A stretch of DNA of 64,000 nucleotides. Source: an uncultured Candidatus Binatia bacterium (GTDB lineage Bacteria > Desulfobacterota > Binatia > Bin18). Position numbers and translations under genes: made by a program. The notes under the pieces were generated by a model. That model saw only the letters and a program-made list of their open reading frames with translations, ran no database searches and was not told the origin of the DNA. Within the stretch, counting starts at the first letter, position 1. Every line of letters begins with the position of its first letter. This document shows, piece after piece, positions 1-64,000 of the stretch. The stretch covers positions 576,001 through 640,000 of the forward strand of contig OZ243961.1 of the NCBI GenBank assembly GCA_965214605.1, given 5' to 3'.

Positions 1-1075
1 CTAAGACCGGCTCAGACAGATTGTAGGCAAACGAGACCCTTCGAAACTCGACCTCTCCCCGCAGCCCGGCGAGCCGCTTGCCGTGTCCAAGCCGCTCGAC
101 CTGGTCGACATCCAAGAACTCAAAAATCCGATCAATCGACACCCCGGTCCGTTCAATCCGTAGATATAAATCCATTAACATCTGGAGCGGACTAAAGGCC
201 CGAGTTTGGTAGGCCGAGAAGGCGACCAGCCCGCCGATACTCAGCTGCCCATCAATCACCAGGTAGCCGCCATATAAGGTGGTCAACGCACCGCCGAGAA
301 ACGTGGTAGCGGTCGAGGCACTGCTGGCAGCATAGCCCAGCATTTCGTAGCGCGTCACCATACTCACAAATTGTCTACCTAGTGCGCCCAACCGCCCGAG
401 CTGCACCTGCTCGACCCCGAACAGTTTGATAAAGCGTACCGCGGACAGCGATTCGATCAGAAAGGAAGAGAGCCGGGCGTTCAGCTCCCGCACTCGCCGC
501 GTCTCATCGACTAGCCGGGGGCGAACCTTGTTGACGCCGTACAGCTGTAGCGGCACAACTAGCAGGGCGACCACACACAGCTTCCAGTTCAGCCACACCA
601 AAAAGCCCATGGTTGCGATCAGGACAAACACGTTCGACACAAAAGTAAAGGCCGCGTCGGTCAGCACCGCCTGGACTTCGGCAATGTCGGTGTTGAGCCG
701 CGACAGCAGGTCACCGACCCGATTATGGGTATGAAAACGCAGCGACAGCGCCTGGAGATGGGCAAACACATGCTGACGTAGGGAGAACAGAATATGGGCG
801 GTTATTTGGGTGTAATAGTAGCGGTTACAAGCCCCGATCACATAGCCGGCGGCCGTCACCAAGACCATCACTCCGCTCAACACAAACAGCAAGTGCAGAT
901 TCTTGGCTAGCAGCACGTCGTCAATCAGAATCTTGGTAAAAATTGGCCACAGCAGACCTAGAACAGTTCCAAACAGAGACAGTCCAAAGACCATAATGAG
1001 ACGCCGGACAAACGGCGTGACAAAGGGCAGCAGACGGCGGAAGCGTGATAGGGAAGTGACGACGGACGGTCTCAT
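1..1075 (-). CDS. ABC transporter permease/ATP-binding protein (N-terminal part; runs off window)
   Basis: Manual translation from ATG at 1075: MRPSVVTSLSRFRRLLPFV...ILIDDVLL...GDLLSRLNTD...GEVEFRRVSFAY. This is an ABC exporter TM domain leading into an NBD. Confidence 0.85.
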   Translation of the reverse strand, partial: MRPSVVTSLSRFRRLLPFVTPFVRRLIMVFGLSLFGTVLGLLWPIFTKILIDDVLLAKNLHLLFVLSGVMVLVTAAGYVIGACNRYYYTQITAHILFSLRQHVFAHLQALSLRFHTHNRVGDLLSRLNTDIAEVQAVLTDAAFTFVSNVFVLIATMGFLVWLNWKLCVVALLVVPLQLYGVNKVRPRLVDETRRVRELNARLSSFLIESLSAVRFIKLFGVEQVQLGRLGALGRQFVSMVTRYEMLGYAASSASTATTFLGGALTTLYGGYLVIDGQLSIGGLVAFSAYQTRAFSPLQMLMDLYLRIERTGVSIDRIFEFLDVDQVERLGHGKRLAGLRGEVEFRRVSFAYNLSEPVL

Positions 1076-1214
1076 AGGCGATCCAGCGCTGGACTACGGG
1101 GCATATCCGCCCGTCCTCGCCTCTGGTAGGATCGGGGGGCGCTTGCCCTGTGGCTTTTCTTAGCCGATCGTAGGCCAGTCTACCAGGGGAAGAGACCTTA
1201 AATAGGTGCGAGCC

Positions 1215-2750
1215 ATGGCTCAAACGGAGGAGTTTGCTGGGCTGCCGACGCACAGCGATGTTATCGTGGCCGGCGGCGGACCGGCCGGAGCGACGATCGC
1301 CCGCCTGTTATCGGGCTATGGCCTGCGGGTTGTGGTGCTGGAAAGACACACGTTGCCCCGTTATCAGATCGGCGAATCGCTTACCCCGCGTATTCTGCCC
1401 ATTTTTGACTTTCTCAACATTCGTGCCGAGGTTGAGCGGGCCGGCTTTTTGCCCATTGCCGGCCACACGGTGTGCTGGGGGGAGGCTCAGCCACGCACGA
1501 CGTATTACAGCCCGGACCATAGCCGGCGCGGCTTGCAGGTCTGGCGAGCGGATTTTGATGTCCTGCTCCTAGATCAGGCCCGGCAGGCCGGGGTGCAGGT
1601 CTTTGAAGGCCAGGCGGTTGAGGCGGTCAGCCTGGCCCAGGACAGCGCCGCGGTGCAGGTGCGGACCGCGTCCCAACACCGCATCATGGCAGACTTCTTT
1701 ATTGACGCGACCGGTCGCAGCGGGCTGCTGGCACGCCAAGGCTTACGCCGGCGTAATCGTCGCTTTCAGACCCTGGCCCTGACCGCCTATTGGCAAAACG
1801 TGGCCGAGCCCGCAGGCATTGATCGCGGCAACACGCTGATTGAAGCCTACGCCAACGGCATGGTGTGGTCTCTAGCCTTGCATACTGGGCTGAGGAACGT
1901 CACGCTGCTGGTCGACTGGCGGGCGGGGTCTGACATCCGACGGACTAGCGTGGCCGATTGCTACTACGCGGAGCTTGGGAAAGCCCCCTACATCTCCGGC
2001 CTGTTGGCAGGGGCCCAGATTGCCACCCCACCCCGTGCCACCGACGCCACCCTGTACACCGCGACGCAGTTTGGTGACCCTCGCTTTTTACTCGTGGGAG
2101 ATGCCGGGCTGTTTATCGATCCGCTGTCCTCTGAAGGTGTCCACAAAGCCATGGCCTCAGCCATGACCGGGGCGGTGGTGGCCAACACTCTTCTTCGGCG
2201 ACCGGCCATGCGGTCCCATGCGCTCAGCTTTTACGAACGGCGTCAGCGCCAAACCTATATCTCGCACTACCATCAGTCGCTCGCCTATTATCGGCAGGAA
2301 CAACGCTGGCCCAAGTCTGCCTTTTGGCGCGCCCGAGCGAGCGAAACTCCCGCCCAGGAGTTCTCGTCCCCTCCACCTGTCTCCCGTCCCCCCGCCTCCC
2401 GCAAACTGTCGCACCTCCAATGGGCACCCGGCGTGTCTGTCCAGCAGCGACCAACAATCGCGGGGACCTATGTCAGCCTGCAGGACACGGTTATCGCCCC
2501 CCACTATCCCGATGGCGTCCGCTTTCTGGATCGGTTATGCCTGCCGACCGTACTCAAAATCATGGCCCAACAGCCCGCTATCGGCGATATTATCTCCGCC
2601 TATCTGCACCATCCGGATGGACGGGGCTGTCCGCCCGAAGCGGTTCGACAGGGTTTAGCCCGCTGCTTTCAGGAAGGGATTGTGGTCGAGGCGGGGCACG
2701 CGGCGGTTCAGCGGGCTTCGGTCGATGCTTCGGCATTCACCAAACGATAA
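1215..2750 (+). CDS. FAD-dependent oxidoreductase, flavin-dependent halogenase/geranylgeranyl-reductase-like
   Basis: GGGPAG Rossmann motif, PRYQIGESL, IDATGR, GDAGLFIDPLSSEGVHKA. Confidence 0.8.
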   Translation: MAQTEEFAGLPTHSDVIVAGGGPAGATIARLLSGYGLRVVVLERHTLPRYQIGESLTPRILPIFDFLNIRAEVERAGFLPIAGHTVCWGEAQPRTTYYSPDHSRRGLQVWRADFDVLLLDQARQAGVQVFEGQAVEAVSLAQDSAAVQVRTASQHRIMADFFIDATGRSGLLARQGLRRRNRRFQTLALTAYWQNVAEPAGIDRGNTLIEAYANGMVWSLALHTGLRNVTLLVDWRAGSDIRRTSVADCYYAELGKAPYISGLLAGAQIATPPRATDATLYTATQFGDPRFLLVGDAGLFIDPLSSEGVHKAMASAMTGAVVANTLLRRPAMRSHALSFYERRQRQTYISHYHQSLAYYRQEQRWPKSAFWRARASETPAQEFSSPPPVSRPPASRKLSHLQWAPGVSVQQRPTIAGTYVSLQDTVIAPHYPDGVRFLDRLCLPTVLKIMAQQPAIGDIISAYLHHPDGRGCPPEAVRQGLARCFQEGIVVEAGHAAVQRASVDASAFTKR

Positions 2751-3268
2751 TCGCGGACCAAATCGTCCAACAGCACGCCCAAGGCGTCTTCAACGCTGTG
2801 GACAAAACTGTTCCGCAAGGTCAGGGCTAGTTTTCCCTCGGCCCAGGTTGGCGCCAGCATCGTCATCTGCTCGGTCCGGGTCAGGCGGACAATCTGGCGG
2901 ACTTCCACATCTAGACAGTAGGCCAATACCCTGCTCGAATGCTCAACACTGTGCAGTGACACGACCAGCACGGTCGGAAAATCACCTACCTGAAAAGCCG
3001 CCCGACGCAGCCGCTTGTTGGCGACGCCTCGGAGTCGGACACGGTCCATGCCCAGGGCGCGGGCCGTCCGACTCACCGAGCCGATCTCAAGCTGAAAGCC
3101 CCTCACGCCATACAGGGTTGTTGCGTCCGCCCCGGCGTTCAGTCCCAGGGCCGGGGACAGCACCAGCAGCAGGCTTAGTCCCAGACCCAGCACCCACAGG
3201 CCCGCCCGGTCAGGATGGGCGGGTTCCGAGTGCGCTTCCTCAGATCGCTTCGCTCCACCCTTTTCCAT
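2708..3268 (-). CDS. hypothetical exported/membrane protein
   Basis: 186-aa ORF with a hydrophobic N-terminal segment; follows the 3290-3739 ORF on the same strand. Confidence 0.6.
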   Translation of the reverse strand: MEKGGAKRSEEAHSEPAHPDRAGLWVLGLGLSLLLVLSPALGLNAGADATTLYGVRGFQLEIGSVSRTARALGMDRVRLRGVANKRLRRAAFQVGDFPTVLVVSLHSVEHSSRVLAYCLDVEVRQIVRLTRTEQMTMLAPTWAEGKLALTLRNSFVHSVEDALGVLLDDLVRDYRLVNAEASTEAR

Positions 3269-3289
3269 ACTCGGCCCTCGGCCACGTCC

Positions 3290-3739
3290 TCATCTCTGTC
3301 CCCCCTGTTCCTTCTCATACTGCAGTCGGACCGCCTTCTCAATCAAACCGAACAGCCGGTCTTGTTTTTCAGCGGAGAGAGAATGGATCGATTTTTGGAT
3401 TAATTCAGCGCTCTGCTGCAAATCGCGCGCGCTCGCCTCAGCCCCTTTTTGGGAGAGAACGACAAAGGCATGGCGCTCGTGTTCGGGCAACCCCTGCAGG
3501 GCCTCGTCGTACAAACGAGCCATCTCTTGTTGTTCGGGTGGGGACAGCAGCTGGCGGCCGAGGCGGGACAGCTCAATGCCCCGGCGGGCGGCGGGCACGC
3601 CGGGTTCTTCCAGGATCTTGCGCCAGCCCTCTCTGGGGACCGGGCGAGAGTTCCAGGCAAAAATTATCAAGACGCTCGCCACGGCCACAAAAGCCAACAC
3701 TAACCAAGAGCCGCGTTTGGATGCAGACGTGCCTGCCAT
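3290..3739 (-). CDS. hypothetical membrane-anchored helical protein
   Basis: 149-aa ORF with an N-terminal TM segment and a helical body. Confidence 0.65.
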   Translation of the reverse strand: MAGTSASKRGSWLVLAFVAVASVLIIFAWNSRPVPREGWRKILEEPGVPAARRGIELSRLGRQLLSPPEQQEMARLYDEALQGLPEHERHAFVVLSQKGAEASARDLQQSAELIQKSIHSLSAEKQDRLFGLIEKAVRLQYEKEQGGQR

Positions 3740-3819
3740 GACTGTTCATTAAAGGACTTTCAGCCGACCGACAAGGGCGGCTGGCCGTTCCCGAACACCC
3801 AGGCTATGCTCTCAACACC

Positions 3820-4440
3820 ATGACCAACCACAATGCCGATCAGCCTATTGCGCTGCCCAAGTTGCTCGGACGGGTTGGTATTTTAGGCGGGACAGAGCAG
3901 GACAAGACAAATCTGTGCCTCGCTCTGGCCCACCAGCACGCCCAGCAACACCGTCCGGTTGTATGTGTCGATGCCCGACGGTACAGGGCCACGGAAATCC
4001 AGTTTCGCCTCCTGATGCGAGACAAGGCTTGCTATCTTCCCCTCGCCTCTCCAACCCAGCTGCCTCAAGAGGTGCTACGCAGCGTTCTGGGCGCGGTTGC
4101 TCAAGGCTTGCGACACGGACAGCCCCCTCCCTCCCCCGCCCTCATCCTGATCGATGGTGTAGACGCCGGGGACGGCTGGGAGCGCAGCCTGGCTTTTGTT
4201 CTCAGGGCCGGAGCAATTGTGGTGTCGTTTCTGAACTCGGCCCTAAAGGCCACCCTTGGTCGCTATGACACGCTCCTTGTCCTGCGCACAGAAGCAGAAG
4301 CTGAGGCGGTCAGCCGGGCGGTAGGTCGCAAAGTGAGCCCAGAGGCAATTGTCAGCCTGCCGTCGGGCCAGGCGTGGCTGATCCATTTGACGCGGGCCTA
4401 TCGGGTCAGGCTGCCGGCCGGGCTGATGGACGAAGCCTGA
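3820..4440 (+). CDS. degenerate P-loop NTPase-like protein (HerA/TraD-like fold)
   Basis: Walker-A-like GILGGTEQDKT, VVCVD, Walker-B-like LILIDG, and C-terminal 'IVSLPSGQAW'. Confidence 0.5.
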   Translation: MTNHNADQPIALPKLLGRVGILGGTEQDKTNLCLALAHQHAQQHRPVVCVDARRYRATEIQFRLLMRDKACYLPLASPTQLPQEVLRSVLGAVAQGLRHGQPPPSPALILIDGVDAGDGWERSLAFVLRAGAIVVSFLNSALKATLGRYDTLLVLRTEAEAEAVSRAVGRKVSPEAIVSLPSGQAWLIHLTRAYRVRLPAGLMDEA

Positions 4441-4509
4441 ACCGGGGCCTTTTCCGTTGACAAGGGTGCGCAGAGCAGGGAATAATTCTGAGGGGCAGGG
4501 AGCGAGCAT

Positions 4510-5493
4510 ATGCGCATTGTCATACTCGGAGCAGGCGGTGTGGGTTCAGTTATCGGCGGCTATTTGGCCCGTAACGGGGCCGATGTCATTATGCTTGCCC
4601 GGCCGGGCCATGCGGCGGCGGTGCAACAGCACGGCTTGCAGGTCAGCGGCCTCGTCAACTTTCGGACTCCGGTCGCCAGCTTTGCCCAGGCCAAGCATAT
4701 TCAGGAAGCCGATATCCTTCTCATTACGGTGAAAACCAAGGATATGCAGTCGGCCCTCGCCGGGGTTGCCCATATGCAGATTGGTGGAGCTGCCTCGCTC
4801 CAAAACGGCATGATCAAAAACGACCAGATTGCCCAGGTGTTCGGTCAGGAAAAAGTCATTGGAGCAACCACCATGCTTGGAGCGGCTCTGCGCCGAGACG
4901 GTGAGGTCGAATACACCCTGGACGGTATCACCTTTTTTGGTGAACTCGACGGGCGCCTCTCAGACCGGGTCAACACGATTGTCCGGGCTTTTGTGGACGC
5001 CGAGCTTAAAGCCGGCGGAGTCACCGACATCATTGCCGTTGAGTGGACCAAACAAGCCTTTCAGAATCCGTTCGCCACGATTTCAGCCATGACCCGCCTG
5101 CCCATGCATCGGGTGTGGGCCAGCCCACAGCTGGCGACGCTGTCGGTCCACATGTTTCGCGAGGTTGCCGCGATTGCCAAGGCCAAGGACGTTGTCCTGT
5201 CCGAACAGCCGAGCTGGAGCCTGTTTAACCTTGAGGTCATGTGTCACGCTCCGTTTGACGAGGCCGTCAAACGGCTGGTCGAGGTCGGCAGGGGGATTGA
5301 GGCCGGCGGCCGGACCCGCATTATTCCGTCCATGCTCCAAGATGTCCGGGCCGGCAAAAAAACCGAGATTGATGAAACCGTCGGCTATGTGTACCAAGAA
5401 GGCCGGCGGCTCGGCATCCCGGTCCCCTACACCGAGTTCGCCTATCGCAGCGTCAAGGCGATCGAAGAGAATTTTGACGCCCAGGTCGGCTGA
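4510..5493 (+). CDS. panE: ketopantoate reductase (PanE/ApbA) family
   Basis: ILGAGGVG, ITVKT, SLQNG, EWTK, SMLQDVRAGKKTEID. Confidence 0.85.
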   Translation: MRIVILGAGGVGSVIGGYLARNGADVIMLARPGHAAAVQQHGLQVSGLVNFRTPVASFAQAKHIQEADILLITVKTKDMQSALAGVAHMQIGGAASLQNGMIKNDQIAQVFGQEKVIGATTMLGAALRRDGEVEYTLDGITFFGELDGRLSDRVNTIVRAFVDAELKAGGVTDIIAVEWTKQAFQNPFATISAMTRLPMHRVWASPQLATLSVHMFREVAAIAKAKDVVLSEQPSWSLFNLEVMCHAPFDEAVKRLVEVGRGIEAGGRTRIIPSMLQDVRAGKKTEIDETVGYVYQEGRRLGIPVPYTEFAYRSVKAIEENFDAQVG

Positions 5494-5499
5494 GACGCT

Positions 5500-6756
5500 C
5501 TATGCCTGGTCTGGAATCCGCAGAGTCCTGCCAATTCGCAGCCGCGAGTTGCCCAGTTGATTGATCTGCATCAGCGCCCGGACCGAGGTTCCATAGCGGC
5601 GAGCGAGGTGTGACAGAGTATCGCCCCGGCGGATGGTATGCAGACGCGGCTGCCGGACCACGCGCGGCTGCGTCCGGTGGTCTGGAATCCAGAGTTCCTG
5701 GCCAACCGCAATGCGCGAGGTACGCAGTCCATTGGTCCGCATCAGCGTTCGGACCGAGGTGTCGTAGCGGCGGGCGAGATGGCTCAAGGTGTCTCCAGCC
5801 CGGACCGTATAGAGTCGGCTCTTGGCCGAGTCCGCGTTCGGCCTAGGAGCAGATCGGGACCGGGAAGGCGTCCGCGCGGCAAGCTGAACGGGCGACCCCG
5901 GAGAGGAGTTCGACGGTAAAGGGATGCTGAGCCGGTGACCCGCGACAAGTTGCTGCAAATACCACAGGTCGTTGTCCTGACGCAGAGCGTCACGATCAAC
6001 GCCAAAAGCGCGGGCCAGATTCAGGGTCGAGTCGCCAATCCGTGAGGTATAGGACAGCGTTGTCCCGTCCAGCTCAAAAACGGCCGGCGAATACGGATCG
6101 GGAGAGGCAAGCAGCATACCGGCGTGCAGCTGATGGGCGGCAAGTACGGGGTTGTACAGGCGCAGCAGGATCTCTGGGACGCCTGTTGTGCGTGCTGCCG
6201 AGGGCCAGTCCTCACCCGGCCGCACCCGCCGCAGTCGCAGACGTTCGGCCTGACGCCGGATTGCGGGTTCATGCAGGCGCAACACCGATTTATACTGCTC
6301 AATCTGTATTACATCATGGAGGACGGATAGCGGCAGAGCTGGCCGAGAGGTGAGTACCTGAGGGCCGCCGACATAGGCAGCCAACACATAGTCGTGGCGC
6401 TTCAAGCGCTCGGTAAGCTCGGCAAACCTCCGTATTCCGACTTCAAGATTGGCCTCGGCAGTATTTGCAGTTGCCTCCTCGGGGCCAGTCCGTAAATAGA
6501 CGTTGCGCTGCAGTTCGCCCGAGGCGGACACAAAAGAGTCATTCCCTCCAGACTGGTACAGCATCAACGCCCGGGCCAGACGCGGATCAACCCCGTAACG
6601 GTCCGCAGCATTAAACAGCAGGGCCTCAATCTGCATGCTTTTGCGGTACATACCGACAAAAGACGGGGACAGATCAGGTTTGGCCGACACCGCCTGAGTC
6701 CATAGCAACACGGCCATGCTCAAAATAAGCTGGCTTCCTAGGCTGCGCTTGCCCAT
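5500..6756 (-). CDS. LysM peptidoglycan-binding protein with SLT-like N-terminal domain
   Basis: Signal peptide, AADRYGVDPRLARAL (SLT-like), and LysM repeats YTVRAGDTLSHLARRY and HTIRRGDTLSHLARRYG. Confidence 0.85.
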   Translation of the reverse strand: MGKRSLGSQLILSMAVLLWTQAVSAKPDLSPSFVGMYRKSMQIEALLFNAADRYGVDPRLARALMLYQSGGNDSFVSASGELQRNVYLRTGPEEATANTAEANLEVGIRRFAELTERLKRHDYVLAAYVGGPQVLTSRPALPLSVLHDVIQIEQYKSVLRLHEPAIRRQAERLRLRRVRPGEDWPSAARTTGVPEILLRLYNPVLAAHQLHAGMLLASPDPYSPAVFELDGTTLSYTSRIGDSTLNLARAFGVDRDALRQDNDLWYLQQLVAGHRLSIPLPSNSSPGSPVQLAARTPSRSRSAPRPNADSAKSRLYTVRAGDTLSHLARRYDTSVRTLMRTNGLRTSRIAVGQELWIPDHRTQPRVVRQPRLHTIRRGDTLSHLARRYGTSVRALMQINQLGNSRLRIGRTLRIPDQA

Positions 6757-7001
6757 TGTCCACCTTTCCTCTCCTCAACAGCTTACGAGCTAGCGTCTGC
6801 AAAAACCCTCTGCAAAAGCTTCAATTGTCGAACTGGGGACTCCTATTATTGCTGTCAAAAGCACAGATCTCAAGCCGGACGAAGAATTTTCTTGCTCCTG
6901 CCCTTGGTCAGGTTCCATCCACCGCCCCCCGCCATTGAGAAACCCAACTATTTTGCCTATGGTGTGCTAAAGCTGCGTCAACGCCTGTGCGAGGAGGGAC
7001 A

Positions 7002-7103
7002 ATGGACAGGAGTCAAGGACAGGGACCGGCCTGGATTGTGTTTTTAGTCTGGATGCTCATTCCGCTCTTGGTTTTCTTTTTGATCGTTACGTTTACCGGC
7101 TAA
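7002..7103 (+). CDS. 33-aa small single-pass membrane protein (below ORF-track cutoff)
   Basis: GAGGAGG RBS, then MDRSQGQGPAWIVFLVWMLIPLLVFFLIVTFTG*; lies directly upstream of the DsbA-like gene. Confidence 0.55.
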   Translation: MDRSQGQGPAWIVFLVWMLIPLLVFFLIVTFTG

Positions 7104-7122
7104 GCCGGTTTCAGTAAGGAAA

Positions 7123-8154
7123 GTGGCTATGAAAACAGGCCGGTTCGTCGCTGGAGCCGTGCTCGGTTGGTTGCTGGGCTTCCCCTTCCTGGTGTTTTGC
7201 CAACAGACCGAGCCGGTCGCAAAAGCCAACGCTGTTCTGGCCACAATCGAAGGCTATTCCATCACCCAATCCGATATTGAGGAACGTACCAAGAGCGACA
7301 TGCTCCGCCTCAATAATCAGATTTACGCGGTCAAGAAACGGGCCGTTAACGCCCTGATTGATGAGCGACTGATGGAGATCGAAGCCGGCAAACATGGCCT
7401 CTCGCTCCAGGAGCTGTTAGAGCGCGAGGTCACAGACAAGGCGAAGGCGGTCACTGAAGAAGAAATCGAGGCATTCTACAAGGCCAACAAAACTCGTCTG
7501 GGCAATAAGCCACTGGACGAGCTGAGAGACCGTATTGCCCGGCAGTTGCAGGGGGCCGCCCAGCGCGGGCGTCGACAGGCGTTCGTTCAGGAGTTGCGTA
7601 AAGCGGCCGCCATCACCATGAACCTCAAGCCGCCAATTGTTGAGGTGGCAATTGATGGTGCCCCGACCCTGGGTCCGGCCGAGGCTCCGGTCACCGTGGT
7701 CGAGTTTGGCGACTACGAATGCCCATACTGCGCCCGAGTTCAGCCCACCCTTCATAAAATCCGAGAGACCTATAAAGGTCAGGTCAAGTTCGTGTTTAAA
7801 GACTTCCCGCTATCCATTCACCCCCAAGCCCAAAAAGCGGCCGAAGCAGCCCGGTGTGCGGGACAGCAGGACAAGTACTGGGACTATCACGACGTGTTGT
7901 TCCGTAATACCAAGGCCCTGCAAGTTGACAAGCTCAAACAATACGCGGCCGACCTGCAGCTCGACACGACGCGCTTCGACACCTGTTTGGACAGTGGCCA
8001 ACAGGCGGACGCAGTCCGCAGGGATCTCGCCCAGGGCTCACAGCTTGGGGTCAGCGGAACCCCCACCTTTTTTATCAACGGCCGCTTTTTTTCCGGGGCA
8101 CGACAGTTATCGGCCTTTCAGACAGTGATTGATGAGGTGCTAGCCGCAGACTGA
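7123..8154 (+). CDS. DsbA/thioredoxin-fold oxidoreductase with SurA-like N-terminal domain
   Basis: EFGDYECPYC, FKDFPL, GVSGTPTFFING. Confidence 0.9.
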   Translation: MAMKTGRFVAGAVLGWLLGFPFLVFCQQTEPVAKANAVLATIEGYSITQSDIEERTKSDMLRLNNQIYAVKKRAVNALIDERLMEIEAGKHGLSLQELLEREVTDKAKAVTEEEIEAFYKANKTRLGNKPLDELRDRIARQLQGAAQRGRRQAFVQELRKAAAITMNLKPPIVEVAIDGAPTLGPAEAPVTVVEFGDYECPYCARVQPTLHKIRETYKGQVKFVFKDFPLSIHPQAQKAAEAARCAGQQDKYWDYHDVLFRNTKALQVDKLKQYAADLQLDTTRFDTCLDSGQQADAVRRDLAQGSQLGVSGTPTFFINGRFFSGARQLSAFQTVIDEVLAAD

Positions 8155-8177
8155 GTGAGGGGCGGGGAAGCGGCTCA

Positions 8178-9242
8178 TCAGGTTTGCAGCGCAGGCATGA
8201 CCTGCTCGACAAACCGCCGCATGCTAGCCAAAACCTGGTTGTGGGGCACCAAGCCGCCTGGGTTAAACCAGCAGATGAGCTGATCCATCTTACACTGCCG
8301 GTGGACGGCGCGGATCTTTTCGACGCACTGCTCGGGCGGACCGTACAGCGCCATAGTATCGTCGATCAGCTCCCAGGTCACGGACTTCTGTCTCTGTCGG
8401 ACTTCCTGCAAATAGTCGTAGGATGCCGCCCGACTTTGACCCCGCTCCCCAAGCTCTGCCTGGGTCGTCACCGTCCGAAAATAGTGCATGATACTCGGCT
8501 CAACCTGTTGGCGTACCTGCAGCTGGCTATCGGCAACATACACGGGAAACAGTACTGCGCTGTCGGCCCGCTTATCCCGATGGCCGGCAGCCCGAAACGC
8601 CTGGTGGTAGCCGCCTAGATGCTGGGCGAGTTTGGGCATGGGATTAATCGGAGAGGCAACAAAGACGGGATAGCCGCGCTGGCCGGCAAAGGCGGCTGTT
8701 TCTGGGCTATTGGCCGCAATCCGCAGCGGCGGGTGCGGTTTTTGGAGCGGCTTGGGCACGACCGAGGTAGAGGGAATCTGGAAATAGCGGCCCTCAAATG
8801 CACAGGTGTCCTGGCTCCAGGCTTGCTCGATAATGGTCAGGGCTTCTTCAAAACGCTCTCGGCTCTCGTCCCTTGACACTCCCAGCCCCTGAAAATGAAT
8901 GGCGATTGTGCCGCGCCCCACCCCCAATTCAAGCCGTCCGTTGCTGAGGAGATCAACGGTCGCCGCGTCCTCGGCAGTCCGTAGCGGGTGCTGCAGTGAC
9001 AGCAGTGCCACGGCCAACCCCAAGCGAATGCGCCGCGTCCGCTCGGCCAGGGCCGCCGCAACGATTAATGGCGAGGGCATAATCGAAAACGGTCGGTTAA
9101 AGTGCAACTCAGCCAGCCAGGCCGTATCGAAACCTAGTTCATCCGCGTATTGGATCTGTTCGAGTGTCTCCTGGTATCGGCTGACCTCGTTTTGACCAGG
9201 AGCGCAGGGCAGCTGGTAAAAAAGACCGAATTTCATGGGCAA
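8178..9242 (-). CDS. LLM-class flavin-dependent oxidoreductase
   Basis: ADELGFDTAWLAELHF, HPLRTAEDAATVDLLSNGRLELGVGRG, PKPLQKPHPP. Confidence 0.92.
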   Translation of the reverse strand: MPMKFGLFYQLPCAPGQNEVSRYQETLEQIQYADELGFDTAWLAELHFNRPFSIMPSPLIVAAALAERTRRIRLGLAVALLSLQHPLRTAEDAATVDLLSNGRLELGVGRGTIAIHFQGLGVSRDESRERFEEALTIIEQAWSQDTCAFEGRYFQIPSTSVVPKPLQKPHPPLRIAANSPETAAFAGQRGYPVFVASPINPMPKLAQHLGGYHQAFRAAGHRDKRADSAVLFPVYVADSQLQVRQQVEPSIMHYFRTVTTQAELGERGQSRAASYDYLQEVRQRQKSVTWELIDDTMALYGPPEQCVEKIRAVHRQCKMDQLICWFNPGGLVPHNQVLASMRRFVEQVMPALQT

Positions 9243-9320
9243 GTCCTTCCGGGCGATGCACTGCGTTTCGGCGTACCCCTCTTGGCCACTCCAAAACGAC
9301 TATGGTAATTACCTCATACT

Positions 9321-10526
9321 ATGTCAGGAAAGAAAAACAAGGCGGGACGCCGCAAGAGTGCACAAGCGGCGATCAGCCCAGCAGCCCTGCCCTTAGCAAC
9401 CGGTCCGCTGATGCTGACACGTATCCTAGCCCTTCTGGGCCTGGGGGTCAGTGCCTATCTGTCTGTGGTGCATTATCAGGCCGAGGCCGAGGATTTAGTG
9501 ACCTCCCATTTTTGCCAGGCTGGGTCGGTCATCGACTGTACCTCGGTGCTCAACAGCTCATATGCCACCTTATTTGATCTCCCGGTGGCCCTCTGGGCTA
9601 TTGGAGCCTACATTATCACGCTCGTCCTGACTTTTACCCCCCAGGCGCTCGCCCTGCTTTTTGTGTGTTCATGGCTGTTTGTGTTTGGCCTGTACATGGC
9701 CGCTGTCTCGTTCTTCGCCCTCCAGTCGGTGTGTCTGTTCTGCACGGCACTGTATCTGATCAATATCGGGCTGTTTGTCAGCGCCATCATCTTGGTGCGC
9801 TCCTCTGCCGACTTCGAGCTGAGTCGGTTTGCCTTTGGCCTGCTCGGCTGCGTCATTGTAACCGCTGGGATTGGCTTGTGGCAAAACCAACAAGCTCACC
9901 TCACGCCGCTCGATTTTAGGGCGCCGAGCGCCGAACGCATGGATAGGAGTTTTGTGCAGTTTTACAACGAACAACGCGAGGTGGCGGTCCAAAACCAAGA
10001 GCGCTATGTCAAGGGCGCTCAGGACGCGTCGCTGCGCATTACCGAGTTTGTCGATTTCCGGTGCCCCAGCTGCGCCGTGGCCCATGACTACCTGACCTAT
10101 CTGCGTGCGGCCAACAAGGGCGAGGTCCGCGTGGTCTTTCACCACTACCCGCTCGACCAGGCCTGTAACCCTATTGCTCAACAAGTCCATCCCTCGTCTT
10201 GCGCTGCAGCCATTGCCTCGGAGTGCGCCGGCGACCAAGACGCGTTTTGGGCCTATGCCGATCGCCTGTTCGCCAACCAAAAACGCTTCAGTCGCGCGGA
10301 GCTAGTCGATCACGCCGAGGCGCTGGATCTGGACCGTGAGCGGTTCGAGTCCTGCCTCGGAGACACTCGTATGGCAGATCGGGTGCGCCGAGATGTTGAA
10401 GAGGGACAGCGGCTTGGAATCAGCGCCACGCCGACCCTCATCATCAACGGGCGCGTGATCGAGGGACTGCCGCCGCCGAAAAAGCTGGCGACCCTGGTAA
10501 CGCTGCAGCAGCAGCAGAATCGGTAA
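9321..10526 (+). CDS. vitamin K epoxide reductase (VKOR)-DsbA fusion
   Basis: VKOR cysteines (CQAGSVIDC, CLFC) with TM helices, then DFRCPSC and ISATPTLIING. Confidence 0.88.
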   Translation: MSGKKNKAGRRKSAQAAISPAALPLATGPLMLTRILALLGLGVSAYLSVVHYQAEAEDLVTSHFCQAGSVIDCTSVLNSSYATLFDLPVALWAIGAYIITLVLTFTPQALALLFVCSWLFVFGLYMAAVSFFALQSVCLFCTALYLINIGLFVSAIILVRSSADFELSRFAFGLLGCVIVTAGIGLWQNQQAHLTPLDFRAPSAERMDRSFVQFYNEQREVAVQNQERYVKGAQDASLRITEFVDFRCPSCAVAHDYLTYLRAANKGEVRVVFHHYPLDQACNPIAQQVHPSSCAAAIASECAGDQDAFWAYADRLFANQKRFSRAELVDHAEALDLDRERFESCLGDTRMADRVRRDVEEGQRLGISATPTLIINGRVIEGLPPPKKLATLVTLQQQQNR

Positions 10527-10591
10527 AGGCAGACCTGAGTCCCTGAGTTCAGCCGCAGAGCTTATGCACTGCCCATCAGACTCTGACTCGT

Positions 10592-11266
10592 TTAGCCAAC
10601 GATAATATGCTCCTTAGTAATAATCACCGGCAGCTTGCCGGCCGCGATAAAATTCGGCTCGTCAGCCCGGGTTCGCTCGTATTCGGGGGTCGTGGCCGAG
10701 AGGCGCATCGCTTGAGTGCTGTCAAACCAAGTGAGGGCCACGCCGTCGTAGATCGGCGTTTTCCCGCTCTTATAAATTGACGGCCGGGTATGACTCTGAA
10801 CGTAGCGTCTAATCACCGGAATGGCAGCCCCAAGCGGACCATGAATCTCGCGCCAGTGGGTCTGAAAGTCCTCAATCGGCATCCCCGGTTTATGGTTCAC
10901 AAACTCGACGTTTTTGACCCCATCGGCCGGAACCGGGCCGTCTTTGATGAGGTGCTCTTCGGTAATAATCGAGCCTTGGCTGTCTCCGTCCATGAAGTTC
11001 GCCTCGTCGCTCTGGACTGCGGCAAGCTCTGATGTACCGACCTGGCGACGCATGACCTCGGTATTGTCGAACCACAGCTCGGCCATGCCGTCGTACACGG
11101 GTTCTCTCTCACGACGGTAGCCGGACAGAATGGTGTGGGACTGAACGTAACGACGAATGCCCGGCAGTTTGACCACGATATCGGCGTGGGTGGTTCGCCA
11201 GTAGGCCTGAAAGTCCTCGACCGGCATACCGGCTTTCCGTTTAAAAAAAGCGATCAGTTTGATCAT
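10592..11266 (-). CDS. tandem EthD-domain protein
   Basis: Two EthD repeats (KRKAGMPVEDFQAYWRTTHA...RRYVQSH...YDG). Start re-assigned to MIKLIAFF, which follows an AGGAGG RBS. Confidence 0.85.
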   Translation of the reverse strand: MIKLIAFFKRKAGMPVEDFQAYWRTTHADIVVKLPGIRRYVQSHTILSGYRREREPVYDGMAELWFDNTEVMRRQVGTSELAAVQSDEANFMDGDSQGSIITEEHLIKDGPVPADGVKNVEFVNHKPGMPIEDFQTHWREIHGPLGAAIPVIRRYVQSHTRPSIYKSGKTPIYDGVALTWFDSTQAMRLSATTPEYERTRADEPNFIAAGKLPVIITKEHIIVG

Positions 11267-11349
11267 ACGTCTTTTCCTCCTACGTCTAGCTATGGCATGC
11301 TGTTGGCCTGGGTCAAGGCACGCGGCGATCCCAAACAGAAGGATACGGC

Positions 11350-12540
11350 ATGGATTTTCAATATTCGTCCGAGCAAGAAGCGTTTCGGAGCGAACTGCGC
11401 GGCTGGCTAGAGGCACACCTCCCCAAAGAGCTGTGCGTTGAGGACGCTATGGATGAGCGGGTCGCGCCCGATCGCCCGACGTTTGAGAAACGCCGGGCCT
11501 GGCAGCGTACGATGTATGAAGCCGGTTGGGTCGGTATTCCGTGGCCCAAAGAGTACGGAGGACGGGGGGCTGGGCTGATGGAGCAAATTGTGTTTGAGGA
11601 GGAGTATACGCGGGCCCAGGCCCCAATCCTGCCCGGTTTCTCGGGGATTGCGCTATGCGGTCCGACCCTTATGCAGTGGGGGACCGAGGCACAGAAAGAG
11701 AAGTTTTTAGCCCGTATCCTGCGCGGTGACGACATCTGGTGTCAGGGATACTCTGAACCCGGGGCTGGTTCCGACCTGGCCAGTCTCCAGACCCGGGCGG
11801 TTGAGGACGGTGATGAGTTTGTGGTCAACGGTCAGAAGGTCTGGACCTCGGGCGCCCAGTATGCAGATTGGATCTTTATGCTGGTCCGAACCAACCCCGA
11901 CGCGCCCAAACATCGGGGCATCAGCTATCTGCTGGTGAATATGAAAACCCCAGGAGTGACGGTTCGGCCCCTGGTGCTGATCAACGGTCATGCCCATTTT
12001 AACGAGATCTTTTTTGAAGACGTGCGGGTGCCCAAAGAAAACCTGGTCGGTCCGCTGAACGAGGGCTGGAAGGTGACCATCACCACCCTGATGTTTGAGC
12101 GCGGTATTGCCGGCGGCGGAAACCAGGGTGACCAGATCAACCGTTTGGCTCAGCTGTCCCGCCGCGTTGACCTCAACGGCCGGCCAGCCTGGGAGCAATC
12201 CTGGGTCCGTGACAAACTGGTCCAGCTCCACATTGAAAATGAGAGCCTCAAATACACCCGTCTGCGCAGTCTGACCAAACAGCTCAAGGGTCAGCCACCC
12301 GGCCCCGAAGGCTCAATGCTCAAGCTATGCAGCTCTGAGCTGGGCGTCAGAATCGCCGAGTTTGCCAGTGAATTATTGGGCCACAACGCGATTGTCGATC
12401 TGCCGTCCAAAGCCGTACCCGATGCACCGCGTTGGGTGAATCGGGTGCTCAGCGCCCGCCAATATACAATTTCGGGCGGGACCAGCGAGATTCAGCGAAA
12501 TATTATGGGAGAACGCGTCTTGGGTCTGCCCAAAGGCTAG
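11350..12540 (+). CDS. acyl-CoA dehydrogenase
   Basis: WCQGYSEPGAGSDLASL, NGQKVWTS, FNEIFFEDVRVP, TISGGTSEIQRN. Confidence 0.95.
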   Translation: MDFQYSSEQEAFRSELRGWLEAHLPKELCVEDAMDERVAPDRPTFEKRRAWQRTMYEAGWVGIPWPKEYGGRGAGLMEQIVFEEEYTRAQAPILPGFSGIALCGPTLMQWGTEAQKEKFLARILRGDDIWCQGYSEPGAGSDLASLQTRAVEDGDEFVVNGQKVWTSGAQYADWIFMLVRTNPDAPKHRGISYLLVNMKTPGVTVRPLVLINGHAHFNEIFFEDVRVPKENLVGPLNEGWKVTITTLMFERGIAGGGNQGDQINRLAQLSRRVDLNGRPAWEQSWVRDKLVQLHIENESLKYTRLRSLTKQLKGQPPGPEGSMLKLCSSELGVRIAEFASELLGHNAIVDLPSKAVPDAPRWVNRVLSARQYTISGGTSEIQRNIMGERVLGLPKG

Positions 12541-13079
12541 CCACGTTTGCGCACCTGCCACTCGCTGCGGAGTACGGCCATCAGCAGCGTGTTATAGTAG
12601 CGGCCCTCAGCACGGCGATTTTCGCGCAGCAGCCCCTCGCGGCGGAAACCCGCCTTTTGATAGGCCCGGATACCGCGCGTGTTACGCTCGTCCACATGCA
12701 GCCAAACTCGGTTCAGGTCCAACTGACCAAAAGCATAGTCAAGCATCAGACCGCTCACCTCTACGCCGTAGCCCTTGCCCATCTCGCCGATGAGCAGGCC
12801 AAAGCTAGCTTTGCGGTTGTCCAAATCGAGTTGATGTAACTCAGTGATGCCGATTAGGCCATCGGTATCGCGGCGCACGACGCCGAGCAGCAGGTCGTGC
12901 CCAGTGCGGTATAGCCGCTCAATACCGTCGGCCACAGCCCTGATATCAACCGCTGGGAAAAAGTCGCCCAGGTGTCGGGTCAGATCCCGGCTCTGCAGCC
13001 AGGGCACGATTTGCTCAGCATCACTGCGCTCCAAAGGACGCAGATACACGCGCCCACCCGTTAGCACGGTTTCCTGCAT
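12537..13079 (-). CDS. GNAT (RimJ/RimL) N-acetyltransferase
   Basis: VYLRPLE, GKGYG, LDYAFGQLDLNRVWLHV, N.RGIRAYQKAGFRREG. Start is uncertain. Confidence 0.88.
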   Translation of the reverse strand: MQETVLTGGRVYLRPLERSDAEQIVPWLQSRDLTRHLGDFFPAVDIRAVADGIERLYRTGHDLLLGVVRRDTDGLIGITELHQLDLDNRKASFGLLIGEMGKGYGVEVSGLMLDYAFGQLDLNRVWLHVDERNTRGIRAYQKAGFRREGLLRENRRAEGRYYNTLLMAVLRSEWQVRKRG

Positions 13080-13214
13080 CCATCCTCCATCAACGCCATT
13101 GGTGATCTCTTCCCAACGTGGTGATCGACTATCAGCGATACTTTTTTGAACCGTCCACATCCTAGCACCGCACCGCTCTTGACGCGAAACCTGAGACCTG
13201 CCAGCATGTGGAGT

Positions 13215-13265
13215 ATGCGTCTACAGTATTCTCTCAATCGACAGGACTGGTGGTGGCTGCCTTAG
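13215..13265 (+). CDS. trpL: trp attenuator leader peptide MRLQYSLNRQDWWWLP
   Basis: GGAGT then ATG, three tandem TGG codons, directly upstream of anthranilate synthase. Confidence 0.85.
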   Translation: MRLQYSLNRQDWWWLP

Positions 13266-13378
13266 CAGGTGGCCCGAACCTTATAGTACTGTCTCTATAC
13301 GGAGCCGCCTTGACCAACGAGGCGGCTTTTCTTTTTTCAAAGACCGTCGCCTCGGGGTTGGGTGACGGTCTTTTTTTG
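13256..13378 (+). promoter_or_regulatory. trp transcription attenuator with two tandem intrinsic terminators
   Basis: GCTGCCT(13256)/AGGTGGC(13267) protector; AGGTGGC/GCCGCCT(13304) antiterminator; AGCCGCCT/AGGCGGCT plus T-tract terminator; second hairpin AGACCGTCGCC/GGTGACGGTCT plus T-tract. Confidence 0.8.
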
Positions 13379-13422
13379 GGTCAAGACCCGGCCAACGGGG
13401 TAGGACGAAGGAGGAAGGATTC

Positions 13423-15603
13423 ATGGCCGACGTAGCTGCTCACATCCCCAGCGTGCACACCTACCGCACCCAGGGTGGGATTGATATTCGTCGCAGCATT
13501 GAAAGTATCCCACTTCAGGACGCTATCGAGCCAATCATTGACGGTCTCAATAGTCAGCGCGGCGTCCTTTTGGCGTCAAGCTATGAGTATCCGGGCCGCT
13601 ATACACGCTGGGACATCGGCTTTGTCAATCCCCCCCTATCCCTGAGCTGTCGACAACGAAAATTTCGGCTGTCGGCCCTAAACGAACGCGGCCAGATTCT
13701 CCTGCCAGGGCTAGCGCGGGCATTTGAGGCCCTGCCCGTACTCGCCTCGTCTGAGCGTAACGAGAGTCACATATCAGGCACGGTTCGGGAGGTGGAGAGC
13801 CGTTTTGCCGAAGAGCAACGCAGCAAACAGCCCTCGATCTTTTCGCTGCTCCGAGCGCTCATTGAGCTGTTTGCGTCGGATGAGGACGCCAATCTTGGGC
13901 TGTATGGCGCCTTTGGCTATGATCTGGCCTTTCAGTTCGAACCCCTGCGCCTTCACCTCACCCGCCCCGAAGAGCAACGCGACCTGGTGTTGTATATTCC
14001 CGATGAACTAATCGTGGTTGACCACCGCCGCGAACAGGCGCTGCGCTATCGCTACGATTTCGAGCTTGACGGGCGCTCCACCTACAATTTGCCCCGGGTT
14101 GGAACGAGCCAACCCTACCAGGGAACAGGTACCGTTGCTCAGGCCTGCGACCATCAACCGGGTGAATACGCCGAAGGCGTTCGGGTGGCCCGCCAAGCAT
14201 TCCAGCGCGGCGACCTGTTTGAGGTCGTGCCGGGTCAGACCTTTTTTGAGGTCTGTCCTACGCCGCCCTCAGAACTGTTTCGACGTCTGCGTGAGCGCAA
14301 TCCATCCCCGTACGGATTTCTGATCAACCTCGGCCAAGCCGAATACCTAGTTGGCGCGTCCCCCGAGATGTACGTCCGGGTGGAGGGCGACCGGGTGGAG
14401 ACCTGCCCGATTTCCGGCACAATCGCCCGCGGTCGGGATCCGATCAACGATGCCAGCCAAATCTTGCGGCTGCTCAACTCCCGCAAAGACGAGTCTGAGC
14501 TGACCATGTGTACAGATGTTGACCGCAACGATAAATCCCGGATCTGTCAACCGGGTAGCGTACGGGTGATTGGGCGGCGACAGATTGAGATGTATTCGCG
14601 ACTGATTCACACGGTCGATCATGTTGAGGGTCGCCTACGGCCCGAGTTTGATGCCCTGGATGCGTTTTTGGCCCACACCTGGGCGGTGACGGTCACCGGT
14701 GCGCCAAAAGCGTGGGCCATGCAGTTTATTGAGGAGCACGAAAAATCACCCCGCGCCTGGTACGGCGGGGCCGTCGGTCTGCTCGGCTTTAATGGCAATA
14801 TGAATACAGGGCTCACCCTGCGTACGATTCGGCTCAAAGACGGCGTGGCCCAAGTCCGAGCCGGGGCCACCCTGTTATACGACTCCAACCCGGACGATGA
14901 AGAACGCGAAACCCATATCAAAGCGTCTGCCTTCTTGGATGCTATTCGTCGCCCGAGTGAAAGCCAAGGCGAGCGGTCGTTGGAAGTCGCTAGCCCAGGC
15001 CGGGGTAAACGGATTCTGCTAGTCGATCATCAAGACTCTTTTGTGCATACCTTGGCCAACTATTTGCGTCAGACCGGGGCCGAGGTCTTGACCCTCCGAG
15101 CCGGTTTTTCGCACCATGAATTTGAGGCCCGGCAACCTGACCTCGTCGTCCTGTCGCCCGGTCCAGGCCAACCGTCGGATTTTGATGTTTCCGGCACTTT
15201 GGCGGCCGTACTTGAACGCCAGCTGCCCGTTTTTGGCGTGTGTCTCGGTTTACAGGGTATTGTCGAGCACTTCGGCGGCGAACTGTCCGTGCTGCCTTAC
15301 CCAATGCATGGCAAAGCGTCAGCCGTGCGGGTGGTGGGCGGACGGATTTTTGAGGGCCTCCCGCGCGAGCTCACGGCAGGCCGCTATCACTCTCTGTTCG
15401 CCCGCAAAGACCGGCTGCCCTCCCAACTCCACATCACCGCGGAGAGCGATGATGGTGTGATCATGGCGGTTGAGCACCGTGAGCTGCCGATTGCCGCTGT
15501 CCAGTTTCATCCCGAGTCTATTTTGACTCTGGATGAAGACTATGGCCTGCGCCTGATGTATAACGTGGTAGTCAGCCTATGCGCCGACGCAGGCCTTCCC
15601 TAG
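13423..15603 (+). CDS. trpE: anthranilate synthase, fused components I+II (TrpE(G))
   Basis: SSYEYPGRYTRWD, NPSPYGF, ETCPISGTI, DVDRND, then a GATase domain (VDHQDSFVHTL, GVCLG, QFHPES). Confidence 0.95.
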   Translation: MADVAAHIPSVHTYRTQGGIDIRRSIESIPLQDAIEPIIDGLNSQRGVLLASSYEYPGRYTRWDIGFVNPPLSLSCRQRKFRLSALNERGQILLPGLARAFEALPVLASSERNESHISGTVREVESRFAEEQRSKQPSIFSLLRALIELFASDEDANLGLYGAFGYDLAFQFEPLRLHLTRPEEQRDLVLYIPDELIVVDHRREQALRYRYDFELDGRSTYNLPRVGTSQPYQGTGTVAQACDHQPGEYAEGVRVARQAFQRGDLFEVVPGQTFFEVCPTPPSELFRRLRERNPSPYGFLINLGQAEYLVGASPEMYVRVEGDRVETCPISGTIARGRDPINDASQILRLLNSRKDESELTMCTDVDRNDKSRICQPGSVRVIGRRQIEMYSRLIHTVDHVEGRLRPEFDALDAFLAHTWAVTVTGAPKAWAMQFIEEHEKSPRAWYGGAVGLLGFNGNMNTGLTLRTIRLKDGVAQVRAGATLLYDSNPDDEERETHIKASAFLDAIRRPSESQGERSLEVASPGRGKRILLVDHQDSFVHTLANYLRQTGAEVLTLRAGFSHHEFEARQPDLVVLSPGPGQPSDFDVSGTLAAVLERQLPVFGVCLGLQGIVEHFGGELSVLPYPMHGKASAVRVVGGRIFEGLPRELTAGRYHSLFARKDRLPSQLHITAESDDGVIMAVEHRELPIAAVQFHPESILTLDEDYGLRLMYNVVVSLCADAGLP

Positions 15604-15719
15604 CAGACGCCCCACAGTCGCGTCGCTGGGCAGAGGCAGGCCGCACGGATTGCCAGGCGACCCGACTCACTCCGGCTCGGTCACCGGGGTCCAGGCAGCC
15701 ACTCCCGGCACCGCAACGA
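15512..15719 (+). repeat. 208-bp imperfect direct repeat, left copy (trpEG 3' end + intergenic + decayed MFS 3' end)
   Basis: Aligns over the same length with 19591-19798. Confidence 0.85.
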
Positions 15720-16230
15720 GCAGGTCCCAGAATGCGGCTGGTTCGTCGAGGTCGAAAATCAGTGGGGGAATGCTGGGGCCGTGGCGGTGGATGTGCCACT
15801 CCAAACCGGTGGTAAAAGCGATACGGGCATCGAACCCGGTGGTTTCCCTGATGATTTGAGCCGCGTGTTTCGTGTCGCTGAGGTTGCCTGACGGCTGACA
15901 CCTCAGCAGTATGGCCGGTGTGCCGCCGGAGTATAGTGTGTAACTTCCCGGGTGCTCTGGCGACGGTTCGCGATGCGCAGCGGTGAATCCAATGGCGTCC
16001 AGTATGGGATTGATGACGGCTTCTTGGGTGATGCCTGTCGAACGTTGCAGGTTGATGTCGCGCTGAGCGGCGGCGTTCTGGGCGTCGGCGATGGTCTGAG
16101 TCAGTGCCGCGCGGTGCGCTTCGGCGCGATGCTTCGCATCGTCTTGATGGTGTGATCTTCGTGCATTGTCCCTTTTGCTCCTTCGCTTCCAGTGGACTCG
16201 TGATGTAGTAGTGACGCCGGCAGTCCTGCC
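15667..16230 (-). pseudogene. start-less gene fragment resembling an HsdR-N/PD-(D/E)XK-like domain
   Basis: Open minus frame ...TQEAVINPILDAIGF...YTLYSGGTPAILLRC...AFTTGLEWHIH...FWDLL, running in frame into the decayed MFS tail. No start codon seen. Confidence 0.35.
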
Positions 16231-17001
16231 GTATCACAGGCGCATAACGATTCGCAAAAATCCCAGGCGCCGATTCTGTGCTTGCGCTCCGATCGGCGCC
16301 GGCTTGATACCTTCCCTTGGGGTCGGCGACTCTTTGCCTTCGTCTTGCTCTTGTGCTGTTCTGAGCAGCGGAATCGCCTGATTCTATGGTTGCCGGTACC
16401 GGGGGATGGTACAGTTTTGGCCGCGGCAGGACGGGCAAGTCGAAGGCTGGGGCGGTCTGTCTGTCCTGCCGGGTCTGTCGGTTGCGCTCTCTTTGCCAAT
16501 ATCCGTAGCAGATCCGTCGTTGGCAGACTGCGCAGCGTGGGCCGGCTGGGTCGGCATGGTCGGCTATTGGGGCAGGTGTGGCAGATGATGATGTCGTCGG
16601 CTATATGTCCTCTCTGGTAGGGCTGTGCAAAGGCTATCCGGGTCATGCAGTGTGTGGACGAATTGAGTGCGAGCTTCGGAAACGGTTTTCGTTTGGCTCG
16701 CGGCGGCACGGCAGTTGCTCTGGTTTACGGAGGGCGGGATTGCGTGCTCCCGGGATGGCGTCACGCGGGGATTGCATCCCCCTCTCATCTCCAGCTAGTA
16801 TCCGCAACAGGGGGGCATCGCCCATGCCCAAGAGGTTTGAGGACACGACGAGATCCATGATCCGCCCCGTGCAGACGTCAAAATCAATGAACCTGAACTT
16901 GGTGCGCCGGCCTGTTCCGGCAACTCAACGCGCAGCAACCGCTCAGCGTTTCGCACGGCAAACAGCGCAGCAACCTGCGCGCTAGGACGGAGAGAACGAC
17001 C

Positions 17002-17847
17002 ATGAGCGCTACACTGAGCCCCGCAGAACGCGCCCGCTTTCTCCAGGCGCTGAAGGAGGACTCCGACTTCCGCGAGGCGGTACGCCAGCACCTCCTGAGC
17101 GACGCACTGCTGGAACTGCCGGAAAAATTCGCCCAGTTCGCCGCCTACGTCAACGAATTTATCGCCAACACCAACGAATTTATCGCCAACACCAACAAAT
17201 TTATCGCCGACCAAAAGGCATTCAATACCCGCACCGAAGAACGCCTGGACCGGATTGACGACCGTCTGGACCGTGTTGAAGGCCGTCTGGACCGTGTTGA
17301 AGGCCGTCTGGACCGTGTTGAAGGCCGTCTGGACCGTGTTGAAGGCCGTCTGGACCGGATTGACAACCATCTGGACCGGATTGACAACCGGCTGGACCGG
17401 ATTGACGACAGCATCGGCATCCTGAAAGGCAACGCAGCGCGACGTCTGCTCAGAGATCACCTCGAAGGCGTCCTAGAACTCGTAGGCGTAGAGGATTTCG
17501 TAAGAATCCTGTCCAGCAGCGACCTGATTCGCCTGATGCGCACCTCAGGCATGGCTCGCGAGATACCCTACGGAGAACGGCGGAGTTTCTATGCCGCCGA
17601 TCTGGTCATCGAAGCCGCCGACGCAACGGGTGCCCCCTGTTATATCACGGCCGAGGGGTCCTTCACCGCGGATAAGCGGGACAGCAGCCGGGCGATTCGG
17701 AATGCCGCATTCCTGACCCGGCTTACCGGCCACCCGGCCTCCCCTGTCGTTGCCAGCATGAGGAACGACTACGAAGTGCAAGAGCTGGTCAATCAGGAAA
17801 CCATCCGCTGGTTCCAGCTGGACGAGCGGGACCTCGAAGCGGATTAG
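17002..17847 (+). CDS. coiled-coil heptad-repeat protein with C-terminal PD-(D/E)XK-like domain, copy 1
   Basis: 3x (E/K)FIANTN-type and 8x RLDR(V/I)(E/D)(G/N/D) heptads; C-terminal ADLVIEA...ITAEGSFTADKRD..RA. Confidence 0.75.
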   Translation: MSATLSPAERARFLQALKEDSDFREAVRQHLLSDALLELPEKFAQFAAYVNEFIANTNEFIANTNKFIADQKAFNTRTEERLDRIDDRLDRVEGRLDRVEGRLDRVEGRLDRVEGRLDRIDNHLDRIDNRLDRIDDSIGILKGNAARRLLRDHLEGVLELVGVEDFVRILSSSDLIRLMRTSGMAREIPYGERRSFYAADLVIEAADATGAPCYITAEGSFTADKRDSSRAIRNAAFLTRLTGHPASPVVASMRNDYEVQELVNQETIRWFQLDERDLEAD

Positions 17848-18240
17848 GACGTGATACGATCGCCGTGCCGCGGCCAGCCAAATTCCAGCAAGTGCTTATA
17901 GCACCGGTTCGCTTTGGCCAGCGGTTTTCGTTTGGCTCGCGGCGGCACGGCAGTTGCTCTGGTTTACGGAGGGCGGGATTGCGTGCTCCCGGGATGGCGT
18001 CACGCGGGGATTGCATCCCCCTCTCATCTCCAGCTAGTATCCGCAACAGGGGGGCATCGCCCATGCCCAAGAGGTTTGAGGACACGACGAGATCCATGAT
18101 CCGCCCCGTGCAGACGTCAAAATCAATGAACCTGAACTTGGTGCGCCGGCCTGTTCCGGCAACTCAACGCGCAGCAACCGCTCAGCGTTTCGCACGGCAA
18201 ACAGCGCAGCAACCTGCGCGCTAGGACGGAGAGAACGACC

Positions 18241-19002
18241 ATGAGCGCTACACTGAGCCCCGCAGAACGCGCCCGCTTTCTCCAGGCGCTGAAGGAGGAC
18301 TCCGACTTCCGCGAGGCGGTACGCCAGCACCTCCTGAGCGACGCACTGCTGGAACTGCCGGAAAAATTCGCCCAGTTCGCCGCCTACGTCAACGAATTTA
18401 TCGCCAACACCAACGAATTTATCGCCAACACCAACAAATTTATCGCCAACACCAACAAATTTATCGCCAACACCAACAAATTTATCGCCAACACCAACGA
18501 ATTTATCGCCGACCAAAAGGTCTTCAATGCCCGCACCGAAGAACGCCTAGACCGGATTGACGACAACATCGGCATCCTGAAAGGCAACGCAGCGCGACGT
18601 CTGCTCAGAGATCACCTCGAAGGCGTCCTAGAACTCGTAGGCGTAGAGGATTTCGTAAGAATCCTGTCCAGCAGCGACCTGATTCGCCTGATGCGCACCT
18701 CAGGCATGGCTCGCGAGATACCCTACGGAGAACGGCGGAGTTTCTATGCCGCCGATCTGGTCATCGAAGCCGCCGACGCAACGGGTGCCCCCTGTTATAT
18801 CACGGCCGAGGGGTCCTTCACCGCGGATAAGCGGGACAGCAGCCGGGCGATTCGGAATGCCGCATTCCTGACCCGGCTTACCGGCCACCCGGCCTCCCCT
18901 GTCGTTGCCAGCATGAGGAACGACTACGAAGTGCAAGAGCTGGTCAATCAGGAAACCATCCGCTGGTTCCAGCTGGACGAGCGGGACCTCGAAGCGGATT
19001 AG
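18241..19002 (+). CDS. coiled-coil heptad-repeat protein with C-terminal PD-(D/E)XK-like domain, copy 2
   Basis: 6x FIANTN-type and 1x RLDRIDD heptads; the rest is essentially identical to copy 1. Confidence 0.75.
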   Translation: MSATLSPAERARFLQALKEDSDFREAVRQHLLSDALLELPEKFAQFAAYVNEFIANTNEFIANTNKFIANTNKFIANTNKFIANTNEFIADQKVFNARTEERLDRIDDNIGILKGNAARRLLRDHLEGVLELVGVEDFVRILSSSDLIRLMRTSGMAREIPYGERRSFYAADLVIEAADATGAPCYITAEGSFTADKRDSSRAIRNAAFLTRLTGHPASPVVASMRNDYEVQELVNQETIRWFQLDERDLEAD

Positions 19003-19590
19003 GACGTGATACGACCGCCGTGCCACCGCATATTTGCCGGCTGGCGCCACCACCGGACAAGTGAGCGGTGCCAGCCGTTCCCGAAACGGCCGCGCAGTTG
19101 CCGGAACCACCCCTGCGATTTCGCGGGTGTCTCAAATAATCAGACTGAATTTCAGGAGACATCACTATTCAGCGCTGAGTCGCGAGGTCTAGCCCGTAGC
19201 GTTCCGCTGATTGTGCCGTCGGGAGACTGCTCGGCCGGGGAGGCGCTGGCGAGCTGTGGTTCGGGGAGGCTGTCGCCATCGGCGAACATCCAGACCACAT
19301 CAATGGGGTAGGCGTTGTTGGTGAGTACCACGTTGCGCAACGCCGTCTTGAGGTCCTCGGGCACCATATCGCGGCGTCCGTGCTGATAGGGGCGCCGGGA
19401 TGAGAGCCGGGGCCGCCTACTGTGGCGTGTGTCCTTGTTTGGGGACGACGAGGAGTGTCGGGGGGAGAGGCGTGGAGTGCCTGTGGGCAAAATCTCTCGC
19501 TTTGATGCCGGGGGGGCCGGCGGGCTGCCCCGTTTGGGTGGCTGGGGACTGCCCGCGGACTGCCGGGCCGGCGATTAGGTGATGAGCCCG

Positions 19591-19798
19591 CCGAGTCTAT
19601 TGTGACTCTGGATGAAGACGATGGCCTGCGCCTGAGGTATAACGGGAGCGCTGGCCGAGGCGCCGCCGCCGGCCTTCCCCGGCAGACGGCCCCCAGGCGC
19701 ATCGCCGGGCAGAGACAGGCCACACGGATTGCCCGGCGCCCCGCCTCACTCCAACTCGGTCACCGGGGTCCAGGCAGCCACTCCCAACACCGCAACGA
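19591..19798 (+). repeat. 208-bp imperfect direct repeat, right copy (decayed trpEG 3' end + intergenic + intact MFS 3' end)
   Basis: CCGAGTCTATTGTGACTCTGGATGAAGAC...CCAGGCAGCCACTCCCAACACCGCAACGA matches 15512-15719. Confidence 0.85.
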
Positions 19799-21023
19799 TC
19801 ATCAGCCCGCTGGTGGCCGCGCAGGTGAGAAGAGGGCCGAGCCAATCGACCAGGACCCCAGCCAGCGGCGCCCCGATCAGGCCGGTCGTTCCCATAAACC
19901 CGAGGGTGTAGACCGACAGGATCCGAGCCCGGTGGGAGGGCCGCGCCTGCTCTTGGAACACCGTCCGGCCGGCGCTCATAAAAATAGAGGCGCTCGTCCC
20001 CCATACCCCCACCACTAGCAAGGCTCCCCAGAAGGGCAGGCCAAACGACAGACTGCCAATGCAGCCGGCCCCGACGACCAGTGCCGTCACTTGGGCTCGT
20101 CCCTTACGCCGGATCCCACCGCGCCACAGGATGGTCCCTGCGCCAAAGATCGTGCCTAGTGGAAAGGCCATATTGAGCGTGGCGAGCTGAGCCACGTCGC
20201 CGCCATAGAAGTCCCGGACCAGCAACGGCAGGACGACCAGATAGGGACCGATAAAGCCGACCCCGACCACCATCACCAGTAACTGGAGTGGACGTAGGAC
20301 CGGCGACCCAAAGACCTCCCGAACGCCCGCAACAAGGTCGCTCAGGCGAGCCCGCGTCTGCCCTGCTGTACTGCGTAACGATGGGGGGGGAAGTTTGCGC
20401 AACGTGGGCGCTCCAGCCAGCAAAACGAGCCCATGCATACACAGGGCCGGGACAATCCCCAGCCAACGCGCGCTGCCGGCCAAGAGCGCCCCCAGTGCTT
20501 GCGATGCCCACTGCGTCAGCGTCATACCAGCAACCGCCCGGAGCATGTTCGGTCCGGCAACTTCTGACAGCAGGGCGTCACGTGCCGGCATGGCAAACGC
20601 CTGCACCGTGCCCATACCCAGGGCATAGCCAATCAGCAGGCTCATCGACAGCCAGCCCTTGGCCACAACGGCCACCAAACACCCGGACAGGGTGGCGGCG
20701 ACGAGGTGTAGCCCAATCAATAGCGTCCGACGATCGTTGCGGTCGGCCACCATCCCGCCGAGCAGAACCAGCAGGGTCGAGGGCAGCATGAGCGCGCTCT
20801 GGGCAATACCGACCCAATCGGCATCGGCCTGCAAAACGCCGACAACCAACCATGAAAACAACACGCCCTGCATGCCAAAGGCGGTAAACCACGAGCCAAG
20901 GCCGGCCACGAACCACAGGTAGAAGACCGGTTGCGAAGATGAGGAGGTTATGACCCGCCGCCCGGCGAGGGCGGGATGTGCTTGTTCATCGACCGTGAGT
21001 TTAACCGGGGGTGAGCTTGGCAC
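19746..21023 (-). CDS. MFS transporter
   Basis: About 12 TM segments, motif A GGMVADRNDRR, AFAMPARDALL. Confidence 0.9.
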   Translation of the reverse strand: MPSSPPVKLTVDEQAHPALAGRRVITSSSSQPVFYLWFVAGLGSWFTAFGMQGVLFSWLVVGVLQADADWVGIAQSALMLPSTLLVLLGGMVADRNDRRTLLIGLHLVAATLSGCLVAVVAKGWLSMSLLIGYALGMGTVQAFAMPARDALLSEVAGPNMLRAVAGMTLTQWASQALGALLAGSARWLGIVPALCMHGLVLLAGAPTLRKLPPPSLRSTAGQTRARLSDLVAGVREVFGSPVLRPLQLLVMVVGVGFIGPYLVVLPLLVRDFYGGDVAQLATLNMAFPLGTIFGAGTILWRGGIRRKGRAQVTALVVGAGCIGSLSFGLPFWGALLVVGVWGTSASIFMSAGRTVFQEQARPSHRARILSVYTLGFMGTTGLIGAPLAGVLVDWLGPLLTCAATSGLMIVAVLGVAAWTPVTELE

Positions 21024-21044
21024 GTATCATCCTCATTCAGGGGC

Positions 21045-21830
21045 TTATTGCTCTTCGTACCACTGGATTGCGCCCCGCAGCCCACGCTCTTTTCTGACGC
21101 GCCGAATCTCGTCATTGCCCGAGCCAAAGTGAAAAATGGCATCATATTCGGCGCCCGCCAGAACCGTGCTCCGAAAGCCTTGCAGATCCATGGCGCGGTT
21201 GATCGCCAATTTCTCCAACCGCAGCTTTTCCGCCGGCACCTTGGCCACCCGCCGGGCGTACCGATAGGTTTCGGCCTCCAGAGCGTCGGCCGGAAAGGTC
21301 CGGGTGGCAAAACCCATGGCCTCGGCCTCTTTACCGCTGATCTGACTGCCTGGCAAAAACGCCATATATTTGGTCCGGTGCGGCCCGACCATCCAGTTCC
21401 ACATTGAGCTCACAAAGCCCGCCCCGGCGGGGAGCGAGGGAAAGCCGAGTCGGGCATCGTCGGCCATGAAAATGACATCCGAGCAGGCACAGATCTGACT
21501 CGCCCCGGCCAGGCAGTAGCCATGGACCATGGCAATCACCGGCTTGGGCAACTCGCGCAGGCTGAGCCAACGTTCAATCATTGTTTGGAGTTCGGTTCGG
21601 TCGCCATCAACGGTTTTCGCTCCCCCGCCGCCGGCCAGGTCATAGCCGGCCGAAAACGCCCGTCCAGCGCCCCGAATGATAAGGACTTTGATCTCCTCAT
21701 CGCAACCAGCCAAGGCAATTGCCTGAGAAAATTCGTCTAACAACGCCGGGTTCATGGCGTTCAGCTTCTCGGGTCGATTGAGCGTCAGCGTTCCGATCCG
21801 GTCCTGTTTGTCCAAGAGTACCAGGTCCAT
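21045..21830 (-). CDS. enoyl-CoA hydratase/isomerase family
   Basis: LTLNRPEKLNAM, GRAFSAGYDL, PKPVIAMVHGYCLAG. Start set at MDLVLL. Confidence 0.9.
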   Translation of the reverse strand: MDLVLLDKQDRIGTLTLNRPEKLNAMNPALLDEFSQAIALAGCDEEIKVLIIRGAGRAFSAGYDLAGGGGAKTVDGDRTELQTMIERWLSLRELPKPVIAMVHGYCLAGASQICACSDVIFMADDARLGFPSLPAGAGFVSSMWNWMVGPHRTKYMAFLPGSQISGKEAEAMGFATRTFPADALEAETYRYARRVAKVPAEKLRLEKLAINRAMDLQGFRSTVLAGAEYDAIFHFGSGNDEIRRVRKERGLRGAIQWYEEQ

Positions 21831-21998
21831 AAGCCCCTCCCGTGCAGACCGTCCTTTGGCTTTTCCCCGCTCTGCACTTGTCCAGCCAAGCATTCAGAAC
21901 CGTCTGAGTCTAGAGGCCCCGAGGCCGGACACGCCTAGCGCGCTTGCATAACACACAAAAAACCGGACATAATCCGCCGCCAAACAGGAGGAAACACG

Positions 21999-22616
21999 AT
22001 GAGCGAATCTACACTTCCCGAAGCCTGGGTCCGTATCCCGACCGAAGCCCAAGTTCGAGCAAAACTTCCGACAGGGACAAAGACAGGGCCGTACGATTTT
22101 GGCTTTGTGCCGGCCATGGGGCGCCTGCTGAGTAGCCACAGCCGGATCGGTCCGCACTTCATCAATCTGTACAGAGAAATTATGTTCGCACCAGGCCAGC
22201 TCAGTCGCCAGGAACGCGAGATGATTGCCGCCGTCACTGCCGTAAGCCAAGACTGCTCCTATTGAACCAACTCTCACGTAGAGTTTCTGCGTGTGGAAAC
22301 CGGGAATAGTCATTTGGTTGAGGCGATTCGCGCCAAGCAATGGCGTGAGCTGTCAAGCCTAACGGCCCGGCAGCGAGCCCTGTGTAGCCTAGCCGAGAAA
22401 CTGAGCGCCAGCCCGACCCGTATGATCGAGGCAGACTGGCAGCCGCTCCGCGAGCTAGGCTTCGACGATGAGGCGTGTTTGGAAGTCGCCCATATTGTCG
22501 GCATTTTTAATTATCTGACTCGCTTAGCCGACGGTTTTGGCCTACAGCTCGACGCCAAGATCCAGCAGGCCGCGGCAACAGGCGTGGCGCTTGGCCCCCC
22601 ATCCCAATCAGTCTGA
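21999..22616 (+). CDS. AhpD/carboxymuconolactone decarboxylase-like peroxidase, selenoprotein (CxxU, UGA at 22263)
   Basis: LSRQEREMIAAVTAVSQDCSY-TGA-TNSH continues in frame to IFNYLTRLADGFG; hairpin follows the UGA. Confidence 0.85.
22275..22293 (+). promoter_or_regulatory. putative bacterial SECIS hairpin
   Basis: CACGTAGA-GTT-TCTGCGTG: 8-bp stem with GUU loop starting 17 nt after the UGA. Confidence 0.7.
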
Positions 22617-22637
22617 GTAGGGGACGCGAAAAAATCT

Positions 22638-23463
22638 ATGGCGGCCTATGCAATTGGCGATGCCCAGGGCTGCTTTGCCGGTCCGATGGCGCTGTCAGAG
22701 GCGATTTGTTTCAATCGGAGGCGCCATACTCTGTGGTTTACGGGCGACCTAGTCAATCGGAGGCCTGACTCGCTTGGGATCGTGCGCTTTGTCCCCGACC
22801 CCGTCCCACGGACGGGATGGAGCCTGAGGGACCATGGCCTCCATCTGCTAGCCGTTGCCCACGGTCAGCGCAAACTGCATCCTAAGGATACGCTGAGGGA
22901 TATCCTCGAAACGCCCGACCGTGATATACTGCTTGACTGGCTCCGACACAGTCCTCTGCTACACCACGACGAGGTTACCCCTGATGACCACCGATCATAG
23001 TTCACTCTGCGAAAATCGGCGCGTCAGTCTAATCCACGCTGGTCTGCCACCGCGTTGGCCCCTAGCCGGGGTCCAACGCCACGCCCGAGCGGTCGAAACC
23101 GGTCTACAGGGACCCGACTTGGCCGCTTGCCTGGTCGGGATCACCCACAAAACGTGCCGGACAACGCCTAGCGCTGTCCCCCCCTCGCCTTCCCCTACCA
23201 CCACCTGCTTGACCCGAAGCTGCTCCTATAGTGCCGAGGGGGTGCTTGACGTAGTGTACAAGGGTCCGTTGGGGACGCAGCCCTGCCTGCCGTGGTTTGC
23301 CGCGCCATACCAGGCCCACGCCGGCCAAGAGATTATCTTTGGCCACTAGGCCACTTTGGATGGGGAATTTATGGTCTGGACACGGCCGGTGTGTAGGACG
23401 GCCGGCTAACCGCGATGAGTCTAGAAACCAAACGTCGAACCAGCGTTGCCTGCCGAGATATAG
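22638..23463 (+). pseudogene. apaH: symmetrical bis(5'-nucleosyl)-tetraphosphatase pseudogene
   Basis: Decayed motifs YAIGDAQGC, GDLVNRRPDSL, LRDHGLHLLAV, HAGLPPRW, PWF, IIFGH*; frameshift near 22970-23020 and W->TAG at 23347. Confidence 0.85.
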
Positions 23464-23523
23464 TGGCGTGTGGAGCCTTAGAATCCGGCTCTCCCTCGTC
23501 TCTCAGGCGTTCAGAGATCGCAT

Positions 23524-25302
23524 ATGCCTACTGAGCTGAGCAAGGTCCTTCTCCATCGAGGGGTACTCCAACGGCTGCGTCTGGCATCCGGGAGCGTCCT
23601 GTTTTGCTATGTCGGCCTGCACCTGCTCAACCATGCGCTAGGCTTGGTTTCCCTAGCGGCAATGGAGGCCGGCCGCACCTGGTTTCTCTTTGTGTGGCGC
23701 AGCCCGGTCGGCTCGCTGCTCTTATACAGCTCGCTGAGTGCACATGTAGCTCTGGCCCTGGTCTCAGTCTACCACTACCGCCACTCCCGTCTTTCACCCC
23801 GCGAGCGGTTTCAGTTTGTGTTCGGCTTTCTCATCCCCCCGCTATTGATCCCCCATATCGTTGGTACCCGTCTGGCTCACGACTGGTACCAGATGAACGA
23901 TTCATACACCTTTCTCGTTCTGCGCTACTCGGTGCTGAGCCCCGGGCTCGGCATTATGCAGTCTCTCCAACTCGTCTTGACCTGGCTACACGGCTGCATG
24001 GGTCTTTACTCCTGGCTGCGCCTCAAGCCTTGGTACCCGCGCGCGGCCATGACCCTCTACAGCCTAGCCCTACTGCTGCCGGTGCTGGCCGTGCTCGGCT
24101 TCAGTCAGGCTGGACAGGAAGTTGCCCGCCTAGCCCAGCAGCCGGGCTGGACCGAACAGCTGTTCCAGACCGTCAATACGCTAAGCCCAGCCCAAGAGGC
24201 GCTGCTGCAGCAAACCGGTTTATTGATGATCGGCGGCTATGCGCTCAGTGTGGCCGGGGTGTATCTCATCCGGGTCGTCCAGCGGCGCTATCTTCGGTCT
24301 CAGCGGGCGATCCAGATTACCTATCCCCACGGTCAAACCCTGACCGCTCCCCAGGGTGCCAGCGTGCTGCAAATCAGCCGCCGGGCCGGCATCCAGCACG
24401 CCTCGGTCTGTGGTGGACGCGGCCGGTGTTCAACCTGTCGGGTGCGGATCGTGCAGGGCCTTGAGTTGCTGCCAACCAGCAACGAAGCAGAGCGGCGCGT
24501 GCTGAGACGGGTCGGCGCCCCGCCAAACGTCCGCTTGGCCTGCCAGCTACGGCCGACCCACGACCTGACCGTTATTCCGCTCCTACCCGCCAGAGCCCAG
24601 GCCAGAGAGGGTTTTGCTCAGGCTGGCTATTTGGCCGGCCAGGAGAGAGAGATTGCCGTTTTATTTGCCGATTTACGCGGTTTTACCCGCATCTCCGAAC
24701 ATAAGCTGCCCTACGATGTGGTGTTTCTGCTAAACCGATATTTCGAGGTCGTCGGCAATGCCATTGAGCGGGCAGGCGGTATTGCCAATCAGTTCACCGG
24801 CGACGGCGTGATGGCCCTATTCGGGGTGCAGAGCACCCCCCGAACGGCCAGCCGCCAGGCCCTAGCCGCGGCCGTGGCGATGGTCCAGGGTCTGGCCGAG
24901 CTCAGTCTGCTCCTAGCCGAGGAACTCGATGCGCCGCTCAGGCTAGGTATCGGGATTCATACCGGACCGGCCGTTGTCGGTCGTATGGGCCGGGGGGTGG
25001 CCTCGTACCTGACCGCGGTCGGTGATACCGTGCATGTTGCCAGCCGCCTCCAAGACCTGACCAAGGAGTATCAGTGTCAGATGGTGATTTCCGAACAGCT
25101 AGCCGCCTATGCCGGCCTTGATGCGACCCCCTTCCTCCGCCATGAATTGACGGTCCGTAACCGTGGCGAGCCGATTGTGATTCGGGTCATCAAAGACGTC
25201 CGTGCGGTGGAGATTCAGACGCTGGCCGACAAGATGGACGAGACAAGCGAGATGAGCAGGACAGGCAAGACCGTTCGGCCAGATCAGCATCAGGCCTCCT
25301 AG
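23524..25302 (+). CDS. membrane-bound adenylate/guanylate cyclase with 2Fe-2S ferredoxin domain
   Basis: TM region, CGGRGRCSTC...RLACQ, VLFADLRGFT, GDGVMALFG, TAVGDTVHVASRL. Confidence 0.92.
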   Translation: MPTELSKVLLHRGVLQRLRLASGSVLFCYVGLHLLNHALGLVSLAAMEAGRTWFLFVWRSPVGSLLLYSSLSAHVALALVSVYHYRHSRLSPRERFQFVFGFLIPPLLIPHIVGTRLAHDWYQMNDSYTFLVLRYSVLSPGLGIMQSLQLVLTWLHGCMGLYSWLRLKPWYPRAAMTLYSLALLLPVLAVLGFSQAGQEVARLAQQPGWTEQLFQTVNTLSPAQEALLQQTGLLMIGGYALSVAGVYLIRVVQRRYLRSQRAIQITYPHGQTLTAPQGASVLQISRRAGIQHASVCGGRGRCSTCRVRIVQGLELLPTSNEAERRVLRRVGAPPNVRLACQLRPTHDLTVIPLLPARAQAREGFAQAGYLAGQEREIAVLFADLRGFTRISEHKLPYDVVFLLNRYFEVVGNAIERAGGIANQFTGDGVMALFGVQSTPRTASRQALAAAVAMVQGLAELSLLLAEELDAPLRLGIGIHTGPAVVGRMGRGVASYLTAVGDTVHVASRLQDLTKEYQCQMVISEQLAAYAGLDATPFLRHELTVRNRGEPIVIRVIKDVRAVEIQTLADKMDETSEMSRTGKTVRPDQHQAS

Positions 25303-25334
25303 CGGTCTAACCCAACGGGAAGGAACGTCCAAGC

Positions 25335-26390
25335 GTGAAATTTGGTCTGTTCTATCAACTGCCCTGCGCGCCTGAGCAAGACCCGTCGACCCGTTATCAG
25401 GAAACGCTCGAACAGATTCAATACGCTGACGAACTCGGCTTTGATACGGCTTGGCTGGCAGAGCTGCATTTTAATCCTCATTTCTCGGTCATGCCCGCAC
25501 CACTAGTCTTTGCCGCGGTCATTGCTCAGCATACCAAACGCATTCGTCTCGGCACAGCAGTCGCCCTGCTGCCCCTCCAGCACCCGCTACGAACCGCCGA
25601 GGAAGCGGCGGTGGTCGATGTCTTGAGCCACGGCCGCCTGGAACTCGGCGTCGGTCGGGGGGAGATTGCGATTCACTTTCAGGGCTTTGATGTGCCGCGC
25701 GAACAAGGTCGGGAGCGCTTTATCGAAGCCCTGTCGCTTATCCACCACGCCTGGACGCACGAGACGTGCAGCTTTGACGGCAAATACTTCCATGTTCCAG
25801 AGACGACCATCGTGCCTAAACCCGTCCAACATCCCCATCCGCCTATGCGGATTGCGGCCAACAGTCCTGAGACGGCCATGTTTGCCGGTCAGCAGGGCTA
25901 TCCGGTGTTTGTTGCCTCTCCGATCAACCGCCACAACAAATTATCTGAACATATCGGTCGCTACCAAACAGCCCTTCGTGATGCGGGCCACGACGTGAGC
26001 AAACAAGACGTGGCGATTACCTTCCCGGTTTTTGTGGCTGACAGTTTGGAGCAGGTCCGCCGTTGCGTCGAGCCGAGTTTCCTCAACTACTTTCGGGCCA
26101 TCGGTATCCAAGCACGCCTCGGGGCACGCGACGATTCGGCCAAATATGACTACCTGCGCGCCATCGTCAAACGGACCGAATCCATGACTTGGGAGCGCAT
26201 CGAGGCCAGCATGGGGCTGTACGGACCGTCGAGACGGTGTATCGACAAGATTCAGGATATCGCCACCAACTGCCGCATGGACCAGCTCATCTGTTGGTTT
26301 AATCCGGGTGGCTTAGTGCCCCATCATGAGGTCTTGACCAGCATGCGGCGGTTTGCCGAAGAGGTCATGCCCGCAGTGCGCCACCTTTAG
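25335..26390 (+). CDS. LLM-class flavin-dependent oxidoreductase (paralog of 8178-9242)
   Basis: Same motifs; shares RYQETLEQIQYADELGFDTAWLAELHFN and MDQLICWFNPGGLVPH with the first copy. Confidence 0.92.
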   Translation: MKFGLFYQLPCAPEQDPSTRYQETLEQIQYADELGFDTAWLAELHFNPHFSVMPAPLVFAAVIAQHTKRIRLGTAVALLPLQHPLRTAEEAAVVDVLSHGRLELGVGRGEIAIHFQGFDVPREQGRERFIEALSLIHHAWTHETCSFDGKYFHVPETTIVPKPVQHPHPPMRIAANSPETAMFAGQQGYPVFVASPINRHNKLSEHIGRYQTALRDAGHDVSKQDVAITFPVFVADSLEQVRRCVEPSFLNYFRAIGIQARLGARDDSAKYDYLRAIVKRTESMTWERIEASMGLYGPSRRCIDKIQDIATNCRMDQLICWFNPGGLVPHHEVLTSMRRFAEEVMPAVRHL

Positions 26391-26482
26391 GATCTTCTGC
26401 TTGCCGTGCCACCGAAACATTCGTAGACTCTGCTCCCTTCGGGAGTTGCCCTGGGAGGAGCCTGAAACGAGGAGAGGGCGCT

Positions 26483-27166
26483 ATGCTACACCTACATTTT
26501 CTGATTCAACGCAAAGATGGGATCAGTCGTCAGGACTTTTCAGCTCACTGGCGGAATATCCACGCTCCCCTGGCCGTCAAAATACCCGGCATCCACCGTT
26601 ATGTTCAAAACCACACCCCACCGTTTCTCAGTAGAAACCCGGCCTATGACGGGATTGTTGAAATCTGGATGGACGATGAGGCAGCGGTCAAAGCGGCGTT
26701 TGACAGTCTGGAGTATCGCAATGGTGCCTATGTTGACGAACCCAACTTTGTTGACCTCAAGCAAGTGATCCGTCTCCGCACTCACGACGAGGTGATACTG
26801 CCCGGCGACCCGATCGGTAAAGACGCAGACCTCATCAAACGCGTCTCCTTTATCAAGCGTAAACCAGGTATGAGTCCTGAAGAGTTTTCGCGCTACTGGC
26901 GTAAGGTGCACGGCCCGCTAGCCCTAGCTCTGCCCGGTCTACGTCGCTACGTACAGTGCCACGTTGTCCCGTCGACGTATGAAAAAGGCGAGCCGGCCTA
27001 TGACGGAGTGGCCCAGATTTGGTTTGAGACGCTGGCCGACCTGCAGTACGCCATGGACTCATCAGAGTACAAACGGAGTGCTCAGGCTGACGGCCTCAAG
27101 TTTGTTGACCCCGAGCGGATCATGCATGTGCTGAGCGAAGAAAATCGGGTGATATGGCCGGAATAA
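26483..27166 (+). CDS. tandem EthD-domain protein
   Basis: Two EthD repeats (F..HWRNIHAPL...RYVQ...YDG). Confidence 0.88.
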   Translation: MLHLHFLIQRKDGISRQDFSAHWRNIHAPLAVKIPGIHRYVQNHTPPFLSRNPAYDGIVEIWMDDEAAVKAAFDSLEYRNGAYVDEPNFVDLKQVIRLRTHDEVILPGDPIGKDADLIKRVSFIKRKPGMSPEEFSRYWRKVHGPLALALPGLRRYVQCHVVPSTYEKGEPAYDGVAQIWFETLADLQYAMDSSEYKRSAQADGLKFVDPERIMHVLSEENRVIWPE

Positions 27167-27205
27167 GCAGGGAGATGCCCGTTCTCTGCCTTCGATCTCT
27201 TCCGC

Positions 27206-27711
27206 TCACGCTTGCTGCCGAACAGTCGGTGAGGCTTCTGACCTTTGCAGGGATGGCTGAGCAAACAACGCGAAAAACCGCTCCCACGTCCGCGGTCGCC
27301 CAACGGCGCTGTCCGGCCAGAGCAGCGCCGTAGCCACCCCTATCGCACAGTTCAGTCCCAATCCGCACAGCCCCGAATCAAACACCCAGATGTGGCCGAC
27401 GCCGCCGAGCGTCAGTCCCCCCACTGTCAGGACTCCGACGCCAAGATCGGCCAGGGTCGCGCGGCCTGAAAACCGCGGCCAGTAGAGGCCCAGGATCAAG
27501 GGCGGATAGAGCTGCATAACGTATTGCCGCTAAACTTGGTGGCCAACATAGCAAAAAAGAGCACGACTGGCCCGGTTGTCTTACCGCCCAGAAAATAGTC
27601 TCTGGCACTCCAGGTGCGGCCGGACCGAAAGGCCCAATAGCCGATCAGGATGTGGCTCAGCAGATACAGGCTGAGAATCAGTAACGCCTCAAACCCCAGC
27701 CCGTCGGTCAT
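27206..27711 (-). pseudogene. sodium:solute symporter pseudogene with large internal deletion
   Basis: N-terminus RDYFLGGKTTG...ATKFSGNT is joined out of frame to the C-terminal QLYPPLILGLYW; only about 170 codons remain. Confidence 0.75.
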
Positions 27712-27900
27712 GCGTCTTCCTCGCCGTCAAGGACGGAGGAGGCCAGACGCCAGTGACGTGCGCTCACACAGCCAGCAAAAATCACGACCAGGGCGGAGGC
27801 AGCCAGACAGACAAGAAACCACAGGCCCCCCCACCAGCGGTTCGTGCCTCCCGGCAAAGAAATACGGCACCGTGAAAAAGAGCAGAACGCCGGAGATCAT
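27708..27900 (-). pseudogene. small membrane partner of the SSS transporter (DUF3311-like), frameshifted
   Basis: MISGVLLFFTVPYFF...LVGG, frameshift at a G-run, then LWFLVCLAASALVVIFAG...EEDA*; ATGA overlap with the SSS start. Confidence 0.55.
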
Positions 27901-27929
27901 CCAGATCTAGGCTTGCAACGGCTCTCTCA

Positions 27930-28721
27930 TCAATCCAGCCCGGTATAATCAAACTCCATCGGCGTGATATCCCCCGCCGTGATCGCTCGAATCCGCTCAG
28001 CCGACAGCGGATAGCTGAACTGCTCGTTGCGCATATGGAGGCGCTGGAGCAGGATTTTGCCGACCATGTCGACAATCTCTTGCCATTCGGTCGGAGATAG
28101 CTGCTGCTGAGCCAGGCCCACATAGCCGGCCCGCATATGTCCAATCTCGTCGTTGTAGACCTGCTCGCAGGCCCTGGCGATACGGTTATTGAGCTGGCCC
28201 GAGCCGGCCAGCCGCATACCGGCCGAGTACATACTACAGTAGCCGCCCTCAGTAAAACGCACGGCAAAATAGCCCAAGCGACCCCGCTGCTCGCGATATT
28301 CATAGCGCAGACGGGCCAGTTCGTCGTCAGACTGCCAGCCAACCAACGCGTGCGGGTTCAGCTTCTCCCCACTCAGCCAGTCATAGATATCGGCAAACAG
28401 GCAGTAATGGGCAAACTCCGTGCGCAGATCGTCAATAACGTCAAGCACGGTGTGGCGATCAACCTGGAGGTCGATTTTATCAAAGACCTCGCTCAGATAG
28501 GCAACCGGTCCCTGAAACAGCCCTTTTTTCTTATCCCCAACCCCAGAGCCCCAAATCTCCTTAAAACACTGGCGGCGTAGCCACACCAGATCAGTATCGG
28601 GCGTCCGCATTGGGCTCTGAAAATACGTCCACACCACCTCGGCCTCACCCGCCCAGTAGGGCGCGGCGAGATCGACCAAACGTTTGAGCTGAGGATTAAT
28701 CTGCCGTTTGGCATTCATCAT
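27930..28721 (-). CDS. ferritin-like (diiron) domain protein
   Basis: ExxH motifs TEFAHY and DEIGHM, plus TEGG. Start set at MMNAKR. Confidence 0.7.
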   Translation of the reverse strand: MMNAKRQINPQLKRLVDLAAPYWAGEAEVVWTYFQSPMRTPDTDLVWLRRQCFKEIWGSGVGDKKKGLFQGPVAYLSEVFDKIDLQVDRHTVLDVIDDLRTEFAHYCLFADIYDWLSGEKLNPHALVGWQSDDELARLRYEYREQRGRLGYFAVRFTEGGYCSMYSAGMRLAGSGQLNNRIARACEQVYNDEIGHMRAGYVGLAQQQLSPTEWQEIVDMVGKILLQRLHMRNEQFSYPLSAERIRAITAGDITPMEFDYTGLD

Positions 28722-28734
28722 TTTCTTCCGTCGT

Positions 28735-29433
28735 TCATGGCTCGGCATTCCGATCAATCTCATCTCCCAGCTCACAAATCCCCTGATAGAATAGCTTGCA
28801 GCCCGTCAGCGCCAGTTCCATCCCGTCCAGCACTTCCTGACGTTCATGCTCCGTGGCGACATGCCGGGAGATTGGCTCCCAGACCTTCCGTCCGGCGTGA
28901 TCGTCATCGGCCTTGGTGTGGTAGGTAAAGAAGAACACCTGCTCATCGTTCAGATCATAGGTCTGCTTCCAGGCCTCGGCCCGAAAATTATGCGCGCCCT
29001 GCATAGCGGTGAGGATAAACTCATCGACTGAGGTGGCTAACCAGCCAGCCACCCAGTGCCGCGTGCGGGCAAGGTGCTCCCACACACTCAGGGCCACATT
29101 GACCAGGGGAACGGGCCGGGTGGTGTCCATCTGTTCGTTGGTGAGACCGACGTTGCGGCCCATCTCCCACAGCAGTGTGGTGTGGGGCTGGGCAATCTGA
29201 TCGTCATACACCAGCTCTTCACGCATCTGACCGATGGTTTTACGGACAACGGCCAGGTCTGGACAGCGACTGATCCAGGCTGGTCGAATGACTGCGCTAA
29301 ACAGCCGATTGCGCAGAATATGCTGTAGGATGAAGGCCTGCCCGCGCCCGGGTGTCAAAGGCTCGACCAACCACGGGACTTGGGGAGCGGTTTCAAGGGC
29401 ACGTTTGCAGATTTCGTCAACAATAGTGTTCAT
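28735..29433 (-). CDS. heme-oxygenase-like diiron protein (PqqC/CADD/TenA-like)
   Basis: ISRCPD...MREEL...PH.TL...G, VDE, FFTYHTKADDDHA. Confidence 0.75.
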   Translation of the reverse strand: MNTIVDEICKRALETAPQVPWLVEPLTPGRGQAFILQHILRNRLFSAVIRPAWISRCPDLAVVRKTIGQMREELVYDDQIAQPHTTLLWEMGRNVGLTNEQMDTTRPVPLVNVALSVWEHLARTRHWVAGWLATSVDEFILTAMQGAHNFRAEAWKQTYDLNDEQVFFFTYHTKADDDHAGRKVWEPISRHVATEHERQEVLDGMELALTGCKLFYQGICELGDEIDRNAEP

Positions 29434-29445
29434 ATCTCATCCTCA

Positions 29446-30612
29446 TTACGGCTGCCCCAACACCGCGACACACGACACCGCACCCGGCCCGCCAACGTTG
29501 TGGACCAAACCCAGCCTGGAATTTTGGATCTGACGCGGGCCGGCTTGGCCACGCAGCTGAGTCACAATCTCATACACCATACGGACTCCGCTAGCCCCGA
29601 TGGGATGCCCAAAAGACTTGAGGCCACCGCTTGGATTAACCGGGATATCGCCGTCCAGAGCGGTCCGCCCTTCTTCAATCAGGGTAGCCCCCCGGCCTTT
29701 GGGGACAAAACCCAAGTCTTCATAATTGGTGATTTCGGTCCAGCTAAAACAGTCGTGGACCTCGGCCACGTCGATCTCCATGAGCGGGTCGGTAATGCCG
29801 GCCATGGCGTAGGCCTGGGCCGAGGCGTGCTCAGTAGCCTGAAAGCCGAGGTAGTCATAGCTCGGGTCCATAAAGGGCCGACCGCTGCTCACCGCTAGGC
29901 CCACCCCTTTTACCAAAATATAGTCATCGCGGTATTCTTTGGCCAGATCCGACCGACACACCACAACCGCGGCCGCCCCATCGGTCGTCGGACAGCAGTC
30001 ATACAGGCCGAACGGATAGGCCACGATGGGCGCGGTCAGGACTTCTTCGGCAGAGACGGTCTTTTGCAGATGAGCCTTGGGATTCAACGAGCCGTTGTAG
30101 TGATTTTTGACCGACACCTTGGCCAGGCTCTCACGGGTCAGTCCATAGGTGTGCATATAGCGGGTAGCAGCCAGGGCAAACAGACCCGGCGCGGTTGACC
30201 CGTCATTATAGTAGGGATGCACGCCCTCACGCGCCAAGCCACGCCCCGGACGGTCTTTGTACTTCTCCACCCCGAGCACCAAGGCCATATCGTACAGCCC
30301 GGCCGCCACGGCTATGACCGCGTGACGGAAGGCATCGGTTCCGGTCGCGCAAAAATTCTCGACCCGGGAGATTGGTTTATTGTACAGACGCAGCGCATCG
30401 CCCAAGGAGACCGCGGCCTTACCGTGTCCCTGGGCGGGTGAATAGGTGCCAAGCCAGGCCGCGTCAATCTCGTCAGGGGCAATCTTAGCGTCGTGAAAAG
30501 CGGCAAACGCCGCCTCAACCGCCATTTCTTCGTAACCCTGATCAACATTGTCCCCAAACTTAATGCAGCCTGCCCCAATGACAGCAACCTGATCTTTGAT
30601 GGAAGCGGACAT
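29446..30612 (-). CDS. thiolase (SCP2/lipid-transfer type acetyl-CoA acyltransferase)
   Basis: VENFCATG, KNHYNGSLNPKAH, DCCPTTDGAAA, EVHDCF, NPSGGLKSFGHPIGASG. Confidence 0.92.
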   Translation of the reverse strand: MSASIKDQVAVIGAGCIKFGDNVDQGYEEMAVEAAFAAFHDAKIAPDEIDAAWLGTYSPAQGHGKAAVSLGDALRLYNKPISRVENFCATGTDAFRHAVIAVAAGLYDMALVLGVEKYKDRPGRGLAREGVHPYYNDGSTAPGLFALAATRYMHTYGLTRESLAKVSVKNHYNGSLNPKAHLQKTVSAEEVLTAPIVAYPFGLYDCCPTTDGAAAVVVCRSDLAKEYRDDYILVKGVGLAVSSGRPFMDPSYDYLGFQATEHASAQAYAMAGITDPLMEIDVAEVHDCFSWTEITNYEDLGFVPKGRGATLIEEGRTALDGDIPVNPSGGLKSFGHPIGASGVRMVYEIVTQLRGQAGPRQIQNSRLGLVHNVGGPGAVSCVAVLGQP

Positions 30613-30649
30613 GACTTCTCCCTTCTGCAACAGCTGTCGTGTTCCCCCC

Positions 30650-30857
30650 TACTAGCAGCTTGGACAAGAGCCATGACCAACGTCGCAATCCCTGCCCCTT
30701 GCAGCCGCAAAGCCCGCTACCACTGCGCCTTTGTGGCCGGGTGGTCATCGTCTGTCTGAGACGCTTCTCCGATAGCTCTGGCTCTGGCTTCGGCCTGACA
30801 CTAGTCCATCCCGGTCTTTTACAACTCTTTGGCTCTAGTCCGTGTGTCAAAAGCCAT
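30650..30857 (-). pseudogene. DUF1640/CCDC90-like coiled-coil gene remnant
   Basis: Manual translation MAFDTRTRAKEL*KTGMD*CQAEARARAIGE...PATKAQW*...IATLVMALV; three in-frame stops, with an RBS upstream. Confidence 0.6.
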
Positions 30858-31248
30858 GACTTGGCTCTCCCCTTTCCTGCCCAATATACCCCCTATTAAG
30901 GAAGAAAACAGCGGGGAAAACTTTGCTATCTCACCTTAAACACCTATAGGGAGGTATTGTCTGATTGCCAGGCATGTCAAGCCGCGGCCTGCTTGCCTCG
31001 CCCCCAGCCTCTCCCGCGCCGGGAGGGGGGAAAGCCTCCGCCTACAGCAGGTGAAATTGGCACAGTACTCTGGCCACCTCCGGATCGCTACGCTGTTCTA
31101 ACGCCCAGAACACCTCTCTCAGCTCCTCCAACCGCAGGCGGTTGCCGCTGAGGTCATCTTCCAGGCTCCCCACCTGCCTGCGCAAAGGTCCAACTCATCG
31201 TTCGTCGGTTCCGCAGCACAAAGCCTCTGCTAAGCCGCCACGAGTGTG

Positions 31249-31480
31249 CTACAGGCACTCTAGTAGCCTCAGGGTCAACTGAAATTGGCGGGCAAACCGT
31301 GCGGCCATGTCCTCCCGCAGTTGGTGAGAACGCCTAGCCGTATCGGTCCAGAGTTGCTCATTCTGTTGGGCCCGCAGCTGGCCCATCTCCGCCGGCAACC
31401 GACCGATGTCTCCACGCAATTGCTGGGACCGCGTCCGCCAACCCCGCTTGTCGGGCTTCGAGTCGTATCAGACGCCTCGG
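31249..31480 (-). pseudogene. decayed coiled-coil (DUF1640/XhlA-like) gene remnant
   Basis: RLIRLEARQAGLADAV, frameshift, then QQLRGDIGRLPAEMGQLRA...QLREDMAARFARQF. Confidence 0.35.
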
Positions 31481-31864
31481 TCAAGGTCGGGGATAGCTCT
31501 CCGGGGCGGGCAAGAACACTATGACCAAAACCCCCGGGAGGAAGGATTAACTCATGGCGGCATTCAAGGTCGGATGCCGGAAATGTCAAGTCATGTGGAA
31601 AAGGGGATCAGCCTGACTCGACTGACGGGGCCGTTATGGCATCCACAGCTTCTCCTCAGCAGGGGTAAGCCAAGGCGGCATAATATCGAAAGGGGCGAGC
31701 CAGCAACCGCAGCGGCTCGGTCCCCCCTCCCCTCCTCTCTCCAAGGGGAGGAAAGTGCAGACGGAGACACGACTCGCCAGCGGCTCAATTCCTGGTCTTG
31801 CTTGTTTCAAATCCCATGTCTAGGCTGTGTTGGGAAAGCTCTTCAGCAGACGAATAGGAGAGAT

Positions 31865-34800
31865 ATGAGACGACAACATCACAGTGGTCAGAACGCTCGT
31901 GACTGGCGGCGCCAAATAGCAGCCTCTGCGGAGAAACAACAAGAAAGCGTCTTCACATATAAGTTTGGACTGAGCATACAAGAGGGAGATTTAGACTTTG
32001 CCGCGGCCACTCGAACCTACGACATCACCGAAGGGATTTTATGCGGGAGCTTAATCGGCTTGATATGCGCTGTGCATCTGTCCGGGTTTCGCCTATTTTC
32101 CAAGAGCGGGGAGACACGCCAGTTCCGAAATCGAAGTCGATATCCCGAAGACGCATTCACCAAGGCGTTCCGCGCTCATACGGAAATCATAAACCCTGAC
32201 ATTACGATTCAGTCAATTGAGGCTGTCTTCGCCGCACCTCCGCGAAAGAAAATAGCCTGGTCAGCGGACACCCTTGGGAAGCGGCTGTTTCAAACCTGGA
32301 ACAATCGCTCCCCAAAAGACGCAGAGAGAGAGCACCCAGAATTTTTACTGGCCCAGGGAATCGCTTGCGAAGTCGCCAAACAGTTCTCCGGATGGAAGGA
32401 ACTCGCCGACAATGTAAGCGGTGCACTGGCCTGCGCTGACAGATATCTGGCGACCCTGGGAGACTCCTTTCCAAAACTCAGTAACCTGCCACCCGGAACC
32501 ACGATCAATCCAGACTCTTGTACGCTTGCCTACGATCCCGAATCGCCCTTCGTTGAGATGGTTGGTAACGAAGAAAACTGGCTCCATCAGGTAGTGGCGG
32601 TTTGTGCTGGCAGGCTGAAACGAGACATGCCCGATCGTGACCTATCCTCGTCTGATTTTGCAAAGCGTCTGAACGACGCTGTTGTTACTAGTCAGCACAA
32701 TGGACTGTCTTGGTTATTCGGCAACGGCCTACGCTACCTTCGGAAATCAAGCATTGAGCGGATTACCGAAAACCTTGATGTTCCACACGGGAAGCGCCAA
32801 CGAGTTGAACAACTCAAAGCCTTTGCCGACGCGCTTCCTGACAATCCATTTTTCGACACCAATGGCTATGCCGAGTTTCGTACCTCCGTCGGTGGCAAGA
32901 TCGCCTCATGGGTCTCGAACTACTGGAAGCGCATTTGCGAACTTGCGACGTTGCATTCTCAGCCGCCGGATATCGCTATTCCCGAAACGCTGCAAGATCC
33001 CGATAACGCCTTTCTGTTTTCTGGTCAGCACACCAACGCTGCCGGCCTCATAGACCTCTCTAATCGCATCCCTGAGCGGGTCAAAAAAGCCGGCAATGCG
33101 CTTGTTGTTCTGCGTGGAAGTTGTATTCCTGGACCGGAAGATATCGCCGTCGTTGAATCCGTTGCCGATGAGATGACCGAACTCACTGGGCAACTCTCCA
33201 TGCTCGACAACCGCATTCGGCAGGAAACCGAACGCGCCAAAGACGCCGAAAACGAAAAACGTGCCAAGGTCCTAGAATCCCTCAGGCCAAACATTCCCAA
33301 AGGTCTCAAGGATCTGCCCAAACTAAACAGCATATCAGGCGGCACCGTGGACGCTACCGGTGAGATCAAACGGCTGGAAGCCGACCTGAACTCCGTCATA
33401 CGAGCACGCCGTGAGCACTTCCGGCAACTCTCTGAATGGGCGGACAGTAACGCAGGCGGCCTTGATCCCCTGCCCATCCTTAAAGAACGCGAACAAGAGG
33501 CGCTTTCCGACCGAAACATGGACCTCGATTGTGCAGCTGAATACGCTATCCGGCGTCTGCTTGATCGCATCGGCGTCATGTCGCATCGACTGTCGCCAAG
33601 TGTAGCCGAGCAAATCCGGACCGCCATGACGCCGCTTTTTCGCAGGAAAAAAGAGGCAAACCGCTACTTCTACAATCGCAACGGCAGGATCTATCGGCAT
33701 CCCTTCAGCACCTCACGTCACCAGGCTTATGCCATAGACGTAGAGCGTGCCCACGCAACCGATTGGCTCTTGTGGTTGGAGGAGCGGACGACAGAAATCC
33801 GTAACGCTCTGCGCGCGGATCAGACACGCCTACGCGATCTTCTGTTGATGGAAGCTTTTGTCCTGACGACACGGCTCGGCGGTCTCTCTGATCGTGTACC
33901 GGGGGATCTGGCGAAACCGGAAAACGACTGTCTCAACATTCCTCCCCTGCTCAAAGCGCAGCTCGAGGCTAGGGAGGTTTCGCGCGATGTGGCCGTGCGC
34001 GCCTTCAATCTGTTCAATAGTGCTATCAATGGTCTGTCGTTTCGCGCCTTCCGTGATAGTTTCATTGTTCGCGTTAAGTTTCAGCGCCAAGATCGCGAAG
34101 AAGTATTTTATGTCCCGAAGGAACGCCCCTGGCAGGCACCAGCTGACTATGATTCAGCCAAGGGTGAGATATCTAAGGGCTTGAAGCTCTCCGCAGTCGT
34201 GCGTGACCAAACCGGGGCTGTTCTGCCGCGTGAGACAGCCAAGGGCTTGAGTAAGGCGAAGTTTCCCGAGCCGGGTACGCGTGCCCTGCTGCGTCAATCG
34301 CCTCATGACTGGTTCGTCGAACTCGATGTCCGCTCTACCCAGGCTTCGGAGTTGGCAGGGCTGCCCGTCAAGAAGAACAAAGACGGACTCAAGCGCTGGA
34401 AAGTCCTGAAAAAGCCGGCCTTTCGACTAGTCGGGCCGCCCTCGTTCAAGACGCAGCTCGACCGCGCTCTGACAAGCGGAGAGGTGAAGCTCGGCGACTA
34501 CACGCTCATCATTGACCAGCTCTTCAAACAGTCCTTGTACGTCGAAGGTGAGGAGATACACCTTTTGGCTGAACCGGTAAAGATTCGGGCAGAACTGGCG
34601 GTTCCAGTAATAGACAACCGGCCGTATCCCAAGTCTGAAACCGACTTGATATTTAACAAGATCGTTGCCATAGACCTTGGCGAGCGACGGGTCGGCTACG
34701 CGGTCTTCTCGCTCATAGACTTCGTGGAAAACGGTTGCCAAAATCCGATCAAGGTGGGGAGCGTCGCCATTCCCGCTTTCAGGAAACTGATGGCCGCGGT

Positions 34801-35650
34801 CCGCCGCCACCGCGGGTCGCGGCAGCCCAACCAGAAGGTCGACCAAACCTACTCGAGAGCGCTGATGCAGTTCCGAGAAAACGTGGTGGGAGACGTCTGC
34901 TCTCGCATTGAGACCTTGTGCGAATACTTCGGCGGATTTCCCGTACTCGAAAGTTCGGTGGGAAATTTCGAGACAGGGGGCCGCCAGCTGGAGATGATCT
35001 ATGGTTCAGTCCTGCGCCGCTACACTTTCTCCGAAGTGAAAGCCCATAAAGCCACCCGTAGCCATCATTGGTTCACAGCGGACACCTGGAAGCATCCCTA
35101 CGTCTACACCTACACCTACACCTGGAATAAGAGAGAAAAGCAATATTCCGGCCCATCCAAGCCGCTGAAGATATTCCCCGGCGTCACGATCAACCCGGCC
35201 GGCACCAGCCAGACTTGCCAGCATTGTAAGCGGAATGCCCTTCAGGCGCTGCGTAACATGACGGACAAGGTCGAAGTGGGAGAAGACGGCCGCGTAGTCC
35301 TCGGAAACGGGACGATACGGCTTCTCGAACGAGCCGATTATCTTCCTTCCGAACGAAGAAAATTTCGTCACAACAAAGCAAGGCCGCCGCTAAACGTGCC
35401 TGCCCAGAAAGGATCCCGGCTAAGCCGCGACATCACGCGTATCGCCAGACGAAACATGCGGCAACCCCCATCTTCCACAATGTCACCCGATACCACACAG
35501 TCTCGCTTCAAATGCGTGTACGTTGACTGCGGCTATGAGGGGCATGCCGACGAAAATGCCGCAATTAACATCGGCCGGCGTTTTTTGGAACGGATCGATA
35601 TGGAAACGTCGAGAGGGACGTGCCGGGACTTGACCGGGCAGCGAGAATGA
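31865..35650 (+). CDS. cas12c: type V-C CRISPR effector Cas12c (C2c3), about 1261 aa
   Basis: RuvC-I IVAIDLGE, RuvC-II FPVLESSVGNFETG, RuvC-III GHADENAAINIG; Zn-ribbon CQHC...CVYVDC; N-terminal SGQNARDW and HLSGFRLF, plus GGKIASWVSNYW, as I recall from Cas12c2. Start set at ATG 31865 after AGGAG. Adjacent to cas1 and a short-spacer array. Confidence 0.9.
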   Translation: MRRQHHSGQNARDWRRQIAASAEKQQESVFTYKFGLSIQEGDLDFAAATRTYDITEGILCGSLIGLICAVHLSGFRLFSKSGETRQFRNRSRYPEDAFTKAFRAHTEIINPDITIQSIEAVFAAPPRKKIAWSADTLGKRLFQTWNNRSPKDAEREHPEFLLAQGIACEVAKQFSGWKELADNVSGALACADRYLATLGDSFPKLSNLPPGTTINPDSCTLAYDPESPFVEMVGNEENWLHQVVAVCAGRLKRDMPDRDLSSSDFAKRLNDAVVTSQHNGLSWLFGNGLRYLRKSSIERITENLDVPHGKRQRVEQLKAFADALPDNPFFDTNGYAEFRTSVGGKIASWVSNYWKRICELATLHSQPPDIAIPETLQDPDNAFLFSGQHTNAAGLIDLSNRIPERVKKAGNALVVLRGSCIPGPEDIAVVESVADEMTELTGQLSMLDNRIRQETERAKDAENEKRAKVLESLRPNIPKGLKDLPKLNSISGGTVDATGEIKRLEADLNSVIRARREHFRQLSEWADSNAGGLDPLPILKEREQEALSDRNMDLDCAAEYAIRRLLDRIGVMSHRLSPSVAEQIRTAMTPLFRRKKEANRYFYNRNGRIYRHPFSTSRHQAYAIDVERAHATDWLLWLEERTTEIRNALRADQTRLRDLLLMEAFVLTTRLGGLSDRVPGDLAKPENDCLNIPPLLKAQLEAREVSRDVAVRAFNLFNSAINGLSFRAFRDSFIVRVKFQRQDREEVFYVPKERPWQAPADYDSAKGEISKGLKLSAVVRDQTGAVLPRETAKGLSKAKFPEPGTRALLRQSPHDWFVELDVRSTQASELAGLPVKKNKDGLKRWKVLKKPAFRLVGPPSFKTQLDRALTSGEVKLGDYTLIIDQLFKQSLYVEGEEIHLLAEPVKIRAELAVPVIDNRPYPKSETDLIFNKIVAIDLGERRVGYAVFSLIDFVENGCQNPIKVGSVAIPAFRKLMAAVRRHRGSRQPNQKVDQTYSRALMQFRENVVGDVCSRIETLCEYFGGFPVLESSVGNFETGGRQLEMIYGSVLRRYTFSEVKAHKATRSHHWFTADTWKHPYVYTYTYTWNKREKQYSGPSKPLKIFPGVTINPAGTSQTCQHCKRNALQALRNMTDKVEVGEDGRVVLGNGTIRLLERADYLPSERRKFRHNKARPPLNVPAQKGSRLSRDITRIARRNMRQPPSSTMSPDTTQSRFKCVYVDCGYEGHADENAAINIGRRFLERIDMETSRGTCRDLTGQRE

Positions 35651-35669
35651 GCCACCATCGTTCCTATTC

Positions 35670-35745
35670 TCTTCCAGGCCCAAGGACTTATCATCCATAC
35701 CTCAACCTGGAAGACGTCCCCGCCTCCCCGGACGCCCTTCAAAGA
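35670..35745 (+). ncRNA. candidate Cas12c scoutRNA/tracrRNA
   Basis: TCTTCCAGG/CCTGGAAGA 9-bp stem enclosing a GGA..TCC hairpin and ATACCTCAA (CCTC pairs with the repeat 3' GAGG); CGTCC/GGACG hairpin; CCCTTCA pairs with repeat TGAAGGG. Confidence 0.7.
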
Positions 35746-35757
35746 GGGGAGGCATCA

Positions 35758-36813
35758 TCACCTTACCAGCTTTGAAGAGGAATGGGAGGTAAGGGGAATA
35801 TCGCCTGGCAGCCGATAGGAGACCTTTGGCGGACGCCCGCCTTTACGTTCACCCGCGGCGGGAACGATAAACCGGCGCATGTCGCCGGCCAGGTAAGCCC
35901 GCAGCGCCAACACGCTTCCATGCAACAGATTTTTACGGCGCACAAACTGGTGGGTAGCGGGAACGTAGACAACCTTCTCCATATCGTTCTTCAGCCCGGA
36001 CAAAGTGGCTTTGGTCAGCGAGTCAGAGGCATTGTCCGGGGGATGGGTCCGGCAGGCCCCGGCAACGGCCTCTTCAATCATGTACCGGGCTGGCTCCATG
36101 AGATCGTAGACAAGTCCCATGTAGTCGGTCCCTTCATGCAGGAATCCGTGACTGGGCGAAAGCCGGTGGATTAACAACCAGCGCAAGAGTACCCCAGACA
36201 GGAACATGGACCCTGCATCAAGGGCGGCTGGTAAAGGCCCCTCCCCTCTGCGAGTGATATCAGGGTATCCCATCCGAGTGAAATATCTCCGCCAATATCT
36301 GCGTGATTGCTCGGCTTCCCAGGCCCGTATCTGTCCAAGATTCCGTGTACGCGCCAGCCGTTTGTAGACAGCGCTTGGCATGGGCAGTGTGTTCTCTACC
36401 GCCCGAAAACGTTCACGTACTAGAGTCCGCGCAATATAGGCACGTTTAGATTTATTTGTCCGGGTAACGATCTGTCTGGTCAAAATATCGTCGGCATCGA
36501 CTCTGGGAGCTGGCAAGAAAATCGCTGGGCGGCTGATGTTGCGGCGGTGAACAAGGAGGGGCACTCGGCGAAAGGCAAGTTCGTCAATGAGAGCGACCGG
36601 AATCTGGCCAGTCGCGCCGTAGAACATGATGCAATCAAGCTGCGACAGCTCAGTATCGACCTCGCCTCCGTTATATGTGAACCGCCATAAGTTCTTTTTG
36701 AGCCTTGCTACCTGAGAGACGTATGGTAGCCACAAGGTCGTCTTGCTTCTCCGCTTGGTTGATTTCCATGTCCAAAGAGAATTTGGATGTTGAAATTGAT
36801 CAATTTTAACCAT
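35758..36813 (-). CDS. cas1: type V-C Cas1 (Cas2-independent mini-integrase type)
   Basis: LWTWK..LWLPY N-terminus, AWEAEQSRRYWRRYF, LSPSHGFLH, LVYDLMEP; no cas2 or cas4 nearby. Confidence 0.9.
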   Translation of the reverse strand: MVKIDQFQHPNSLWTWKSTKRRSKTTLWLPYVSQVARLKKNLWRFTYNGGEVDTELSQLDCIMFYGATGQIPVALIDELAFRRVPLLVHRRNISRPAIFLPAPRVDADDILTRQIVTRTNKSKRAYIARTLVRERFRAVENTLPMPSAVYKRLARTRNLGQIRAWEAEQSRRYWRRYFTRMGYPDITRRGEGPLPAALDAGSMFLSGVLLRWLLIHRLSPSHGFLHEGTDYMGLVYDLMEPARYMIEEAVAGACRTHPPDNASDSLTKATLSGLKNDMEKVVYVPATHQFVRRKNLLHGSVLALRAYLAGDMRRFIVPAAGERKGGRPPKVSYRLPGDIPLTSHSSSKLVR

Positions 36814-36874
36814 ATATGTCCTCAGTAAGAAAATCGAAAAATCATTGTAATATAAATATTTATCTGGTATACCT
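36814..36874 (+). promoter_or_regulatory. AT-rich CRISPR leader / divergent cas1 promoter region
   Basis: 61-bp AT-rich spacer with TTGTAA-17nt-TATACC and palindromes ATAAATATTTAT and GGTATACC. Confidence 0.65.
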
Positions 36875-37539
36875 CCAGTTCTGAAGGGGAATTAGAGGCC
36901 GAAAAATATGAGTTCTGAAGGGGAATTAGAGGGTGTGGAGCATGACGCAATCCAGTTCTGAAGGGGAATTAGAGGCTGAAATACGGGCGTTCCTCCAGTT
37001 CTGAAGGGGAATTAGAGGTTCTCAACAGCATGAGGAGTCCAGTTCTGAAGGGGAATTAGAGGTTCTCAACAGCATGAGGAGTCCAGTTCTGAAGGGGAAT
37101 TAGAGGTTCTCAACAGCATGAGGAGTCCAGTTCTGAAGGGGAATTAGAGGTTCTCAACAGCATGAGGAGTCCAGTTCTGAAGGGGAATTAGAGGTTCTCA
37201 ACAGCATGAGGAGTCCAGTTCTGAAGGGGAATTAGAGGTTCTCAACAGCATGAGGAGTCCAGTTCTGAAGGGGAATTAGAGGTTCTCAACAGCATGAGGA
37301 GTCCAGTTCTGAAGGGGAATTAGAGGTTCTCAACAGCATGAGGAGTCCAGTTCTGAAGGGGAATTAGAGGTTCTCAACAGCATGAGGAGTCCAGCAGGGG
37401 AATTAGAGGTTCTCAACAGCATGAGGAGTCCAGTTCTGAAGGGGAATTAGAGGCACGCGCATGACGCACCCCCCAGTTCTGAAGGGGAATTAGAGGATGG
37501 AAGGCTTCGGGCTGCCCAGTTCTGAAGGGGAATTAGAGG
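36874..37539 (+). CRISPR. CRISPR array, 16 repeats (T)CCAGTTCTGAAGGGGAATTAGAGG, 15 spacers (6 distinct)
   Basis: Period 43-44 nt; spacers 18-19 nt with a 25-nt repeat. Spacers 4-13 are identical. Spacer 1 is 12 nt before a 5'-truncated repeat 2. Repeat 13 (37391-37409) has a net 5-nt deletion. The 3' GAGG end and left leader indicate + orientation. Confidence 0.97.
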
Positions 37540-37560
37540 CAGGGAGGGAGGGCTGGAATC

Positions 37561-38286
37561 TCATCGCTGTCCAAGTCGAATCGCCTCGGCCAGGTCTACC
37601 GCGCCGGTGTAGAGGGCGCGGCCGATAATCAGGCCGTGTATACCGTCCGCTTTACATGGCCGCAGCCGCTCAATGTCTTCAAGACTGGCCACGCCACCAG
37701 AGGCAATAACAGGAATCTGAATTGCCCGAGCCAAGAGCCGGGTGGCTTCGATATTCACCCCTAGGGATGTACCGTCACGGATAATATCGGTGTAGACAAT
37801 CTCACCAACGCCCATATCTTGGCACTGTTCGGCAAGTTGCGTCGCCTCAAGCTCAGTCGCTTCAGTCCAGCCTTGGACAGCGACTTTCCCGTCCCGGGCA
37901 TCAATGCCAACCGTAATCCGGCCCAAAAAGCGTCTACATGCCTCAGCTACAATCTGAGGCTGCCGATAGGCTACTGTGCCCAGAATTGCACGCTGTACCC
38001 CGAGTGAGAACATCTGCTCAATCGCCGCTAGGCTGCGCAGTCCACCGCCGAGCTGAACCGGAATATGTAAGGATTGGCAGATTTTTTCTATAGCGTCAGT
38101 GTTCACGCCTGCGCCTGACATGGCGCCGTCAAGATCAACTAGGTGGAGCCGAGCGGCTCCGGCGTCTTGCCAGCGCTGTGCCACGGCGACCGGATCGTCG
38201 GAGTAGATGGTCGCCTGAGCCATATCACCTTGGTAGAGACGCACACACTGACCGGCCTTGAGGTCGATGGCGGGGATAATCTCCAT
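37561..38286 (-). CDS. hisA: ProFAR isomerase
   Basis: IIPAIDLKAGQCVRLYQG, HLVDLDGA, QLGGGLRS, YTDIIRDG, IASGGV. Confidence 0.95.
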   Translation of the reverse strand: MEIIPAIDLKAGQCVRLYQGDMAQATIYSDDPVAVAQRWQDAGAARLHLVDLDGAMSGAGVNTDAIEKICQSLHIPVQLGGGLRSLAAIEQMFSLGVQRAILGTVAYRQPQIVAEACRRFLGRITVGIDARDGKVAVQGWTEATELEATQLAEQCQDMGVGEIVYTDIIRDGTSLGVNIEATRLLARAIQIPVIASGGVASLEDIERLRPCKADGIHGLIIGRALYTGAVDLAEAIRLGQR

Positions 38287-38291
38287 AGGAA

Positions 38292-38951
38292 TCACAGAGG
38301 AGGGTGGTGGTCGGTCACAAATTTGCCGAAGTTGGCCAAGATTTGTAGGCCGACGGCCTGGCTTTTTTCTGGGTGAAATTGGGTAGCGAAGATATTGCCT
38401 GACCAAACACTCGACGCAAAATGGATGCCGTACTCGGTGGTGGTGGCCACGATGGCCGGGTCTGTTGGGATCGGATAATAGGAGTGAACAAAATACACCG
38501 CCGCGCCCTCGGGTATCTTGGCCAAATGGGGGGCTGGTCGCTCAATGTGGAGCTGGTTCCAGCCCATATGGGGGATTTTTTGTGGACCGTTGTCGGTTGT
38601 CAGCAGAGCAGGATCAAAGCGCTCGACCGTGCCTTTAAGGATGTCCAAACCTTGCTCCCGGCCAAACTCGTAACTTTCTGAAAACAGGATCTGCATACCG
38701 ACACAAATCCCAAGCAGCGGCGTGCCGCTGTTGGCCACCCGATGGACGGTTTCGATAAGCCTACATTTAGCCAGCCCGTCCATACACGCGCTAAACGCGC
38801 CCACGCCCGGCAGTACTACTCCCGCGGCAGCCTCAATGCGGGCAGCGTCCCTGGTGATTTCAGCCGGGTAGCCCATCTTCTCGCAGGCTTTTTGGACACT
38901 CCGCAGATTGCCCATACCATAGTCAATAATCGCAATTGTGCCGAGAGGCAT
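38292..38951 (-). CDS. hisH: imidazole glycerol phosphate synthase glutamine amidotransferase subunit
   Basis: IIDYGMGNLRSV, LPGVGAF, GICVGMQ, PHMGWN, YFVHSY, QFHPEKS. Start set at MPLG. Confidence 0.95.
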   Translation of the reverse strand: MPLGTIAIIDYGMGNLRSVQKACEKMGYPAEITRDAARIEAAAGVVLPGVGAFSACMDGLAKCRLIETVHRVANSGTPLLGICVGMQILFSESYEFGREQGLDILKGTVERFDPALLTTDNGPQKIPHMGWNQLHIERPAPHLAKIPEGAAVYFVHSYYPIPTDPAIVATTTEYGIHFASSVWSGNIFATQFHPEKSQAVGLQILANFGKFVTDHHPPL

Positions 38952-38977
38952 TCTCTCTCCTCCGCTCCCTCCCTCTC

Positions 38978-39001
38978 CCTCTAATTCCCCTTCGGAGCTG
39001 G
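38978..39001 (-). repeat. isolated inverted copy of the CRISPR repeat (22/24)
   Basis: Minus strand reads CCAGCTCCGAAGGGGAATTAGAGG, 26 nt upstream of the hisH ATG. Confidence 0.9.
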
Positions 39002-39031
39002 CCAGAGATATAGGTATAGGGCATAGGACAT

Positions 39032-39064
39032 CGGCTATTTCACAATCACACTGCAAAATAGCCG
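39032..39064. terminator. hairpin CGGCTATTT...AAATAGCCG (likely terminator)
   Basis: 9-bp inverted repeat between the GST stop and the orphan CRISPR repeat. Confidence 0.55.
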
Positions 39065-39085
39065 TGTATTAAAGTGGCGTGTTGT

Positions 39086-39808
39086 CTATTCCGGAACCGG
39101 CCGCGCCCGCTGGTTGTAGAGCATCTTGCGCAGGCGGTCTTTCTCTTCCTGCGACAGCTTGGAGAAGTCCATGGACAGCTCGCTGCCAACGGCCATGCCT
39201 TTTTTCACCCCGTCCCGTTCCGAGAGTTCCTCAAACCAGCGTTTGAAATATTTAAACTCGTTGATGTCCTGTCCCTGGGCCTCCCAGCTGACCGTCCAGG
39301 GATAACAAATCATATCGGCGATCGTATACTCATCACCGGCCAGATAAGGCTGCCGATAGAGCTGATTATTTAAGACGCCAAACAGACGGTTGACCTCATC
39401 TGTGAAACGCCGCACTGCATATGTCTGATCACCCTGTTCATCGCCCAAGCGCCGAAAATGACCACACTCTCCGCTTTTGGGGCCTTGGTTGGCCATCTGC
39501 CACATGACCCACTGGTTGACGACGTAACGCCCCCGCACGTCTTGGGGATAGAACTTGCCGGCCTTCTCGGCAATATACATCATCATTGCTCCAGATTCAA
39601 AAATACTGATCGGCTCGCCCCCGCCCAAGGGATCGTGGTCGACCATGGCGGGCATCCGGTTGTTAGGACAGATCTGTAGAAATTCGTCCGTGAACTGATC
39701 TCCACGGCCAATGTTGCAGGGGATCATATTGTAGGCTATGTCACACTCTTCGAGCAGAATAGTCACCTTTTTGCCGTTTGGCGTGGGCCAATAGTGTAAG
39801 TCAATCAT
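39086..39808 (-). CDS. glutathione S-transferase, YfcG/YghU-like
   Basis: WPTPNGKKV, PNNRMPA, IFESGA, YTIADM. Confidence 0.92.
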   Translation of the reverse strand: MIDLHYWPTPNGKKVTILLEECDIAYNMIPCNIGRGDQFTDEFLQICPNNRMPAMVDHDPLGGGEPISIFESGAMMMYIAEKAGKFYPQDVRGRYVVNQWVMWQMANQGPKSGECGHFRRLGDEQGDQTYAVRRFTDEVNRLFGVLNNQLYRQPYLAGDEYTIADMICYPWTVSWEAQGQDINEFKYFKRWFEELSERDGVKKGMAVGSELSMDFSKLSQEEKDRLRKMLYNQRARPVPE

Positions 39809-39937
39809 GCTGCGTACCTCCTTTTTTCCGATATCGACCGACCGGACGTTATGCCACCCTACACCGATTCGACTGACTGGAACAAGCAGGTCTGGATGCG
39901 CAAGCGCCGGGATCTTGCCTGTCGCCGAGCGAACGGC

Positions 39938-40540
39938 TTACGCATCTGTCCACTCGGTATTCCAGCGTGGAAAAAAACGCGGCACCCGCCGGCAGTATGC
40001 AGCATAGGCCTGGCCAAAACGCTGGTGTAATTCCCGCTCTTCAAACACGACAATCACATACAACAGGGGCAGACTCAGTGCCGCCCATACGTATAAGATC
40101 AGATAATTGGCCACAAAGGCGAAGCCTAGCACTGATAGAAACACTTCTAGATAGCGCGGGTGTCGTATCCGGGCATAAATCCCCTCCTGTAACAAGCTGG
40201 ACGGTTGGCTCTGAGAGCGCAGTTCGGGGAGACCGATCATGATACGCAGGGTCAAATATTTGCGGTGCTGGAGTGCAAGCGCGCCTGCTCCGCTCAGACA
40301 CACTACGGCCAGTCCCAGACAGACGGCGTTTGTCTCGTACTTGGTGGCCAACAGCGCACCGCGAACTACAAACAGGCCTCCGCCAAGCATGCTCAGCTCG
40401 GCTCCCACCAGACCATACGTCCAGCCCACCCCCCGTTTACGCCAAAATTCGGCAAAAGGGTGGATGCACAGCCAGAACAACAGCCCCGGCGGGAGGCCGA
40501 TCAGAAACGCGAACGCAATCCCGTAGCGCAACTCATCCAT
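39938..40540 (-). CDS. isoprenylcysteine carboxylmethyltransferase/PEMT family membrane protein
   Basis: GIYARIRHPRY, EERELHQRFGQAYAAYCRRVPRF. Start set at MDELRY. Confidence 0.85.
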   Translation of the reverse strand: MDELRYGIAFAFLIGLPPGLLFWLCIHPFAEFWRKRGVGWTYGLVGAELSMLGGGLFVVRGALLATKYETNAVCLGLAVVCLSGAGALALQHRKYLTLRIMIGLPELRSQSQPSSLLQEGIYARIRHPRYLEVFLSVLGFAFVANYLILYVWAALSLPLLYVIVVFEERELHQRFGQAYAAYCRRVPRFFPRWNTEWTDA

Positions 40541-40747
40541 TAGGTGCACGCCGACCCTCCGCTCCCAACCGACCGCAAGGTCCCCAACTCCATAACAGCC
40601 GATATCACCATTCCTAGGTATGAAGCACCCCCCAATCAGCCCGAGACACCAGGCGGCCTGCCTCCCTCCCCTTGTCTCTTCCCAGATCAGAATAGTACAA
40701 CCGCTTAGAAGACAACATCTTGTTGCGGACATCCGAGATTGGAGGAT

Positions 40748-41803
40748 ATGATGCTGAGGGCACTTGCAGTGTGTAGCGGAAAAGGTGGTGTAGGCAAAAC
40801 GCTGTTATCGGCCAGTCTGGCCCGGATTATTCAGCAAGCAGAAAACTGCAACGTCTTGGCAGTCGATTTAGACCTAACAGTCAGTGGGCTAACCCTCTTG
40901 TCGTTTCACAATAAACTTGAGCTTGATCAAGTCCCAATCTCACTCTTTGACTACCTGACCGGTGATGACAATGCCCAAAGTGCGCTGTTCGGAGCCTTAC
41001 AGGCCGCCGTCACATCAAGGGGCGAATATCCTTCGGCCGTGCTCTACCAGCGTCTAGATCACGTTTTTGTCCTGCCCGCCTCCACAGAAAGTGAGCGTCC
41101 GGACTGGAGCCGGTCTGCCCAGATTGAACTCGACCTGGCGATTGAAAAAATTGCCCAGCTGCGACATTTTGCCGCTGAGTCGCTGGACATCGACTATCTG
41201 ATTTTTGATACTCAAGCTGGCTTGGGCAGCCTCAGTCTGGCCGCGGCAACGCTCAGCGATATGACCCTTATCGTGATGGAAGAAGACGATATCAGCTGGT
41301 TCACCGCGCTGCGCATGTTCACCGAAATTACCGAGTTGAACAGACGCCTCAAAAACCGCTCGCGCAGCTACTTCCTGGCCAACAAAGTCCAAGCTGGGCT
41401 GATGGATATGGCCAGCAAACTGAAAGCCTTTTCCTTTCTGCCACCGATCCCGTTCGATAGCTGGATGCAGCGTCTGGTGTCGAACTCGACCGCCGTTGTC
41501 CTTGAAAAAGAGTTTGAAGACAGCGACTTCTTTCGTCGTTTACAAACCCGGGTGTGGCGAGAAATGGCCAGCCTTTTTGGACTCAGCCAGAGTCCCCAAA
41601 AAAATGCCTCGTTTAGCTGGTGGCGGCAGCTCAAGGGACCGGTCGAGCCAATGCCGAAAGCCAAGCCCACAGCGTCGTCCCCCCCTCCCCGCCTCAGCCC
41701 GAATTTCCAGAACAGTCAGCCAGAAAAAACCACGCCCTCCGCCGCCAAAGCCCAGCCTGCTGACCAACCTCACCGGTTAGACGTCAAAAGTGAAGTCCGT
41801 TGA
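40748..41803 (+). CDS. ParA/MinD-family ATPase
   Basis: SGKGGVGKT, VDLD, DYLIFDTQAG, ANKV. Confidence 0.85.
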   Translation: MMLRALAVCSGKGGVGKTLLSASLARIIQQAENCNVLAVDLDLTVSGLTLLSFHNKLELDQVPISLFDYLTGDDNAQSALFGALQAAVTSRGEYPSAVLYQRLDHVFVLPASTESERPDWSRSAQIELDLAIEKIAQLRHFAAESLDIDYLIFDTQAGLGSLSLAAATLSDMTLIVMEEDDISWFTALRMFTEITELNRRLKNRSRSYFLANKVQAGLMDMASKLKAFSFLPPIPFDSWMQRLVSNSTAVVLEKEFEDSDFFRRLQTRVWREMASLFGLSQSPQKNASFSWWRQLKGPVEPMPKAKPTASSPPPRLSPNFQNSQPEKTTPSAAKAQPADQPHRLDVKSEVR

Positions 41804-41804
41804 T

Positions 41805-42782
41805 CTAATGTGACGGAATCAGGACGACTTTCCCCGTCGTACGTCGGGCGGCCAGATAGCGATGGGCATCGGCCGCGTGGGCAAGGGGAAACGTCCGGTC
41901 CATAACAGGCCGCAGGGTTCCGGCTTGAACCATGGCCAGCAGCTCCTGCATCGGCCGACGATGCAGGGCGACGTACCACGGCGGCATGCCCAGATGCAGA
42001 CCGCTGACCGTAATATTACGGATCAAAATCTGAGTGGCATCAAGCATCGGCAGGGAGCCACTCGCCCGGCCATAAATGACCAGCCGGCCCATCGGCACCA
42101 GGCAGTTCAGGCTACGGGTCAACACGTCTCCGCCAACACATTCCAGCACCACATCGACCCCCCGTCGGTCGGTCATACGCAGGATCTCAGACACAAAGTC
42201 GTGCTCAGCATAGTTAATGACTTCCTGGATGCCAAGGTGGCGTAAACGTTCTAGCTTTTGCTCGCTCGAAGCCGTTCCAAATACGCGGGCCCCCCACAGC
42301 TTGGCCAGCTGGACGGCGATTGTGCCGACCCCGCTGGCAGCGGCCTGGACCAACACAAAATCTTGGGGCTGAAGGCGCGCGCTCGTCTTCAGGAGATGAT
42401 AGGCAGTGGCACCGGCAACCGGCATACCAGCCGCAGCCTCAAAACTCAGGGAATCGGGAAGAGGGTAAACCGCCTCCGGCGGTGCCGTGACATACTCAGC
42501 ATAGCCACCAGTCCCAACCCAGGCCATGACCCGATCGCCAGGCCTGACCGTGCTGACCTCAGCCCCGGTCCGAGCAACCCGACCGGCTACCTCCAGACCG
42601 GGTATCAACGGCAGCGGGTAGGCGAACGGGTAGCGGCCCTGCCGCCGACCGAGGTCAGAATAATTGACCCCTGCCGCCGCCACCTTGATCAGAACCTGCT
42701 CGTCTTCGACAGACGGTTCATCCACATCCTCATAGCACAATACCTCGGGCCCGCCGAACTGGTGAAAACGGATGGCTCGCAT
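41805..42782 (-). CDS. NADPH:quinone oxidoreductase (MDR family)
   Basis: GGPEVL, AAGVNYSD, QAAASGVG, TTGKVVL. Confidence 0.92.
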   Translation of the reverse strand: MRAIRFHQFGGPEVLCYEDVDEPSVEDEQVLIKVAAAGVNYSDLGRRQGRYPFAYPLPLIPGLEVAGRVARTGAEVSTVRPGDRVMAWVGTGGYAEYVTAPPEAVYPLPDSLSFEAAAGMPVAGATAYHLLKTSARLQPQDFVLVQAAASGVGTIAVQLAKLWGARVFGTASSEQKLERLRHLGIQEVINYAEHDFVSEILRMTDRRGVDVVLECVGGDVLTRSLNCLVPMGRLVIYGRASGSLPMLDATQILIRNITVSGLHLGMPPWYVALHRRPMQELLAMVQAGTLRPVMDRTFPLAHAADAHRYLAARRTTGKVVLIPSH

Positions 42783-42812
42783 GGTTCACTCTGTGCCTGG
42801 AGGACGTATATC

Positions 42813-43751
42813 TTAGAATACGGCCAGCGGATTCACCGGTGAGGCGGTTCCCTTGACCAGCACTAGCGGTGCAATGATCGACAGAAACGTCCAGCGCGAT
42901 CGCTCGGCACACGCTTGAGCGACGGCCTCTAGGTCACAGTTGTCTATCAGGTGCAGGCCCATGGCCACAATTGTGACGGCATGGATGGGTAACATCAGCT
43001 TGTCGTAGCCGCTAGGCAGCACATCGCTAGCACCGTCTCCGGCCATGGCGGCAACTTCGTGGGCATGCAGCCACGGCAGGCAGGCCGCCCCGAGTCCGGC
43101 CATCCCTTCGCTAAACGAGTCCCACGGTCCTTTTGATCTCAGCCGGGCGTGCCGCCCGGTACGAACAAACAGGACGTCTCCACTCTCGACCCGAAAGCCA
43201 CCCGCCTGTTCGGCCTGGTCAAGGTCGGCCGGGGTGATTTCCTCTCCGGGTTCAAGCCACTCTTTGCTCTTCAGCCGAGGGATATCGATCAATACTCCCC
43301 GGGACACGATCCCGTCTTTGAGCGCGTCAATAGCCCCGTTTTTGGCGCCCTTGGTCCCAACGTCTTCTGACGAATAGCCGTTATACATTTGGCCCTTGTG
43401 AAAGACGTGGCACAGCGCGTCCAAATGTGTGTTGGCCAGCCCGTGCGGCGCAATTGCAAAGTAATCGGCACTATATGGAATCGGCGCAGCACTGCTCTCT
43501 CCTTGAGACCCAGTCTGTATCATGAGGTGCATCACCGGAGTCGGATTATCAGGACCGGGTTCGGTCGCTAAAGGCAGAGACATAGACACGGTGTGGCCGT
43601 CTTGGATCAGAGTGGCAGCCTGGGCCCGCTTTTCCGGCGTAATATAGTTGAGCGCTCCCACTTGGTCGTCCTTGCCCCATTTGCCCCAGTTGCTGAGGGT
43701 GATGAAAAACTCGCTGACTTGCGCTTCGCTCAGATCACGATTGGCTACCAT
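42813..43751 (-). CDS. cyclase (kynurenine formamidase-like) family protein
   Basis: NWGKWGKDDQVGALN, HGLANTHLDALCH, GIVSRGVLID, ASPVNPLAVF. Confidence 0.9.
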   Translation of the reverse strand: MVANRDLSEAQVSEFFITLSNWGKWGKDDQVGALNYITPEKRAQAATLIQDGHTVSMSLPLATEPGPDNPTPVMHLMIQTGSQGESSAAPIPYSADYFAIAPHGLANTHLDALCHVFHKGQMYNGYSSEDVGTKGAKNGAIDALKDGIVSRGVLIDIPRLKSKEWLEPGEEITPADLDQAEQAGGFRVESGDVLFVRTGRHARLRSKGPWDSFSEGMAGLGAACLPWLHAHEVAAMAGDGASDVLPSGYDKLMLPIHAVTIVAMGLHLIDNCDLEAVAQACAERSRWTFLSIIAPLVLVKGTASPVNPLAVF

Positions 43752-43834
43752 ACTCGTCCCCCCTTTGGGCGGCATCATAGTCAGCGCTTATTGGAGCTGT
43801 CAAGGAAAATACACTAGCCACTCGGCGGACAGCT

Positions 43835-44686
43835 ATGATACACACAGACATGTTCCAAACGCAGGTTATGATGGATCTTCTGACTCGACTTACGGAGGCG
43901 CTTGCCCCCTACGGACTGAATCTGGTCGGCACCACTACCCGAGCGGCGTATGAGTCGCTCGTACCCACCTCCTACCGTCTTGAACCGCTCCTGCCGCAGA
44001 CCCAAACCGTCATCGTTATCGGCAACGGGGGAAGCGCTTTTTGGACCACCTTCCGCCCCTACGCCGACCGCCATGCGGGCGACCCCCACCCACTGGATGA
44101 CTACACGGTTGAGATTATCGAACACAGCCTGACGCCGATCCTCAAGCCCTCAGGGAGAGGCTATCGCTATGTGTACCCGTTTCGCTTTGGGACCGAACCG
44201 GTCTCGTTTATGCACCTAGCCCAGGCCGCGGGTCTGGCCGGACCAAGTATTCTGGGTATTATGATTCATCCGGTCTACGGTCCGTGGCTAGCGCTGCGCG
44301 CCGCCGTATTAGTGGCCCACGACCTCTCCCATCCGCCCTCAGCACCGGGCTTCAACCCCTGCCCCAGCTGTATCGAAAAGCCCTGCATCCAGGCCTGCCC
44401 AGCGGGTGTGATCGGTGCGCGGCACGGTTGGAACATTTCTGGATGCGCCAAGCACCGCCTCGCCGCGGATCAGTGCGCGGCTTTCTGTCACGCTCGCCAC
44501 AGCTGCGTATACGGTCGGAAGCACCGCTATCCGCCGGATGCCCTACGCCACCATCAAGCCCAGAGTCTAGCCACCATGAGGCAATACGAAGAAGAGGACG
44601 ATAAGTCGTTTACAGCGCACAGGCGCTCTGTTGGGGCTGGAAACCAAAGCAATGGAGCAGTGCAAACCCGTTCGACGATACCTTGA
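43835..44686 (+). CDS. 4Fe-4S protein, QueG/MMACHC-like
   Basis: HPLDDY, IHPVYGPWLALRAA, CPSC..KPCIQACP, C..RHSC. Start is uncertain. Confidence 0.7.
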   Translation: MIHTDMFQTQVMMDLLTRLTEALAPYGLNLVGTTTRAAYESLVPTSYRLEPLLPQTQTVIVIGNGGSAFWTTFRPYADRHAGDPHPLDDYTVEIIEHSLTPILKPSGRGYRYVYPFRFGTEPVSFMHLAQAAGLAGPSILGIMIHPVYGPWLALRAAVLVAHDLSHPPSAPGFNPCPSCIEKPCIQACPAGVIGARHGWNISGCAKHRLAADQCAAFCHARHSCVYGRKHRYPPDALRHHQAQSLATMRQYEEEDDKSFTAHRRSVGAGNQSNGAVQTRSTIP

Positions 44687-44998
44687 AGTTTTCTCCAACG
44701 CTGTAAGAGAGGGGGGGCAGCCGGCGACAGGGCGGCGCACTCACCAGGAGATCACAGGAAGCCCTGACCGCCACTGTTGCCGACTGACGGACAGGCGAGG
44801 CTGGCACACGTCGCCACGAAGACTGACAGCACTCCTTTGCAGGCTTGAGATGAGCGCGAACTTTCAGGACGTATCAAAAGCCACGCAGTACACGATGCGG
44901 GCAGGGTTTGCCCCTACCCGCATCGGAACGATCATCGGCGCTCGCCTCCCCTTCGTTCGCTACCTGACCTCGTAAGGCACCACATTTTCCTTTTGGCT

Positions 44999-45607
44999 TC
45001 AGGCTTTGGCGCTAGGCCGTGCCGACACCTCCTCGTGCCAACGGGCCAGATTTTTCTGCTCGGGCGCAATGCTAATCTTCGACACCCGACCAAAATCAGT
45101 CGCACACAGAGCGGTAATATCGGCAACCGTGAAGCGCTCGCCGGCAATAAACTGCCGGTCGGCCAAGACCTCGTCTAGCCAGGCCAGGTTTTGGATAGCC
45201 CGCCGCTTGGCCACCTCGGCATACTCCGGGCACTGCTCAATGCGGCCCTTAAAAAACGCGTGGTGTTGGCGAAATGCGTCGGCAATCGGCAGCAGAAGTT
45301 CAAACTCCATACGGCGGTCCCACATGGCCACCACAGCCCTATCTGTGGCGTCAACACCTAGTAGCGGCGGCTCTGGGTGGATTTCTTCAAAATAGCGGCA
45401 AATGGCGGCACTTTCTGCAATACAGGTCCCGTCGTCCAGTTCTAAGACCGGTACGGTACCCAGCGGATTTTTCTGTCGGAATTCGCCCTGACGGTTGACA
45501 GCGTTCACGATATCGACTTCCTCAAACGGCACATCAATCCCTTTTTCAGCCACAAAAATGCGGACCCGACGCGGGTTAGGAGCGGCTTTGCTATCGTGAA
45601 TCTTCAT
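44999..45607 (-). CDS. glutathione S-transferase
   Basis: APNPRRVRIF, NPLGTVPVLE, IAESAAICRY, FTVADIT. Confidence 0.92.
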   Translation of the reverse strand: MKIHDSKAAPNPRRVRIFVAEKGIDVPFEEVDIVNAVNRQGEFRQKNPLGTVPVLELDDGTCIAESAAICRYFEEIHPEPPLLGVDATDRAVVAMWDRRMEFELLLPIADAFRQHHAFFKGRIEQCPEYAEVAKRRAIQNLAWLDEVLADRQFIAGERFTVADITALCATDFGRVSKISIAPEQKNLARWHEEVSARPSAKA

Positions 45608-45762
45608 AATAACCTCCTTGCTGAAGACTAGGCTCACTCTATAGGAACCAAGAAACCGAAGCTAGAGAAGCGGGAGACAAGACCGCTCGCGGCCCTGCTA
45701 TCAGGACGGCATGCTTCCGGTGGCAGCGAATGTAGGCTATGCTTCGCCACAGGAGACGCAAC

Positions 45763-46824
45763 ATGCCCTGGTCAGACCCCGCCCTGCAATCGGAAGCCTA
45801 CGAACTGAATGACGCCGGACAGGCCAACGAATTTTACCAAGACAGAGGCTGGACCGACGGACTGCCAATTGTTCCGCCCACCGCCGAAGGAGTGTCTGCC
45901 TGTCTACGGGCGGCCAGCCTCAGCCCGGACACGATCATTGGCACCGAACGCGTTCGGCAGCGGCCTTTGACCGCCGAAAAAGTGGCAATTAATGCCGTCA
46001 TGGCGGGCTGTTTACCCAGCTATATGCCAGTCTTGGTCGCCGTGCTGCAAGCCATGTGTGAAGAACCGTTTAATCTGCACGGGAGTACGGCTAGCACCGG
46101 CGGCAGCGCCCAATTTATTGTTGTCAACGGTCCCATCCGTCAGACCCTGGGCATGAATGCCACCCACAATGTCCTGAGCACCGGTAACCGTGCCAATGCA
46201 ACAATCGGCCGAGCGGTACGCCTGGTGTTAATCAATGTGCTCGGCTGCATCCCCGGTCAGCTGGACCGTTCAACCCTGGGGCACCCAGGCAAGTATTCGC
46301 TGTGCCTTGCCGAAGACGAGGAAGACAGCCCGTGGCTGCCACTGGCCCAACAGCGCGGCGTAGCTGAGGGCGTATCGGCCGTTACCGTTATGGCGTGTGA
46401 GTCTCCCCACCAGACCATGAACGAATGGACGCACGATCCCGAAGAGATCGTCGAGACCTTTGCCGCGGAGATGCGTCACAATATGCTGACGTACTCCATC
46501 TGGCCGGGCAACTATGGGCTGGTCATTCCTAAACAGCTGCGCGAGCTGCTGGTCGCGGCCGGCTGGCAAAAAAAAGAGATCCAGGAGCATATTTACCGCC
46601 GCGCCTGGGTCAAACGGAGCGACTGGGCCAGTGTCGGCAAGGCCAATATCGTCAACCGGGGCGGCGGACCAGACCAAGAATTTAGCGCCTTGCGCGCGCC
46701 CGAGGATCTGCTAGTCGTTGCCGCCGGTGGACCGGCGGGCGGATTTGGCGCGGTTGTGCCACCCTGGTTGGGGTCCAAGGCCCTGGCAGTGACCAAGCCG
46801 GTCAGTCTGCCGAGAGGAGGGTAG
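45763..46824 (+). CDS. conserved protein typically paired with UGSC selenoproteins
   Basis: GWTDGLPIVPPT, EKVAINAVMAGC, NRANATIGRA, LVVAAGG. Confidence 0.75.
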   Translation: MPWSDPALQSEAYELNDAGQANEFYQDRGWTDGLPIVPPTAEGVSACLRAASLSPDTIIGTERVRQRPLTAEKVAINAVMAGCLPSYMPVLVAVLQAMCEEPFNLHGSTASTGGSAQFIVVNGPIRQTLGMNATHNVLSTGNRANATIGRAVRLVLINVLGCIPGQLDRSTLGHPGKYSLCLAEDEEDSPWLPLAQQRGVAEGVSAVTVMACESPHQTMNEWTHDPEEIVETFAAEMRHNMLTYSIWPGNYGLVIPKQLRELLVAAGWQKKEIQEHIYRRAWVKRSDWASVGKANIVNRGGGPDQEFSALRAPEDLLVVAAGGPAGGFGAVVPPWLGSKALAVTKPVSLPRGG

Positions 46825-46828
46825 CTGT

Positions 46829-47353
46829 ATGAGTATCCGTGTTCTGAACCCGACCTTTGACCAAATGGTGCGCCAAAACGGACGGACGCCGCGTTTAAGC
46901 TCGTTGCAAGGATGTACAGTCGGATTGTTGGATAACAGCAAAATCAAAGTCTGCGAACTCCTCGACCATATGGAGGATATGCTGCGTACCGAGTATGGTG
47001 TAGCCAGTATCATTCGCCTCAAAAAGCCCGATGCCAGTCGGCCCGCGCCGCAAGAGCTAGTGACCGAGATGGCGCGCTGTGAGGCTGTCATCTCGGCCGT
47101 CGGAGATTGAGGCAGCTGTTCGTCGTGCAGTTTGTACGACGCCCTGAGCGCCGAAAAAATCGGCGTTGCGGCCACCGCAATTATTACCGACCGTTTTGTC
47201 CAAACCGCCCAGGTTATGGCCCAGGTTTCGGGTATGACGGATTATCCATTTGCCGTCATTCCGCACCCGATCGCCAATAATGCACCAACCGTGCTGCGCG
47301 AAAAGGCGCACCAGGCGCTGCGCCAATGCGTCAGGTATTTGGTGCAGGGCTAG
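46829..47353 (+). CDS. UGSC-family thioredoxin-like selenoprotein (UGA at 47108)
   Basis: GLLDNSK...AVGD-TGA-GSCSSCSLYD continues in frame to IPHPIA. Confidence 0.9.
47121..47141 (+). promoter_or_regulatory. putative bacterial SECIS hairpin
   Basis: CGTCGTGCA-GTT-TGTACGACG: 9-bp stem with GUU loop starting 19 nt after the UGA. Confidence 0.7.
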
Positions 47354-47364
47354 GGCCGTAAGCC

Positions 47365-48057
47365 TTGAAAAAAGAGCAAACCAAGAGCGGAAAACACGCC
47401 CTCCGGGAGGAATCCATCCTCCAAGCCGCAGCCGCCTGCTTTGGCGAGTACGGCTACCGCGCCACCACTCTAGAGATGGTTGCTGAACGGCTCGACATCT
47501 CGCGCGTGACCCTCTACCGCTACTGTCCAAGCAAGGAAGAGCTGCTGATTCGAATCTTCGAGCGCTCCATTGCTATCTTTCAACGCGGCCTGCGTCACAT
47601 CTGTGAACAAGATATTCCGCCGGCTGAAAAACTGCGCCAAATTATCCGCCACCAGGTTCGATTGATGGCGGATCATCGCAATTTTTTAACCGTCTACTTC
47701 AGCGAAGAAGGCAATCTGCCACCTGACATGGCCGAACGCTCCCGTACTGAGCGACGGGTCTATGATGGGCTGATCGAGGGGGTGATTCGCGAGGGCGTGG
47801 AGTCCGGTCAGTTTGCGCCACTGCCGGTCAAACTGCTGTCTTTTGCCATCCTCGGGATGTGCAACTGGTTGTATCAGTGGTACCAGTCCGATGGCCCGCT
47901 GGCTGCGGATGAGGTCGCTCGAATTTTTATTGACCTCGTCGAGCACGGCTATCTGCGCGGTGACCCGCAGTACGAGCTGCTATCCGGCCTGGAACGGATT
48001 GAAAAAACCCTCGGTTCCCTCCAACGCCACCTCCAACCCCTCGCCCCCAAGCCCTAA
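47365..48057 (+). CDS. TetR-family regulator (KstR2-like C-terminus)
   Basis: ILQAAAACFGEYGYRATT...TLYRYCPSKEELL; ILGMCNWLYQWYQSDG. Confidence 0.9.
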   Translation: MKKEQTKSGKHALREESILQAAAACFGEYGYRATTLEMVAERLDISRVTLYRYCPSKEELLIRIFERSIAIFQRGLRHICEQDIPPAEKLRQIIRHQVRLMADHRNFLTVYFSEEGNLPPDMAERSRTERRVYDGLIEGVIREGVESGQFAPLPVKLLSFAILGMCNWLYQWYQSDGPLAADEVARIFIDLVEHGYLRGDPQYELLSGLERIEKTLGSLQRHLQPLAPKP

Positions 48058-48157
48058 TCCTCTTCATAACCCGTTCGCCTGACGTAGACCGCTCCAGGCT
48101 CGGCTGCCTGTAAAGCGGGTAACCCAAACAAGTGGTTGACGGGTCTAAACATATAGC

Positions 48158-48775
48158 ATGGAAAGGATTGGGGTCTTGGAAACTGTCGAGGCGCAGGCCA
48201 AGCAGGCCACCGCTTCGCAGCTAGAGCTGGAACAACGCTTTAGACTGCTTGTTGACTCTCATTGGGAGCGTGCCAGACGCCTGGCCTGGCGTCTCGTCGG
48301 CGGTGAGGACGAGGCGGCTGAGGACATCACCCAAGATGCCTTTGTTAAAGCCTATCGGGGGCTGAATACGTTTCGGCACCAGGCTCGCCTTGAGACTTGG
48401 TTTTACCGCATCCTGGTCCGTCAAGCGCACAGCTATCGTCGTTGGCGCTCAGTGCGAACCCTGTGGAATCACAGGCGGCTCGACCTCGAACCCGCTAGAC
48501 TCCCCGCTTCACCGAGCGGGACGGGCCCGGAGCGCTCAGACCCTTTTGTGAGGCAACGCATAGCCGAGGCACTCGAACGCCTGAGCCGTAGTCAACGCGA
48601 AGCATTTGTCTTGGTCCATCTAGAAGGATTTACTGTTCGTGAATGTGCCGAGCTGATGGGCAAGCCCAGCGGCACGGTGAAAAGCCATCTGCACCGGGCC
48701 CTCTCCCGTTTGCGGACGGAACTGGCCGATCTTAGACCATTGAGCCCTGAGCCGACCAAGGAGCACCGCCAATGA
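48158..48775 (+). CDS. ECF RNA polymerase sigma-70 factor
   Basis: AEDITQDAFVKAY, TWFYRI, GTVKSHLHRA. Confidence 0.92.
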   Translation: MERIGVLETVEAQAKQATASQLELEQRFRLLVDSHWERARRLAWRLVGGEDEAAEDITQDAFVKAYRGLNTFRHQARLETWFYRILVRQAHSYRRWRSVRTLWNHRRLDLEPARLPASPSGTGPERSDPFVRQRIAEALERLSRSQREAFVLVHLEGFTVRECAELMGKPSGTVKSHLHRALSRLRTELADLRPLSPEPTKEHRQ

Positions 48776-49188
48776 GCACCGCGGCAAATCACAAACAGCC
48801 CAAGCGAGCCGACGCGGAGTTTATCGAGCGTCTGGCCAGCCACTATGTCCCCCCTCCCCTGACCCCGAACCAGCGGACCGTCTCGCACTTGGCGCTGGCA
48901 GCCCGACTCGAAAAGCGACGCCAACGCCGAGTGCTGTTTGTGCCCGCGCTGGCAACGGCCACGGTCGCTGCCCTCGCGCTGGTATTCAGCCTAGACGGAC
49001 GTTTTAGACTTGAGCCGAGCGAGCCGCCGGTCCGACCCCCACCGCTACAACCCTCAGAATCTGGACGGCGCCCGGACAGCTGGGAGTATCAGTTGCTGAC
49101 TGTTCAGCTGATCGACGACGAGGAGGAGCAACACTCCCTGCTTCCGGACGACTACGCGGCGATCAAAAGCGCATTTTTAGACGGTTAA
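48772..49188 (+). CDS. putative anti-sigma membrane protein
   Basis: Overlaps the sigma stop codon (ATGA); single TM helix. Confidence 0.6.
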   Translation: MSTAANHKQPKRADAEFIERLASHYVPPPLTPNQRTVSHLALAARLEKRRQRRVLFVPALATATVAALALVFSLDGRFRLEPSEPPVRPPPLQPSESGRRPDSWEYQLLTVQLIDDEEEQHSLLPDDYAAIKSAFLDG

Positions 49189-49204
49189 AAGAAAGGAAAA
49201 GCGC

Positions 49205-49822
49205 ATGTTTAGACCTCGTTTTCTGTTCGTTTTTATCAGTATACTAGTCGGCCTGAGTGTCCCAGACTCCAGCAACGGACAGCCGGAAAAGCTCTCCCGC
49301 ACGGGTCCTCTGCACTCTATTGAGGAATACGCCGAGCGGCTCGCGATTGATGAGACCACGCGCGGCGCCATCCGTCTCATCGTTGAGGACACGCGGAGCA
49401 GAGGTCAAGAAATCCGCGCCTCTTTAGCCCAGGCTCGGGCTCAAATGCGCAACCTGCTGACTCAGGACAGCCCGGACGACGCGGCGGTTATGCAGCAGGC
49501 CGAAAAAATCGGGGCGCTCCGAGTTGAGAAGCAGAAAAACCGCCTGCGGGCGATGCTGCAGATTCGGGCCCTGTTAAGCCCCCAGCAGCGCCAAGCGCTC
49601 ACCGCGCTGCGCGAGCAAGAACGGCCCCACCGACGGGGGCGGTCCCACCGGCGGGGGCGTTTTGGCGCGTGTCGGGCCGATGTGGCCGAGCTATGTCCGC
49701 AGGCCGAGCCAGGACAGCCGGCCCTGCAGTGTCTCAACGACAATTGGTCCGCCCTATCCACAGGCTGTCAGGCGATATTTAAACACGGCCCACATAGGGG
49801 CAGACCGGAACAGCGGGATTGA
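49205..49822 (+). CDS. Spy/CpxP-like periplasmic protein with C-terminal Cys-rich repeat
   Basis: Signal peptide, IRALLSPQQR (LTXXQ-like), ACRADVAELC...CL...LSTGC. Confidence 0.75.
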   Translation: MFRPRFLFVFISILVGLSVPDSSNGQPEKLSRTGPLHSIEEYAERLAIDETTRGAIRLIVEDTRSRGQEIRASLAQARAQMRNLLTQDSPDDAAVMQQAEKIGALRVEKQKNRLRAMLQIRALLSPQQRQALTALREQERPHRRGRSHRRGRFGACRADVAELCPQAEPGQPALQCLNDNWSALSTGCQAIFKHGPHRGRPEQRD

Positions 49823-49833
49823 GTTGGGCTGGG

Positions 49834-51315
49834 CTATTTCCCGGACTGAACCGGCGGTGGGCTAGGCTGTGGGGCACCGATCGGCTCGGGATGGGGCTGG
49901 GCAGCCCCGGACGGATTGGTATAGATATCGTTGAGCTGTTGGACATAGCGATCTGCCTCGCTCCGGATCTTGTGGACAAGTGTCCGGGTCCGGGCATTCC
50001 AGGCGGTCGGCTCGGTGCGAAACATACTTCGATACCAGCACGTATTGCGCTGAAAGGCCGCGGCCAGATTGTCCACATAGCGATCAGACTGGTCGGTTTG
50101 GTCTTGACGGAAGGCAGCAATGATCCGCTCACCCACCCGGCGGCGGACCTGCCAGTGCGCATAGCCGGCGAGAAGACACGCCCCCCCAAGGCCCCAGACT
50201 CCAAGTCCAAGGACCACCTCGCCCAAGCCGAGCCAGACCAGAAGTCCGGTCAGGGCAATCCCGACCCCGAGCAGCAGCCCGTCCCGCCACACGATTCCCG
50301 TCCTCCAAGCGCGCAGCATGCTCCGTAACTGGGGAATCACATATCGCTCCAGCTCATCCGCCGAGCGTTCTAAGGCCCCTACCACCCGGTAGGCTTGAGC
50401 GGTCCGAACCTGCTGAATACGAGTCTGGATCTCGGCATAGTCGTGCGCTCGCAGCGCTTCGTAGCGGGCCCGGACCTGCGGATTATCAATGAGAGTAGTC
50501 GCCGAGCGGCTATAGATGTGATAGAAGCGCCCAGCGGTGAGGCCCTTTTGGGCCAGGCTACGCTGCCAGGCGGCTACCACCTGCTCGGCATTATCATCCT
50601 GGGCGGTTGCATCCAGATGGTTCAACACGTACAGAAATTTATTGGAGTCCGAGCGACGGATTGTTTTTTCGACCAGATGGTCGAGCGTATCTCGCATAGA
50701 GCCCGCCTCTGGGTGTCGCGCATCAAAAAAAACGAGGACGAGGTCGGATAAGGCGACGATGTGGTCAGTCAGGCGCAACACGGCCGTGCGTTGCTCATCC
50801 GCATCAAAGCCGGGACTATCAATGAGAATCCGTCCTCGGGCTACCTCGCTGGGACAGGTCTTGAGCTGGAGATAGGCGTCCATACGACCGCCTTCACCCG
50901 GAGCTGAAGACTCGAGGTCCTGGCTGATTTTGTAAAACGGGAAACGTGGGTCTGCGTCTAAGGCTAGGGCTGGCAGAGTTCGGACCTCTTTGCCGTAACA
51001 CACGACCGTAAACTTATCGTCAACGGCTTGGTTGCCGGTCAGCTGTAAAGGATGGTCAAGATAGTCGTTGAGAAAGGTCGATTTGCCAGCCGAATACGTC
51101 CCCAAAACCGCAATAATTGGCCACCACGGCACCTGGCGGGTATAAGATGCTGTGCGAGACAGAAAGCCCAATTCCCGGGCGACCTTATCGAGCTCTCGAA
51201 AGCTGGCCACCACGGCTAAAAAGATCGTCCCCTCTGCCCCCATCTCGTGCTGGATGTGGGATTCGAGAGCCTGTTCGAGACGGTCCGATTGCTCGACCTT
51301 CCATCCAAATAACAC
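49834..51315 (-). CDS. dynamin/EHD-like GTPase with C-terminal TM hairpin
   Basis: GTYSAGKST, QAVDDKFT, LIDSPGFD, FFDARHP, VLNHLD. Confidence 0.85.
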   Translation of the reverse strand: MLFGWKVEQSDRLEQALESHIQHEMGAEGTIFLAVVASFRELDKVARELGFLSRTASYTRQVPWWPIIAVLGTYSAGKSTFLNDYLDHPLQLTGNQAVDDKFTVVCYGKEVRTLPALALDADPRFPFYKISQDLESSAPGEGGRMDAYLQLKTCPSEVARGRILIDSPGFDADEQRTAVLRLTDHIVALSDLVLVFFDARHPEAGSMRDTLDHLVEKTIRRSDSNKFLYVLNHLDATAQDDNAEQVVAAWQRSLAQKGLTAGRFYHIYSRSATTLIDNPQVRARYEALRAHDYAEIQTRIQQVRTAQAYRVVGALERSADELERYVIPQLRSMLRAWRTGIVWRDGLLLGVGIALTGLLVWLGLGEVVLGLGVWGLGGACLLAGYAHWQVRRRVGERIIAAFRQDQTDQSDRYVDNLAAAFQRNTCWYRSMFRTEPTAWNARTRTLVHKIRSEADRYVQQLNDIYTNPSGAAQPHPEPIGAPQPSPPPVQSGK

Positions 51316-51388
51316 GCGCGCTTCTCCTGTGTCAGGGGAGACGCTCGCATGAGCCTGCTCAGAGCGTCTCGGCCTCGTATACGCTCCT

Positions 51389-53815
51389 TCAGGTCGCGGC
51401 TTGGGCCGACCGCTTAATGATAAAACCCGGCTTGAACAGCGCCACCAGAACCGGCAGCAGGGTCATCGTCGCCAGAAAACTCACTCCCATCCACAGCGCC
51501 AACAATAGCCCCATCTCCCCACTAAAACGGAGGCTCGACATAGTCCAGAACAGGGTTCCCAGAATCATCGTCAGCGCGGTAAACGTGACCGCCTTGCCCG
51601 AGGTCACCAACGCCTGAAAGATGGCCGTGTCCAGGGAGTGTCCGGGCTTTTGCTCCTCAATAATCCGGCTGATAATGTAGAAGGCGTAGTCAATGCCAAA
51701 ACCAACCCCAACCGTGACAACCGGCAGGGTATGGATATTGATACCAATGTCCCGCGCTCCCATATAGGCGTGAATGATCACGTTAGCGATCAGCAGCGGC
51801 AGAATCATGTACATCCCAGCCAGGAGTGACCGATAGGTCACTACCAAGATGAGGAAGATTGTACCAAAGCCAAGGATATTGACCAGAATGTCGTTCTTGA
51901 GCAGCTCCTCATTGGCGGCGGCTAAAACTCCGATCGGTCCGCCGGCAAGGCGGAACTGAGCGGTCTGCAAGGGGTTGGCGGCAATATACTCACGGGCCCG
52001 CTTGATCACGCGGCGTACGGTATCCCCCTTGTGGTCGGTCAAGTAAAAGTGGATAGGAGCGTGGCGGAACTGATAGTCGATAATCCGCGCGCTCTCGCTA
52101 TGCGATACGCCAAAGAAGTAGCCCGAGATGGCCATCAAGATCCGACTACGCGTCCGGGGCAGAACACTCCACTTTGGATCTCCGGTGCCATTCACAGCCC
52201 CCAGAATATCCACAAACGAAAAACTCGCTCCAACCGAGGGGTCGCGTTCTAGGTAGCGCTGGAACTTCTCAATCCACGGCAATACCTCCGGGTTCATTAG
52301 CGATGGCTGGGAGTCGCGTCTCTGGAGAATTTCCCGCGCGCTCAAACCTGCCTCAGCCCCATCTTCCTCTGGGGGCAGGAGGCGCTCGACCATGACCATC
52401 AGGTTCTCCACTCCGCCGAAGGTTTCTTGAATGCGGGCATGAGCGGTATTGTAGGGAGAGTCGCGGTACAGCAGGGGTGAAATCGCGCTGGGATCACCGA
52501 TAACAAGATTTTGCCAAAAATAGATACTCCCGCCCATCAGCCCGATCCAGATGACCAAGGTCAGGGCTTTGCCCACCGGCGACAGCAGACCTGAAGCCAG
52601 ACTGCTCAGCACCCGTTTAAATAGACCGCTTTCACGTTTGACGACGATACGCACGTCGGGTTCACGCAGGTAGTGGTAGACAATCGGATTGAGCAGCAGT
52701 TCGCTGATCATAATGGCTAAAATCCACACTGCCGCGCTAATAGCCAGTTTCTGGAGCAGGACAATGGGGACGAACAGGATCACGAGTACCCCCAACGCGT
52801 CGGTCAGAATGCCCGACAGGGTCGGGACGAACAGCTTGGCAAAAGCCGCCACAATCGCTTGTTCCTTCTGCCAGTCGGCCCTTTGGTACTCCTCGTAGTA
52901 GCGCTCGTGCATCTGCACCGAGTGACTGACCGCCCGGGCGGTAATGAAAAACGGGATGACCAGCGTCAGCGGGTCAAGGTTAAAACCGATCATTTTGATA
53001 AAGCCCAGCCCCCAAATGGCCGACACCACTCCGGTAATAGTCGGTCGCAGCGCGCCCCGAATGTCGTGAAAGTACAGATATAGGAAGACCCACATCAGAA
53101 TGGTGGTCGCCAAGAAGATCACATACACCTGTCTGGCGTAGTAATACACCCAGCCGTACAGAGCCGGATGGCCGGCAATGTGGATCGTGGTGTTATCGTC
53201 GCTAAACGGCTCAACTATCGCGCCCATGATTTCATCAAACAGGCGCCGATGATCGATCCGGCCCTCGATAAACGTGGCTTGCAGTAGGGTGGCTTTTTCG
53301 TCGAGTGAGACCAGCACCCCGTACAAATTCGGCGTGGTATAGACAATCTCCCGCACACGTCGCACATCGTTCTCATTCTGCGGTGCACGTTCCATGATCG
53401 GCTCGATCTCGGTCAGGCCACCGCCCTTGAGCTGGATACGCCGGTTGGTCCGGTGGGCCAAGGAGTTAATCAGATCGTGGTTGATGCCGTAGATCGTATC
53501 GAGCCGCTTGGTCATATCGAAGATTTTGCCCAGCGTCTGGCGAGTAAAGATCGTGCCCTCTTTGACCTCCAACATAATCTGGAGCGTATTCGCTCCGCCC
53601 ACCTCTTGGGCATACTGGTTATGGGTCTTGATGAACTCATGGTTCTGAGGCAGCTGTTCGTCAAAACGGGTGACCAGATCAAGCTGGAAGGCAAAGGCGG
53701 CAAATACCAACGTTGCCAAGGCTACGCTAATCAAAACGATCTTGCGCTGCACGATCAGCTGTTCGCCGAGCCGATACAGAAAAGCCTGATTGGTACTCTC
53801 AGCTGTTTCAGTCAT
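51389..53815 (-). CDS. RND superfamily MMPL-type transporter
   Basis: Two TM modules, ARAVSHSVQM, GVGFGIDY, TSGKAVTFT. Confidence 0.9.
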   Translation of the reverse strand: MTETAESTNQAFLYRLGEQLIVQRKIVLISVALATLVFAAFAFQLDLVTRFDEQLPQNHEFIKTHNQYAQEVGGANTLQIMLEVKEGTIFTRQTLGKIFDMTKRLDTIYGINHDLINSLAHRTNRRIQLKGGGLTEIEPIMERAPQNENDVRRVREIVYTTPNLYGVLVSLDEKATLLQATFIEGRIDHRRLFDEIMGAIVEPFSDDNTTIHIAGHPALYGWVYYYARQVYVIFLATTILMWVFLYLYFHDIRGALRPTITGVVSAIWGLGFIKMIGFNLDPLTLVIPFFITARAVSHSVQMHERYYEEYQRADWQKEQAIVAAFAKLFVPTLSGILTDALGVLVILFVPIVLLQKLAISAAVWILAIMISELLLNPIVYHYLREPDVRIVVKRESGLFKRVLSSLASGLLSPVGKALTLVIWIGLMGGSIYFWQNLVIGDPSAISPLLYRDSPYNTAHARIQETFGGVENLMVMVERLLPPEEDGAEAGLSAREILQRRDSQPSLMNPEVLPWIEKFQRYLERDPSVGASFSFVDILGAVNGTGDPKWSVLPRTRSRILMAISGYFFGVSHSESARIIDYQFRHAPIHFYLTDHKGDTVRRVIKRAREYIAANPLQTAQFRLAGGPIGVLAAANEELLKNDILVNILGFGTIFLILVVTYRSLLAGMYMILPLLIANVIIHAYMGARDIGINIHTLPVVTVGVGFGIDYAFYIISRIIEEQKPGHSLDTAIFQALVTSGKAVTFTALTMILGTLFWTMSSLRFSGEMGLLLALWMGVSFLATMTLLPVLVALFKPGFIIKRSAQAAT

Positions 53816-54479
53816 CGTATTCTCCCTTCTTGCTCGGATTGATCAATCCGCTAGCACTGACCATCCCATCCAAACCAGACCGCGTCAAGCACCGAGGAGG
53901 CGTGCGGCCTCAATATGAGCCTGGGTCCAGTATTGTTTGTAAAGCGCCCAGCAAGACTTCAGGCTGCAACGGCGGCGGCGTGCACGGCCCAAAAGCTCCT
54001 AGTCCGGACGGTCTTGGGCGTTCCGTTGCGCCTTAAGGTCGGGGCGACTCAGAGGAACAGTTTATCCATTTGTGCCGGAAGAATCGGAAGGGACGGTTTG
54101 AACCGATCACAGACAAAGAGTCGGTCATCATGGCTCCGACCGGCTCAAAGAGCGACTGACGAACCGGCAAAATGTTCTACGCTACTTACCCGATCGGGCT
54201 AGAAGAAACAGGGCCGGACTGTCCCGTACCTCGTCCACTAACTGCCCTCTGTCCAACGGGGCAATCCGCTTACCGGAAGAGGACTGGCCTGCCCTCAGCC
54301 CGAGGAAAAAGAGCCGGCTTTGTCCCCTTCTGCCCCAATTCTGCGCTGAAACCGCGCTTAGCGAGGCAACTCTACAGGATAAGATGCAAGAGTATAGTGA
54401 CCATGGCCCACGCCTAGCCTGGCTGCCGGTCCTGCCAATGTTGCGCCTCTGGATGCGCGAAACTTTTCTTGAGCGAGAC

Positions 54480-55380
54480 ATGAAAAAGCTAGATGAGAAC
54501 TATGTCCCCAAGGGTAGAGGCGAGTATTGGCTCGACGCCAAACTTCGACCGTCTCATATTGGACGCGACACTCAGGCCGATATCCTCCAGAATCTGCTGC
54601 AAATTTACCTCCACGATCGGTGCACCCTGCGTATCGCCTCTCACCACAAACTCAATACCCACCGTAACGAATTCGACGATTTTCCGGCGCAGTACCGCGT
54701 CAGGGTCAATAACCGTGTCAGTGAGTCGTCGAGGAAGCTCGAGCGCAGGCTGGCAGGCGATCAGGCCTCGGGCGACCAATGGAACCGGCGCCACCCGATT
54801 CGTTCGGCAATACCCTCTGTCTTTAATGTGCCGCTCATTCATCCACCCAGGGGTTCACTTGTGCAGGTGTGGCCCGCGCCCGGCTCAATAGTTTTGAGGT
54901 CAATTTCGGCTTGTGTGTCGGGCAGCGCTCCGAAGCGATCGCTAGGCGTCCTTGGCCACTTCTTTCGTATCCCTGGACCTTGGCCTGTATTTTGGCGCGG
55001 TTATTGCGGCCGAAATCGGCACCGAGAATGCCTGCTGCCACTTCTCCGGCTACGCGCTGCCAGGCGAGACACATCTCGGCCCTGTCCCGAGGTTCCCACT
55101 TCGGCTCCTTCGCACCCCAGACCAGCACGCCTGGACAGCGTCTCGGCGCCGCGTTCTTTGGTCCACCGACTTATCCTCTCAACACCCCGGCCTCCATCTC
55201 CCTAATTCTAGCTCAGGGTCAACGACACGGCTGGCAGGCGAATCTTGAACAGCGGCGCCCTCCTCCAGAGAAAGGACAACTAGAGCGCCCCGCGGACGAA
55301 CTCGTCCCTGATCGGCTCCGCCTGGCCGGCTTGATCGTGGTTTCTCGGTCCAGCGAAGCCCGCCAGTCACAGACAACCTT
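54480..55380 (+). pseudogene. decayed unidentified gene
   Basis: Protein-like fragments in shifting frames (MKKLDENYVPKGRGEYWLD..., NSFEVNFGLCVG, FFGPPTYPLN); no family recognised. Confidence 0.3.
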
Positions 55381-55625
55381 CTCCGCAGGTTGTCTGATGA
55401 TGGATGCGAAAGCCGCTGGTTGCGACCTTTATGAAAAAGCCCGAGGTTTCCAGGACCGTCGGCCCCGCTGTCGATCGTTGTTGTTTTGCTCTTCGGCTAC
55501 CGACCGCGAAACGCCATGCCGGGAGATGGGCGACCTTGTCCACCTGTCCGCCGGACGACTCGAACTAGGCTTGCTGTGCGACACAGCGGTGGATGTTACG
55601 CCGCTGACGGGCAGCAAGCGCCCGA

Positions 55626-56237
55626 CTAGCGCTCCAACTCGGTGTTCCAATACGCCGCGTCCACCTCGCTCAGGTAGGGCAGCCACTCCCGGTAGTGTTT
55701 AAAACTAAAAGTCTCGATCATAAACGGCGTCCACTCCGGCTGCACGGGGTTCTTGACCAGCCGCATATGGGTCTCTTGGAGCAGCAGACCGCCTTTTTTC
55801 CGGTTGCAGGCAAAACACGAGCACACCACATTATCCCAGCTCGACGTACCGCCTTTGGAGCGCGGAATGACATGATCGAGATTCAGCTCTGAGCGCGGCA
55901 GGCGTTTGCCACAGTACTGACAGGTGTTTTTGTCACGGGCAAACACGTTGAAACGCGAGAAGCGGACACGACGTTTTGGTACGCGGTCGTAGGAAACTAG
56001 GAGAATGACGCGCGGTACTTTAATGGCCTGGTCGACGAGGCCGATGGTTTCGTCGTTCAAGGATGCCGACAGGGCGCTCCAGCTGTCAAAATCAAAGGTC
56101 TGGTACTGATCATTAACAGCTTTGGCAATGCCCTGGTAGAGCAGGGAAAACGCGCGTCGTAGTGGGGTGACATGGACAGGAAAGTAGGACCGATTGAGTA
56201 CCAACACTTTGGTATTGAGGAGACTCATGGCTGCCAT
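55626..56237 (-). CDS. HNH endonuclease (McrA-like)
   Basis: VLVLNRSY, FSRFNVFARD, CQYCG, LDHVIPRSKGG, NVVCSCFACNRKK. Confidence 0.92.
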   Translation of the reverse strand: MAAMSLLNTKVLVLNRSYFPVHVTPLRRAFSLLYQGIAKAVNDQYQTFDFDSWSALSASLNDETIGLVDQAIKVPRVILLVSYDRVPKRRVRFSRFNVFARDKNTCQYCGKRLPRSELNLDHVIPRSKGGTSSWDNVVCSCFACNRKKGGLLLQETHMRLVKNPVQPEWTPFMIETFSFKHYREWLPYLSEVDAAYWNTELER

Positions 56238-56492
56238 ATCTTTCCCGAATCGGCCGTTCTTTCCACGGCTTCTAAGTCCTTAACGGACAATAATTTTTCC
56301 CGCCACCGTATCTATCGGCCGATAGGCTGTCAAGATTTGGGGGGCAGATCGGGGTGGAAGAGGAGACACTGGCCACGAAAAATTCACAAAGGAGAGAGGG
56401 GCGCAGATCAGCCCGACGAGCGCGCCCCTCCCCTTCACACTGGCATCAGCTGGCTTCCTTGTGTATAGTTTGCGCATTGTAAAGGCGATAAT

Positions 56493-59366
56493 GTGAAGAC
56501 ACACCACCTCCCCCGCACCACATATCTTCGACAAGCCTATGCCGCACTCTTACCCCTGGTCACCCAACCCGCCCGCTATGCTGGCGGAGAACGGGGGACA
56601 GTGGTCAAAGACCCGGCCCAGGTGCAGCTGCGTTTTGCCCTGGCTTTTCCAGAAGTGTACGAAATTGCCCAGTCCCACCTCGGGCTCCAGATTTTGTACG
56701 GCCTGCTCAACGGGCGCCCGCAGGTGCAGGCCGAACGGGTATATGCGCCGTGGGTGGATATGGAAGCCGCGTTGCGCCAACGCGGTCTTCCGCTCGTCTC
56801 GCTTGAGACCTATACCCCACTATCGGCCTTCGACATTGTCGGTTTTAGCCTCCAGTACGAACTGACGTATACTAACATCCTGATGATGCTGGATTTGGGC
56901 GGCCTCCGGCTTCTGTCTAAGGATCGGGACGAAACCCATCCGTTGATTATTGCCGGCGGGCCGTGCGCCTTTCACCCCGAGCCCATTGCCGAGTATATTG
57001 ACGCATTTCTGCTGGGTGACGGAGAAGAAGCGATCTTTGACATATGCGAGGCGTATCTGGGCTGGGATAAAATAAACCGGGCAGATTTACTGACCGCCCT
57101 GAGTCGTATTCCCGGAGTTTATGTGCCGACTCTTTTCCGGCCTGCGTACAGCACCCAGGACAATAGTCTCCGCGAGATCTCCAGTCTCGTTCCCAACCAC
57201 GCGCTTGTCCACAAGCGCGTGGTCAATGATCTGAACGCGATTCCGCAGCTCACTCAGCAGGTCGTGCCGAACGTCAACATCGTCCACGACCGGATTGCCG
57301 TCGAAGTCATGCGCGGCTGCGTACGCGGTTGTCGTTTCTGTCAGGCCGGCTATATCTACCGCCCTTTGCGCGAGCGCGACCCACGCGCTCTCCAGCAACA
57401 AATCGATACCCTAGTCGAGAACAGCGGTTACGAAGAGGTGTCGCTGCTGAGTCTCAGCACTGGTGATTATAGCTGTGTGAACCCGCTGCTGCGCCAGATC
57501 ATGAACCGTTTTGCCGGCCTCAAGGTGTCGGTTTCGCTGCCGTCCACCCGGGTCGATGCCTTGTCCCCACATATTCTGGAAGAAATCCGCCGGGTACGCA
57601 AAACTGGCTTCACCCTAGCCCCAGAGGCTGGCACCCAGCGGATGCGCGACGTCATCCAAAAAGAGTATAAAGAAGAAGAGTTACTCGAAGCCGCTCGGGT
57701 GCTGTTCGGCCTCGGCTGGAAAAGCGTCAAGCTCTATTTCATGCTGGGCCTGCCTGGCGAAACCGAGCAAGACCTGCTCGGCATCGTGGCCCTGAGCCGC
57801 AAGGTCTCGGCCGTGGGCAAACATCGCCGCCAGGTGACCGCCAGCGTATCGACCTTTGTGCCCAAGCCGCATACTCCGTTCCAATGGGCGGGCCAGGTGA
57901 GCTTGGAGGAGACCGAGGCGCGCCAGCAGCTGCTACGCCGCGAACTGCGCCGGGCCGGCATTCAGTTCAAATGGCACGATGCTCGGCTGTCGTGGCTGGA
58001 AGGGGTGTTTGCACGGGGAGACCGTCGGCTGGCTGGCCCCTTGCTCAGCGCCTACCGGCTGGGCTGCCGGTTTGACGGCTGGACCGACCAATTCCGGCTC
58101 GACCTGTGGCAACAGGCTTTTGCTCAACACGACATTGATCCGGACCGCTACCTGCGCCGCCGTCTGTTAGACGAATGTCTGGCCTGGGATCACCTGGACA
58201 GCGGGGTAACAAAGAAATGGCTGCAACGCGACTTGGCCAAAGCGTTTGAGGGAAAGCTGACCCCAGATTGCAGTGTTGAGCGCTGCTCATACTGCGGAGC
58301 GTGCGATTTTAAAACCGTCCGCAATGTCACCTACCATCTGAACGGGGCAAAAGGGGCAGAGCATCGCGGACCGGACGTTGATGAGTGGGCGAGACGTGTG
58401 CTGCCGGATCACACACAGTGGGGGACCCGGCAGTGGCAGGGGATACAGGAGCAGAAGACCGGGGATGGGGAAAAGTCGAAGGTCAAAGGCCAGCCTCCCA
58501 GCCCTCAGCGCTCCGAACCCGCCTCCAAACTTGCTTCAGGCTTCCCTGTTACCGGCGGTAATGCCGAAGAGTGGCTAGCGGGCGACTCCAACACCATCGT
58601 GGCCAGCCAGGGCGACCAGAAGGTCGGCGTGGTACGTATCCGTATCACTTATAGCCGGCTTGAGGAGGTTCGCTTTTTGGGTGCCCGGGAGATCATCACC
58701 GTCTTTACCCGAGCGGTTCGGCGAGCCAAACTGCCCGTCGCCTACAGCCAAGGCTTCCATCCCAGCCCACGAATGAGCTTTGGCCCTGCTCTACCGCTCG
58801 GTATGGAGAGCGAGGGAGAGTTCTTTGATATTGTCTTGACCGAGGCTCTTGCTCTTACCGAGCTAGTCCGCCGACTGAATGCTCAGCTCCCGTGCGGCCT
58901 GACTATTCAGCGGGCCGAAGCCGTCGACCTTAAGGCGCCGAGCATCGACGCCAGTATCCAAGCCAGCCGCTACCAGGTGGCGCTCGACTCGCTGCCCGCG
59001 GACAAACAGACCTCAGCATTTTGGACCCAATGTTTCAACAAGTTTGCCGCAGCCACGACGTTTCCGCTGCAGAAACGCAACCGCAAGGGAGTCAAAACAC
59101 TGGACGCCAAGCACTGCGTCCGGCATCTGAGGCTGAGCACGCCCCACACGCTGAACCTTGAGATCGTCGTCACACCAAAAGGGACGCTCAATCCTCAGGA
59201 ATTTATTCGGGCCCTGGTAGGCTTATCAGAGGAAGAGGCGAAAACCCTGCGGGTGACAAAAATTCAGACTGTATTTCACCCCCCTGTGGAAGGGGAAGTG
59301 GACCCGACATCAGAGGAGCGGACGGCCGCCTTGATCGATCCGCCAACTTCTGTACGAAATGGATAG
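56493..59366 (+). CDS. TIGR03960-type radical SAM protein fused to TIGR03936 radical-SAM-linked domain
   Basis: QPARYAGGE, RGCVRGCRFCQAG, FTLAPEAG; C-terminal YSQGFHPSPRMSFGPALPLG. Confidence 0.9.
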   Translation: MKTHHLPRTTYLRQAYAALLPLVTQPARYAGGERGTVVKDPAQVQLRFALAFPEVYEIAQSHLGLQILYGLLNGRPQVQAERVYAPWVDMEAALRQRGLPLVSLETYTPLSAFDIVGFSLQYELTYTNILMMLDLGGLRLLSKDRDETHPLIIAGGPCAFHPEPIAEYIDAFLLGDGEEAIFDICEAYLGWDKINRADLLTALSRIPGVYVPTLFRPAYSTQDNSLREISSLVPNHALVHKRVVNDLNAIPQLTQQVVPNVNIVHDRIAVEVMRGCVRGCRFCQAGYIYRPLRERDPRALQQQIDTLVENSGYEEVSLLSLSTGDYSCVNPLLRQIMNRFAGLKVSVSLPSTRVDALSPHILEEIRRVRKTGFTLAPEAGTQRMRDVIQKEYKEEELLEAARVLFGLGWKSVKLYFMLGLPGETEQDLLGIVALSRKVSAVGKHRRQVTASVSTFVPKPHTPFQWAGQVSLEETEARQQLLRRELRRAGIQFKWHDARLSWLEGVFARGDRRLAGPLLSAYRLGCRFDGWTDQFRLDLWQQAFAQHDIDPDRYLRRRLLDECLAWDHLDSGVTKKWLQRDLAKAFEGKLTPDCSVERCSYCGACDFKTVRNVTYHLNGAKGAEHRGPDVDEWARRVLPDHTQWGTRQWQGIQEQKTGDGEKSKVKGQPPSPQRSEPASKLASGFPVTGGNAEEWLAGDSNTIVASQGDQKVGVVRIRITYSRLEEVRFLGAREIITVFTRAVRRAKLPVAYSQGFHPSPRMSFGPALPLGMESEGEFFDIVLTEALALTELVRRLNAQLPCGLTIQRAEAVDLKAPSIDASIQASRYQVALDSLPADKQTSAFWTQCFNKFAAATTFPLQKRNRKGVKTLDAKHCVRHLRLSTPHTLNLEIVVTPKGTLNPQEFIRALVGLSEEEAKTLRVTKIQTVFHPPVEGEVDPTSEERTAALIDPPTSVRNG

Positions 59367-59368
59367 AC

Positions 59369-61270
59369 GTGCCGCAGAAAATCATTATTAATGCAACTCC
59401 CTATGAGGCCAGGGTGGCCCTCCTGGAGAACGAAACCCTGGTTGAAATCCATATCGAACGAACCCAACAGCGCAATATCGCTGGGAATATCTATCTCGGC
59501 CGTGTCACCCGGGTGCTGCCCGGTATGCAGGCCGCCTTTGTCGATATCGGCCTGGAAAAGGCCGGTTTTATCCACGCCTCAGACCTGTTTGGCGGGACAC
59601 TTCCGGCCGGCTATGCCGAAGATGATGCTGAGGATGGGGCTGAAGACGAAGCCGACGGTGGCACGGAGAATGGCGAACTGGACACCGCCGCGCTGAGCGC
59701 GGCCTATCGGCAGTATGGGTCGGATGATTCGGACGAACTCGACCAACGAGCCGAGCCCGATGAGTTGCTAGACGGACCGGACGAACCTGAAAACGCACAG
59801 GCCTATGACGAGGGGTCCGACCAGACCAAACAGTCCCTGCCGGCTGCGGCTAAGGCGGGTTCCAGCGGACGTGGTCGGCGCCGGCGCTTCTCGCCCCCCC
59901 TTCTGCCCCTGGAAGACAAGATCAAGAAGAACCAAGAAATCCTGGTTCAGGTCGCCAAAGAGTCGATTGGTACCAAAGGGCCGCGTTTGACTTCCCACAT
60001 TTCCCTGCCTGGGCGACATTTGGTGTATACCCCGACGGCCAGCCATATTGGCGTTTCGCGCCGCATTGCCGATCCCAAAGAACGCAAGCGTCTCCGTCAA
60101 ATCGTCGCCGATATGAAGTCTGAGGGGGGCTTTATTGTCCGCACCGCGTGTGAAGGACTGACGAAGAAAGAAATTCAGGATGATATGCGTTTTTTGTTGA
60201 GGCTGTGGAACGGCCTCAACAAAAAGCGTGAAAACAACGACGCGCCCGCGCTGTTGCACGAGGACATGGACGTCATTTTACGCATTATTCGGGACTTGTT
60301 GACCGCCGAGGTCGATCAAGTGGCGGTCGACAACCCTGACGCCCATAAACGGATCAAAGAGTTCGCGGCTACTTTTCTGCCCCGCTCAAGGACCCGCATC
60401 CAGTACTATGCCCGGCCAGAACCGATCTTTGATTACTACAAGGTCGAACCCCAGATTGCCAAAGCCTTAGAGCGTCGAGTGTACCTCAAATCGGGTGGCC
60501 ATATCGTGCTTGATCAGACCGAAGCGCTGACCGCGATTGATGTCAACACCGGCCGTTTTGTGGGCAAGCGTGACCAAGAAGAGACCATGCTGCGGACCAA
60601 CCTGGAGGCCAGCAAGGTTATTGTTGAACAGTTGCGCTTACGTAATCTGGGCGGGCTGATCATTATTGATTTCATCGACATGGAGCGGACGGCCAACCGC
60701 AACAAAGTCACCGAAACTATGCGGGCGGCACTGAGAAAAGATAAAACGCGCAGCAATATGCGCAAGATCAGCGAGCTGGGCCTAGTCCAAATGACGCGTA
60801 AGCGTACCCGCGAGAGCCTCAAGCAGCAGCTGTGCGACCCGTGTCCCTACTGTAACGGCAACGGCGTGCTACGATCAGTGCCGACGCTTGCCTATAATAT
60901 CTTCCGTCACCTGCCCAACGCCGCCGCCCTGCATCCCAACGCCGCCGCCCTGCTCATTAAAGCTCACCCCGAGGTCGTCACTTTTCTGTACGACGAAGAG
61001 AGCGAACACCTTGAGGACTTGGAACGGCGCTTAGGCAAACGCTTCTTTCTGCGTGCAACGCCTAATATGCATCTGGAAGAGTACAGCGTCGATGTCGTTG
61101 GCCCTGAATCGGCCCTACCGCCGCCGAGCAAGAAGGGCGTGTCTCAGGCTACCCGGCCAAAGATCAAGCCACAGGACCTCCAGTCGGCCGCTCAGGCCAG
61201 CAGACGAGGAACCTCACCTCGAGGACGGCCACGCGGCCGTCGGGCGGCGGCGTCGCCCGACGGCGGTTAA
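59369..61270 (+). CDS. Rne/Rng family ribonuclease
   Basis: GNIYLGRVTRVLPGMQAAFVDIG, AIDVNTG, LRLRNLGGLIIIDFIDM, CPYCNG. Confidence 0.93.
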   Translation: MPQKIIINATPYEARVALLENETLVEIHIERTQQRNIAGNIYLGRVTRVLPGMQAAFVDIGLEKAGFIHASDLFGGTLPAGYAEDDAEDGAEDEADGGTENGELDTAALSAAYRQYGSDDSDELDQRAEPDELLDGPDEPENAQAYDEGSDQTKQSLPAAAKAGSSGRGRRRRFSPPLLPLEDKIKKNQEILVQVAKESIGTKGPRLTSHISLPGRHLVYTPTASHIGVSRRIADPKERKRLRQIVADMKSEGGFIVRTACEGLTKKEIQDDMRFLLRLWNGLNKKRENNDAPALLHEDMDVILRIIRDLLTAEVDQVAVDNPDAHKRIKEFAATFLPRSRTRIQYYARPEPIFDYYKVEPQIAKALERRVYLKSGGHIVLDQTEALTAIDVNTGRFVGKRDQEETMLRTNLEASKVIVEQLRLRNLGGLIIIDFIDMERTANRNKVTETMRAALRKDKTRSNMRKISELGLVQMTRKRTRESLKQQLCDPCPYCNGNGVLRSVPTLAYNIFRHLPNAAALHPNAAALLIKAHPEVVTFLYDEESEHLEDLERRLGKRFFLRATPNMHLEEYSVDVVGPESALPPPSKKGVSQATRPKIKPQDLQSAAQASRRGTSPRGRPRGRRAAASPDGG

Positions 61271-62156
61271 ACGTTAGAGGCTCCGACCCTTCGCCTCCCA
61301 CCTAGCCCGCTATGACACAGGTCAGGCGGCGCGGGTCGGCGGCGCCTGCCAAGACGCCGCTGCGTGGATCGCGTTGCGGGATTACTGACTCCGATACCGC
61401 AAGCGCCAACACGGTTGAGTGTATGCCCGAGGGCGCCTAGCCCCTGCACCTGCAACCTCCTCTTCTGAGGTTGAAGACACCTCAGTGATAGACAGGCGGG
61501 TCATAATGCGTTGACCATGGATCGACAAGCGGGAGCCTTCCACCACCGGAGACCAGAATGTTGAGCGTCAGTTGCCCTGAGTCTGATCGTCGTCACCTGG
61601 CAGCCGAAAATCATGACGGACTAGCCGTCGTGGCAGACCAAGCAATGCACCAACCTTGTACGGAGCCGTTGGCGGCTGCGTCGTCAAGGAAAAACATCTT
61701 GCTCGGGGTGCTCAGCGTACAGCCGGGTTCCGAGACGAAAGCTGATTTCGAAACACGTTACCACCTAGGACGAGAGAGACGATATTGCCCTCGCCATCAA
61801 TCAAGTGGCGTCTTCCTCCGAGGCGTTTGGGCTCTGGACTGCCGCTACCTGGTGGATTTCCATACGCGGAAAGTTCTGGGCACGCCCGTACGCCAACCGC
61901 CTTTCACGCGTTCTGTGGCGTATCCGTCGTCAAGCAGACTCTCGAGTGGCATGGAAGCAAACAACGGAGCACTCTCATAGCATTCGTGGTCAACAAAGGC
62001 GCGCTTGAGCACCTTGGCGCCAGTAGGCACTGGACTGTAGGGGGTTGGGCGTACAGCTAAAGGCTCATGCGTCTTGACTAGGATTACGGTTTGGCAGTAG
62101 CGAAAACAGCCTGCTCCCGTGACGTTTTCCGTCCATGCACCATCAATGGCGGCTGT

Positions 62157-62924
62157 CTAGCCGAGGGTGACCCCGCCGTCAACAATAATATTCTGGCCGG
62201 TCACAAAATCCGAGGCGGGGGCGGCAAGAAAAATCGCGGCTCCGAGCAAATCCCGTGCTTCGCCGACCCGACGCAGCGGGGTTTGGCGGATCATCTCCTG
62301 TTCGACCTCGGGTCGGGCCAGATGCGGAGCCGTCATTCCGGTCCGGATATAACCGGGACTAAAACAGTTGACGTATACCCGATGCCGAGCCCAGCGCATA
62401 GCCAGCACCCGGGTGAGGTGAATCACCCCGGCCTTGGCGACCGAGTAGGTGAGACCCGAGTTGACAACCAGGCCAGAGATGGAGGCAGTGTTAATAATCT
62501 TCCCCCCGCCATGGGCGATCATATACCGCCCAGCCGCCTGGGCACACAAAAAGACCCCGGTCATATCGACATCCAGCTCGGTTTGCCAATCATCCAGACT
62601 GAGATCTTCGGGCTTCACAATCTTGAGAATACCCGCATTATTGAACGCAAAATCAAGGCCGCCGAGCTGCTCGGCGGTAAAATTGATCAGCTCTTCAACT
62701 TCGGCCTGTTGGGCGACATCACTCTGGAGCGGGTAGGCTTTTTGCCCAGTGGCGCGGCGGATCTCCTGCGCCACTTGTTGGGCGCCATCAAGATGTATAT
62801 CGCTGATCACGACCGATGCCCCAGCTTCGGCCAAACCGTGTGCAATAGCCCGGCCTAACCCTGAGCCACCCCCGGTTACATAGCCCCGTTTGCCTGACAG
62901 ATCAAAGAGTGGGTGTCCGCTCAT
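62157..62924 (-). CDS. short-chain dehydrogenase/reductase
   Basis: TGGGSGLG, NNAG, YSVAK, PGYIRT, VDGG. Confidence 0.93.
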   Translation of the reverse strand: MSGHPLFDLSGKRGYVTGGGSGLGRAIAHGLAEAGASVVISDIHLDGAQQVAQEIRRATGQKAYPLQSDVAQQAEVEELINFTAEQLGGLDFAFNNAGILKIVKPEDLSLDDWQTELDVDMTGVFLCAQAAGRYMIAHGGGKIINTASISGLVVNSGLTYSVAKAGVIHLTRVLAMRWARHRVYVNCFSPGYIRTGMTAPHLARPEVEQEMIRQTPLRRVGEARDLLGAAIFLAAPASDFVTGQNIIVDGGVTLG

Positions 62925-63085
62925 ATCTCATCCTTTCTCGCTCCCCTTGTAGCCAGCCGCTCGTCGCAAGGCAAGATATGAGGCCAAGCCGCTTTAGATT
63001 GAACAACTCCGACGCATATGTCATACCTGAAACGCTCTGCTCCGACTTTGTCGCCCGGATGCGGGGCCAAGGAGCGTTGAGTCCC

Positions 63086-63340
63086 GTGCGCCAAGAATTA
63101 TTAGACATCCTAGTGTGCCCCGAAACAAAGCAAGCGGTCCACCTAGCCGAGGCGAGTCTCCTTGACCAGCTCAACCAGCGTATCCATCAGGGCACCCTGG
63201 CCAACCGGGGTGGCACAATCCTCACCACCCCCTTGGAAGCCGTACTCGTCCGCGAAGACCGTCAGTATTGCTATCCCATCCGGGCTGACATCCCGGTCAT
63301 GTTGATCGATGAGGCTATCCGGCTAGACGACCTGTCCTGA
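63086..63340 (+). CDS. Trm112 family protein
   Basis: ELLDILVCPETK...YPIRADIPVMLIDEA. GTG start inferred. Confidence 0.85.
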   Translation: MRQELLDILVCPETKQAVHLAEASLLDQLNQRIHQGTLANRGGTILTTPLEAVLVREDRQYCYPIRADIPVMLIDEAIRLDDLS

Positions 63341-63518
63341 GAGGGCCAAAAAATCTGAACCTCCGGGGTCCTGAGTTGCGTGGCAGACTAGTCGTCTGAT
63401 AGACTGGCCTGCCTTGAGGCAAGTGTAGATGAGGAGGCGGGTGGCAGTGGAAATGCCTCTCGAACCGTTTTGGGGATATGTCTGTCCAACGCTTTCCTTC
63501 TCCCGATCACAGAATCAT

Positions 63519-64000
63519 ATGTGGAGAAAGGTTGGCCCGAGCAGTCTGCGTCTGATGACGCTGGTAGCAGCAAGCCTCGGCCTGCTGCTAGGGGACGCTG
63601 ATGCGGCTGGGCTTCGCGTCCTCAAACGTATCCACCATACCTCGGTCCAGGAATACACCCGGGTGGTCATCACCCTCTCAGAAGAAACTCCGCATCGCAT
63701 TTTCACCCTACCGGCCGACTCGGCCAGTCGGCGTCCGCCGCGTATTGTCATTGACTTCTCATCCGCCGCTCTCAGCCCACGGACGCCGCGCACCCTCCCG
63801 ATTCATAAGGGCCTACTCAAACAGGTGCGCACCGGGCAGTTTGATCCGACAACGGTCCGGGTTGTCCTGGATGTTGAGCGGCTTGACGCACATCGAGCCT
63901 TTGCCCTCTATGGGCCGTACCGCCTAGTTATCGATATACGCGGACGCCAGCCCCGACCGGCCGCACCAACTGGTCAACAGGCGAAGCGTCAAAAGATTAT
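63519..64000 (+). CDS. AMIN-domain protein, probably N-acetylmuramoyl-L-alanine amidase (partial)
   Basis: Manual translation: signal peptide, YTRVVITL, PPRIVIDF, VRTGQFDPTTVRVVLD, PYRLVIDI; runs off window. Confidence 0.8.
   Translation, partial: MWRKVGPSSLRLMTLVAASLGLLLGDADAAGLRVLKRIHHTSVQEYTRVVITLSEETPHRIFTLPADSASRRPPRIVIDFSSAALSPRTPRTLPIHKGLLKQVRTGQFDPTTVRVVLDVERLDAHRAFALYGPYRLVIDIRGRQPRPAAPTGQQAKRQKI

Follow-up and report, generated by a model that had tools for sequence, protein, structure and literature searches.

The closest described relatives of the locus analysed here belong to CRISPR subtype V-C, and we rely on parts of the published accounts in comparing it with them. The Cas12c2 system (PDB 7v93/7v94, Kurihara et al. 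2022, PMC9522604) and the nearly identical Cas12c_4 (bioRxiv 10.1101/2021.12.06.471469) are described in those parts as blocking their targets by tight binding and silencing, whereas Cas12c1 (PDB 7vyx) is described as a DNA cutter with a TG PAM, the G of which is read by N299 (PMC9723637). The V-C Cas1 'mini-integrase' (Wright et al. 2019, via PMC6977970) is characterised there by a lone cas1, a 24-25 bp repeat and spacers of ~19 bp. In the V-D systems (Cas12d/CasY), too, cas1 is the sole adaptation gene, the repeats are short and a scoutRNA is present. Here we examined a window of 64,000 nucleotides (C1:576001-640000; positions below are counted from its first letter) from an uncultured Binatia bacterium. 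Judged from sequence, this window very probably carries a type V-C CRISPR-Cas locus that is intact, probably works and was acquired horizontally by the bacterium.

The effector gene, cas12c (31865-35650, + strand), encodes a protein of 1261 aa. Its ATG at 31865 lies inside a longer ORF (31406-35650, + strand), follows a Shine-Dalgarno-like AGGAGAG at a distance of 4 nt, and agrees both with the N-termini of 50 homologues and with the start of the NCBIfam Cas12c profile. The protein scores 1075.3 bits against NCBIfam NF033950 (cut-off 250), covering positions 1-1244 of the 1246 in the profile, and matches five PADLOC Cas12c models at 862-1322 bits, with a top score of 1322.5. Among solved structures the best match is Cas12c2 (7v93; 513 bits, E 1.3e-152, residues 5-1244), followed by Cas12c1 (7vyx; 414 bits, E 1.7e-122), and both are remote. 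Residues were mapped by alignment to Cas12c2, with numbering after the consulted part of PMC9522604. This placed the RuvC triad at D937, E1029 and D1229 (Cas12c2 D928, E1014 and D1201), the zinc-finger (TNB, CCCC) cysteines at 1118, 1121, 1217 and 1222 (Cas12c2 C1089, C1092, C1189 and C1194), and R127 and R339 opposite the PAM-reading R137 and R351. The triad and the four cysteines are unchanged in all 51 of 51 aligned sequences. The effector shares with Cas12c2 the RuvC D/E/D triad, the two PAM-reading arginines and the zinc finger of CCCC type, but it is only remotely related to that enzyme (513 bits across some 1240 residues) and belongs to a clade with repeat and tracrRNA sequences of its own. 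By profile scores and aligned residues it falls firmly within the Cas12c family, in agreement with the first-pass annotation, which had recognised a ~1261-aa RuvC protein with Cas12c-type motifs. That annotation had also proposed weighing the Cas12c profile against that of Cas12d, a comparison that comes out at 1075 versus 99.8 bits (both cut-offs 250). With only 99.8 bits on the Cas12d model NF033951, membership of type V-D was rejected; the weak similarity to V-D lies in the RuvC part.

Cas12c and cas1 are separated by a gap of 107 nt that is predicted to encode the tracrRNA (scoutRNA; about 35664-35753, + strand, ends approximate), a prediction supported by conservation of the gap in related loci, by compensatory changes within it and by its covariation with the repeats. 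The gap is kept in 6/6 related loci at 79-94% nucleotide identity. On the + strand the RNA would contain, from its 5′ end, an anti-repeat AUUC (35666-35669), stem 1 (35670-35678 with 35706-35714), a dock CCUC (35700-35703), stem 3 (35715-35719 with 35730-35734) and a second anti-repeat CCCUUCA (35735-35741), as well as a terminal stem (35722-35729 with 35746-35753). Stems 1 and 3 pair in 98.9% of cells, with compensatory changes in 4 of 14 pairs; their covariation score was attained by 0 of 500 shuffles, and slid controls paired at no more than 55%. The terminal stem is perfect in all seven of seven loci, in four sequence versions. The two variable anti-repeats change in step with the repeat of the locus they belong to, as in ACUC:GAGU (L004, L005) and CCCUACA:UGUAGGG (L003, L006). 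In the Binatia locus the predicted RNA is still complementary to the array repeat at AUUC:GAAU, CCUC:GAGG and CCCUUCA:UGAAGGG. Its plan is that of the Cas12c2 tracrRNA: a first anti-repeat at the 5′ end, then a long stem 1 with stem 2 and a 4-nt dock inside it, then stem 3 and a 7-nt anti-repeat; unlike the Cas12c2 RNA it would possess an extra covarying terminal stem around the 3′ anti-repeat, which cannot nest with stem 3. The three-duplex layout equals the one described for the Cas12c1 and Cas12c2 structures in the consulted parts of PMC9522604 and PMC9723637, and the repeat:anti-repeat register is as in Cas12c1 (-18/-17 to -11, -10 to -7 and -4 to -1, with -6 and -5 unpaired). The first-pass annotation had held that all parts were present while leaving the tracrRNA unplaced, and this location supplies the missing element.

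The cas1 gene (35758-36813, - strand, 351 aa) is convergent with cas12c, as had been noted before, and is the sole adaptation gene of the locus. Its product scores 51.9 bits on Pfam Cas_Cas1 PF01867 (cut-off 22.3) and 81.4 bits on the PADLOC Cas1 model. On NCBIfam TIGR00287 it reaches 55.5 bits, under the cut-off of 71.7; this score counts against a working locus and is also what is expected of a divergent V-C Cas1. The protein is 69-80% identical to the cas12c-adjacent Cas1 of five related loci and 47-51% identical to that of five distant V-C loci, and it contains the motifs WEAEQS (165), GFLHEG (223) and YDLMEP (236), which we take to be the Cas1 active site. Whole-genome searches placed no cas2 or cas4 within the window, in line with the earlier claim that both are missing from the locus; the nearest cas2 is at C1:530090. 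Elsewhere the host genome encodes three Cas1-Cas2 modules of other CRISPR systems, as well as Cas2 and Cas4 of other systems. The locus therefore resembles the V-C mini-integrase, as far as its partial description allows the likeness to be drawn, in having cas1 without cas2 or cas4, a short repeat and ~19 bp spacers, but differs from it in the three further Cas1-Cas2 modules of its host.

An AT-rich leader (36814-36874, + strand) separates the cas1 start from the first repeat and probably contains promoters that point outward, one into cas1 and one into the array. The same layout of cas1 start, ~60 nt and first repeat is found in 7/7 loci, and a TTGTAA or TTGAAA box lies ~32 nt ahead of the first repeat in six of the seven; a consensus promoter scan gave no match above chance. 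The array polarity that this leader implies is supported by degenerate repeats at the leader-distal end of the arrays of L004, L005 and L006. The CRISPR array itself (36875-37539, + strand) consists of 16 repeats and 15 spacers, six of them distinct. Fifteen + strand copies of the 24-nt repeat CCAGTTCTGAAGGGGAATTAGAGG occur in this interval at three or fewer mismatches, and the same search in 100 shuffles of the window returned 0 matches; the sixteenth copy, repeat 13 (37391-37409), is internally deleted. Spacers measure 19-20 nt with a period of 43-44, the exception being a first spacer of 10 nt. Read contigs show that this spacer reflects a 9-nt deletion across repeat 2/spacer 1 that is peculiar to the assembly and missing from contigs of runs X1 and X5. 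The array reported by the first-pass annotation, with ~25-nt repeats and 18-19-nt spacers, is present at the coordinates given there, as are all the other elements listed in that annotation, and its pattern of short repeats and short spacers recurs in six close and five distant loci.

Taken together with the characterised homologues, these parts suggest the following mode of action. Cas1 alone would insert ~19 bp spacers into the leader-proximal repeat, and the array would, given its polarity, be transcribed from the leader on the + strand. The ~90-nt tracrRNA would then bind each repeat through the three short covarying duplexes, and the RuvC site of Cas12c would trim the pre-crRNA 17-18 nt past the repeat. 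Through the conserved R127 and R339, the complex would recognise DNA with a T at PAM position -2.

The array is set apart from the 11 other V-C arrays (131 units) by a duplicated spacer, none of those 11 having one. Spacer TTCTCAACAGCATGAGGAGT fills units 4-13 (37019-37429) in tandem and so accounts for 10 of the 15 spacers. Tandem repeats with a 44-nt period assemble poorly and no single listed contig spans the array, which would be compatible with the run being an artefact of assembling a repetitive region. Read depth makes this explanation very improbable: a 74-nt repeat-unit contig has a depth of 685 against flanks of 80-86 in X1 and of 66 against 7-8 in X2, that is 8-9x, which fits eight perfect spacer-repeat-spacer junctions plus partial ones, although X1-X4 may be source samples of the genome assembly and are then not fully independent of it. 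The junction is, moreover, present in runs of two other studies, where the amplified unit has ~1x flank depth, implying at least two copies there. The read depth of ~8-9x the flanks establishes that the ten-copy tandem run is real. Strains of three studies share the duplication (two copies or more), which has grown to ten copies in one population; the expansion would have arisen by slippage or unequal recombination between repeats. In a contig of run X6, from another study, the leader and first repeat lead into a different spacer and then into the amplified one, and run X2 has one additional spacer. These observations support an array that varies between natural populations as an active array would.

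Beyond the last repeat lies a spacer-like trailer (37540-37560, + strand) that extends into the hisA stop codon and shares AGGGAGGGAG with the sequence following an orphan repeat. This orphan (38978-39001, - strand) is inverted, lies beyond hisA-hisH and 26 nt upstream of the hisH start codon, has two mismatches and lacks a leader. From these sequence features, the trailer probably marks the left edge of an inversion, and the orphan probably once stood as the last repeat of the array. Two leader-repeat relics are present elsewhere in the host genome.

Several of these features can be read as erosion, the locus then being a decaying relic that neither adapts nor interferes. The array has only six distinct spacers, one sequence making up 10 of 15, a deleted repeat, the 9-nt deletion at units 1-2 in the assembly and a rearranged trailer, all of which count against a working locus; the inverted orphan and the two relics point the same way, as do the loss of most of cas1 in a related locus (L003, with just 84 codons left) and protospacer searches that yielded no convincing match. 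We nevertheless regard decay as unlikely. The frames of 1261 and 351 codons are open and every residue examined in them is kept, the predicted tracrRNA is intact and complementary to the repeat, the leader end and the set of spacers vary between natural variants, and the 9-nt deletion is missing in X1 and X5. It is on the uninterrupted frames, the conserved residues, the tracrRNA and the variation of the array that our reading of the locus as probably working rests.

The protospacer searches produced only two candidates, with 5′ flanks TT (self) and GA (a viral contig). In the former, the oldest spacer matches the coding strand of the host squalene-hopene cyclase gene at 18/19 positions, with a T at -2 and an intact 7-nt seed. 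Tolerance of such a self-match would be risky for a DNA-cutting nuclease and bears on how the effector acts. Interference by cleavage rather than silencing, as with Cas12c1, is a tenable but rather doubtful reading: the effector retains its RuvC triad and zinc finger, dsDNA is cleaved by Cas12c1 with the same active site according to the consulted part of PMC9723637, and the C-terminal RuvC/TNB region scores 198 bits to Cas12c1 versus 187 to Cas12c2. The whole protein, however, is nearer Cas12c2 (513 versus 414 bits), and three of the four characterised orthologues (Cas12c2, Cas12c_4 and OspCas12c) are described as lacking in vitro DNA cleavage in the portions of PMC9522604, PMC9723637 and bioRxiv 10.1101/2021.12.06.471469 consulted. 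On balance, we consider it somewhat probable that targets would be blocked mainly by tight binding and transcriptional silencing, like those of Cas12c2 and Cas12c_4.

As for its relatives, the effector sits with full local support in a clade of ~37 MAG-derived proteins (37 rows). The closest protein cluster in a collection of 5.8 billion proteins is 72% identical, the exact window protein being absent among the matches, and the best identity to any protein found is 72-74%. As the effector is also identical to no characterised enzyme, the description of it as a new ortholog holds. Relatives at 54-74% identity occur in MAGs assigned to Binatia, Nitrospirales, Bryobacterales and Desulfurellaceae, the last of which already carries the NCBI name 'type V CRISPR-associated protein Cas12c'. 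These MAG loci share gene order, repeat family, tracrRNA and spacer length with the Binatia locus, and the order cas12c-tracr-cas1-leader-array is seen in five of the six related loci, the exception being L003, across at least three phyla-level lineages. Compared with a Nitrospirales MAG, identity is 68% for Cas12c but just 41% for HisA; the GC content of the locus is 0.52-0.56 versus 0.58-0.61 in the surroundings; and samples of 401 genomes of the host phylum and of 301 genomes of the order to which G003 (a MAG titled Bryobacterales) belongs each contained two with a Cas12c above cut-off. The identity contrast, GC offset and sparse occurrence support horizontal acquisition of the locus by the Binatia bacterium. 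The host shares a GTDB family with a genome titled Candidatus Binatia. The first-pass annotation had supposed a lineage not known for V-C; this is only partly right, since none of the papers searched links Binatia or Binatota to Cas12c or type V, but public MAGs of Binatia, Nitrospirales and Bryobacterales already carry close orthologues.

The locus is an uncharacterised member of the already described, rare subtype V-C and, apart from the spacer amplification, an ordinary one. Few Cas12c orthologues have been characterised, and they disagree on whether they cut or merely bind DNA. The Binatia locus offers a complete parts list (protein, predicted tracrRNA with its pairing to the repeat defined, Cas1, leader and array) from an uncharacterised clade of environmental MAGs, which suits it to direct reconstitution as a way of learning whether cutting or binding came first. 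More speculatively, and we think improbably, the spacer amplification may be adaptive and the oldest spacer a natural CRISPRi guide on squalene-hopene cyclase; if the effector protects by stoichiometric binding and not by catalytic cutting, protection should grow with the amount of one crRNA, and unequal recombination multiplying an effective spacer would be selected. The ten-copy spacer provides a natural case for the question of guide dosage in binding-based CRISPR.

The first-pass annotation had read a Cas12c-type RuvC protein of about 1261 aa from the sequence alone, and profile searches place this protein inside Cas12c rather than Cas12d. The NCBIfam Cas12c model matched it from end to end with 1075.3 bits (cut-off 250), the Cas12d model gave the same 1261-aa protein 99.8 bits only, and the PADLOC Cas12c models scored up to 1322.5 bits. 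In the ORF list the open frame spans 31406-35650 on the + strand; we placed the start at ATG 31865, which follows an AGGAGAG; the NCBIfam Cas12c profile has its first position here, and 50 homologues have their N-termini at this point. The 153 codons upstream of this ATG gave no family match above cut-off. The strong matches to solved structures were those to the type V-C effectors Cas12c2 (7v93; E 1.3e-152, 513 bits) and Cas12c1 (7vyx; E 1.7e-122, 414 bits). Using HMMER alignments and the residue numbering of Kurihara et al. (PMC9522604), and checking each position in the translated sequence, we mapped the RuvC triad to D937, E1029 and D1229, the zinc-finger cysteines to C1118, C1121, C1217 and C1222, and the two putative PAM-reading arginines to R127 and R339. 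The triad and all four cysteines are invariant across a 51-sequence alignment.

A FastTree phylogeny of these 51 sequences placed the window protein inside a fully supported 37-row clade, as sister to P0004, a related Cas12c protein; this placement covers MAG sequences only, as the solved Cas12c1 and Cas12c2 could not be placed. Four outlying clades compared with the two solved proteins scored 382-566 bits, no closer than the window protein.

Between the stop codons of cas12c and cas1 lies a 107-nt gap that shows 79-94% DNA identity in all six close relatives of the locus and is more conserved than the flanking genes are at the protein level. Rfam returned no family in the window at gathering thresholds, and none in 30600-37000 at E up to 1. 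On the + strand of this gap we predict a tracrRNA (approximately 35664-35753). From its 5′ side, it would comprise an anti-repeat AUUC (35666-35669), a 9-bp stem 1 (35670-35678 with 35706-35714) enclosing a small hairpin region and the invariant CCAUACCUC, of which CCUC (35700-35703) forms the dock, a 5-bp stem 3 (35715-35719 with 35730-35734) and a second anti-repeat, CCCUUCA (35735-35741). In an alignment of seven loci (the window and its six close relatives), 98.9% of the cells in stems 1 and 3 pair, with compensatory changes in 4 of the 14 pairs; a covariation score as high as this arose in 0 of 500 shuffles, and pairing fell to at most 55% when the partners were slid against each other.

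Each of the three single-stranded segments is complementary to a part of the repeat, namely positions −10 to −7 (GAAU), −4 to −1 (GAGG) and −17 to −11 (UGAAGGG). This register equals that of the three repeat:anti-repeat duplexes in the Cas12c1 and Cas12c2 structures. Two of the segments covary with the repeat of their own locus: ACUC pairs with GAGU in the related loci L004 and L005, and CCCUACA with UGUAGGG in L003 and L006. Since each of these locus pairs probably reflects a single evolutionary event, we count two independent compensations only. An additional stem of 7-8 bp (35722-35729 with 35746-35753, + strand), perfect in all seven loci in four sequence versions, and stem 3 cannot be nested in each other; a pseudoknot, an alternative folding of the unbound RNA and a weak terminator are the candidate readings of this additional stem.

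The tracrRNA:repeat pairing would make the + strand the transcribed strand of the array, a reading that agrees with the distal position of the degenerate repeats in three related arrays and with the conserved leader layout. Scans for promoter and terminator consensus sequences found sites no more numerous than in shuffles. A check for self-regulation covered the region upstream of cas12c, the tracrRNA region and the leader, none of which contained a guide-like match with a good seed. Of the proposed mechanism, family membership, residue conservation and RNA pairing are the only parts that come from this analysis itself; pre-crRNA processing, the PAM, binding versus cutting and Cas1-only integration would be as in the characterised orthologues, from which they are carried over by analogy.

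The convergent 351-aa frame at 35758-36813 (− strand) is cas1, as first annotated. It exceeds the Pfam cut-off (51.9 versus 22.3 bits) and scores 81.4 bits with PADLOC, and falls below the NCBIfam cas1 cut-off (55.5 versus 71.7 bits). Compared with the cas1 genes adjoining cas12c elsewhere, it is 69-80% identical to those of five close loci and 47-51% identical to those of five distant V-C loci. Whole-genome searches for Cas2 and Cas4 placed no match within the window, in keeping with the reading of a locus that lacks both genes. Elsewhere, the host genome carries three Cas1-Cas2 modules of other CRISPR systems, one of them with Cas4 (C1:530090-531294, 1690006-1691264 and 3928638-3930486), as well as several fragments, so that the V-C locus coexists with those systems. 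Two relatives have altered genes. In the Binatia locus L003, cas1 is cut down to its first 84 codons (9956-10207) and the array begins soon after; in G115, the genome that holds L006 and that belongs to the same GTDB family as the host, the Cas12c match at C1:3134370-3137937 falls into two pieces (profile positions 1-521 and 596-1244), which could be due to a frameshift or a divergent insert.

The array, described at first as one of short repeats and short spacers, stood up to a pattern search. The 24-nt repeat has 15 + strand copies within 36875-37539 at up to three mismatches, none of 100 window shuffles yielded matches, and one more copy, internally deleted, lies at 37391-37409. The spacers, 19-20 nt long at a period of 43-44, amount to just six different sequences, one of which, of 20 nt, occupies units 4-13 (37019-37429). 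Assembly error could be ruled out for this ten-copy run by the depth of its unit relative to the flanks in contigs from public sequencing runs: a 74-nt circular unit of the period had a depth of 685 versus 80-86 in run X1 and 66 versus 7-8 in run X2, these being contig depths from runs that, like X3 and X4, may be samples behind the assembly. In X5 and X6, which come from two other studies, the junction of amplified spacer, repeat and amplified spacer is present at about flank depth, indicating at least two copies. Spacer duplication is a known and uncommon event, affecting about 3% of spacers and ascribed to replication slippage (PMC11472070); no exact duplicates were found in 11 other V-C arrays (131 units).

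At its leader end the window array has a first spacer of 10 nt, and repeat 2 is altered at its 5′ end (36899-36932). Contigs from X1 and X5 hold 9 extra bases after 36910, with which the first spacer reaches 19 nt and the second repeat is normal again; therefore the short first unit is a deletion particular to the assembly or strain, that is, a strain variant or an assembly error. X2 has an extra spacer ahead of spacer 14, and in X6 (a single contig of depth 2.2) the leader and first repeat are joined to another spacer, of 18 nt, after which comes the amplified one. Differing leader-proximal spacers ahead of a shared older one are what polarised acquisition predicts.

Exact searches of the viral contig collection gave no match for the amplified spacer, spacer 2 or spacer 14. 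Spacer 3 had a single exact 19-nt match, in a 42-kb viral contig, with GA as its 5′ flank and hence no T at −2. No other spacer matches this viral record, and a 10-mer shared with it is unrelated in its flanks. By a rough estimate, one match in four short queries is at chance level, and we treated this candidate protospacer as a chance match. Spacer 15 (37497-37515) is the true spacer nearest the trailer, and 18 of its 19 nucleotides agree with the coding strand of the squalene-hopene cyclase gene of the host (C1:3815639-3815657; 7640-7658 of stretch L050). This match has TT as its 5′ flank and its mismatch at guide position 8, just beyond the seed, which is reported as 6-7 nt for Cas12c. None of 100 shuffled versions matched the host genome at up to one mismatch. 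In related genomes, 12 of 40 had matches at up to two mismatches, 14 in total versus 4 for the reversed control, so the sequence is a fairly common coding word; the significance of the self-match is borderline. Spacers 2 (36933-36951) and 14 (37454-37472) have the exact 10-mer GCATGACGCA in common, with unrelated flanks, and the amplified spacer contains the similar GCATGAGG. In the host genome GCATGACGCA is not enriched, with 10 occurrences versus a mean of 10.5 for shuffled 10-mers.

The locus sits among ordinary metabolic genes, with a thiolase gene on one side and hisA-hisH on the other. Its GC content is 0.52-0.56 versus 0.58-0.61 in the surroundings, and its cas12c is the only one in the host genome (4.37 Mb, 9 contigs). 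Upstream of cas12c, a 1.2-kb stretch (30631-31864) lacks recognisable genes and Rfam matches and is not conserved in related loci; five ORFs tested there had no Pfam match above cut-off. In a quick scan of ORFs of at least 120 aa, this gap seemed shorter in the relatives.

An orphan repeat with two mismatches and no leader (38978-39001, − strand) precedes the start codon of hisH by 26 nt. The sequences after it and after the last array repeat (37540-37560) have AGGGAGGGAG in common. If 37561-39001 were flipped back, the array would end in a 19-21-nt spacer and the orphan as a degenerate terminal repeat, followed by hisH-hisA in the same direction, and the sequence is consistent with such an inversion. 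Synteny was uninformative as to its polarity: two Binatia genomes keep hisH-hisA paired, but none of the remaining neighbours is shared. The host genome also holds two relics. One, at C1:176170-176512 (approximately 1223-1565 of stretch L015), retains the 5′ part of cas1 (213 nt, the start codon being lost), then the leader and two repeats with one spacer. Its identity to window 36601-36932 is 89.5%, and the ATG of an alpha/beta-hydrolase gene follows the last repeat of this relic by 10 nt. The other, at C1:4252045-4252087 (− strand), comprises the last ~20 nt of the leader and a degenerate repeat, the 3′ end of which overlaps the start codon of a small ORF. All three sites, the two relics and the orphan repeat, have their last repeat at most 26 nt from, or overlapping, the start codon of a gene in the same direction.

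A search of a 5.8-billion-protein collection returned 63 proteins, the best 72% identical to the window Cas12c, which agrees with the proposal of a new ortholog. A protein from a Desulfurellaceae MAG, 66% identical, already bears the name Cas12c at NCBI, and scans of genomes and metagenomes found further loci at 62-74% identity; none of 98 pattern matches in the viral contig collection was confirmed as a Cas12c relative. The suggestion that the lineage was not known for V-C holds in part: the literature searched contained no paper connecting Binatia or Binatota with Cas12c or type V, but close orthologues are already present in public MAGs of Binatia, Nitrospirales and Bryobacterales. Among sampled genomes, 2 of 401 from the phylum, and 2 of 301 from the order to which the Bryobacterales MAG G003 belongs, had a Cas12c above the cut-off. 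The host HisA is 69% and 62% identical to those of two Binatia MAGs and 41% to that of a Nitrospirales MAG, yet the Cas12c of this Nitrospirales MAG is 68% identical. A patchy distribution combined with these incongruent HisA and Cas12c identities points to horizontal transfer in the history of the locus, which is itself a new, uncharacterised example of the known subtype V-C.

Follow-up and report, generated by a model that had tools for sequence, protein, structure and literature searches.

Mirrored CRISPR repeats around hisH-hisA in a Candidatus Binatia genome: probable scar of a lineage-specific inversion at the end of a type V-C array

In the genome of an uncultured Candidatus Binatia bacterium, the genes hisH and hisA lie between the last repeat of a type V-C CRISPR array and a solitary copy of the same repeat facing the opposite way. 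With high probability, the mirrored pair was left behind as a scar when hisH-hisA was inverted in this lineage, a change that has become fixed. Sequence comparison with members of the same genus documents that the orientation of hisH-hisA is derived, defines both junctions, and shows the solitary copy to be homologous to a terminal repeat. This history of insertion followed by inversion replaces the idea of an invertible or CRISPR-controlled metabolic cassette, which was raised in a preliminary description of this DNA and is unsupported. The window analyzed here is a stretch of 64,000 nucleotides (contig OZ243961.1, positions 576,001 to 640,000 of the forward strand), and coordinates refer to it unless prefixed with C1.

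The CRISPR cassette itself displays the usual content of a type V-C system. The effector gene cas12c (31865..35650, + strand) occupies an open frame that extends from 31406, with a likely start at ATG 31865, and homology of this region to the sister-species genomes G006 and G007 starts at 31776. Its predicted product matches NCBIfam NF033950 with 1074 bits (cut-off 250) over model positions 1-1244 of 1246, as well as the Cas12c2 structure PDB 7v93 (E 1.4e-152), and by these measures the gene is intact and full length. No cas family other than Cas12c and Cas1 was detected among the ORFs scanned from 30.6 to 36.8 kb, cas1 (35758..36813, - strand) being assigned to Pfam PF01867 (E 7.9e-14). An AT-rich leader with a conserved -10-like motif (36814..36874, +) precedes the array; compared with the leaders of five other loci and found as an 89.5% identical copy at a second relic in the genome, it probably has promoter function. 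The array (36875..37539, +) comprises 16 repeats of 24 nt that recur every 43-44 nt, with intervening spacers of about 19-20 nt, and includes ten occurrences of one spacer and a 5-nt deletion in one repeat.

The stop codons of cas12c and cas1 are separated by a conserved, structured, non-coding element (35665..35750, +), a candidate tracrRNA/scoutRNA. This candidate is conserved in all nine V-C loci compared, RNAalifold predicts 24 pairs in it, four with compensatory changes, and the alignment reveals short stretches complementary to the repeat; an Rfam search of positions 28000-42000, with E up to 1, gave no match. In the available part of the Cas12c2 structure paper, the tracrRNA is described as pairing with the 3' part of the repeat in a short and discontinuous manner (PMC9522604). 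Just past the candidate, an extra degenerate repeat copy (35766..35789, +; 19/24 matches) overlaps the 3' end of cas1. It was found by a genome-wide scan allowing up to six mismatches (no match for the reversed control) and occurs in this genome only, as an insertion relative to the other eight loci in the alignment. Known type V-C systems (Cas12c1, Cas12c2; PDB 7vyx, 7v93, 7v94) likewise combine a Cas12c effector with short repeats and spacers (about 19-20 nt), and this locus also resembles them in that Cas1 is the only adaptation gene detected and that the candidate tracrRNA holds short segments complementary to the repeat. While the effector module is ordinary, its chromosomal setting is what stands out, the array ending at the hisH start codon in two species and being followed by an inverted hisH-hisA here.

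The last repeat of the array (37516-37539, +), a perfect copy of the consensus, forms with a G-rich extension (37540-37552) the left arm of the inverted repeat (37516..37552, +). It is identical at 22 of 24 positions to the reverse-complement copy at 38978..39001 (- strand), which ends 26 nt upstream of hisH. Aligned without gaps, the arms extend over 42 nt with 79% complementarity (37512-37553 versus 38964-39005); allowing a single 2-nt gap makes 35 of the 41 aligned columns identical (37512-37550 versus 39005-38965). The longest perfect run is 16 nt, and both sides agree throughout the inner 16 nt of the repeat. Past the repeat, the similarity consists of a 10-mer common to both arms, the score of which was reached by 47 of 2000 shuffles and by 7 of 3000 random genome windows. 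The alignments thus lend moderate support to a real similarity outside the repeat, and this moderate significance leaves the length of the duplicated stretch uncertain and, with it, the mechanism.

Only two genes are enclosed by the arms, hisA (37561..38289, -; TIGR00007, 269.6 bits against a cut-off of 228.95) and hisH (38292..38951, -; TIGR01855, 220.1 bits against a cut-off of 105.4). The first shares 79-83% DNA identity with its same-genus orthologues, and the second is single copy in its own genome according to tblastn. Upstream of hisH is a purine-rich leader of 26 nt with a GGAGG motif (38952..38977, -), which is not conserved in G006 or G007. The preliminary description of a mirrored 22/24 repeat plus trailer around hisH-hisA was borne out, with an imperfect inverted repeat of about 40 nt, and so was the remark that neither hisB nor hisF lies alongside, hisF being found at C1:4162005-4162787 and hisB at C1:559224-559655 on the same contig. 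The idea of a "cassette" does not hold, since the genus normally carries hisH-hisA with neither hisB nor hisF next to it, and this applies to genomes devoid of CRISPR as well. When the 16-nt core of the repeat was searched with up to two mismatches, 20 matches were found in the whole 4.37-Mb genome (one for the core read backwards, used as a control): 16 in the array, two in a relic mini-array (C1:176445-176512), the inverted copy, and a single one elsewhere that carries two mismatches. With 18 of the 20 in the array or the relic mini-array, a dispersed REP motif, the explanation that the preliminary description had set against its own, is ruled out.

Comparison by BLASTN of six 19.9-kb loci from relatives with positions 20000-50000 of the window, together with the remaining evidence on gene order, placed hisH-hisA in the opposite orientation relative to the flanking thiolase and/or glutathione S-transferase (GST) genes in seven of seven same-genus genomes. 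The GST gene (39086..39808, -; Pfam GST_N and GST_C) is a conserved right-hand neighbor, with 85-88% DNA identity in six same-genus genomes. In G003, G004, G005, G006, and G007, thiolase and GST are collinear with the window and hisH-hisA is reversed; in G002 the pair is reversed relative to thiolase, and in G001 relative to GST. The CRISPR locus is absent from four of these genomes (G002-G005), and G006 and G007 carry the cas12c-cas1-array cassette at the same site, between thiolase and hisH. Because the CRISPR-less genomes are oriented like G006 and G007, the state of the window is the derived one, with collinear flanks on either side. Among the readings offered by the preliminary description, it is therefore that of a relic of a past inversion which the comparative data show. 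Homology to the CRISPR-less relatives picks up again at 39052. Identity of G006 and G007 to this genome is only 77-83% here, and their hisA-GST spacers can be aligned to that of this genome over 8 nt only.

The junctions point to the same event. In G006 and G007, a degenerate terminal repeat stands directly before the hisH start, on the same strand: in G006 it lies 17 nt ahead of the conserved hisH coding sequence, and in G007 it lies 6 nt ahead of the ATG and is truncated to its first 16 nt, the 3' part being gone. The solitary copy of the window has two substitutions, one of which (C at repeat position 5) is common to the G007 terminal repeat, and it is read as the ancestral degenerate terminal repeat that moved together with hisH. 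Its origin as a leader-plus-repeat relic was considered and ruled out, its upstream flank showing no leader similarity (score reached by 504 of 1000 shuffles, against 0 of 1000 for each of two leader-bearing relics elsewhere in the genome). At the other end, the 8 bases right after the hisA stop (37553..37560, -), kept in G000, G006, and G007, mark the start of the inverted segment and here adjoin the array. No repeat copy occurs in the hisA-GST spacers of G006, G007, and G003, nor is any inverted or separate copy found outside the arrays of G006 and G007, so that the sequence found inverted at both junctions is single copy in the uninverted relatives. The interval from the solitary repeat to the GST stop codon holds a hairpin (39032..39064) homologous to the hisA-GST intergenic hairpin of G003.

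Based on these comparisons, the ancestor shared by this genome, G006, and G007 most likely received a V-C cassette composed of cas12c, the candidate tracrRNA, cas1, leader, and array between its thiolase gene and hisH. The insertion was tight, leaving a degenerate terminal repeat about 6 to 26 nt from the hisH start codon on the same strand. Later, and in this lineage, a 1.45-kb piece consisting of the terminal repeat, the hisH leader, hisH, hisA, and 8 nt past the stop most likely flipped, which left the old terminal repeat reversed beside the GST gene and one repeat copy closing the array. None of the genomes compared shows the state immediately before the inversion. A metagenome scan for a repeat core leading into a hisH start returned 0 stretches, and a scan with the degenerate repeat gave one locus (L032), an unrelated V-C locus without hisH. 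A Cas12c scan of genome contigs yielded five loci (by title, one from Nitrospirales, two from Candidatus Binatia, and two from Bryobacterales), none with a co-oriented gene start at the array end.

The inverted duplication presumably arose in the same event as the inversion, and its most likely cause is a pair of breaks staggered by about 40 nt where the array ends, with recombination with an older inverted copy or a Cas1-type reaction as alternatives. Chromosomal inversions flanked by inverted duplications are accounted for by the staggered-break model, and inversions are also among the products of intramolecular transposition. As in such cases, a segment in derived orientation is bounded here by inverted copies of a sequence that was originally single copy at one breakpoint, and a possible 4-nt duplication can be read at the other breakpoint. 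What differs is that the duplicated piece is a CRISPR repeat with about 13 nt, that no transposase or insertion sequence is involved, and that the arms have since diverged. Since the arms differ at 6 of 41 columns, the duplication is not fresh. The array-side copy is also a perfect consensus and the other is not, which calls either for later homogenization within the array or for a different origin. That the V-C Cas1 itself made the inversion is unlikely. Each end of a break between hisA and GST would have been joined to one border of the terminal repeat, the two joints lying on opposite strands, a geometry equal to spacer integration within one molecule. The product would resemble that of intramolecular transposition, in which inverted copies of a "target site", here the CRISPR repeat, bound the flipped segment. 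If true, a CRISPR adaptation enzyme would be a source of chromosomal rearrangement.

A rival to the fixed inversion is an active switch, in which recombination between the arms of about 40 nt would flip hisH-hisA back and forth between reading from the CRISPR leader and reading from the GST side. Such a switch would suit a segment flanked by inverted repeats whose inner 16 nt coincide, and both orientations do exist in nature, yet each is fixed in different species. The arms are short and diverged, the contents are whole housekeeping genes rather than a promoter, and no recombinase or invertase was found when the larger ORFs between 27.9 and 43.8 kb were scanned against Pfam, the families recognized being thiolase, Cas12c, Cas1, HisA, HisH, GST, methyltransferase-like, ParA-like, dehydrogenase, and cyclase. 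Contigs from three studies contain the orientation of the window only, though assembled contigs hide minority forms: a 51-kb contig (X1, which may correspond to the source sample of the window) spans 37424-39900, a 529-nt contig from a second study (X5) covers 38759-39287 and runs from the 5' end of hisH through the solitary repeat to GST, and a 151-nt contig from a third (X6) covers 38906-39056, all with 0 differences. These observations make the switch very unlikely. The preliminary proposal that inversion would bring hisH-hisA directly behind the array was correct in that this arrangement exists, in G006 and G007; there, however, it is the fixed, ancestral orientation of two sister species, and with a single orientation in the contigs of three studies and no recombinase found nearby, switching in this genome is unsupported. 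Phase-variation switches of the Hin/hix and fimS type are driven by invertases. The present locus shares with them inverted repeats around an invertible-looking segment beside a promoter-bearing element, but no recombinase gene was found nearby, its arms are diverged, whole biosynthetic genes take the place of a promoter, and one orientation only is present in the available contigs. Mis-orientation during assembly, a classic error when a segment is bounded on both sides by short inverted repeats, is extremely improbable: the independently assembled X5 and X6 contigs cross the right junction, and another X5 contig (37514-37850) crosses the left one, linking the terminal repeat with the 3' end of hisA, though with only 26 letters to the left of the junction. 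Loose contig ends at 38955-38989 were low-identity matches to the CT-rich leader and uninformative.

The solitary repeat might instead serve within the hisH mRNA as a crRNA-like element bound by Cas12c and tracrRNA, coupling histidine synthesis to CRISPR activity; Cas12c would bind the repeat as a guide handle and cover the ribosome-binding site, or the following bases would act as a guide. A distance of 26 nt separates the repeat from the hisH ATG, cas12c is intact and full length, and the solitary copy agrees with the consensus over its 3' 16 nt, the part where the tracrRNA pairs according to the accessible portion of the Cas12c2 study (PMC9522604). Standalone regulatory repeats are also known in other CRISPR types, as the accessible sections of one report describe (10.1101/2023.03.03.530964). 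Against this, the element is not conserved: in G007 the 3' part is missing, the bases past the repeat differ in all three species, and the terminal repeats of G006 and G007 are in line with their arrays rather than forming a conserved standalone element of the CreR/scaRNA kind. There is no second repeat, and so no mini-array; by inspection of the sequence, the pseudo-guide partly matches the array trailer alone, with which it has a 10-mer in common, and no T is read at the PAM position. Insertion followed by inversion fully accounts for the position of the repeat. We regard this regulatory role as quite improbable, and the earlier suggestion that Cas12c acts on the hisH leader is unsupported, given the lack of conservation after the repeat and the loss of the tracrRNA-pairing part in G007. 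Scarcely credible is a tracrRNA-like RNA from the + strand of 38978-39064, in which a 24-nt anti-repeat followed by the hairpin would pair with pre-crRNA. Both substitutions are G-U-compatible with the repeat RNA, but the hairpin is the ancestral hisA-GST one, also present in the CRISPR-less G003, the inverted copy is absent outside the arrays of G006 and G007, and 38978-39064 is not a conserved anti-repeat RNA gene within the cas locus. The element between cas12c and cas1, present in 9/9 loci, is another conserved and structured candidate, and its short complementary stretches fit the pairing described for the Cas12c tracrRNA in the available part of PMC9522604. An anti-repeat copy outside the array is absent from 8/8 other loci; an inverted repeat-like match upstream of cas12c in one locus (L027), located in a coding region with 11 nt in a row, was treated as chance. 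The standalone repeats of 10.1101/2023.03.03.530964 resemble the solitary copy as single, slightly degenerate repeats outside an array. In its accessible sections, that report ascribes standalone copies to recombinogenic repeats, describes distal repeats as often degenerate, and places standalone elements mainly in type I and subtype V-A, not V-C. The copy described here differs in being inverted, 1.4 kb away across two housekeeping genes, not kept as a separate element in sister species, and not in a mini-array. Nothing points to a present function of the inverted repeat.

Under the history of insertion and fixed inversion, hisH-hisA would have been transcribed ancestrally by read-through from the CRISPR leader; in this genome, the pair would be read from the GST side and array transcripts would run antisense into hisA. 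In the two sister species, the Cas12c array ends a few bases from the hisH start codon, and an essential biosynthetic operon is thus probably transcribed through a CRISPR array. There, hisH-hisA may be promoterless and expressed only via array read-through, tying a housekeeping operon to the leader. A consensus promoter/terminator scan detected none upstream of hisH on the - strand of the window, nor in the array-hisH interval of G006, and it also missed the CRISPR leader, which makes it uninformative for this organism.

Literature searches on CRISPR repeats in inversions and rearrangements returned neither a V-C array linked to histidine genes nor an inverted terminal repeat, which is not proof of absence; the "order inversions" mentioned in the consulted part of PMC4524480 concern spacer order, not DNA inversions. 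The locus illustrates cleanly, and in a natural setting, how the end of a CRISPR array can act as a breakpoint of an inversion and leave behind an orphan repeat in inverted orientation. Annotators could mistake such a copy for a tracrRNA or a regulatory mini-array.

The region surrounding another relic, at C1:4252044, is not conserved in the genus. More broadly, the thiolase-hisHA-GST interval is a small hot spot for defense genes in the genus, with a Cas12c locus in three genomes and, in G005, HicB upstream of hisH and a GmrSD-like gene between hisA and GST.

A compact CRISPR-Cas locus of type V-C lies in the window, and its effector module is ordinary for this type. The cas12c gene occupies an open frame at 31406-35650, with a likely start at 31865 (NCBIfam NF033950, 1074 bits for a cut-off of 250; PDB Cas12c2, E 1.4e-152). 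It is followed by cas1 on the opposite strand (35758-36813), an AT-rich CRISPR leader (36814-36874), and a forward-strand array (36875-37539) of 16 repeats of 24 nt with spacers of about 19-20 nt. An identical 20-nt spacer occurs ten times in tandem within 36995-37453, and one array repeat has a 5-nt deletion (37391-37409). Ahead of the conserved start of the cas12c region, about 1.1 kb next to the thiolase gene (30631-31775) is without counterpart in G006 and G007, the genomes of two sister species carrying the V-C cassette, where this gap is about 140 nt; searches of Pfam with the ORFs of this stretch gave no match.

The last repeat of the array (37516-37539) is followed by 13 G-rich bases, then 8 bases, and then the stop codon of hisA (37561-38289), which lies with hisH (38292-38951) on the reverse strand, both products scoring above their NCBIfam cut-offs (TIGR00007 and TIGR01855, respectively). 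The hisH ATG is preceded on that strand by a 26-nt purine-rich leader, and upstream of this leader is a solitary inverted copy of the CRISPR repeat with two substitutions (38978-39001; 22/24). Beyond it are a 33-nt hairpin (39032-39064) and a reverse-strand glutathione S-transferase (GST) gene (39086-39808), whose 3' end adjoins the hairpin side. The preliminary description had hisH-hisA bracketed by inverted repeats, and this was borne out by the alignment of the two arms (42 nt at 79% ungapped; 35 of 41 matching columns with one 2-nt gap) and by a genome-wide count of the 16-nt repeat core. At two mismatches or fewer, this core is found at 20 places in the 4.37-Mb genome: 16 in the array, two in a relic mini-array on the same contig (C1:176445-176512), one in the inverted copy, and one that matches with two mismatches; the pattern read backwards gave a single match. 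Being mostly confined to the array, the motif is not a dispersed REP element, a reading that the same description had considered. Arm homology probably extends past the repeat as a shared 10-mer, whose score was reached by 47 of 2000 shuffles and by 7 of 3000 windows drawn at random from the genome; these tests did not require a position beside the repeat, so that the true chance is lower, and the comparison is also a post hoc one.

The orientation of the two genes was compared by searching 30 relatives with the 2.36-kb hisA-to-GST stretch and by comparing 19.9-kb loci from six same-genus genomes with window positions 20000-50000. Three genomes without a CRISPR locus (G003, G004 and G005) have the same order, namely thiolase, an interval of about 0.8 kb, hisH and hisA pointing away from thiolase, and GST converging on hisA; in G005, this interval contains a HicB-family gene (locus L024, 7777-8112). 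The thiolase-hisH-hisA order is kept in G002, with the GST gene located elsewhere, and in G001, known from a short contig only, hisA converges on GST with 1.9 kb between them. In G006 and G007, cas12c, cas1, leader and array lie between thiolase and hisH, at a site identical to that of the window, and hisH-hisA comes next, co-oriented with the array and converging on GST. With the conserved flanks as reference, the window has hisH-hisA the other way round from seven of seven same-genus genomes, and since their orientation is common to genomes with and without CRISPR, that of the window is derived.

The junctions in the sister species identify the solitary copy. The last, degenerate repeat of the G006 array stops 17 nt short of the conserved hisH coding sequence, and that of G007 is reduced to its first 16 nt, 6 nt ahead of the hisH ATG; in G003, which has no CRISPR locus, the sequence upstream of the ATG is unrelated except for its last few bases. 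In both sister species, hisH is therefore flanked on its 5' side by the terminal repeat, and the solitary copy has the same position relative to hisH. It is degenerate, as is usual for terminal repeats, and one of its two substitutions is common to the terminal repeat of G007. Upstream of it, the sequence does not resemble the CRISPR leader (score reached by 504 of 1000 shuffles); two other repeat relics in the genome do carry leader sequence (0 of 1000 shuffles each). The 8 bases past the hisA stop codon are kept in the window, G006 and G007, and adjoin the array in the window. The inverted piece is thus about 1.45 kb long, from the old terminal repeat through 8 nt past hisA. Together with the opposite orientation in all seven relatives, these terminal-repeat junctions show that the arrangement is the relic of a past inversion, one of three options initially proposed. 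The event is of a known kind, a repeat-bounded inversion leaving an orphan CRISPR repeat, of which this is a new instance.

Another of these options, an invertible switch placing hisH-hisA behind the array, proved historically real as regards the other orientation, which is that of G006 and G007, but present flipping was not seen. In sequencing run X1, possibly the source sample, a 51-kb contig spans 37424-39900 with 0 differences. Run X5, from another study, has a 529-nt contig (38759-39287, 0 differences) joining hisH, the solitary repeat and GST, and a 340-nt contig leading from the terminal repeat into hisA (37514-37850); run X6, from a third study, has a 151-nt contig (38906-39056, 0 differences). 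No alternative junction was detected among the contigs of the three runs. This rules out an assembly artefact and argues against a frequently flipping switch, although a rare minority form could be hidden in such assembled data. No recombinase was found among the ORFs scanned (27.9-43.8 kb).

An RNA function of the solitary copy was also considered. Read in reverse complement, its two substitutions are both compatible with G-U pairing to the repeat, and a hairpin comes next, as would suit an anti-repeat RNA (tracrRNA). This reading was rejected because another structured element, the non-coding stretch at about 35665-35750 (forward strand) between the stop codons of cas12c and cas1, is conserved in nine of nine V-C loci (the window, G006, G007, five named MAG records and one metagenome contig, from Binatia, Nitrospirales and Bryobacterales records), because the inverted copy was not found outside the arrays of the other eight loci, except for one match in a coding region (L027), and because the neighbouring hairpin is also present in the hisA-GST spacer of the CRISPR-less G003. 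The predicted consensus structure of 35665-35750 has 24 pairs, four with compensatory changes, and Rfam returned no match for it. Several short segments of it are complementary to the repeat, and in this it resembles the Cas12c tracrRNA/scoutRNA, which according to PMC9522604 pairs with the repeat via short, discontinuous segments; it is a candidate Cas12c tracrRNA/scoutRNA. Directly after this candidate, and overlapping the last cas1 codons, is a degenerate forward-strand repeat copy (35766-35789; 19/24), an insertion unique to this genome among the nine loci. A forward-strand transcript would place it right behind the candidate tracrRNA, resembling a natural single guide. As for the hairpin beside the solitary copy, its stems are similar in the window and in G003 (L026, about 9995-10027), and the window loop approximates the reverse complement of the G003 loop (about 9/12 by eye), which suggests a small loop flip between palindromic stems.

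The remaining option, binding of Cas12c and its tracrRNA to the repeat in the hisH leader, is unsupported and has a low probability. In its favour, Cas12c is intact, as is the solitary copy over its 3' 16 nt, Cas12c2 is reported not to cleave double-stranded DNA in vitro (PMC9522604), and the native antiviral activity of Cas12c is attributed to DNA binding without cleavage (preprint 10.1101/2021.12.06.471469). However, the G007 repeat lacks its 3' part, the bases following the repeat differ across all three species, and a second repeat that would make a mini-array is absent. Processing by Cas12c2, as reported in PMC9522604, requires an upstream repeat with a 17-22-nt spacer and the first six bases of the downstream repeat, yet the hisH strand of the window has no upstream repeat. 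The history of the locus suffices to explain why the repeat lies where it does, without invoking a function. The solitary copy has the properties of an inversion scar, and not those of a conserved regulatory element or a tracrRNA. The closest known concept is that of standalone, or orphan, repeat-like sequences of CRISPR-cas loci, which have been ascribed, in the preprint 10.1101/2023.03.03.530964, to the recombinogenic nature of repeats and regarded as raw material for regulatory cr-like RNAs.

Three routes might have led from the ancestral arrangement to the inverted duplication. The first follows a staggered-break model from the literature on inversions. Breaks at the end of the array that are offset by about 40 nt between the strands, with flipping and fill-in, would duplicate the terminal repeat and about 13 nt, inverted, in one event; this would agree with what may be a 4-nt duplication at the other breakpoint. 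Alternatively, the terminal repeat could have recombined with an older inverted copy downstream of hisA. The position of the arm differences in the outer parts fits this route, which leaves the origin of such a copy unexplained, and none was found in G006, G007 or G003. The third would be an intramolecular Cas1-type reaction joining break ends to both repeat borders, on opposite strands, as in spacer integration; if true, a Cas1-type reaction within one molecule would have caused the inversion. It predicts inverted copies of the repeat exactly, and the shared 10-mer counts against it, unless due to chance. As the array-side copy is a perfect consensus and the other has two substitutions, every route requires that the array repeats were homogenised later. 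An over-long "spacer" of about 33 nt in G006 (L022, 8370-8402) shows that such arrays do give rise to pieces of inverted repeat: it starts with 17 nt of inverted repeat right after a normal repeat, forming a local palindrome.

The inversion would also affect transcription. In G006 and G007, the array and hisH lie too close together to leave space for a promoter or terminator, so that transcription of hisH-hisA would most simply start at the CRISPR leader and continue across the array. In the window, transcripts of the array would enter hisA in antisense, and hisH would need to be read from the GST side, across a hairpin without a following U-run. A terminator-like hairpin with a T-run lies antisense within hisH on the array read-through strand (38346-38370, forward strand); this T-run is unbroken in this genome only, being interrupted by synonymous differences in G003-G007, and the element may be due to chance.

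Defence genes cluster in a small hot spot around hisH-hisA, and an array abutting hisH inside it is a mildly interesting setting. Between hisA and GST, G005 has a 2-kb insertion with a GmrSD_N (DUF262) gene and an unknown ORF (L024, 9874-11561), and G001 (C424) has a 1.9-kb gap at the corresponding place. Literature searches returned no account of histidine genes linked to a V-C array, or of such an inverted terminal repeat, which is weak evidence of absence.

V-C repeats lie directly before a co-oriented gene start at three places in this genome: hisH, a hydrolase gene and a small ORF. A relic of a second V-C locus (C1:176170-176512; L001, 1218-1560) comprises the first 213 nt of cas1, the leader, two perfect repeats and one spacer, and is 89.5% identical to window 36601-36932. 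Its last repeat is separated by 9 nt from the start codon of an alpha/beta-hydrolase gene; in G001, G003, G004 and G005, its flanking genes are adjacent, about 370-420 nt apart, and homology resumes 1-9 nt from the hydrolase ATG. A third relic (C1:4252044-4252087, reverse strand; L039), in a region unconserved in the genus, consists of the last 19 nt of the leader and a degenerate repeat with three mismatches; this repeat overlaps both the ATG and the ribosome-binding site of a small ORF whose N-terminus is hydrophobic. Finally, with 0 matches at six mismatches or fewer for the reversed pattern, a repeat-like 24-mer with five mismatches was detected at C1:3339099-3339122 (reverse strand), matching at 17 of 18 central positions.

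Follow-up and report, generated by a model that had tools for sequence, protein, structure and literature searches.

Ten tandem copies of one spacer in a type V-C CRISPR array of an uncultured Binatia bacterium: probable expansion by slippage or unequal recombination

The 64,000-nucleotide stretch of DNA analysed here (hereafter the window), from an uncultured Candidatus Binatia bacterium, contains a type V-C CRISPR locus composed of Cas12c, a lone Cas1 and a 16-repeat array in which one spacer is present in ten tandem copies. A genuine tandem expansion of one 44-nt repeat-spacer unit by slippage or unequal recombination within the array is the explanation that we favor, at a probability of roughly 0.7. 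Slippage had been named in an earlier sequence-only reading of this DNA as an alternative to a dosage effect, and it is now the best supported account, given the single-unit and block duplications in related arrays, one of them with a variant repeat, and one array found in three states. This type of event is known, and the window array is an extreme instance of ordinary array instability; type V-C, however, is a system in which unit amplification has not previously been described, and a literature search joining "Cas12c" and "duplicated spacers" found none.

The array contains 15 intact copies of the repeat CCAGTTCTGAAGGGGAATTAGAGG and one shortened copy (Table 1). Repeats were delimited by the 25-nt convention adopted from related arrays, under which the amplified spacer is 19 nt and five others are 18 nt long; the resulting lengths (24-25 nt for repeats, 18-19 nt for spacers) are the short repeats and short spacers of type V-C. 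The 20-mer TTCTCAACAGCATGAGGAGT was found ten times with 0 mismatches, starting at 37019, 37063, 37107, 37151, 37195, 37239, 37283, 37327, 37371 and 37410; with up to 3 mismatches allowed, the rest of the 4.37-Mb genome contains no further match. The ten exact copies thus located bear out the earlier statement that this spacer fills positions 4-13, or 10 of the 15 spacers (two thirds of the array). Tandem Repeats Finder reported a period of 44, 12.5 copies and a score of 893. The copies are in direct tandem and identical over the entire unit, including the ends of both repeat and spacer, as in slippage-type duplication, and ten exact copies of a 20-mer cannot have arisen by chance.

The last spacing in the run is 39 instead of 44 because the repeat at 37391-37409 is short; the damage described there earlier was found again, CCAGCAGGGGAATTAGAGG replacing the 24-nt repeat with 3 mismatches to the 22-nt core in a gapless alignment. 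A second lesion, absent from the earlier list, is a 9-nt shortfall across spacer 1 and the beginning of repeat 2. Such small lesions in V-C arrays are not unique to the window, since the 55-repeat V-C array of the related genome G006 (L027) has one repeat three letters short (about 8285-8300) and a 32-nt "spacer" containing an inverted repeat piece (about 8876-8908). The 10-nt string GCATGACGCA is common to spacers 2 (36933-36950) and 14 (37454-37471); by a rough estimate, the chance that ten letters are common to two of six 18-nt spacers is on the order of 1e-3, and on this likeness the two may come from related protospacers. The motif AGCATGA is common to the amplified spacer and spacer 2.

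Table 1. Coordinates of the features of the type V-C locus in the window (window numbering), and of the other CRISPR arrays of the source genome G000 (contig numbering).
Feature	Position	Strand	Remarks
cas12c	31406..35650	+	ORF of 1414 aa; NCBIfam NF033950 Cas12c equivalog
Lone cas1	35758..36813	-	Pfam PF01867 Cas1 at 7.9e-14
A+T-rich leader	36814..36873	+	Between cas1 start and first repeat; from sequence
Whole CRISPR array	36874..37539	+	16 repeats (25 nt with variable first base), 15 spacers
Spacer 1 and repeat 2	36899..36932	+	9 nt short (36899-36912); spacing 34 vs 43
Amplified block with flanking repeats	36994..37453	+	44-nt period
Ten copies of spacer TTCTCAACAGCATGAGGAG(T)	37019..37429	+	Exact-match search
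Shortened repeat between copies 9 and 10	37390..37409	+	Five letters fewer, one changed
Two oldest spacers (14, 15) and repeat between them	37454..37515	+	From sequence
Orphan inverted repeat copy	38976..38999	-	Beyond hisA-hisH; 2 changes, both T to C
Other G000 array	C1:2301764-2307642		97 repeats
Other G000 array	C1:3922755-3928349		76 repeats
Other G000 array	C1:1687759-1689704		25 repeats
Other G000 array	C1:528871-529952		17 repeats
Other G000 array	contig C2		About 17 repeats

The cas12c ORF scored 1074 bits against NF033950 (cutoff 250), which identifies a type V-C effector, and matched Cas12c2 in the PDB (7v93) at 513 bits (1.4e-152) and Cas12c1 (7vyx) at 414 bits. Its RuvC columns D1090, E1182 and D1382 are invariant among 19 aligned sequences. 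Homologues of about 1260-1280 aa align to the ORF only from about residue 154; as the ORF reaches about 150 codons (31406-31870) upstream of this alignment, the true start of cas12c is probably downstream. The Cas1 is also matched by TIGR00287, with a score below the equivalog cutoff. Neither cas2 nor cas4 was found around the locus, where six small ORFs had no Pfam hit, so that Cas1 stands alone there, and a search of positions 30000-40000 against Rfam gave no match; a type V-C locus would be expected to encode a tracrRNA/scoutRNA. Metabolic genes flank the locus, with thiolase upstream and hisA-hisH downstream. In the published portions available to us, type V-C systems with a Cas1-only integrase have repeats of about 25 nt and spacers of about 18 nt (PMC8464041, PMC6977970), and the systems of Cas12c2 and OspCas12c, with their Cas1-only mini-integrase, share with the window the Cas12c equivalog, the lone Cas1 and the repeat and spacer lengths (PMC8464041). 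With all of these as published, the locus is an ordinary type V-C system; it differs in that amplified guides go unmentioned in the available parts of those accounts, whereas the window array has one.

The source genome comprises 4.37 Mb, of which one contig makes up 4.31 Mb, and the relatives found with the Cas12c profile are records titled as uncultured Binatia MAGs. Five genome contigs (L031, L032, L033, L035 and L037) encode a Cas12c 62-68% identical to that of the window together with a near-identical 25-nt repeat, and the titles of these MAGs name Nitrospirales, Alphaproteobacteria and Bryobacterales. Their resemblance suggests that one V-C lineage has spread horizontally across phyla.

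The amplification was followed in four public sequencing runs from two studies (X1-X3 from one, X5 from the other), which were available as assembled contigs and not as reads. All four contain a 74-nt cycle contig, whose length equals the 44-nt period plus k-1, the signature of a tandem repeat in a 31-mer graph; it begins with the final six letters of a spacer copy and continues with a repeat, a complete second copy and the next repeat. The depth of this cycle relative to its flanks was 8.0 (7.6-8.6) in X1 (685 against 80-90), 7.4 (5.6-9.4) in X2 (66 against 7-12), 3.9 (3.5-4.2) in X3 (242 against 57-69) and 2.9 (2.3-4.2) in X5 (12 against 3-5); these contig depths are not equal to copy numbers, other strains may contribute to them, and X2 (about 8x) and X5 (about 4x) are shallow. 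The ratio predicted from the assembly, that is, the mean 31-mer multiplicity in the perfectly periodic part, is 9.07, so that the assembled count and the estimate for X1, the closest run, differ by no more than about one unit. Because the tandem-cycle contig and raised depth ratios occur in all four runs, the amplification exists in the raw data, and its copy number likely varies between samples, from about 8-10 in the assembled genome to apparently about 3-4 elsewhere.

The same contigs show that the array is polymorphic, for they differ from the window at spacer 1 and contain an additional spacer before spacer 14. After position 36910, X1 (in a contig of depth 90) and X5 (in one of depth 5.2) have 9 letters that the window lacks; with them the spacer is 18 nt long and the repeat complete, which contradicts the window consensus at spacer 1. 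The 9-nt gap is a consensus error or else an allele of the strain. The first letter of spacer 1 also differs in X5. In X2 and X3, a 51-kb contig has an extra spacer where the amplified block adjoins spacer 14 in the window (junction 37454), and this extra spacer opens with the same five letters as spacer 14. Among the contigs listed for the four runs, none covers the shortened repeat at 37391-37409, which 31 unique 31-mers would mark, and none of those listed for X2 and X3 covers spacers 1-3; such holes prove nothing in either case. The exact unit count of the assembly and the small lesions are provisional, unlike the amplification itself.

Duplicated units were surveyed in 75 loci near Cas12c relatives, namely the window, G006, loci from genome_contigs (24 at E-values of 0 to 4e-28, together with weaker matches) and 44 from metagenome_contigs. 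Only arrays whose period was 40-46 nt were kept; L074, L086 and L089 were dropped as duplicates of another locus, and L028 and L029 were excluded as the same places as L034 and L030. Exact duplicate units occur in 10 of the 40 V-C arrays, in tandem in seven and in at least three copies in three, and 34 of 526 units are redundant; L087 and L088 are possibly variants of one array, which would make these counts one lower. With the window excluded, the corresponding values are 9/39, 6/39, 2/39 and 26/511. In L042, tandem single-unit runs contain one spacer five times and another three times. Multi-unit blocks, not seen duplicated in the window, are duplicated in its relatives: the G006 array begins A-B-A-B, and in L053, an isolate, a block of three spacers is present four times and carries its own variant repeat. 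A further spacer has three states: L089 has one copy of it, L088 has two, and in L087 the duplication takes in the adjoining spacer as well. Fresh acquisition cannot yield blocks that include a marked repeat; such blocks show copying by misalignment.

The non-V-C arrays of the same lineage provide a comparison. G000 is a CRISPR-rich organism with at least five further arrays of other types (Table 1), and in the four of them on contig C1, 2 of 211 spacers are redundant and dispersed; in G007 2 of 224 are redundant, as two adjacent pairs. Together this makes four redundant spacers of about 434, never in more than two copies, and runs of at least three copies were found only in V-C arrays within this sample. 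In the available text of the SpacerPlacer survey (PMC11472070), duplication candidates make up about 3% of spacers and are mostly simple duplications attributed to replication misalignment; 171 of 333 array groups had no duplication event, and the events are termed rare. The V-C redundancy of about 5% is a modest excess over that value, with copies counted and few independent events behind it. As far as that text goes, the event type and the presumed mechanism are the same as in the window, with identical tandem units inside the array and away from the leader, and multi-unit blocks are duplicated too, as in the relatives of the window array; the window array differs in its ten copies, in their two-thirds share of all spacers and in the apparent variation between samples, and on long runs the available text of the survey is silent (PMC11472070).

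An expansion by slippage would have begun with a single 19-nt spacer acquired once. Neighbouring 25-nt repeats would then have misaligned, by replication slippage or unequal sister-strand exchange, and the unit would have been duplicated. Two adjacent identical 44-nt units would form a minisatellite-like stretch that expands and contracts easily, with an outcome such as the about 8-10 copies in the assembled genome and the apparent about 3-4 in other samples. No selection would be required, and as a consequence up to two thirds of the guide-encoding units would specify one guide. Directly observed are the copies, their occurrence in independent sequencing data and the repeated finding of duplicated units and blocks in V-C arrays; we infer slippage as the mechanism, the succession of steps and the copy numbers behind the depth ratios. 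Slippage between direct repeats rises steeply as the distance between them shrinks, and V-C arrays are plausibly prone to it because their repeats are only 18 nt apart; adjacent identical 44-nt units more than double the homologous stretch and should make further change easier. The ten copies, all of the same slightly atypical 19/20-nt length and with the same boundaries, support this account. Hairpin-driven slippage is not indicated, since the amplified unit, as a single strand, folds no better than shuffled sequences do (z = 0.31) and two control units behave alike.

Bacterial minisatellites, or variable-number tandem repeats, consist of anonymous or coding repeat DNA. The window array shares with them a perfect 44-nt period and an apparent difference in copy number between samples; unlike them, its unit is a functional guide-RNA cassette in an immune locus.

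No target marks the amplified guide. A search of the amplified spacer against the host genome, plasmids and viral contigs, which the sequence-only reading had proposed as a check, returned no target outside the array. Its exact 19-mer had 0 hits in viral_contigs, and a search of 200 more genomes from the class found no match at up to 1 mismatch. Among phages and plasmids, blastn with the leader, repeats and spacers 1-4 as query found nothing better than chance (E of 7-8), and spacer 14 had 0 hits in the target search. Spacer 2 has one exact 18-mer match in a 37-kb viral contig (L111), which was treated as chance: the two letters on its 5' side are C and G and not a T-containing Cas12c PAM, the 19th letter differs, and the amplified spacer is absent from that contig at up to 3 mismatches.

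Transcription of the array would start in the A+T-rich leader, next to cas1. A second, incomplete copy of the locus edge (described below) conserves this leader, and the degenerate repeat of the relatives lies at the end opposite cas1. Cas12 crRNAs generally consist of a repeat followed by a spacer, and this layout, too, favors leader-side transcription. A scan of the array region for sigma-70 promoters and terminators with a simple consensus found nothing beyond chance. If all units are processed, ten of the 15 crRNAs would carry one guide, whose share would rise about fourfold, from 1/6 to 2/3. In the published parts available to us, trimming of the Cas12c2 crRNA involves recognition of the first six letters of the downstream repeat, and the handle is formed by roughly the final 18 letters of the repeat upstream (PMC9522604). 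A preprint places the cut 17 nt after the upstream repeat whatever follows (bioRxiv 10.1101/2021.12.06.471469). By analogy with Cas12c2, processing of copy 9 should be possible, since its downstream repeat retains five of the six letters, and the handle of copy 10 would keep the spacer-proximal part and lose the part that pairs in the outer stem.

Selection for guide dosage is an unlikely reading, though one with several observations in its favor. It holds that the Cas12c of the window acts by binding only, so that occupancy decides the outcome and more copies of a guide are favored, slippage supplying the variants and selection keeping their number high. According to the available text of the respective sources, neither Cas12c2 nor OspCas12c cleaves DNA in vitro, in contrast to Cas12c1 (PMC9522604), and Cas12c can protect by binding alone (bioRxiv 10.1101/2021.12.06.471469). 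The effector of the window is closer to Cas12c2 than to Cas12c1 (513 vs 414 bits), and it is a reasonable but unproven extrapolation from these scores that it is likewise DNase-free. The restriction of runs of at least three copies to V-C arrays in this sample, and the tandem state in all four runs from two studies, agree with such selection, and the persistence of the amplified state in four non-identical arrays could also reflect it. Against this, no target was found, so that nothing marks the guide as special; its share rises only about fourfold (1/6 to 10/15), at the expense of the other guides; apparent copy numbers range from about 3 to about 9; and the amplified units of other V-C arrays occupy no consistent position. 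The broader proposal that guide amplification is a general dosage device of binding-only CRISPR systems, in which polymorphic copy number is upheld by selection because occupancy and not cleavage decides, we regard as a long shot; if true, the amplified guides of V-C arrays (10x in the window, with 5x and 3x runs and a 4x block in other arrays) would be an equivalent of gene amplification within CRISPR systems.

Repeated acquisition, by which the lone Cas1 would have inserted the same abundant prespacer ten times at the leader end, followed by three newer spacers, is quite improbable. Successive insertions would leave contiguous copies, as observed, and the dispersed X-Y-X duplicates in G007, L032 and L041 could be re-acquisitions; for the single-unit run itself, slippage and repeated acquisition cannot be distinguished from the sequence alone. 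Yet the ten copies have the same ends and the same length, one of the less common among V-C spacers, which range from 17 to 19 nt, and the block duplications with marked repeats show that a copying mechanism operates in V-C arrays. Reacquisitions, moreover, account for only about 1% of the duplication candidates in the large survey, in so far as its available part (Table 2) reports (PMC11472070). Least probable of all is an assembly artefact, the other alternative raised at the outset, in which a true array of one or two copies was inflated by the assembler or polisher: the 9-nt gap relative to the read-derived contigs at spacer 1 shows that the consensus is not flawless, and polishing is difficult where tandem repeats vary in length, but the cycle contig in four of four runs, its depth in the closest run, which is 7.6-8.6 times that of the flanks where 9.07 is predicted (in keeping with about 8-9 copies), and the position within a 4.31-Mb contig, which suggests that the region was spanned and not guessed, lead us to reject it as the source of the amplification.

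Traces of other rearrangements surround the array. The orphan inverted repeat copy is followed by a GGGAGGGAG-type flank (to about 38955), like the flank of the array's last repeat, and hisA-hisH, which lies between these two repeat copies, is inverted relative to the array in comparison with G006 and G007 (hisA 3' end). From the order of these elements, the arrangement fits a putative 1.5-kb inversion between repeat copies. A second partial locus edge (G000 C1:176170-176512; 89.5% identity, no cas12c nearby) combines about 210 nt from the 5' end of cas1 with the leader, one spacer and two repeats; a third fragment (G000 C1:4252045-4252087) comprises 43 nt of leader end plus repeat. With the orphan inverted repeat and the partial leader-plus-repeat copies at two places, the repeats of the window array have undergone other recombination as well, which adds to the case for the favored explanation.

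If the expansion arose by neutral slippage, the very short period of 43-44 nt makes V-C arrays minisatellite-like, which matters for array-based strain typing, for CRISPR finders that penalize identical spacers and for the use of V-C arrays as records of infection. If the copy number is instead selected, the window array would represent the first natural tuning of guide dosage in a CRISPR system that only binds DNA, and would offer a simple design rule for repression tools based on Cas12c.
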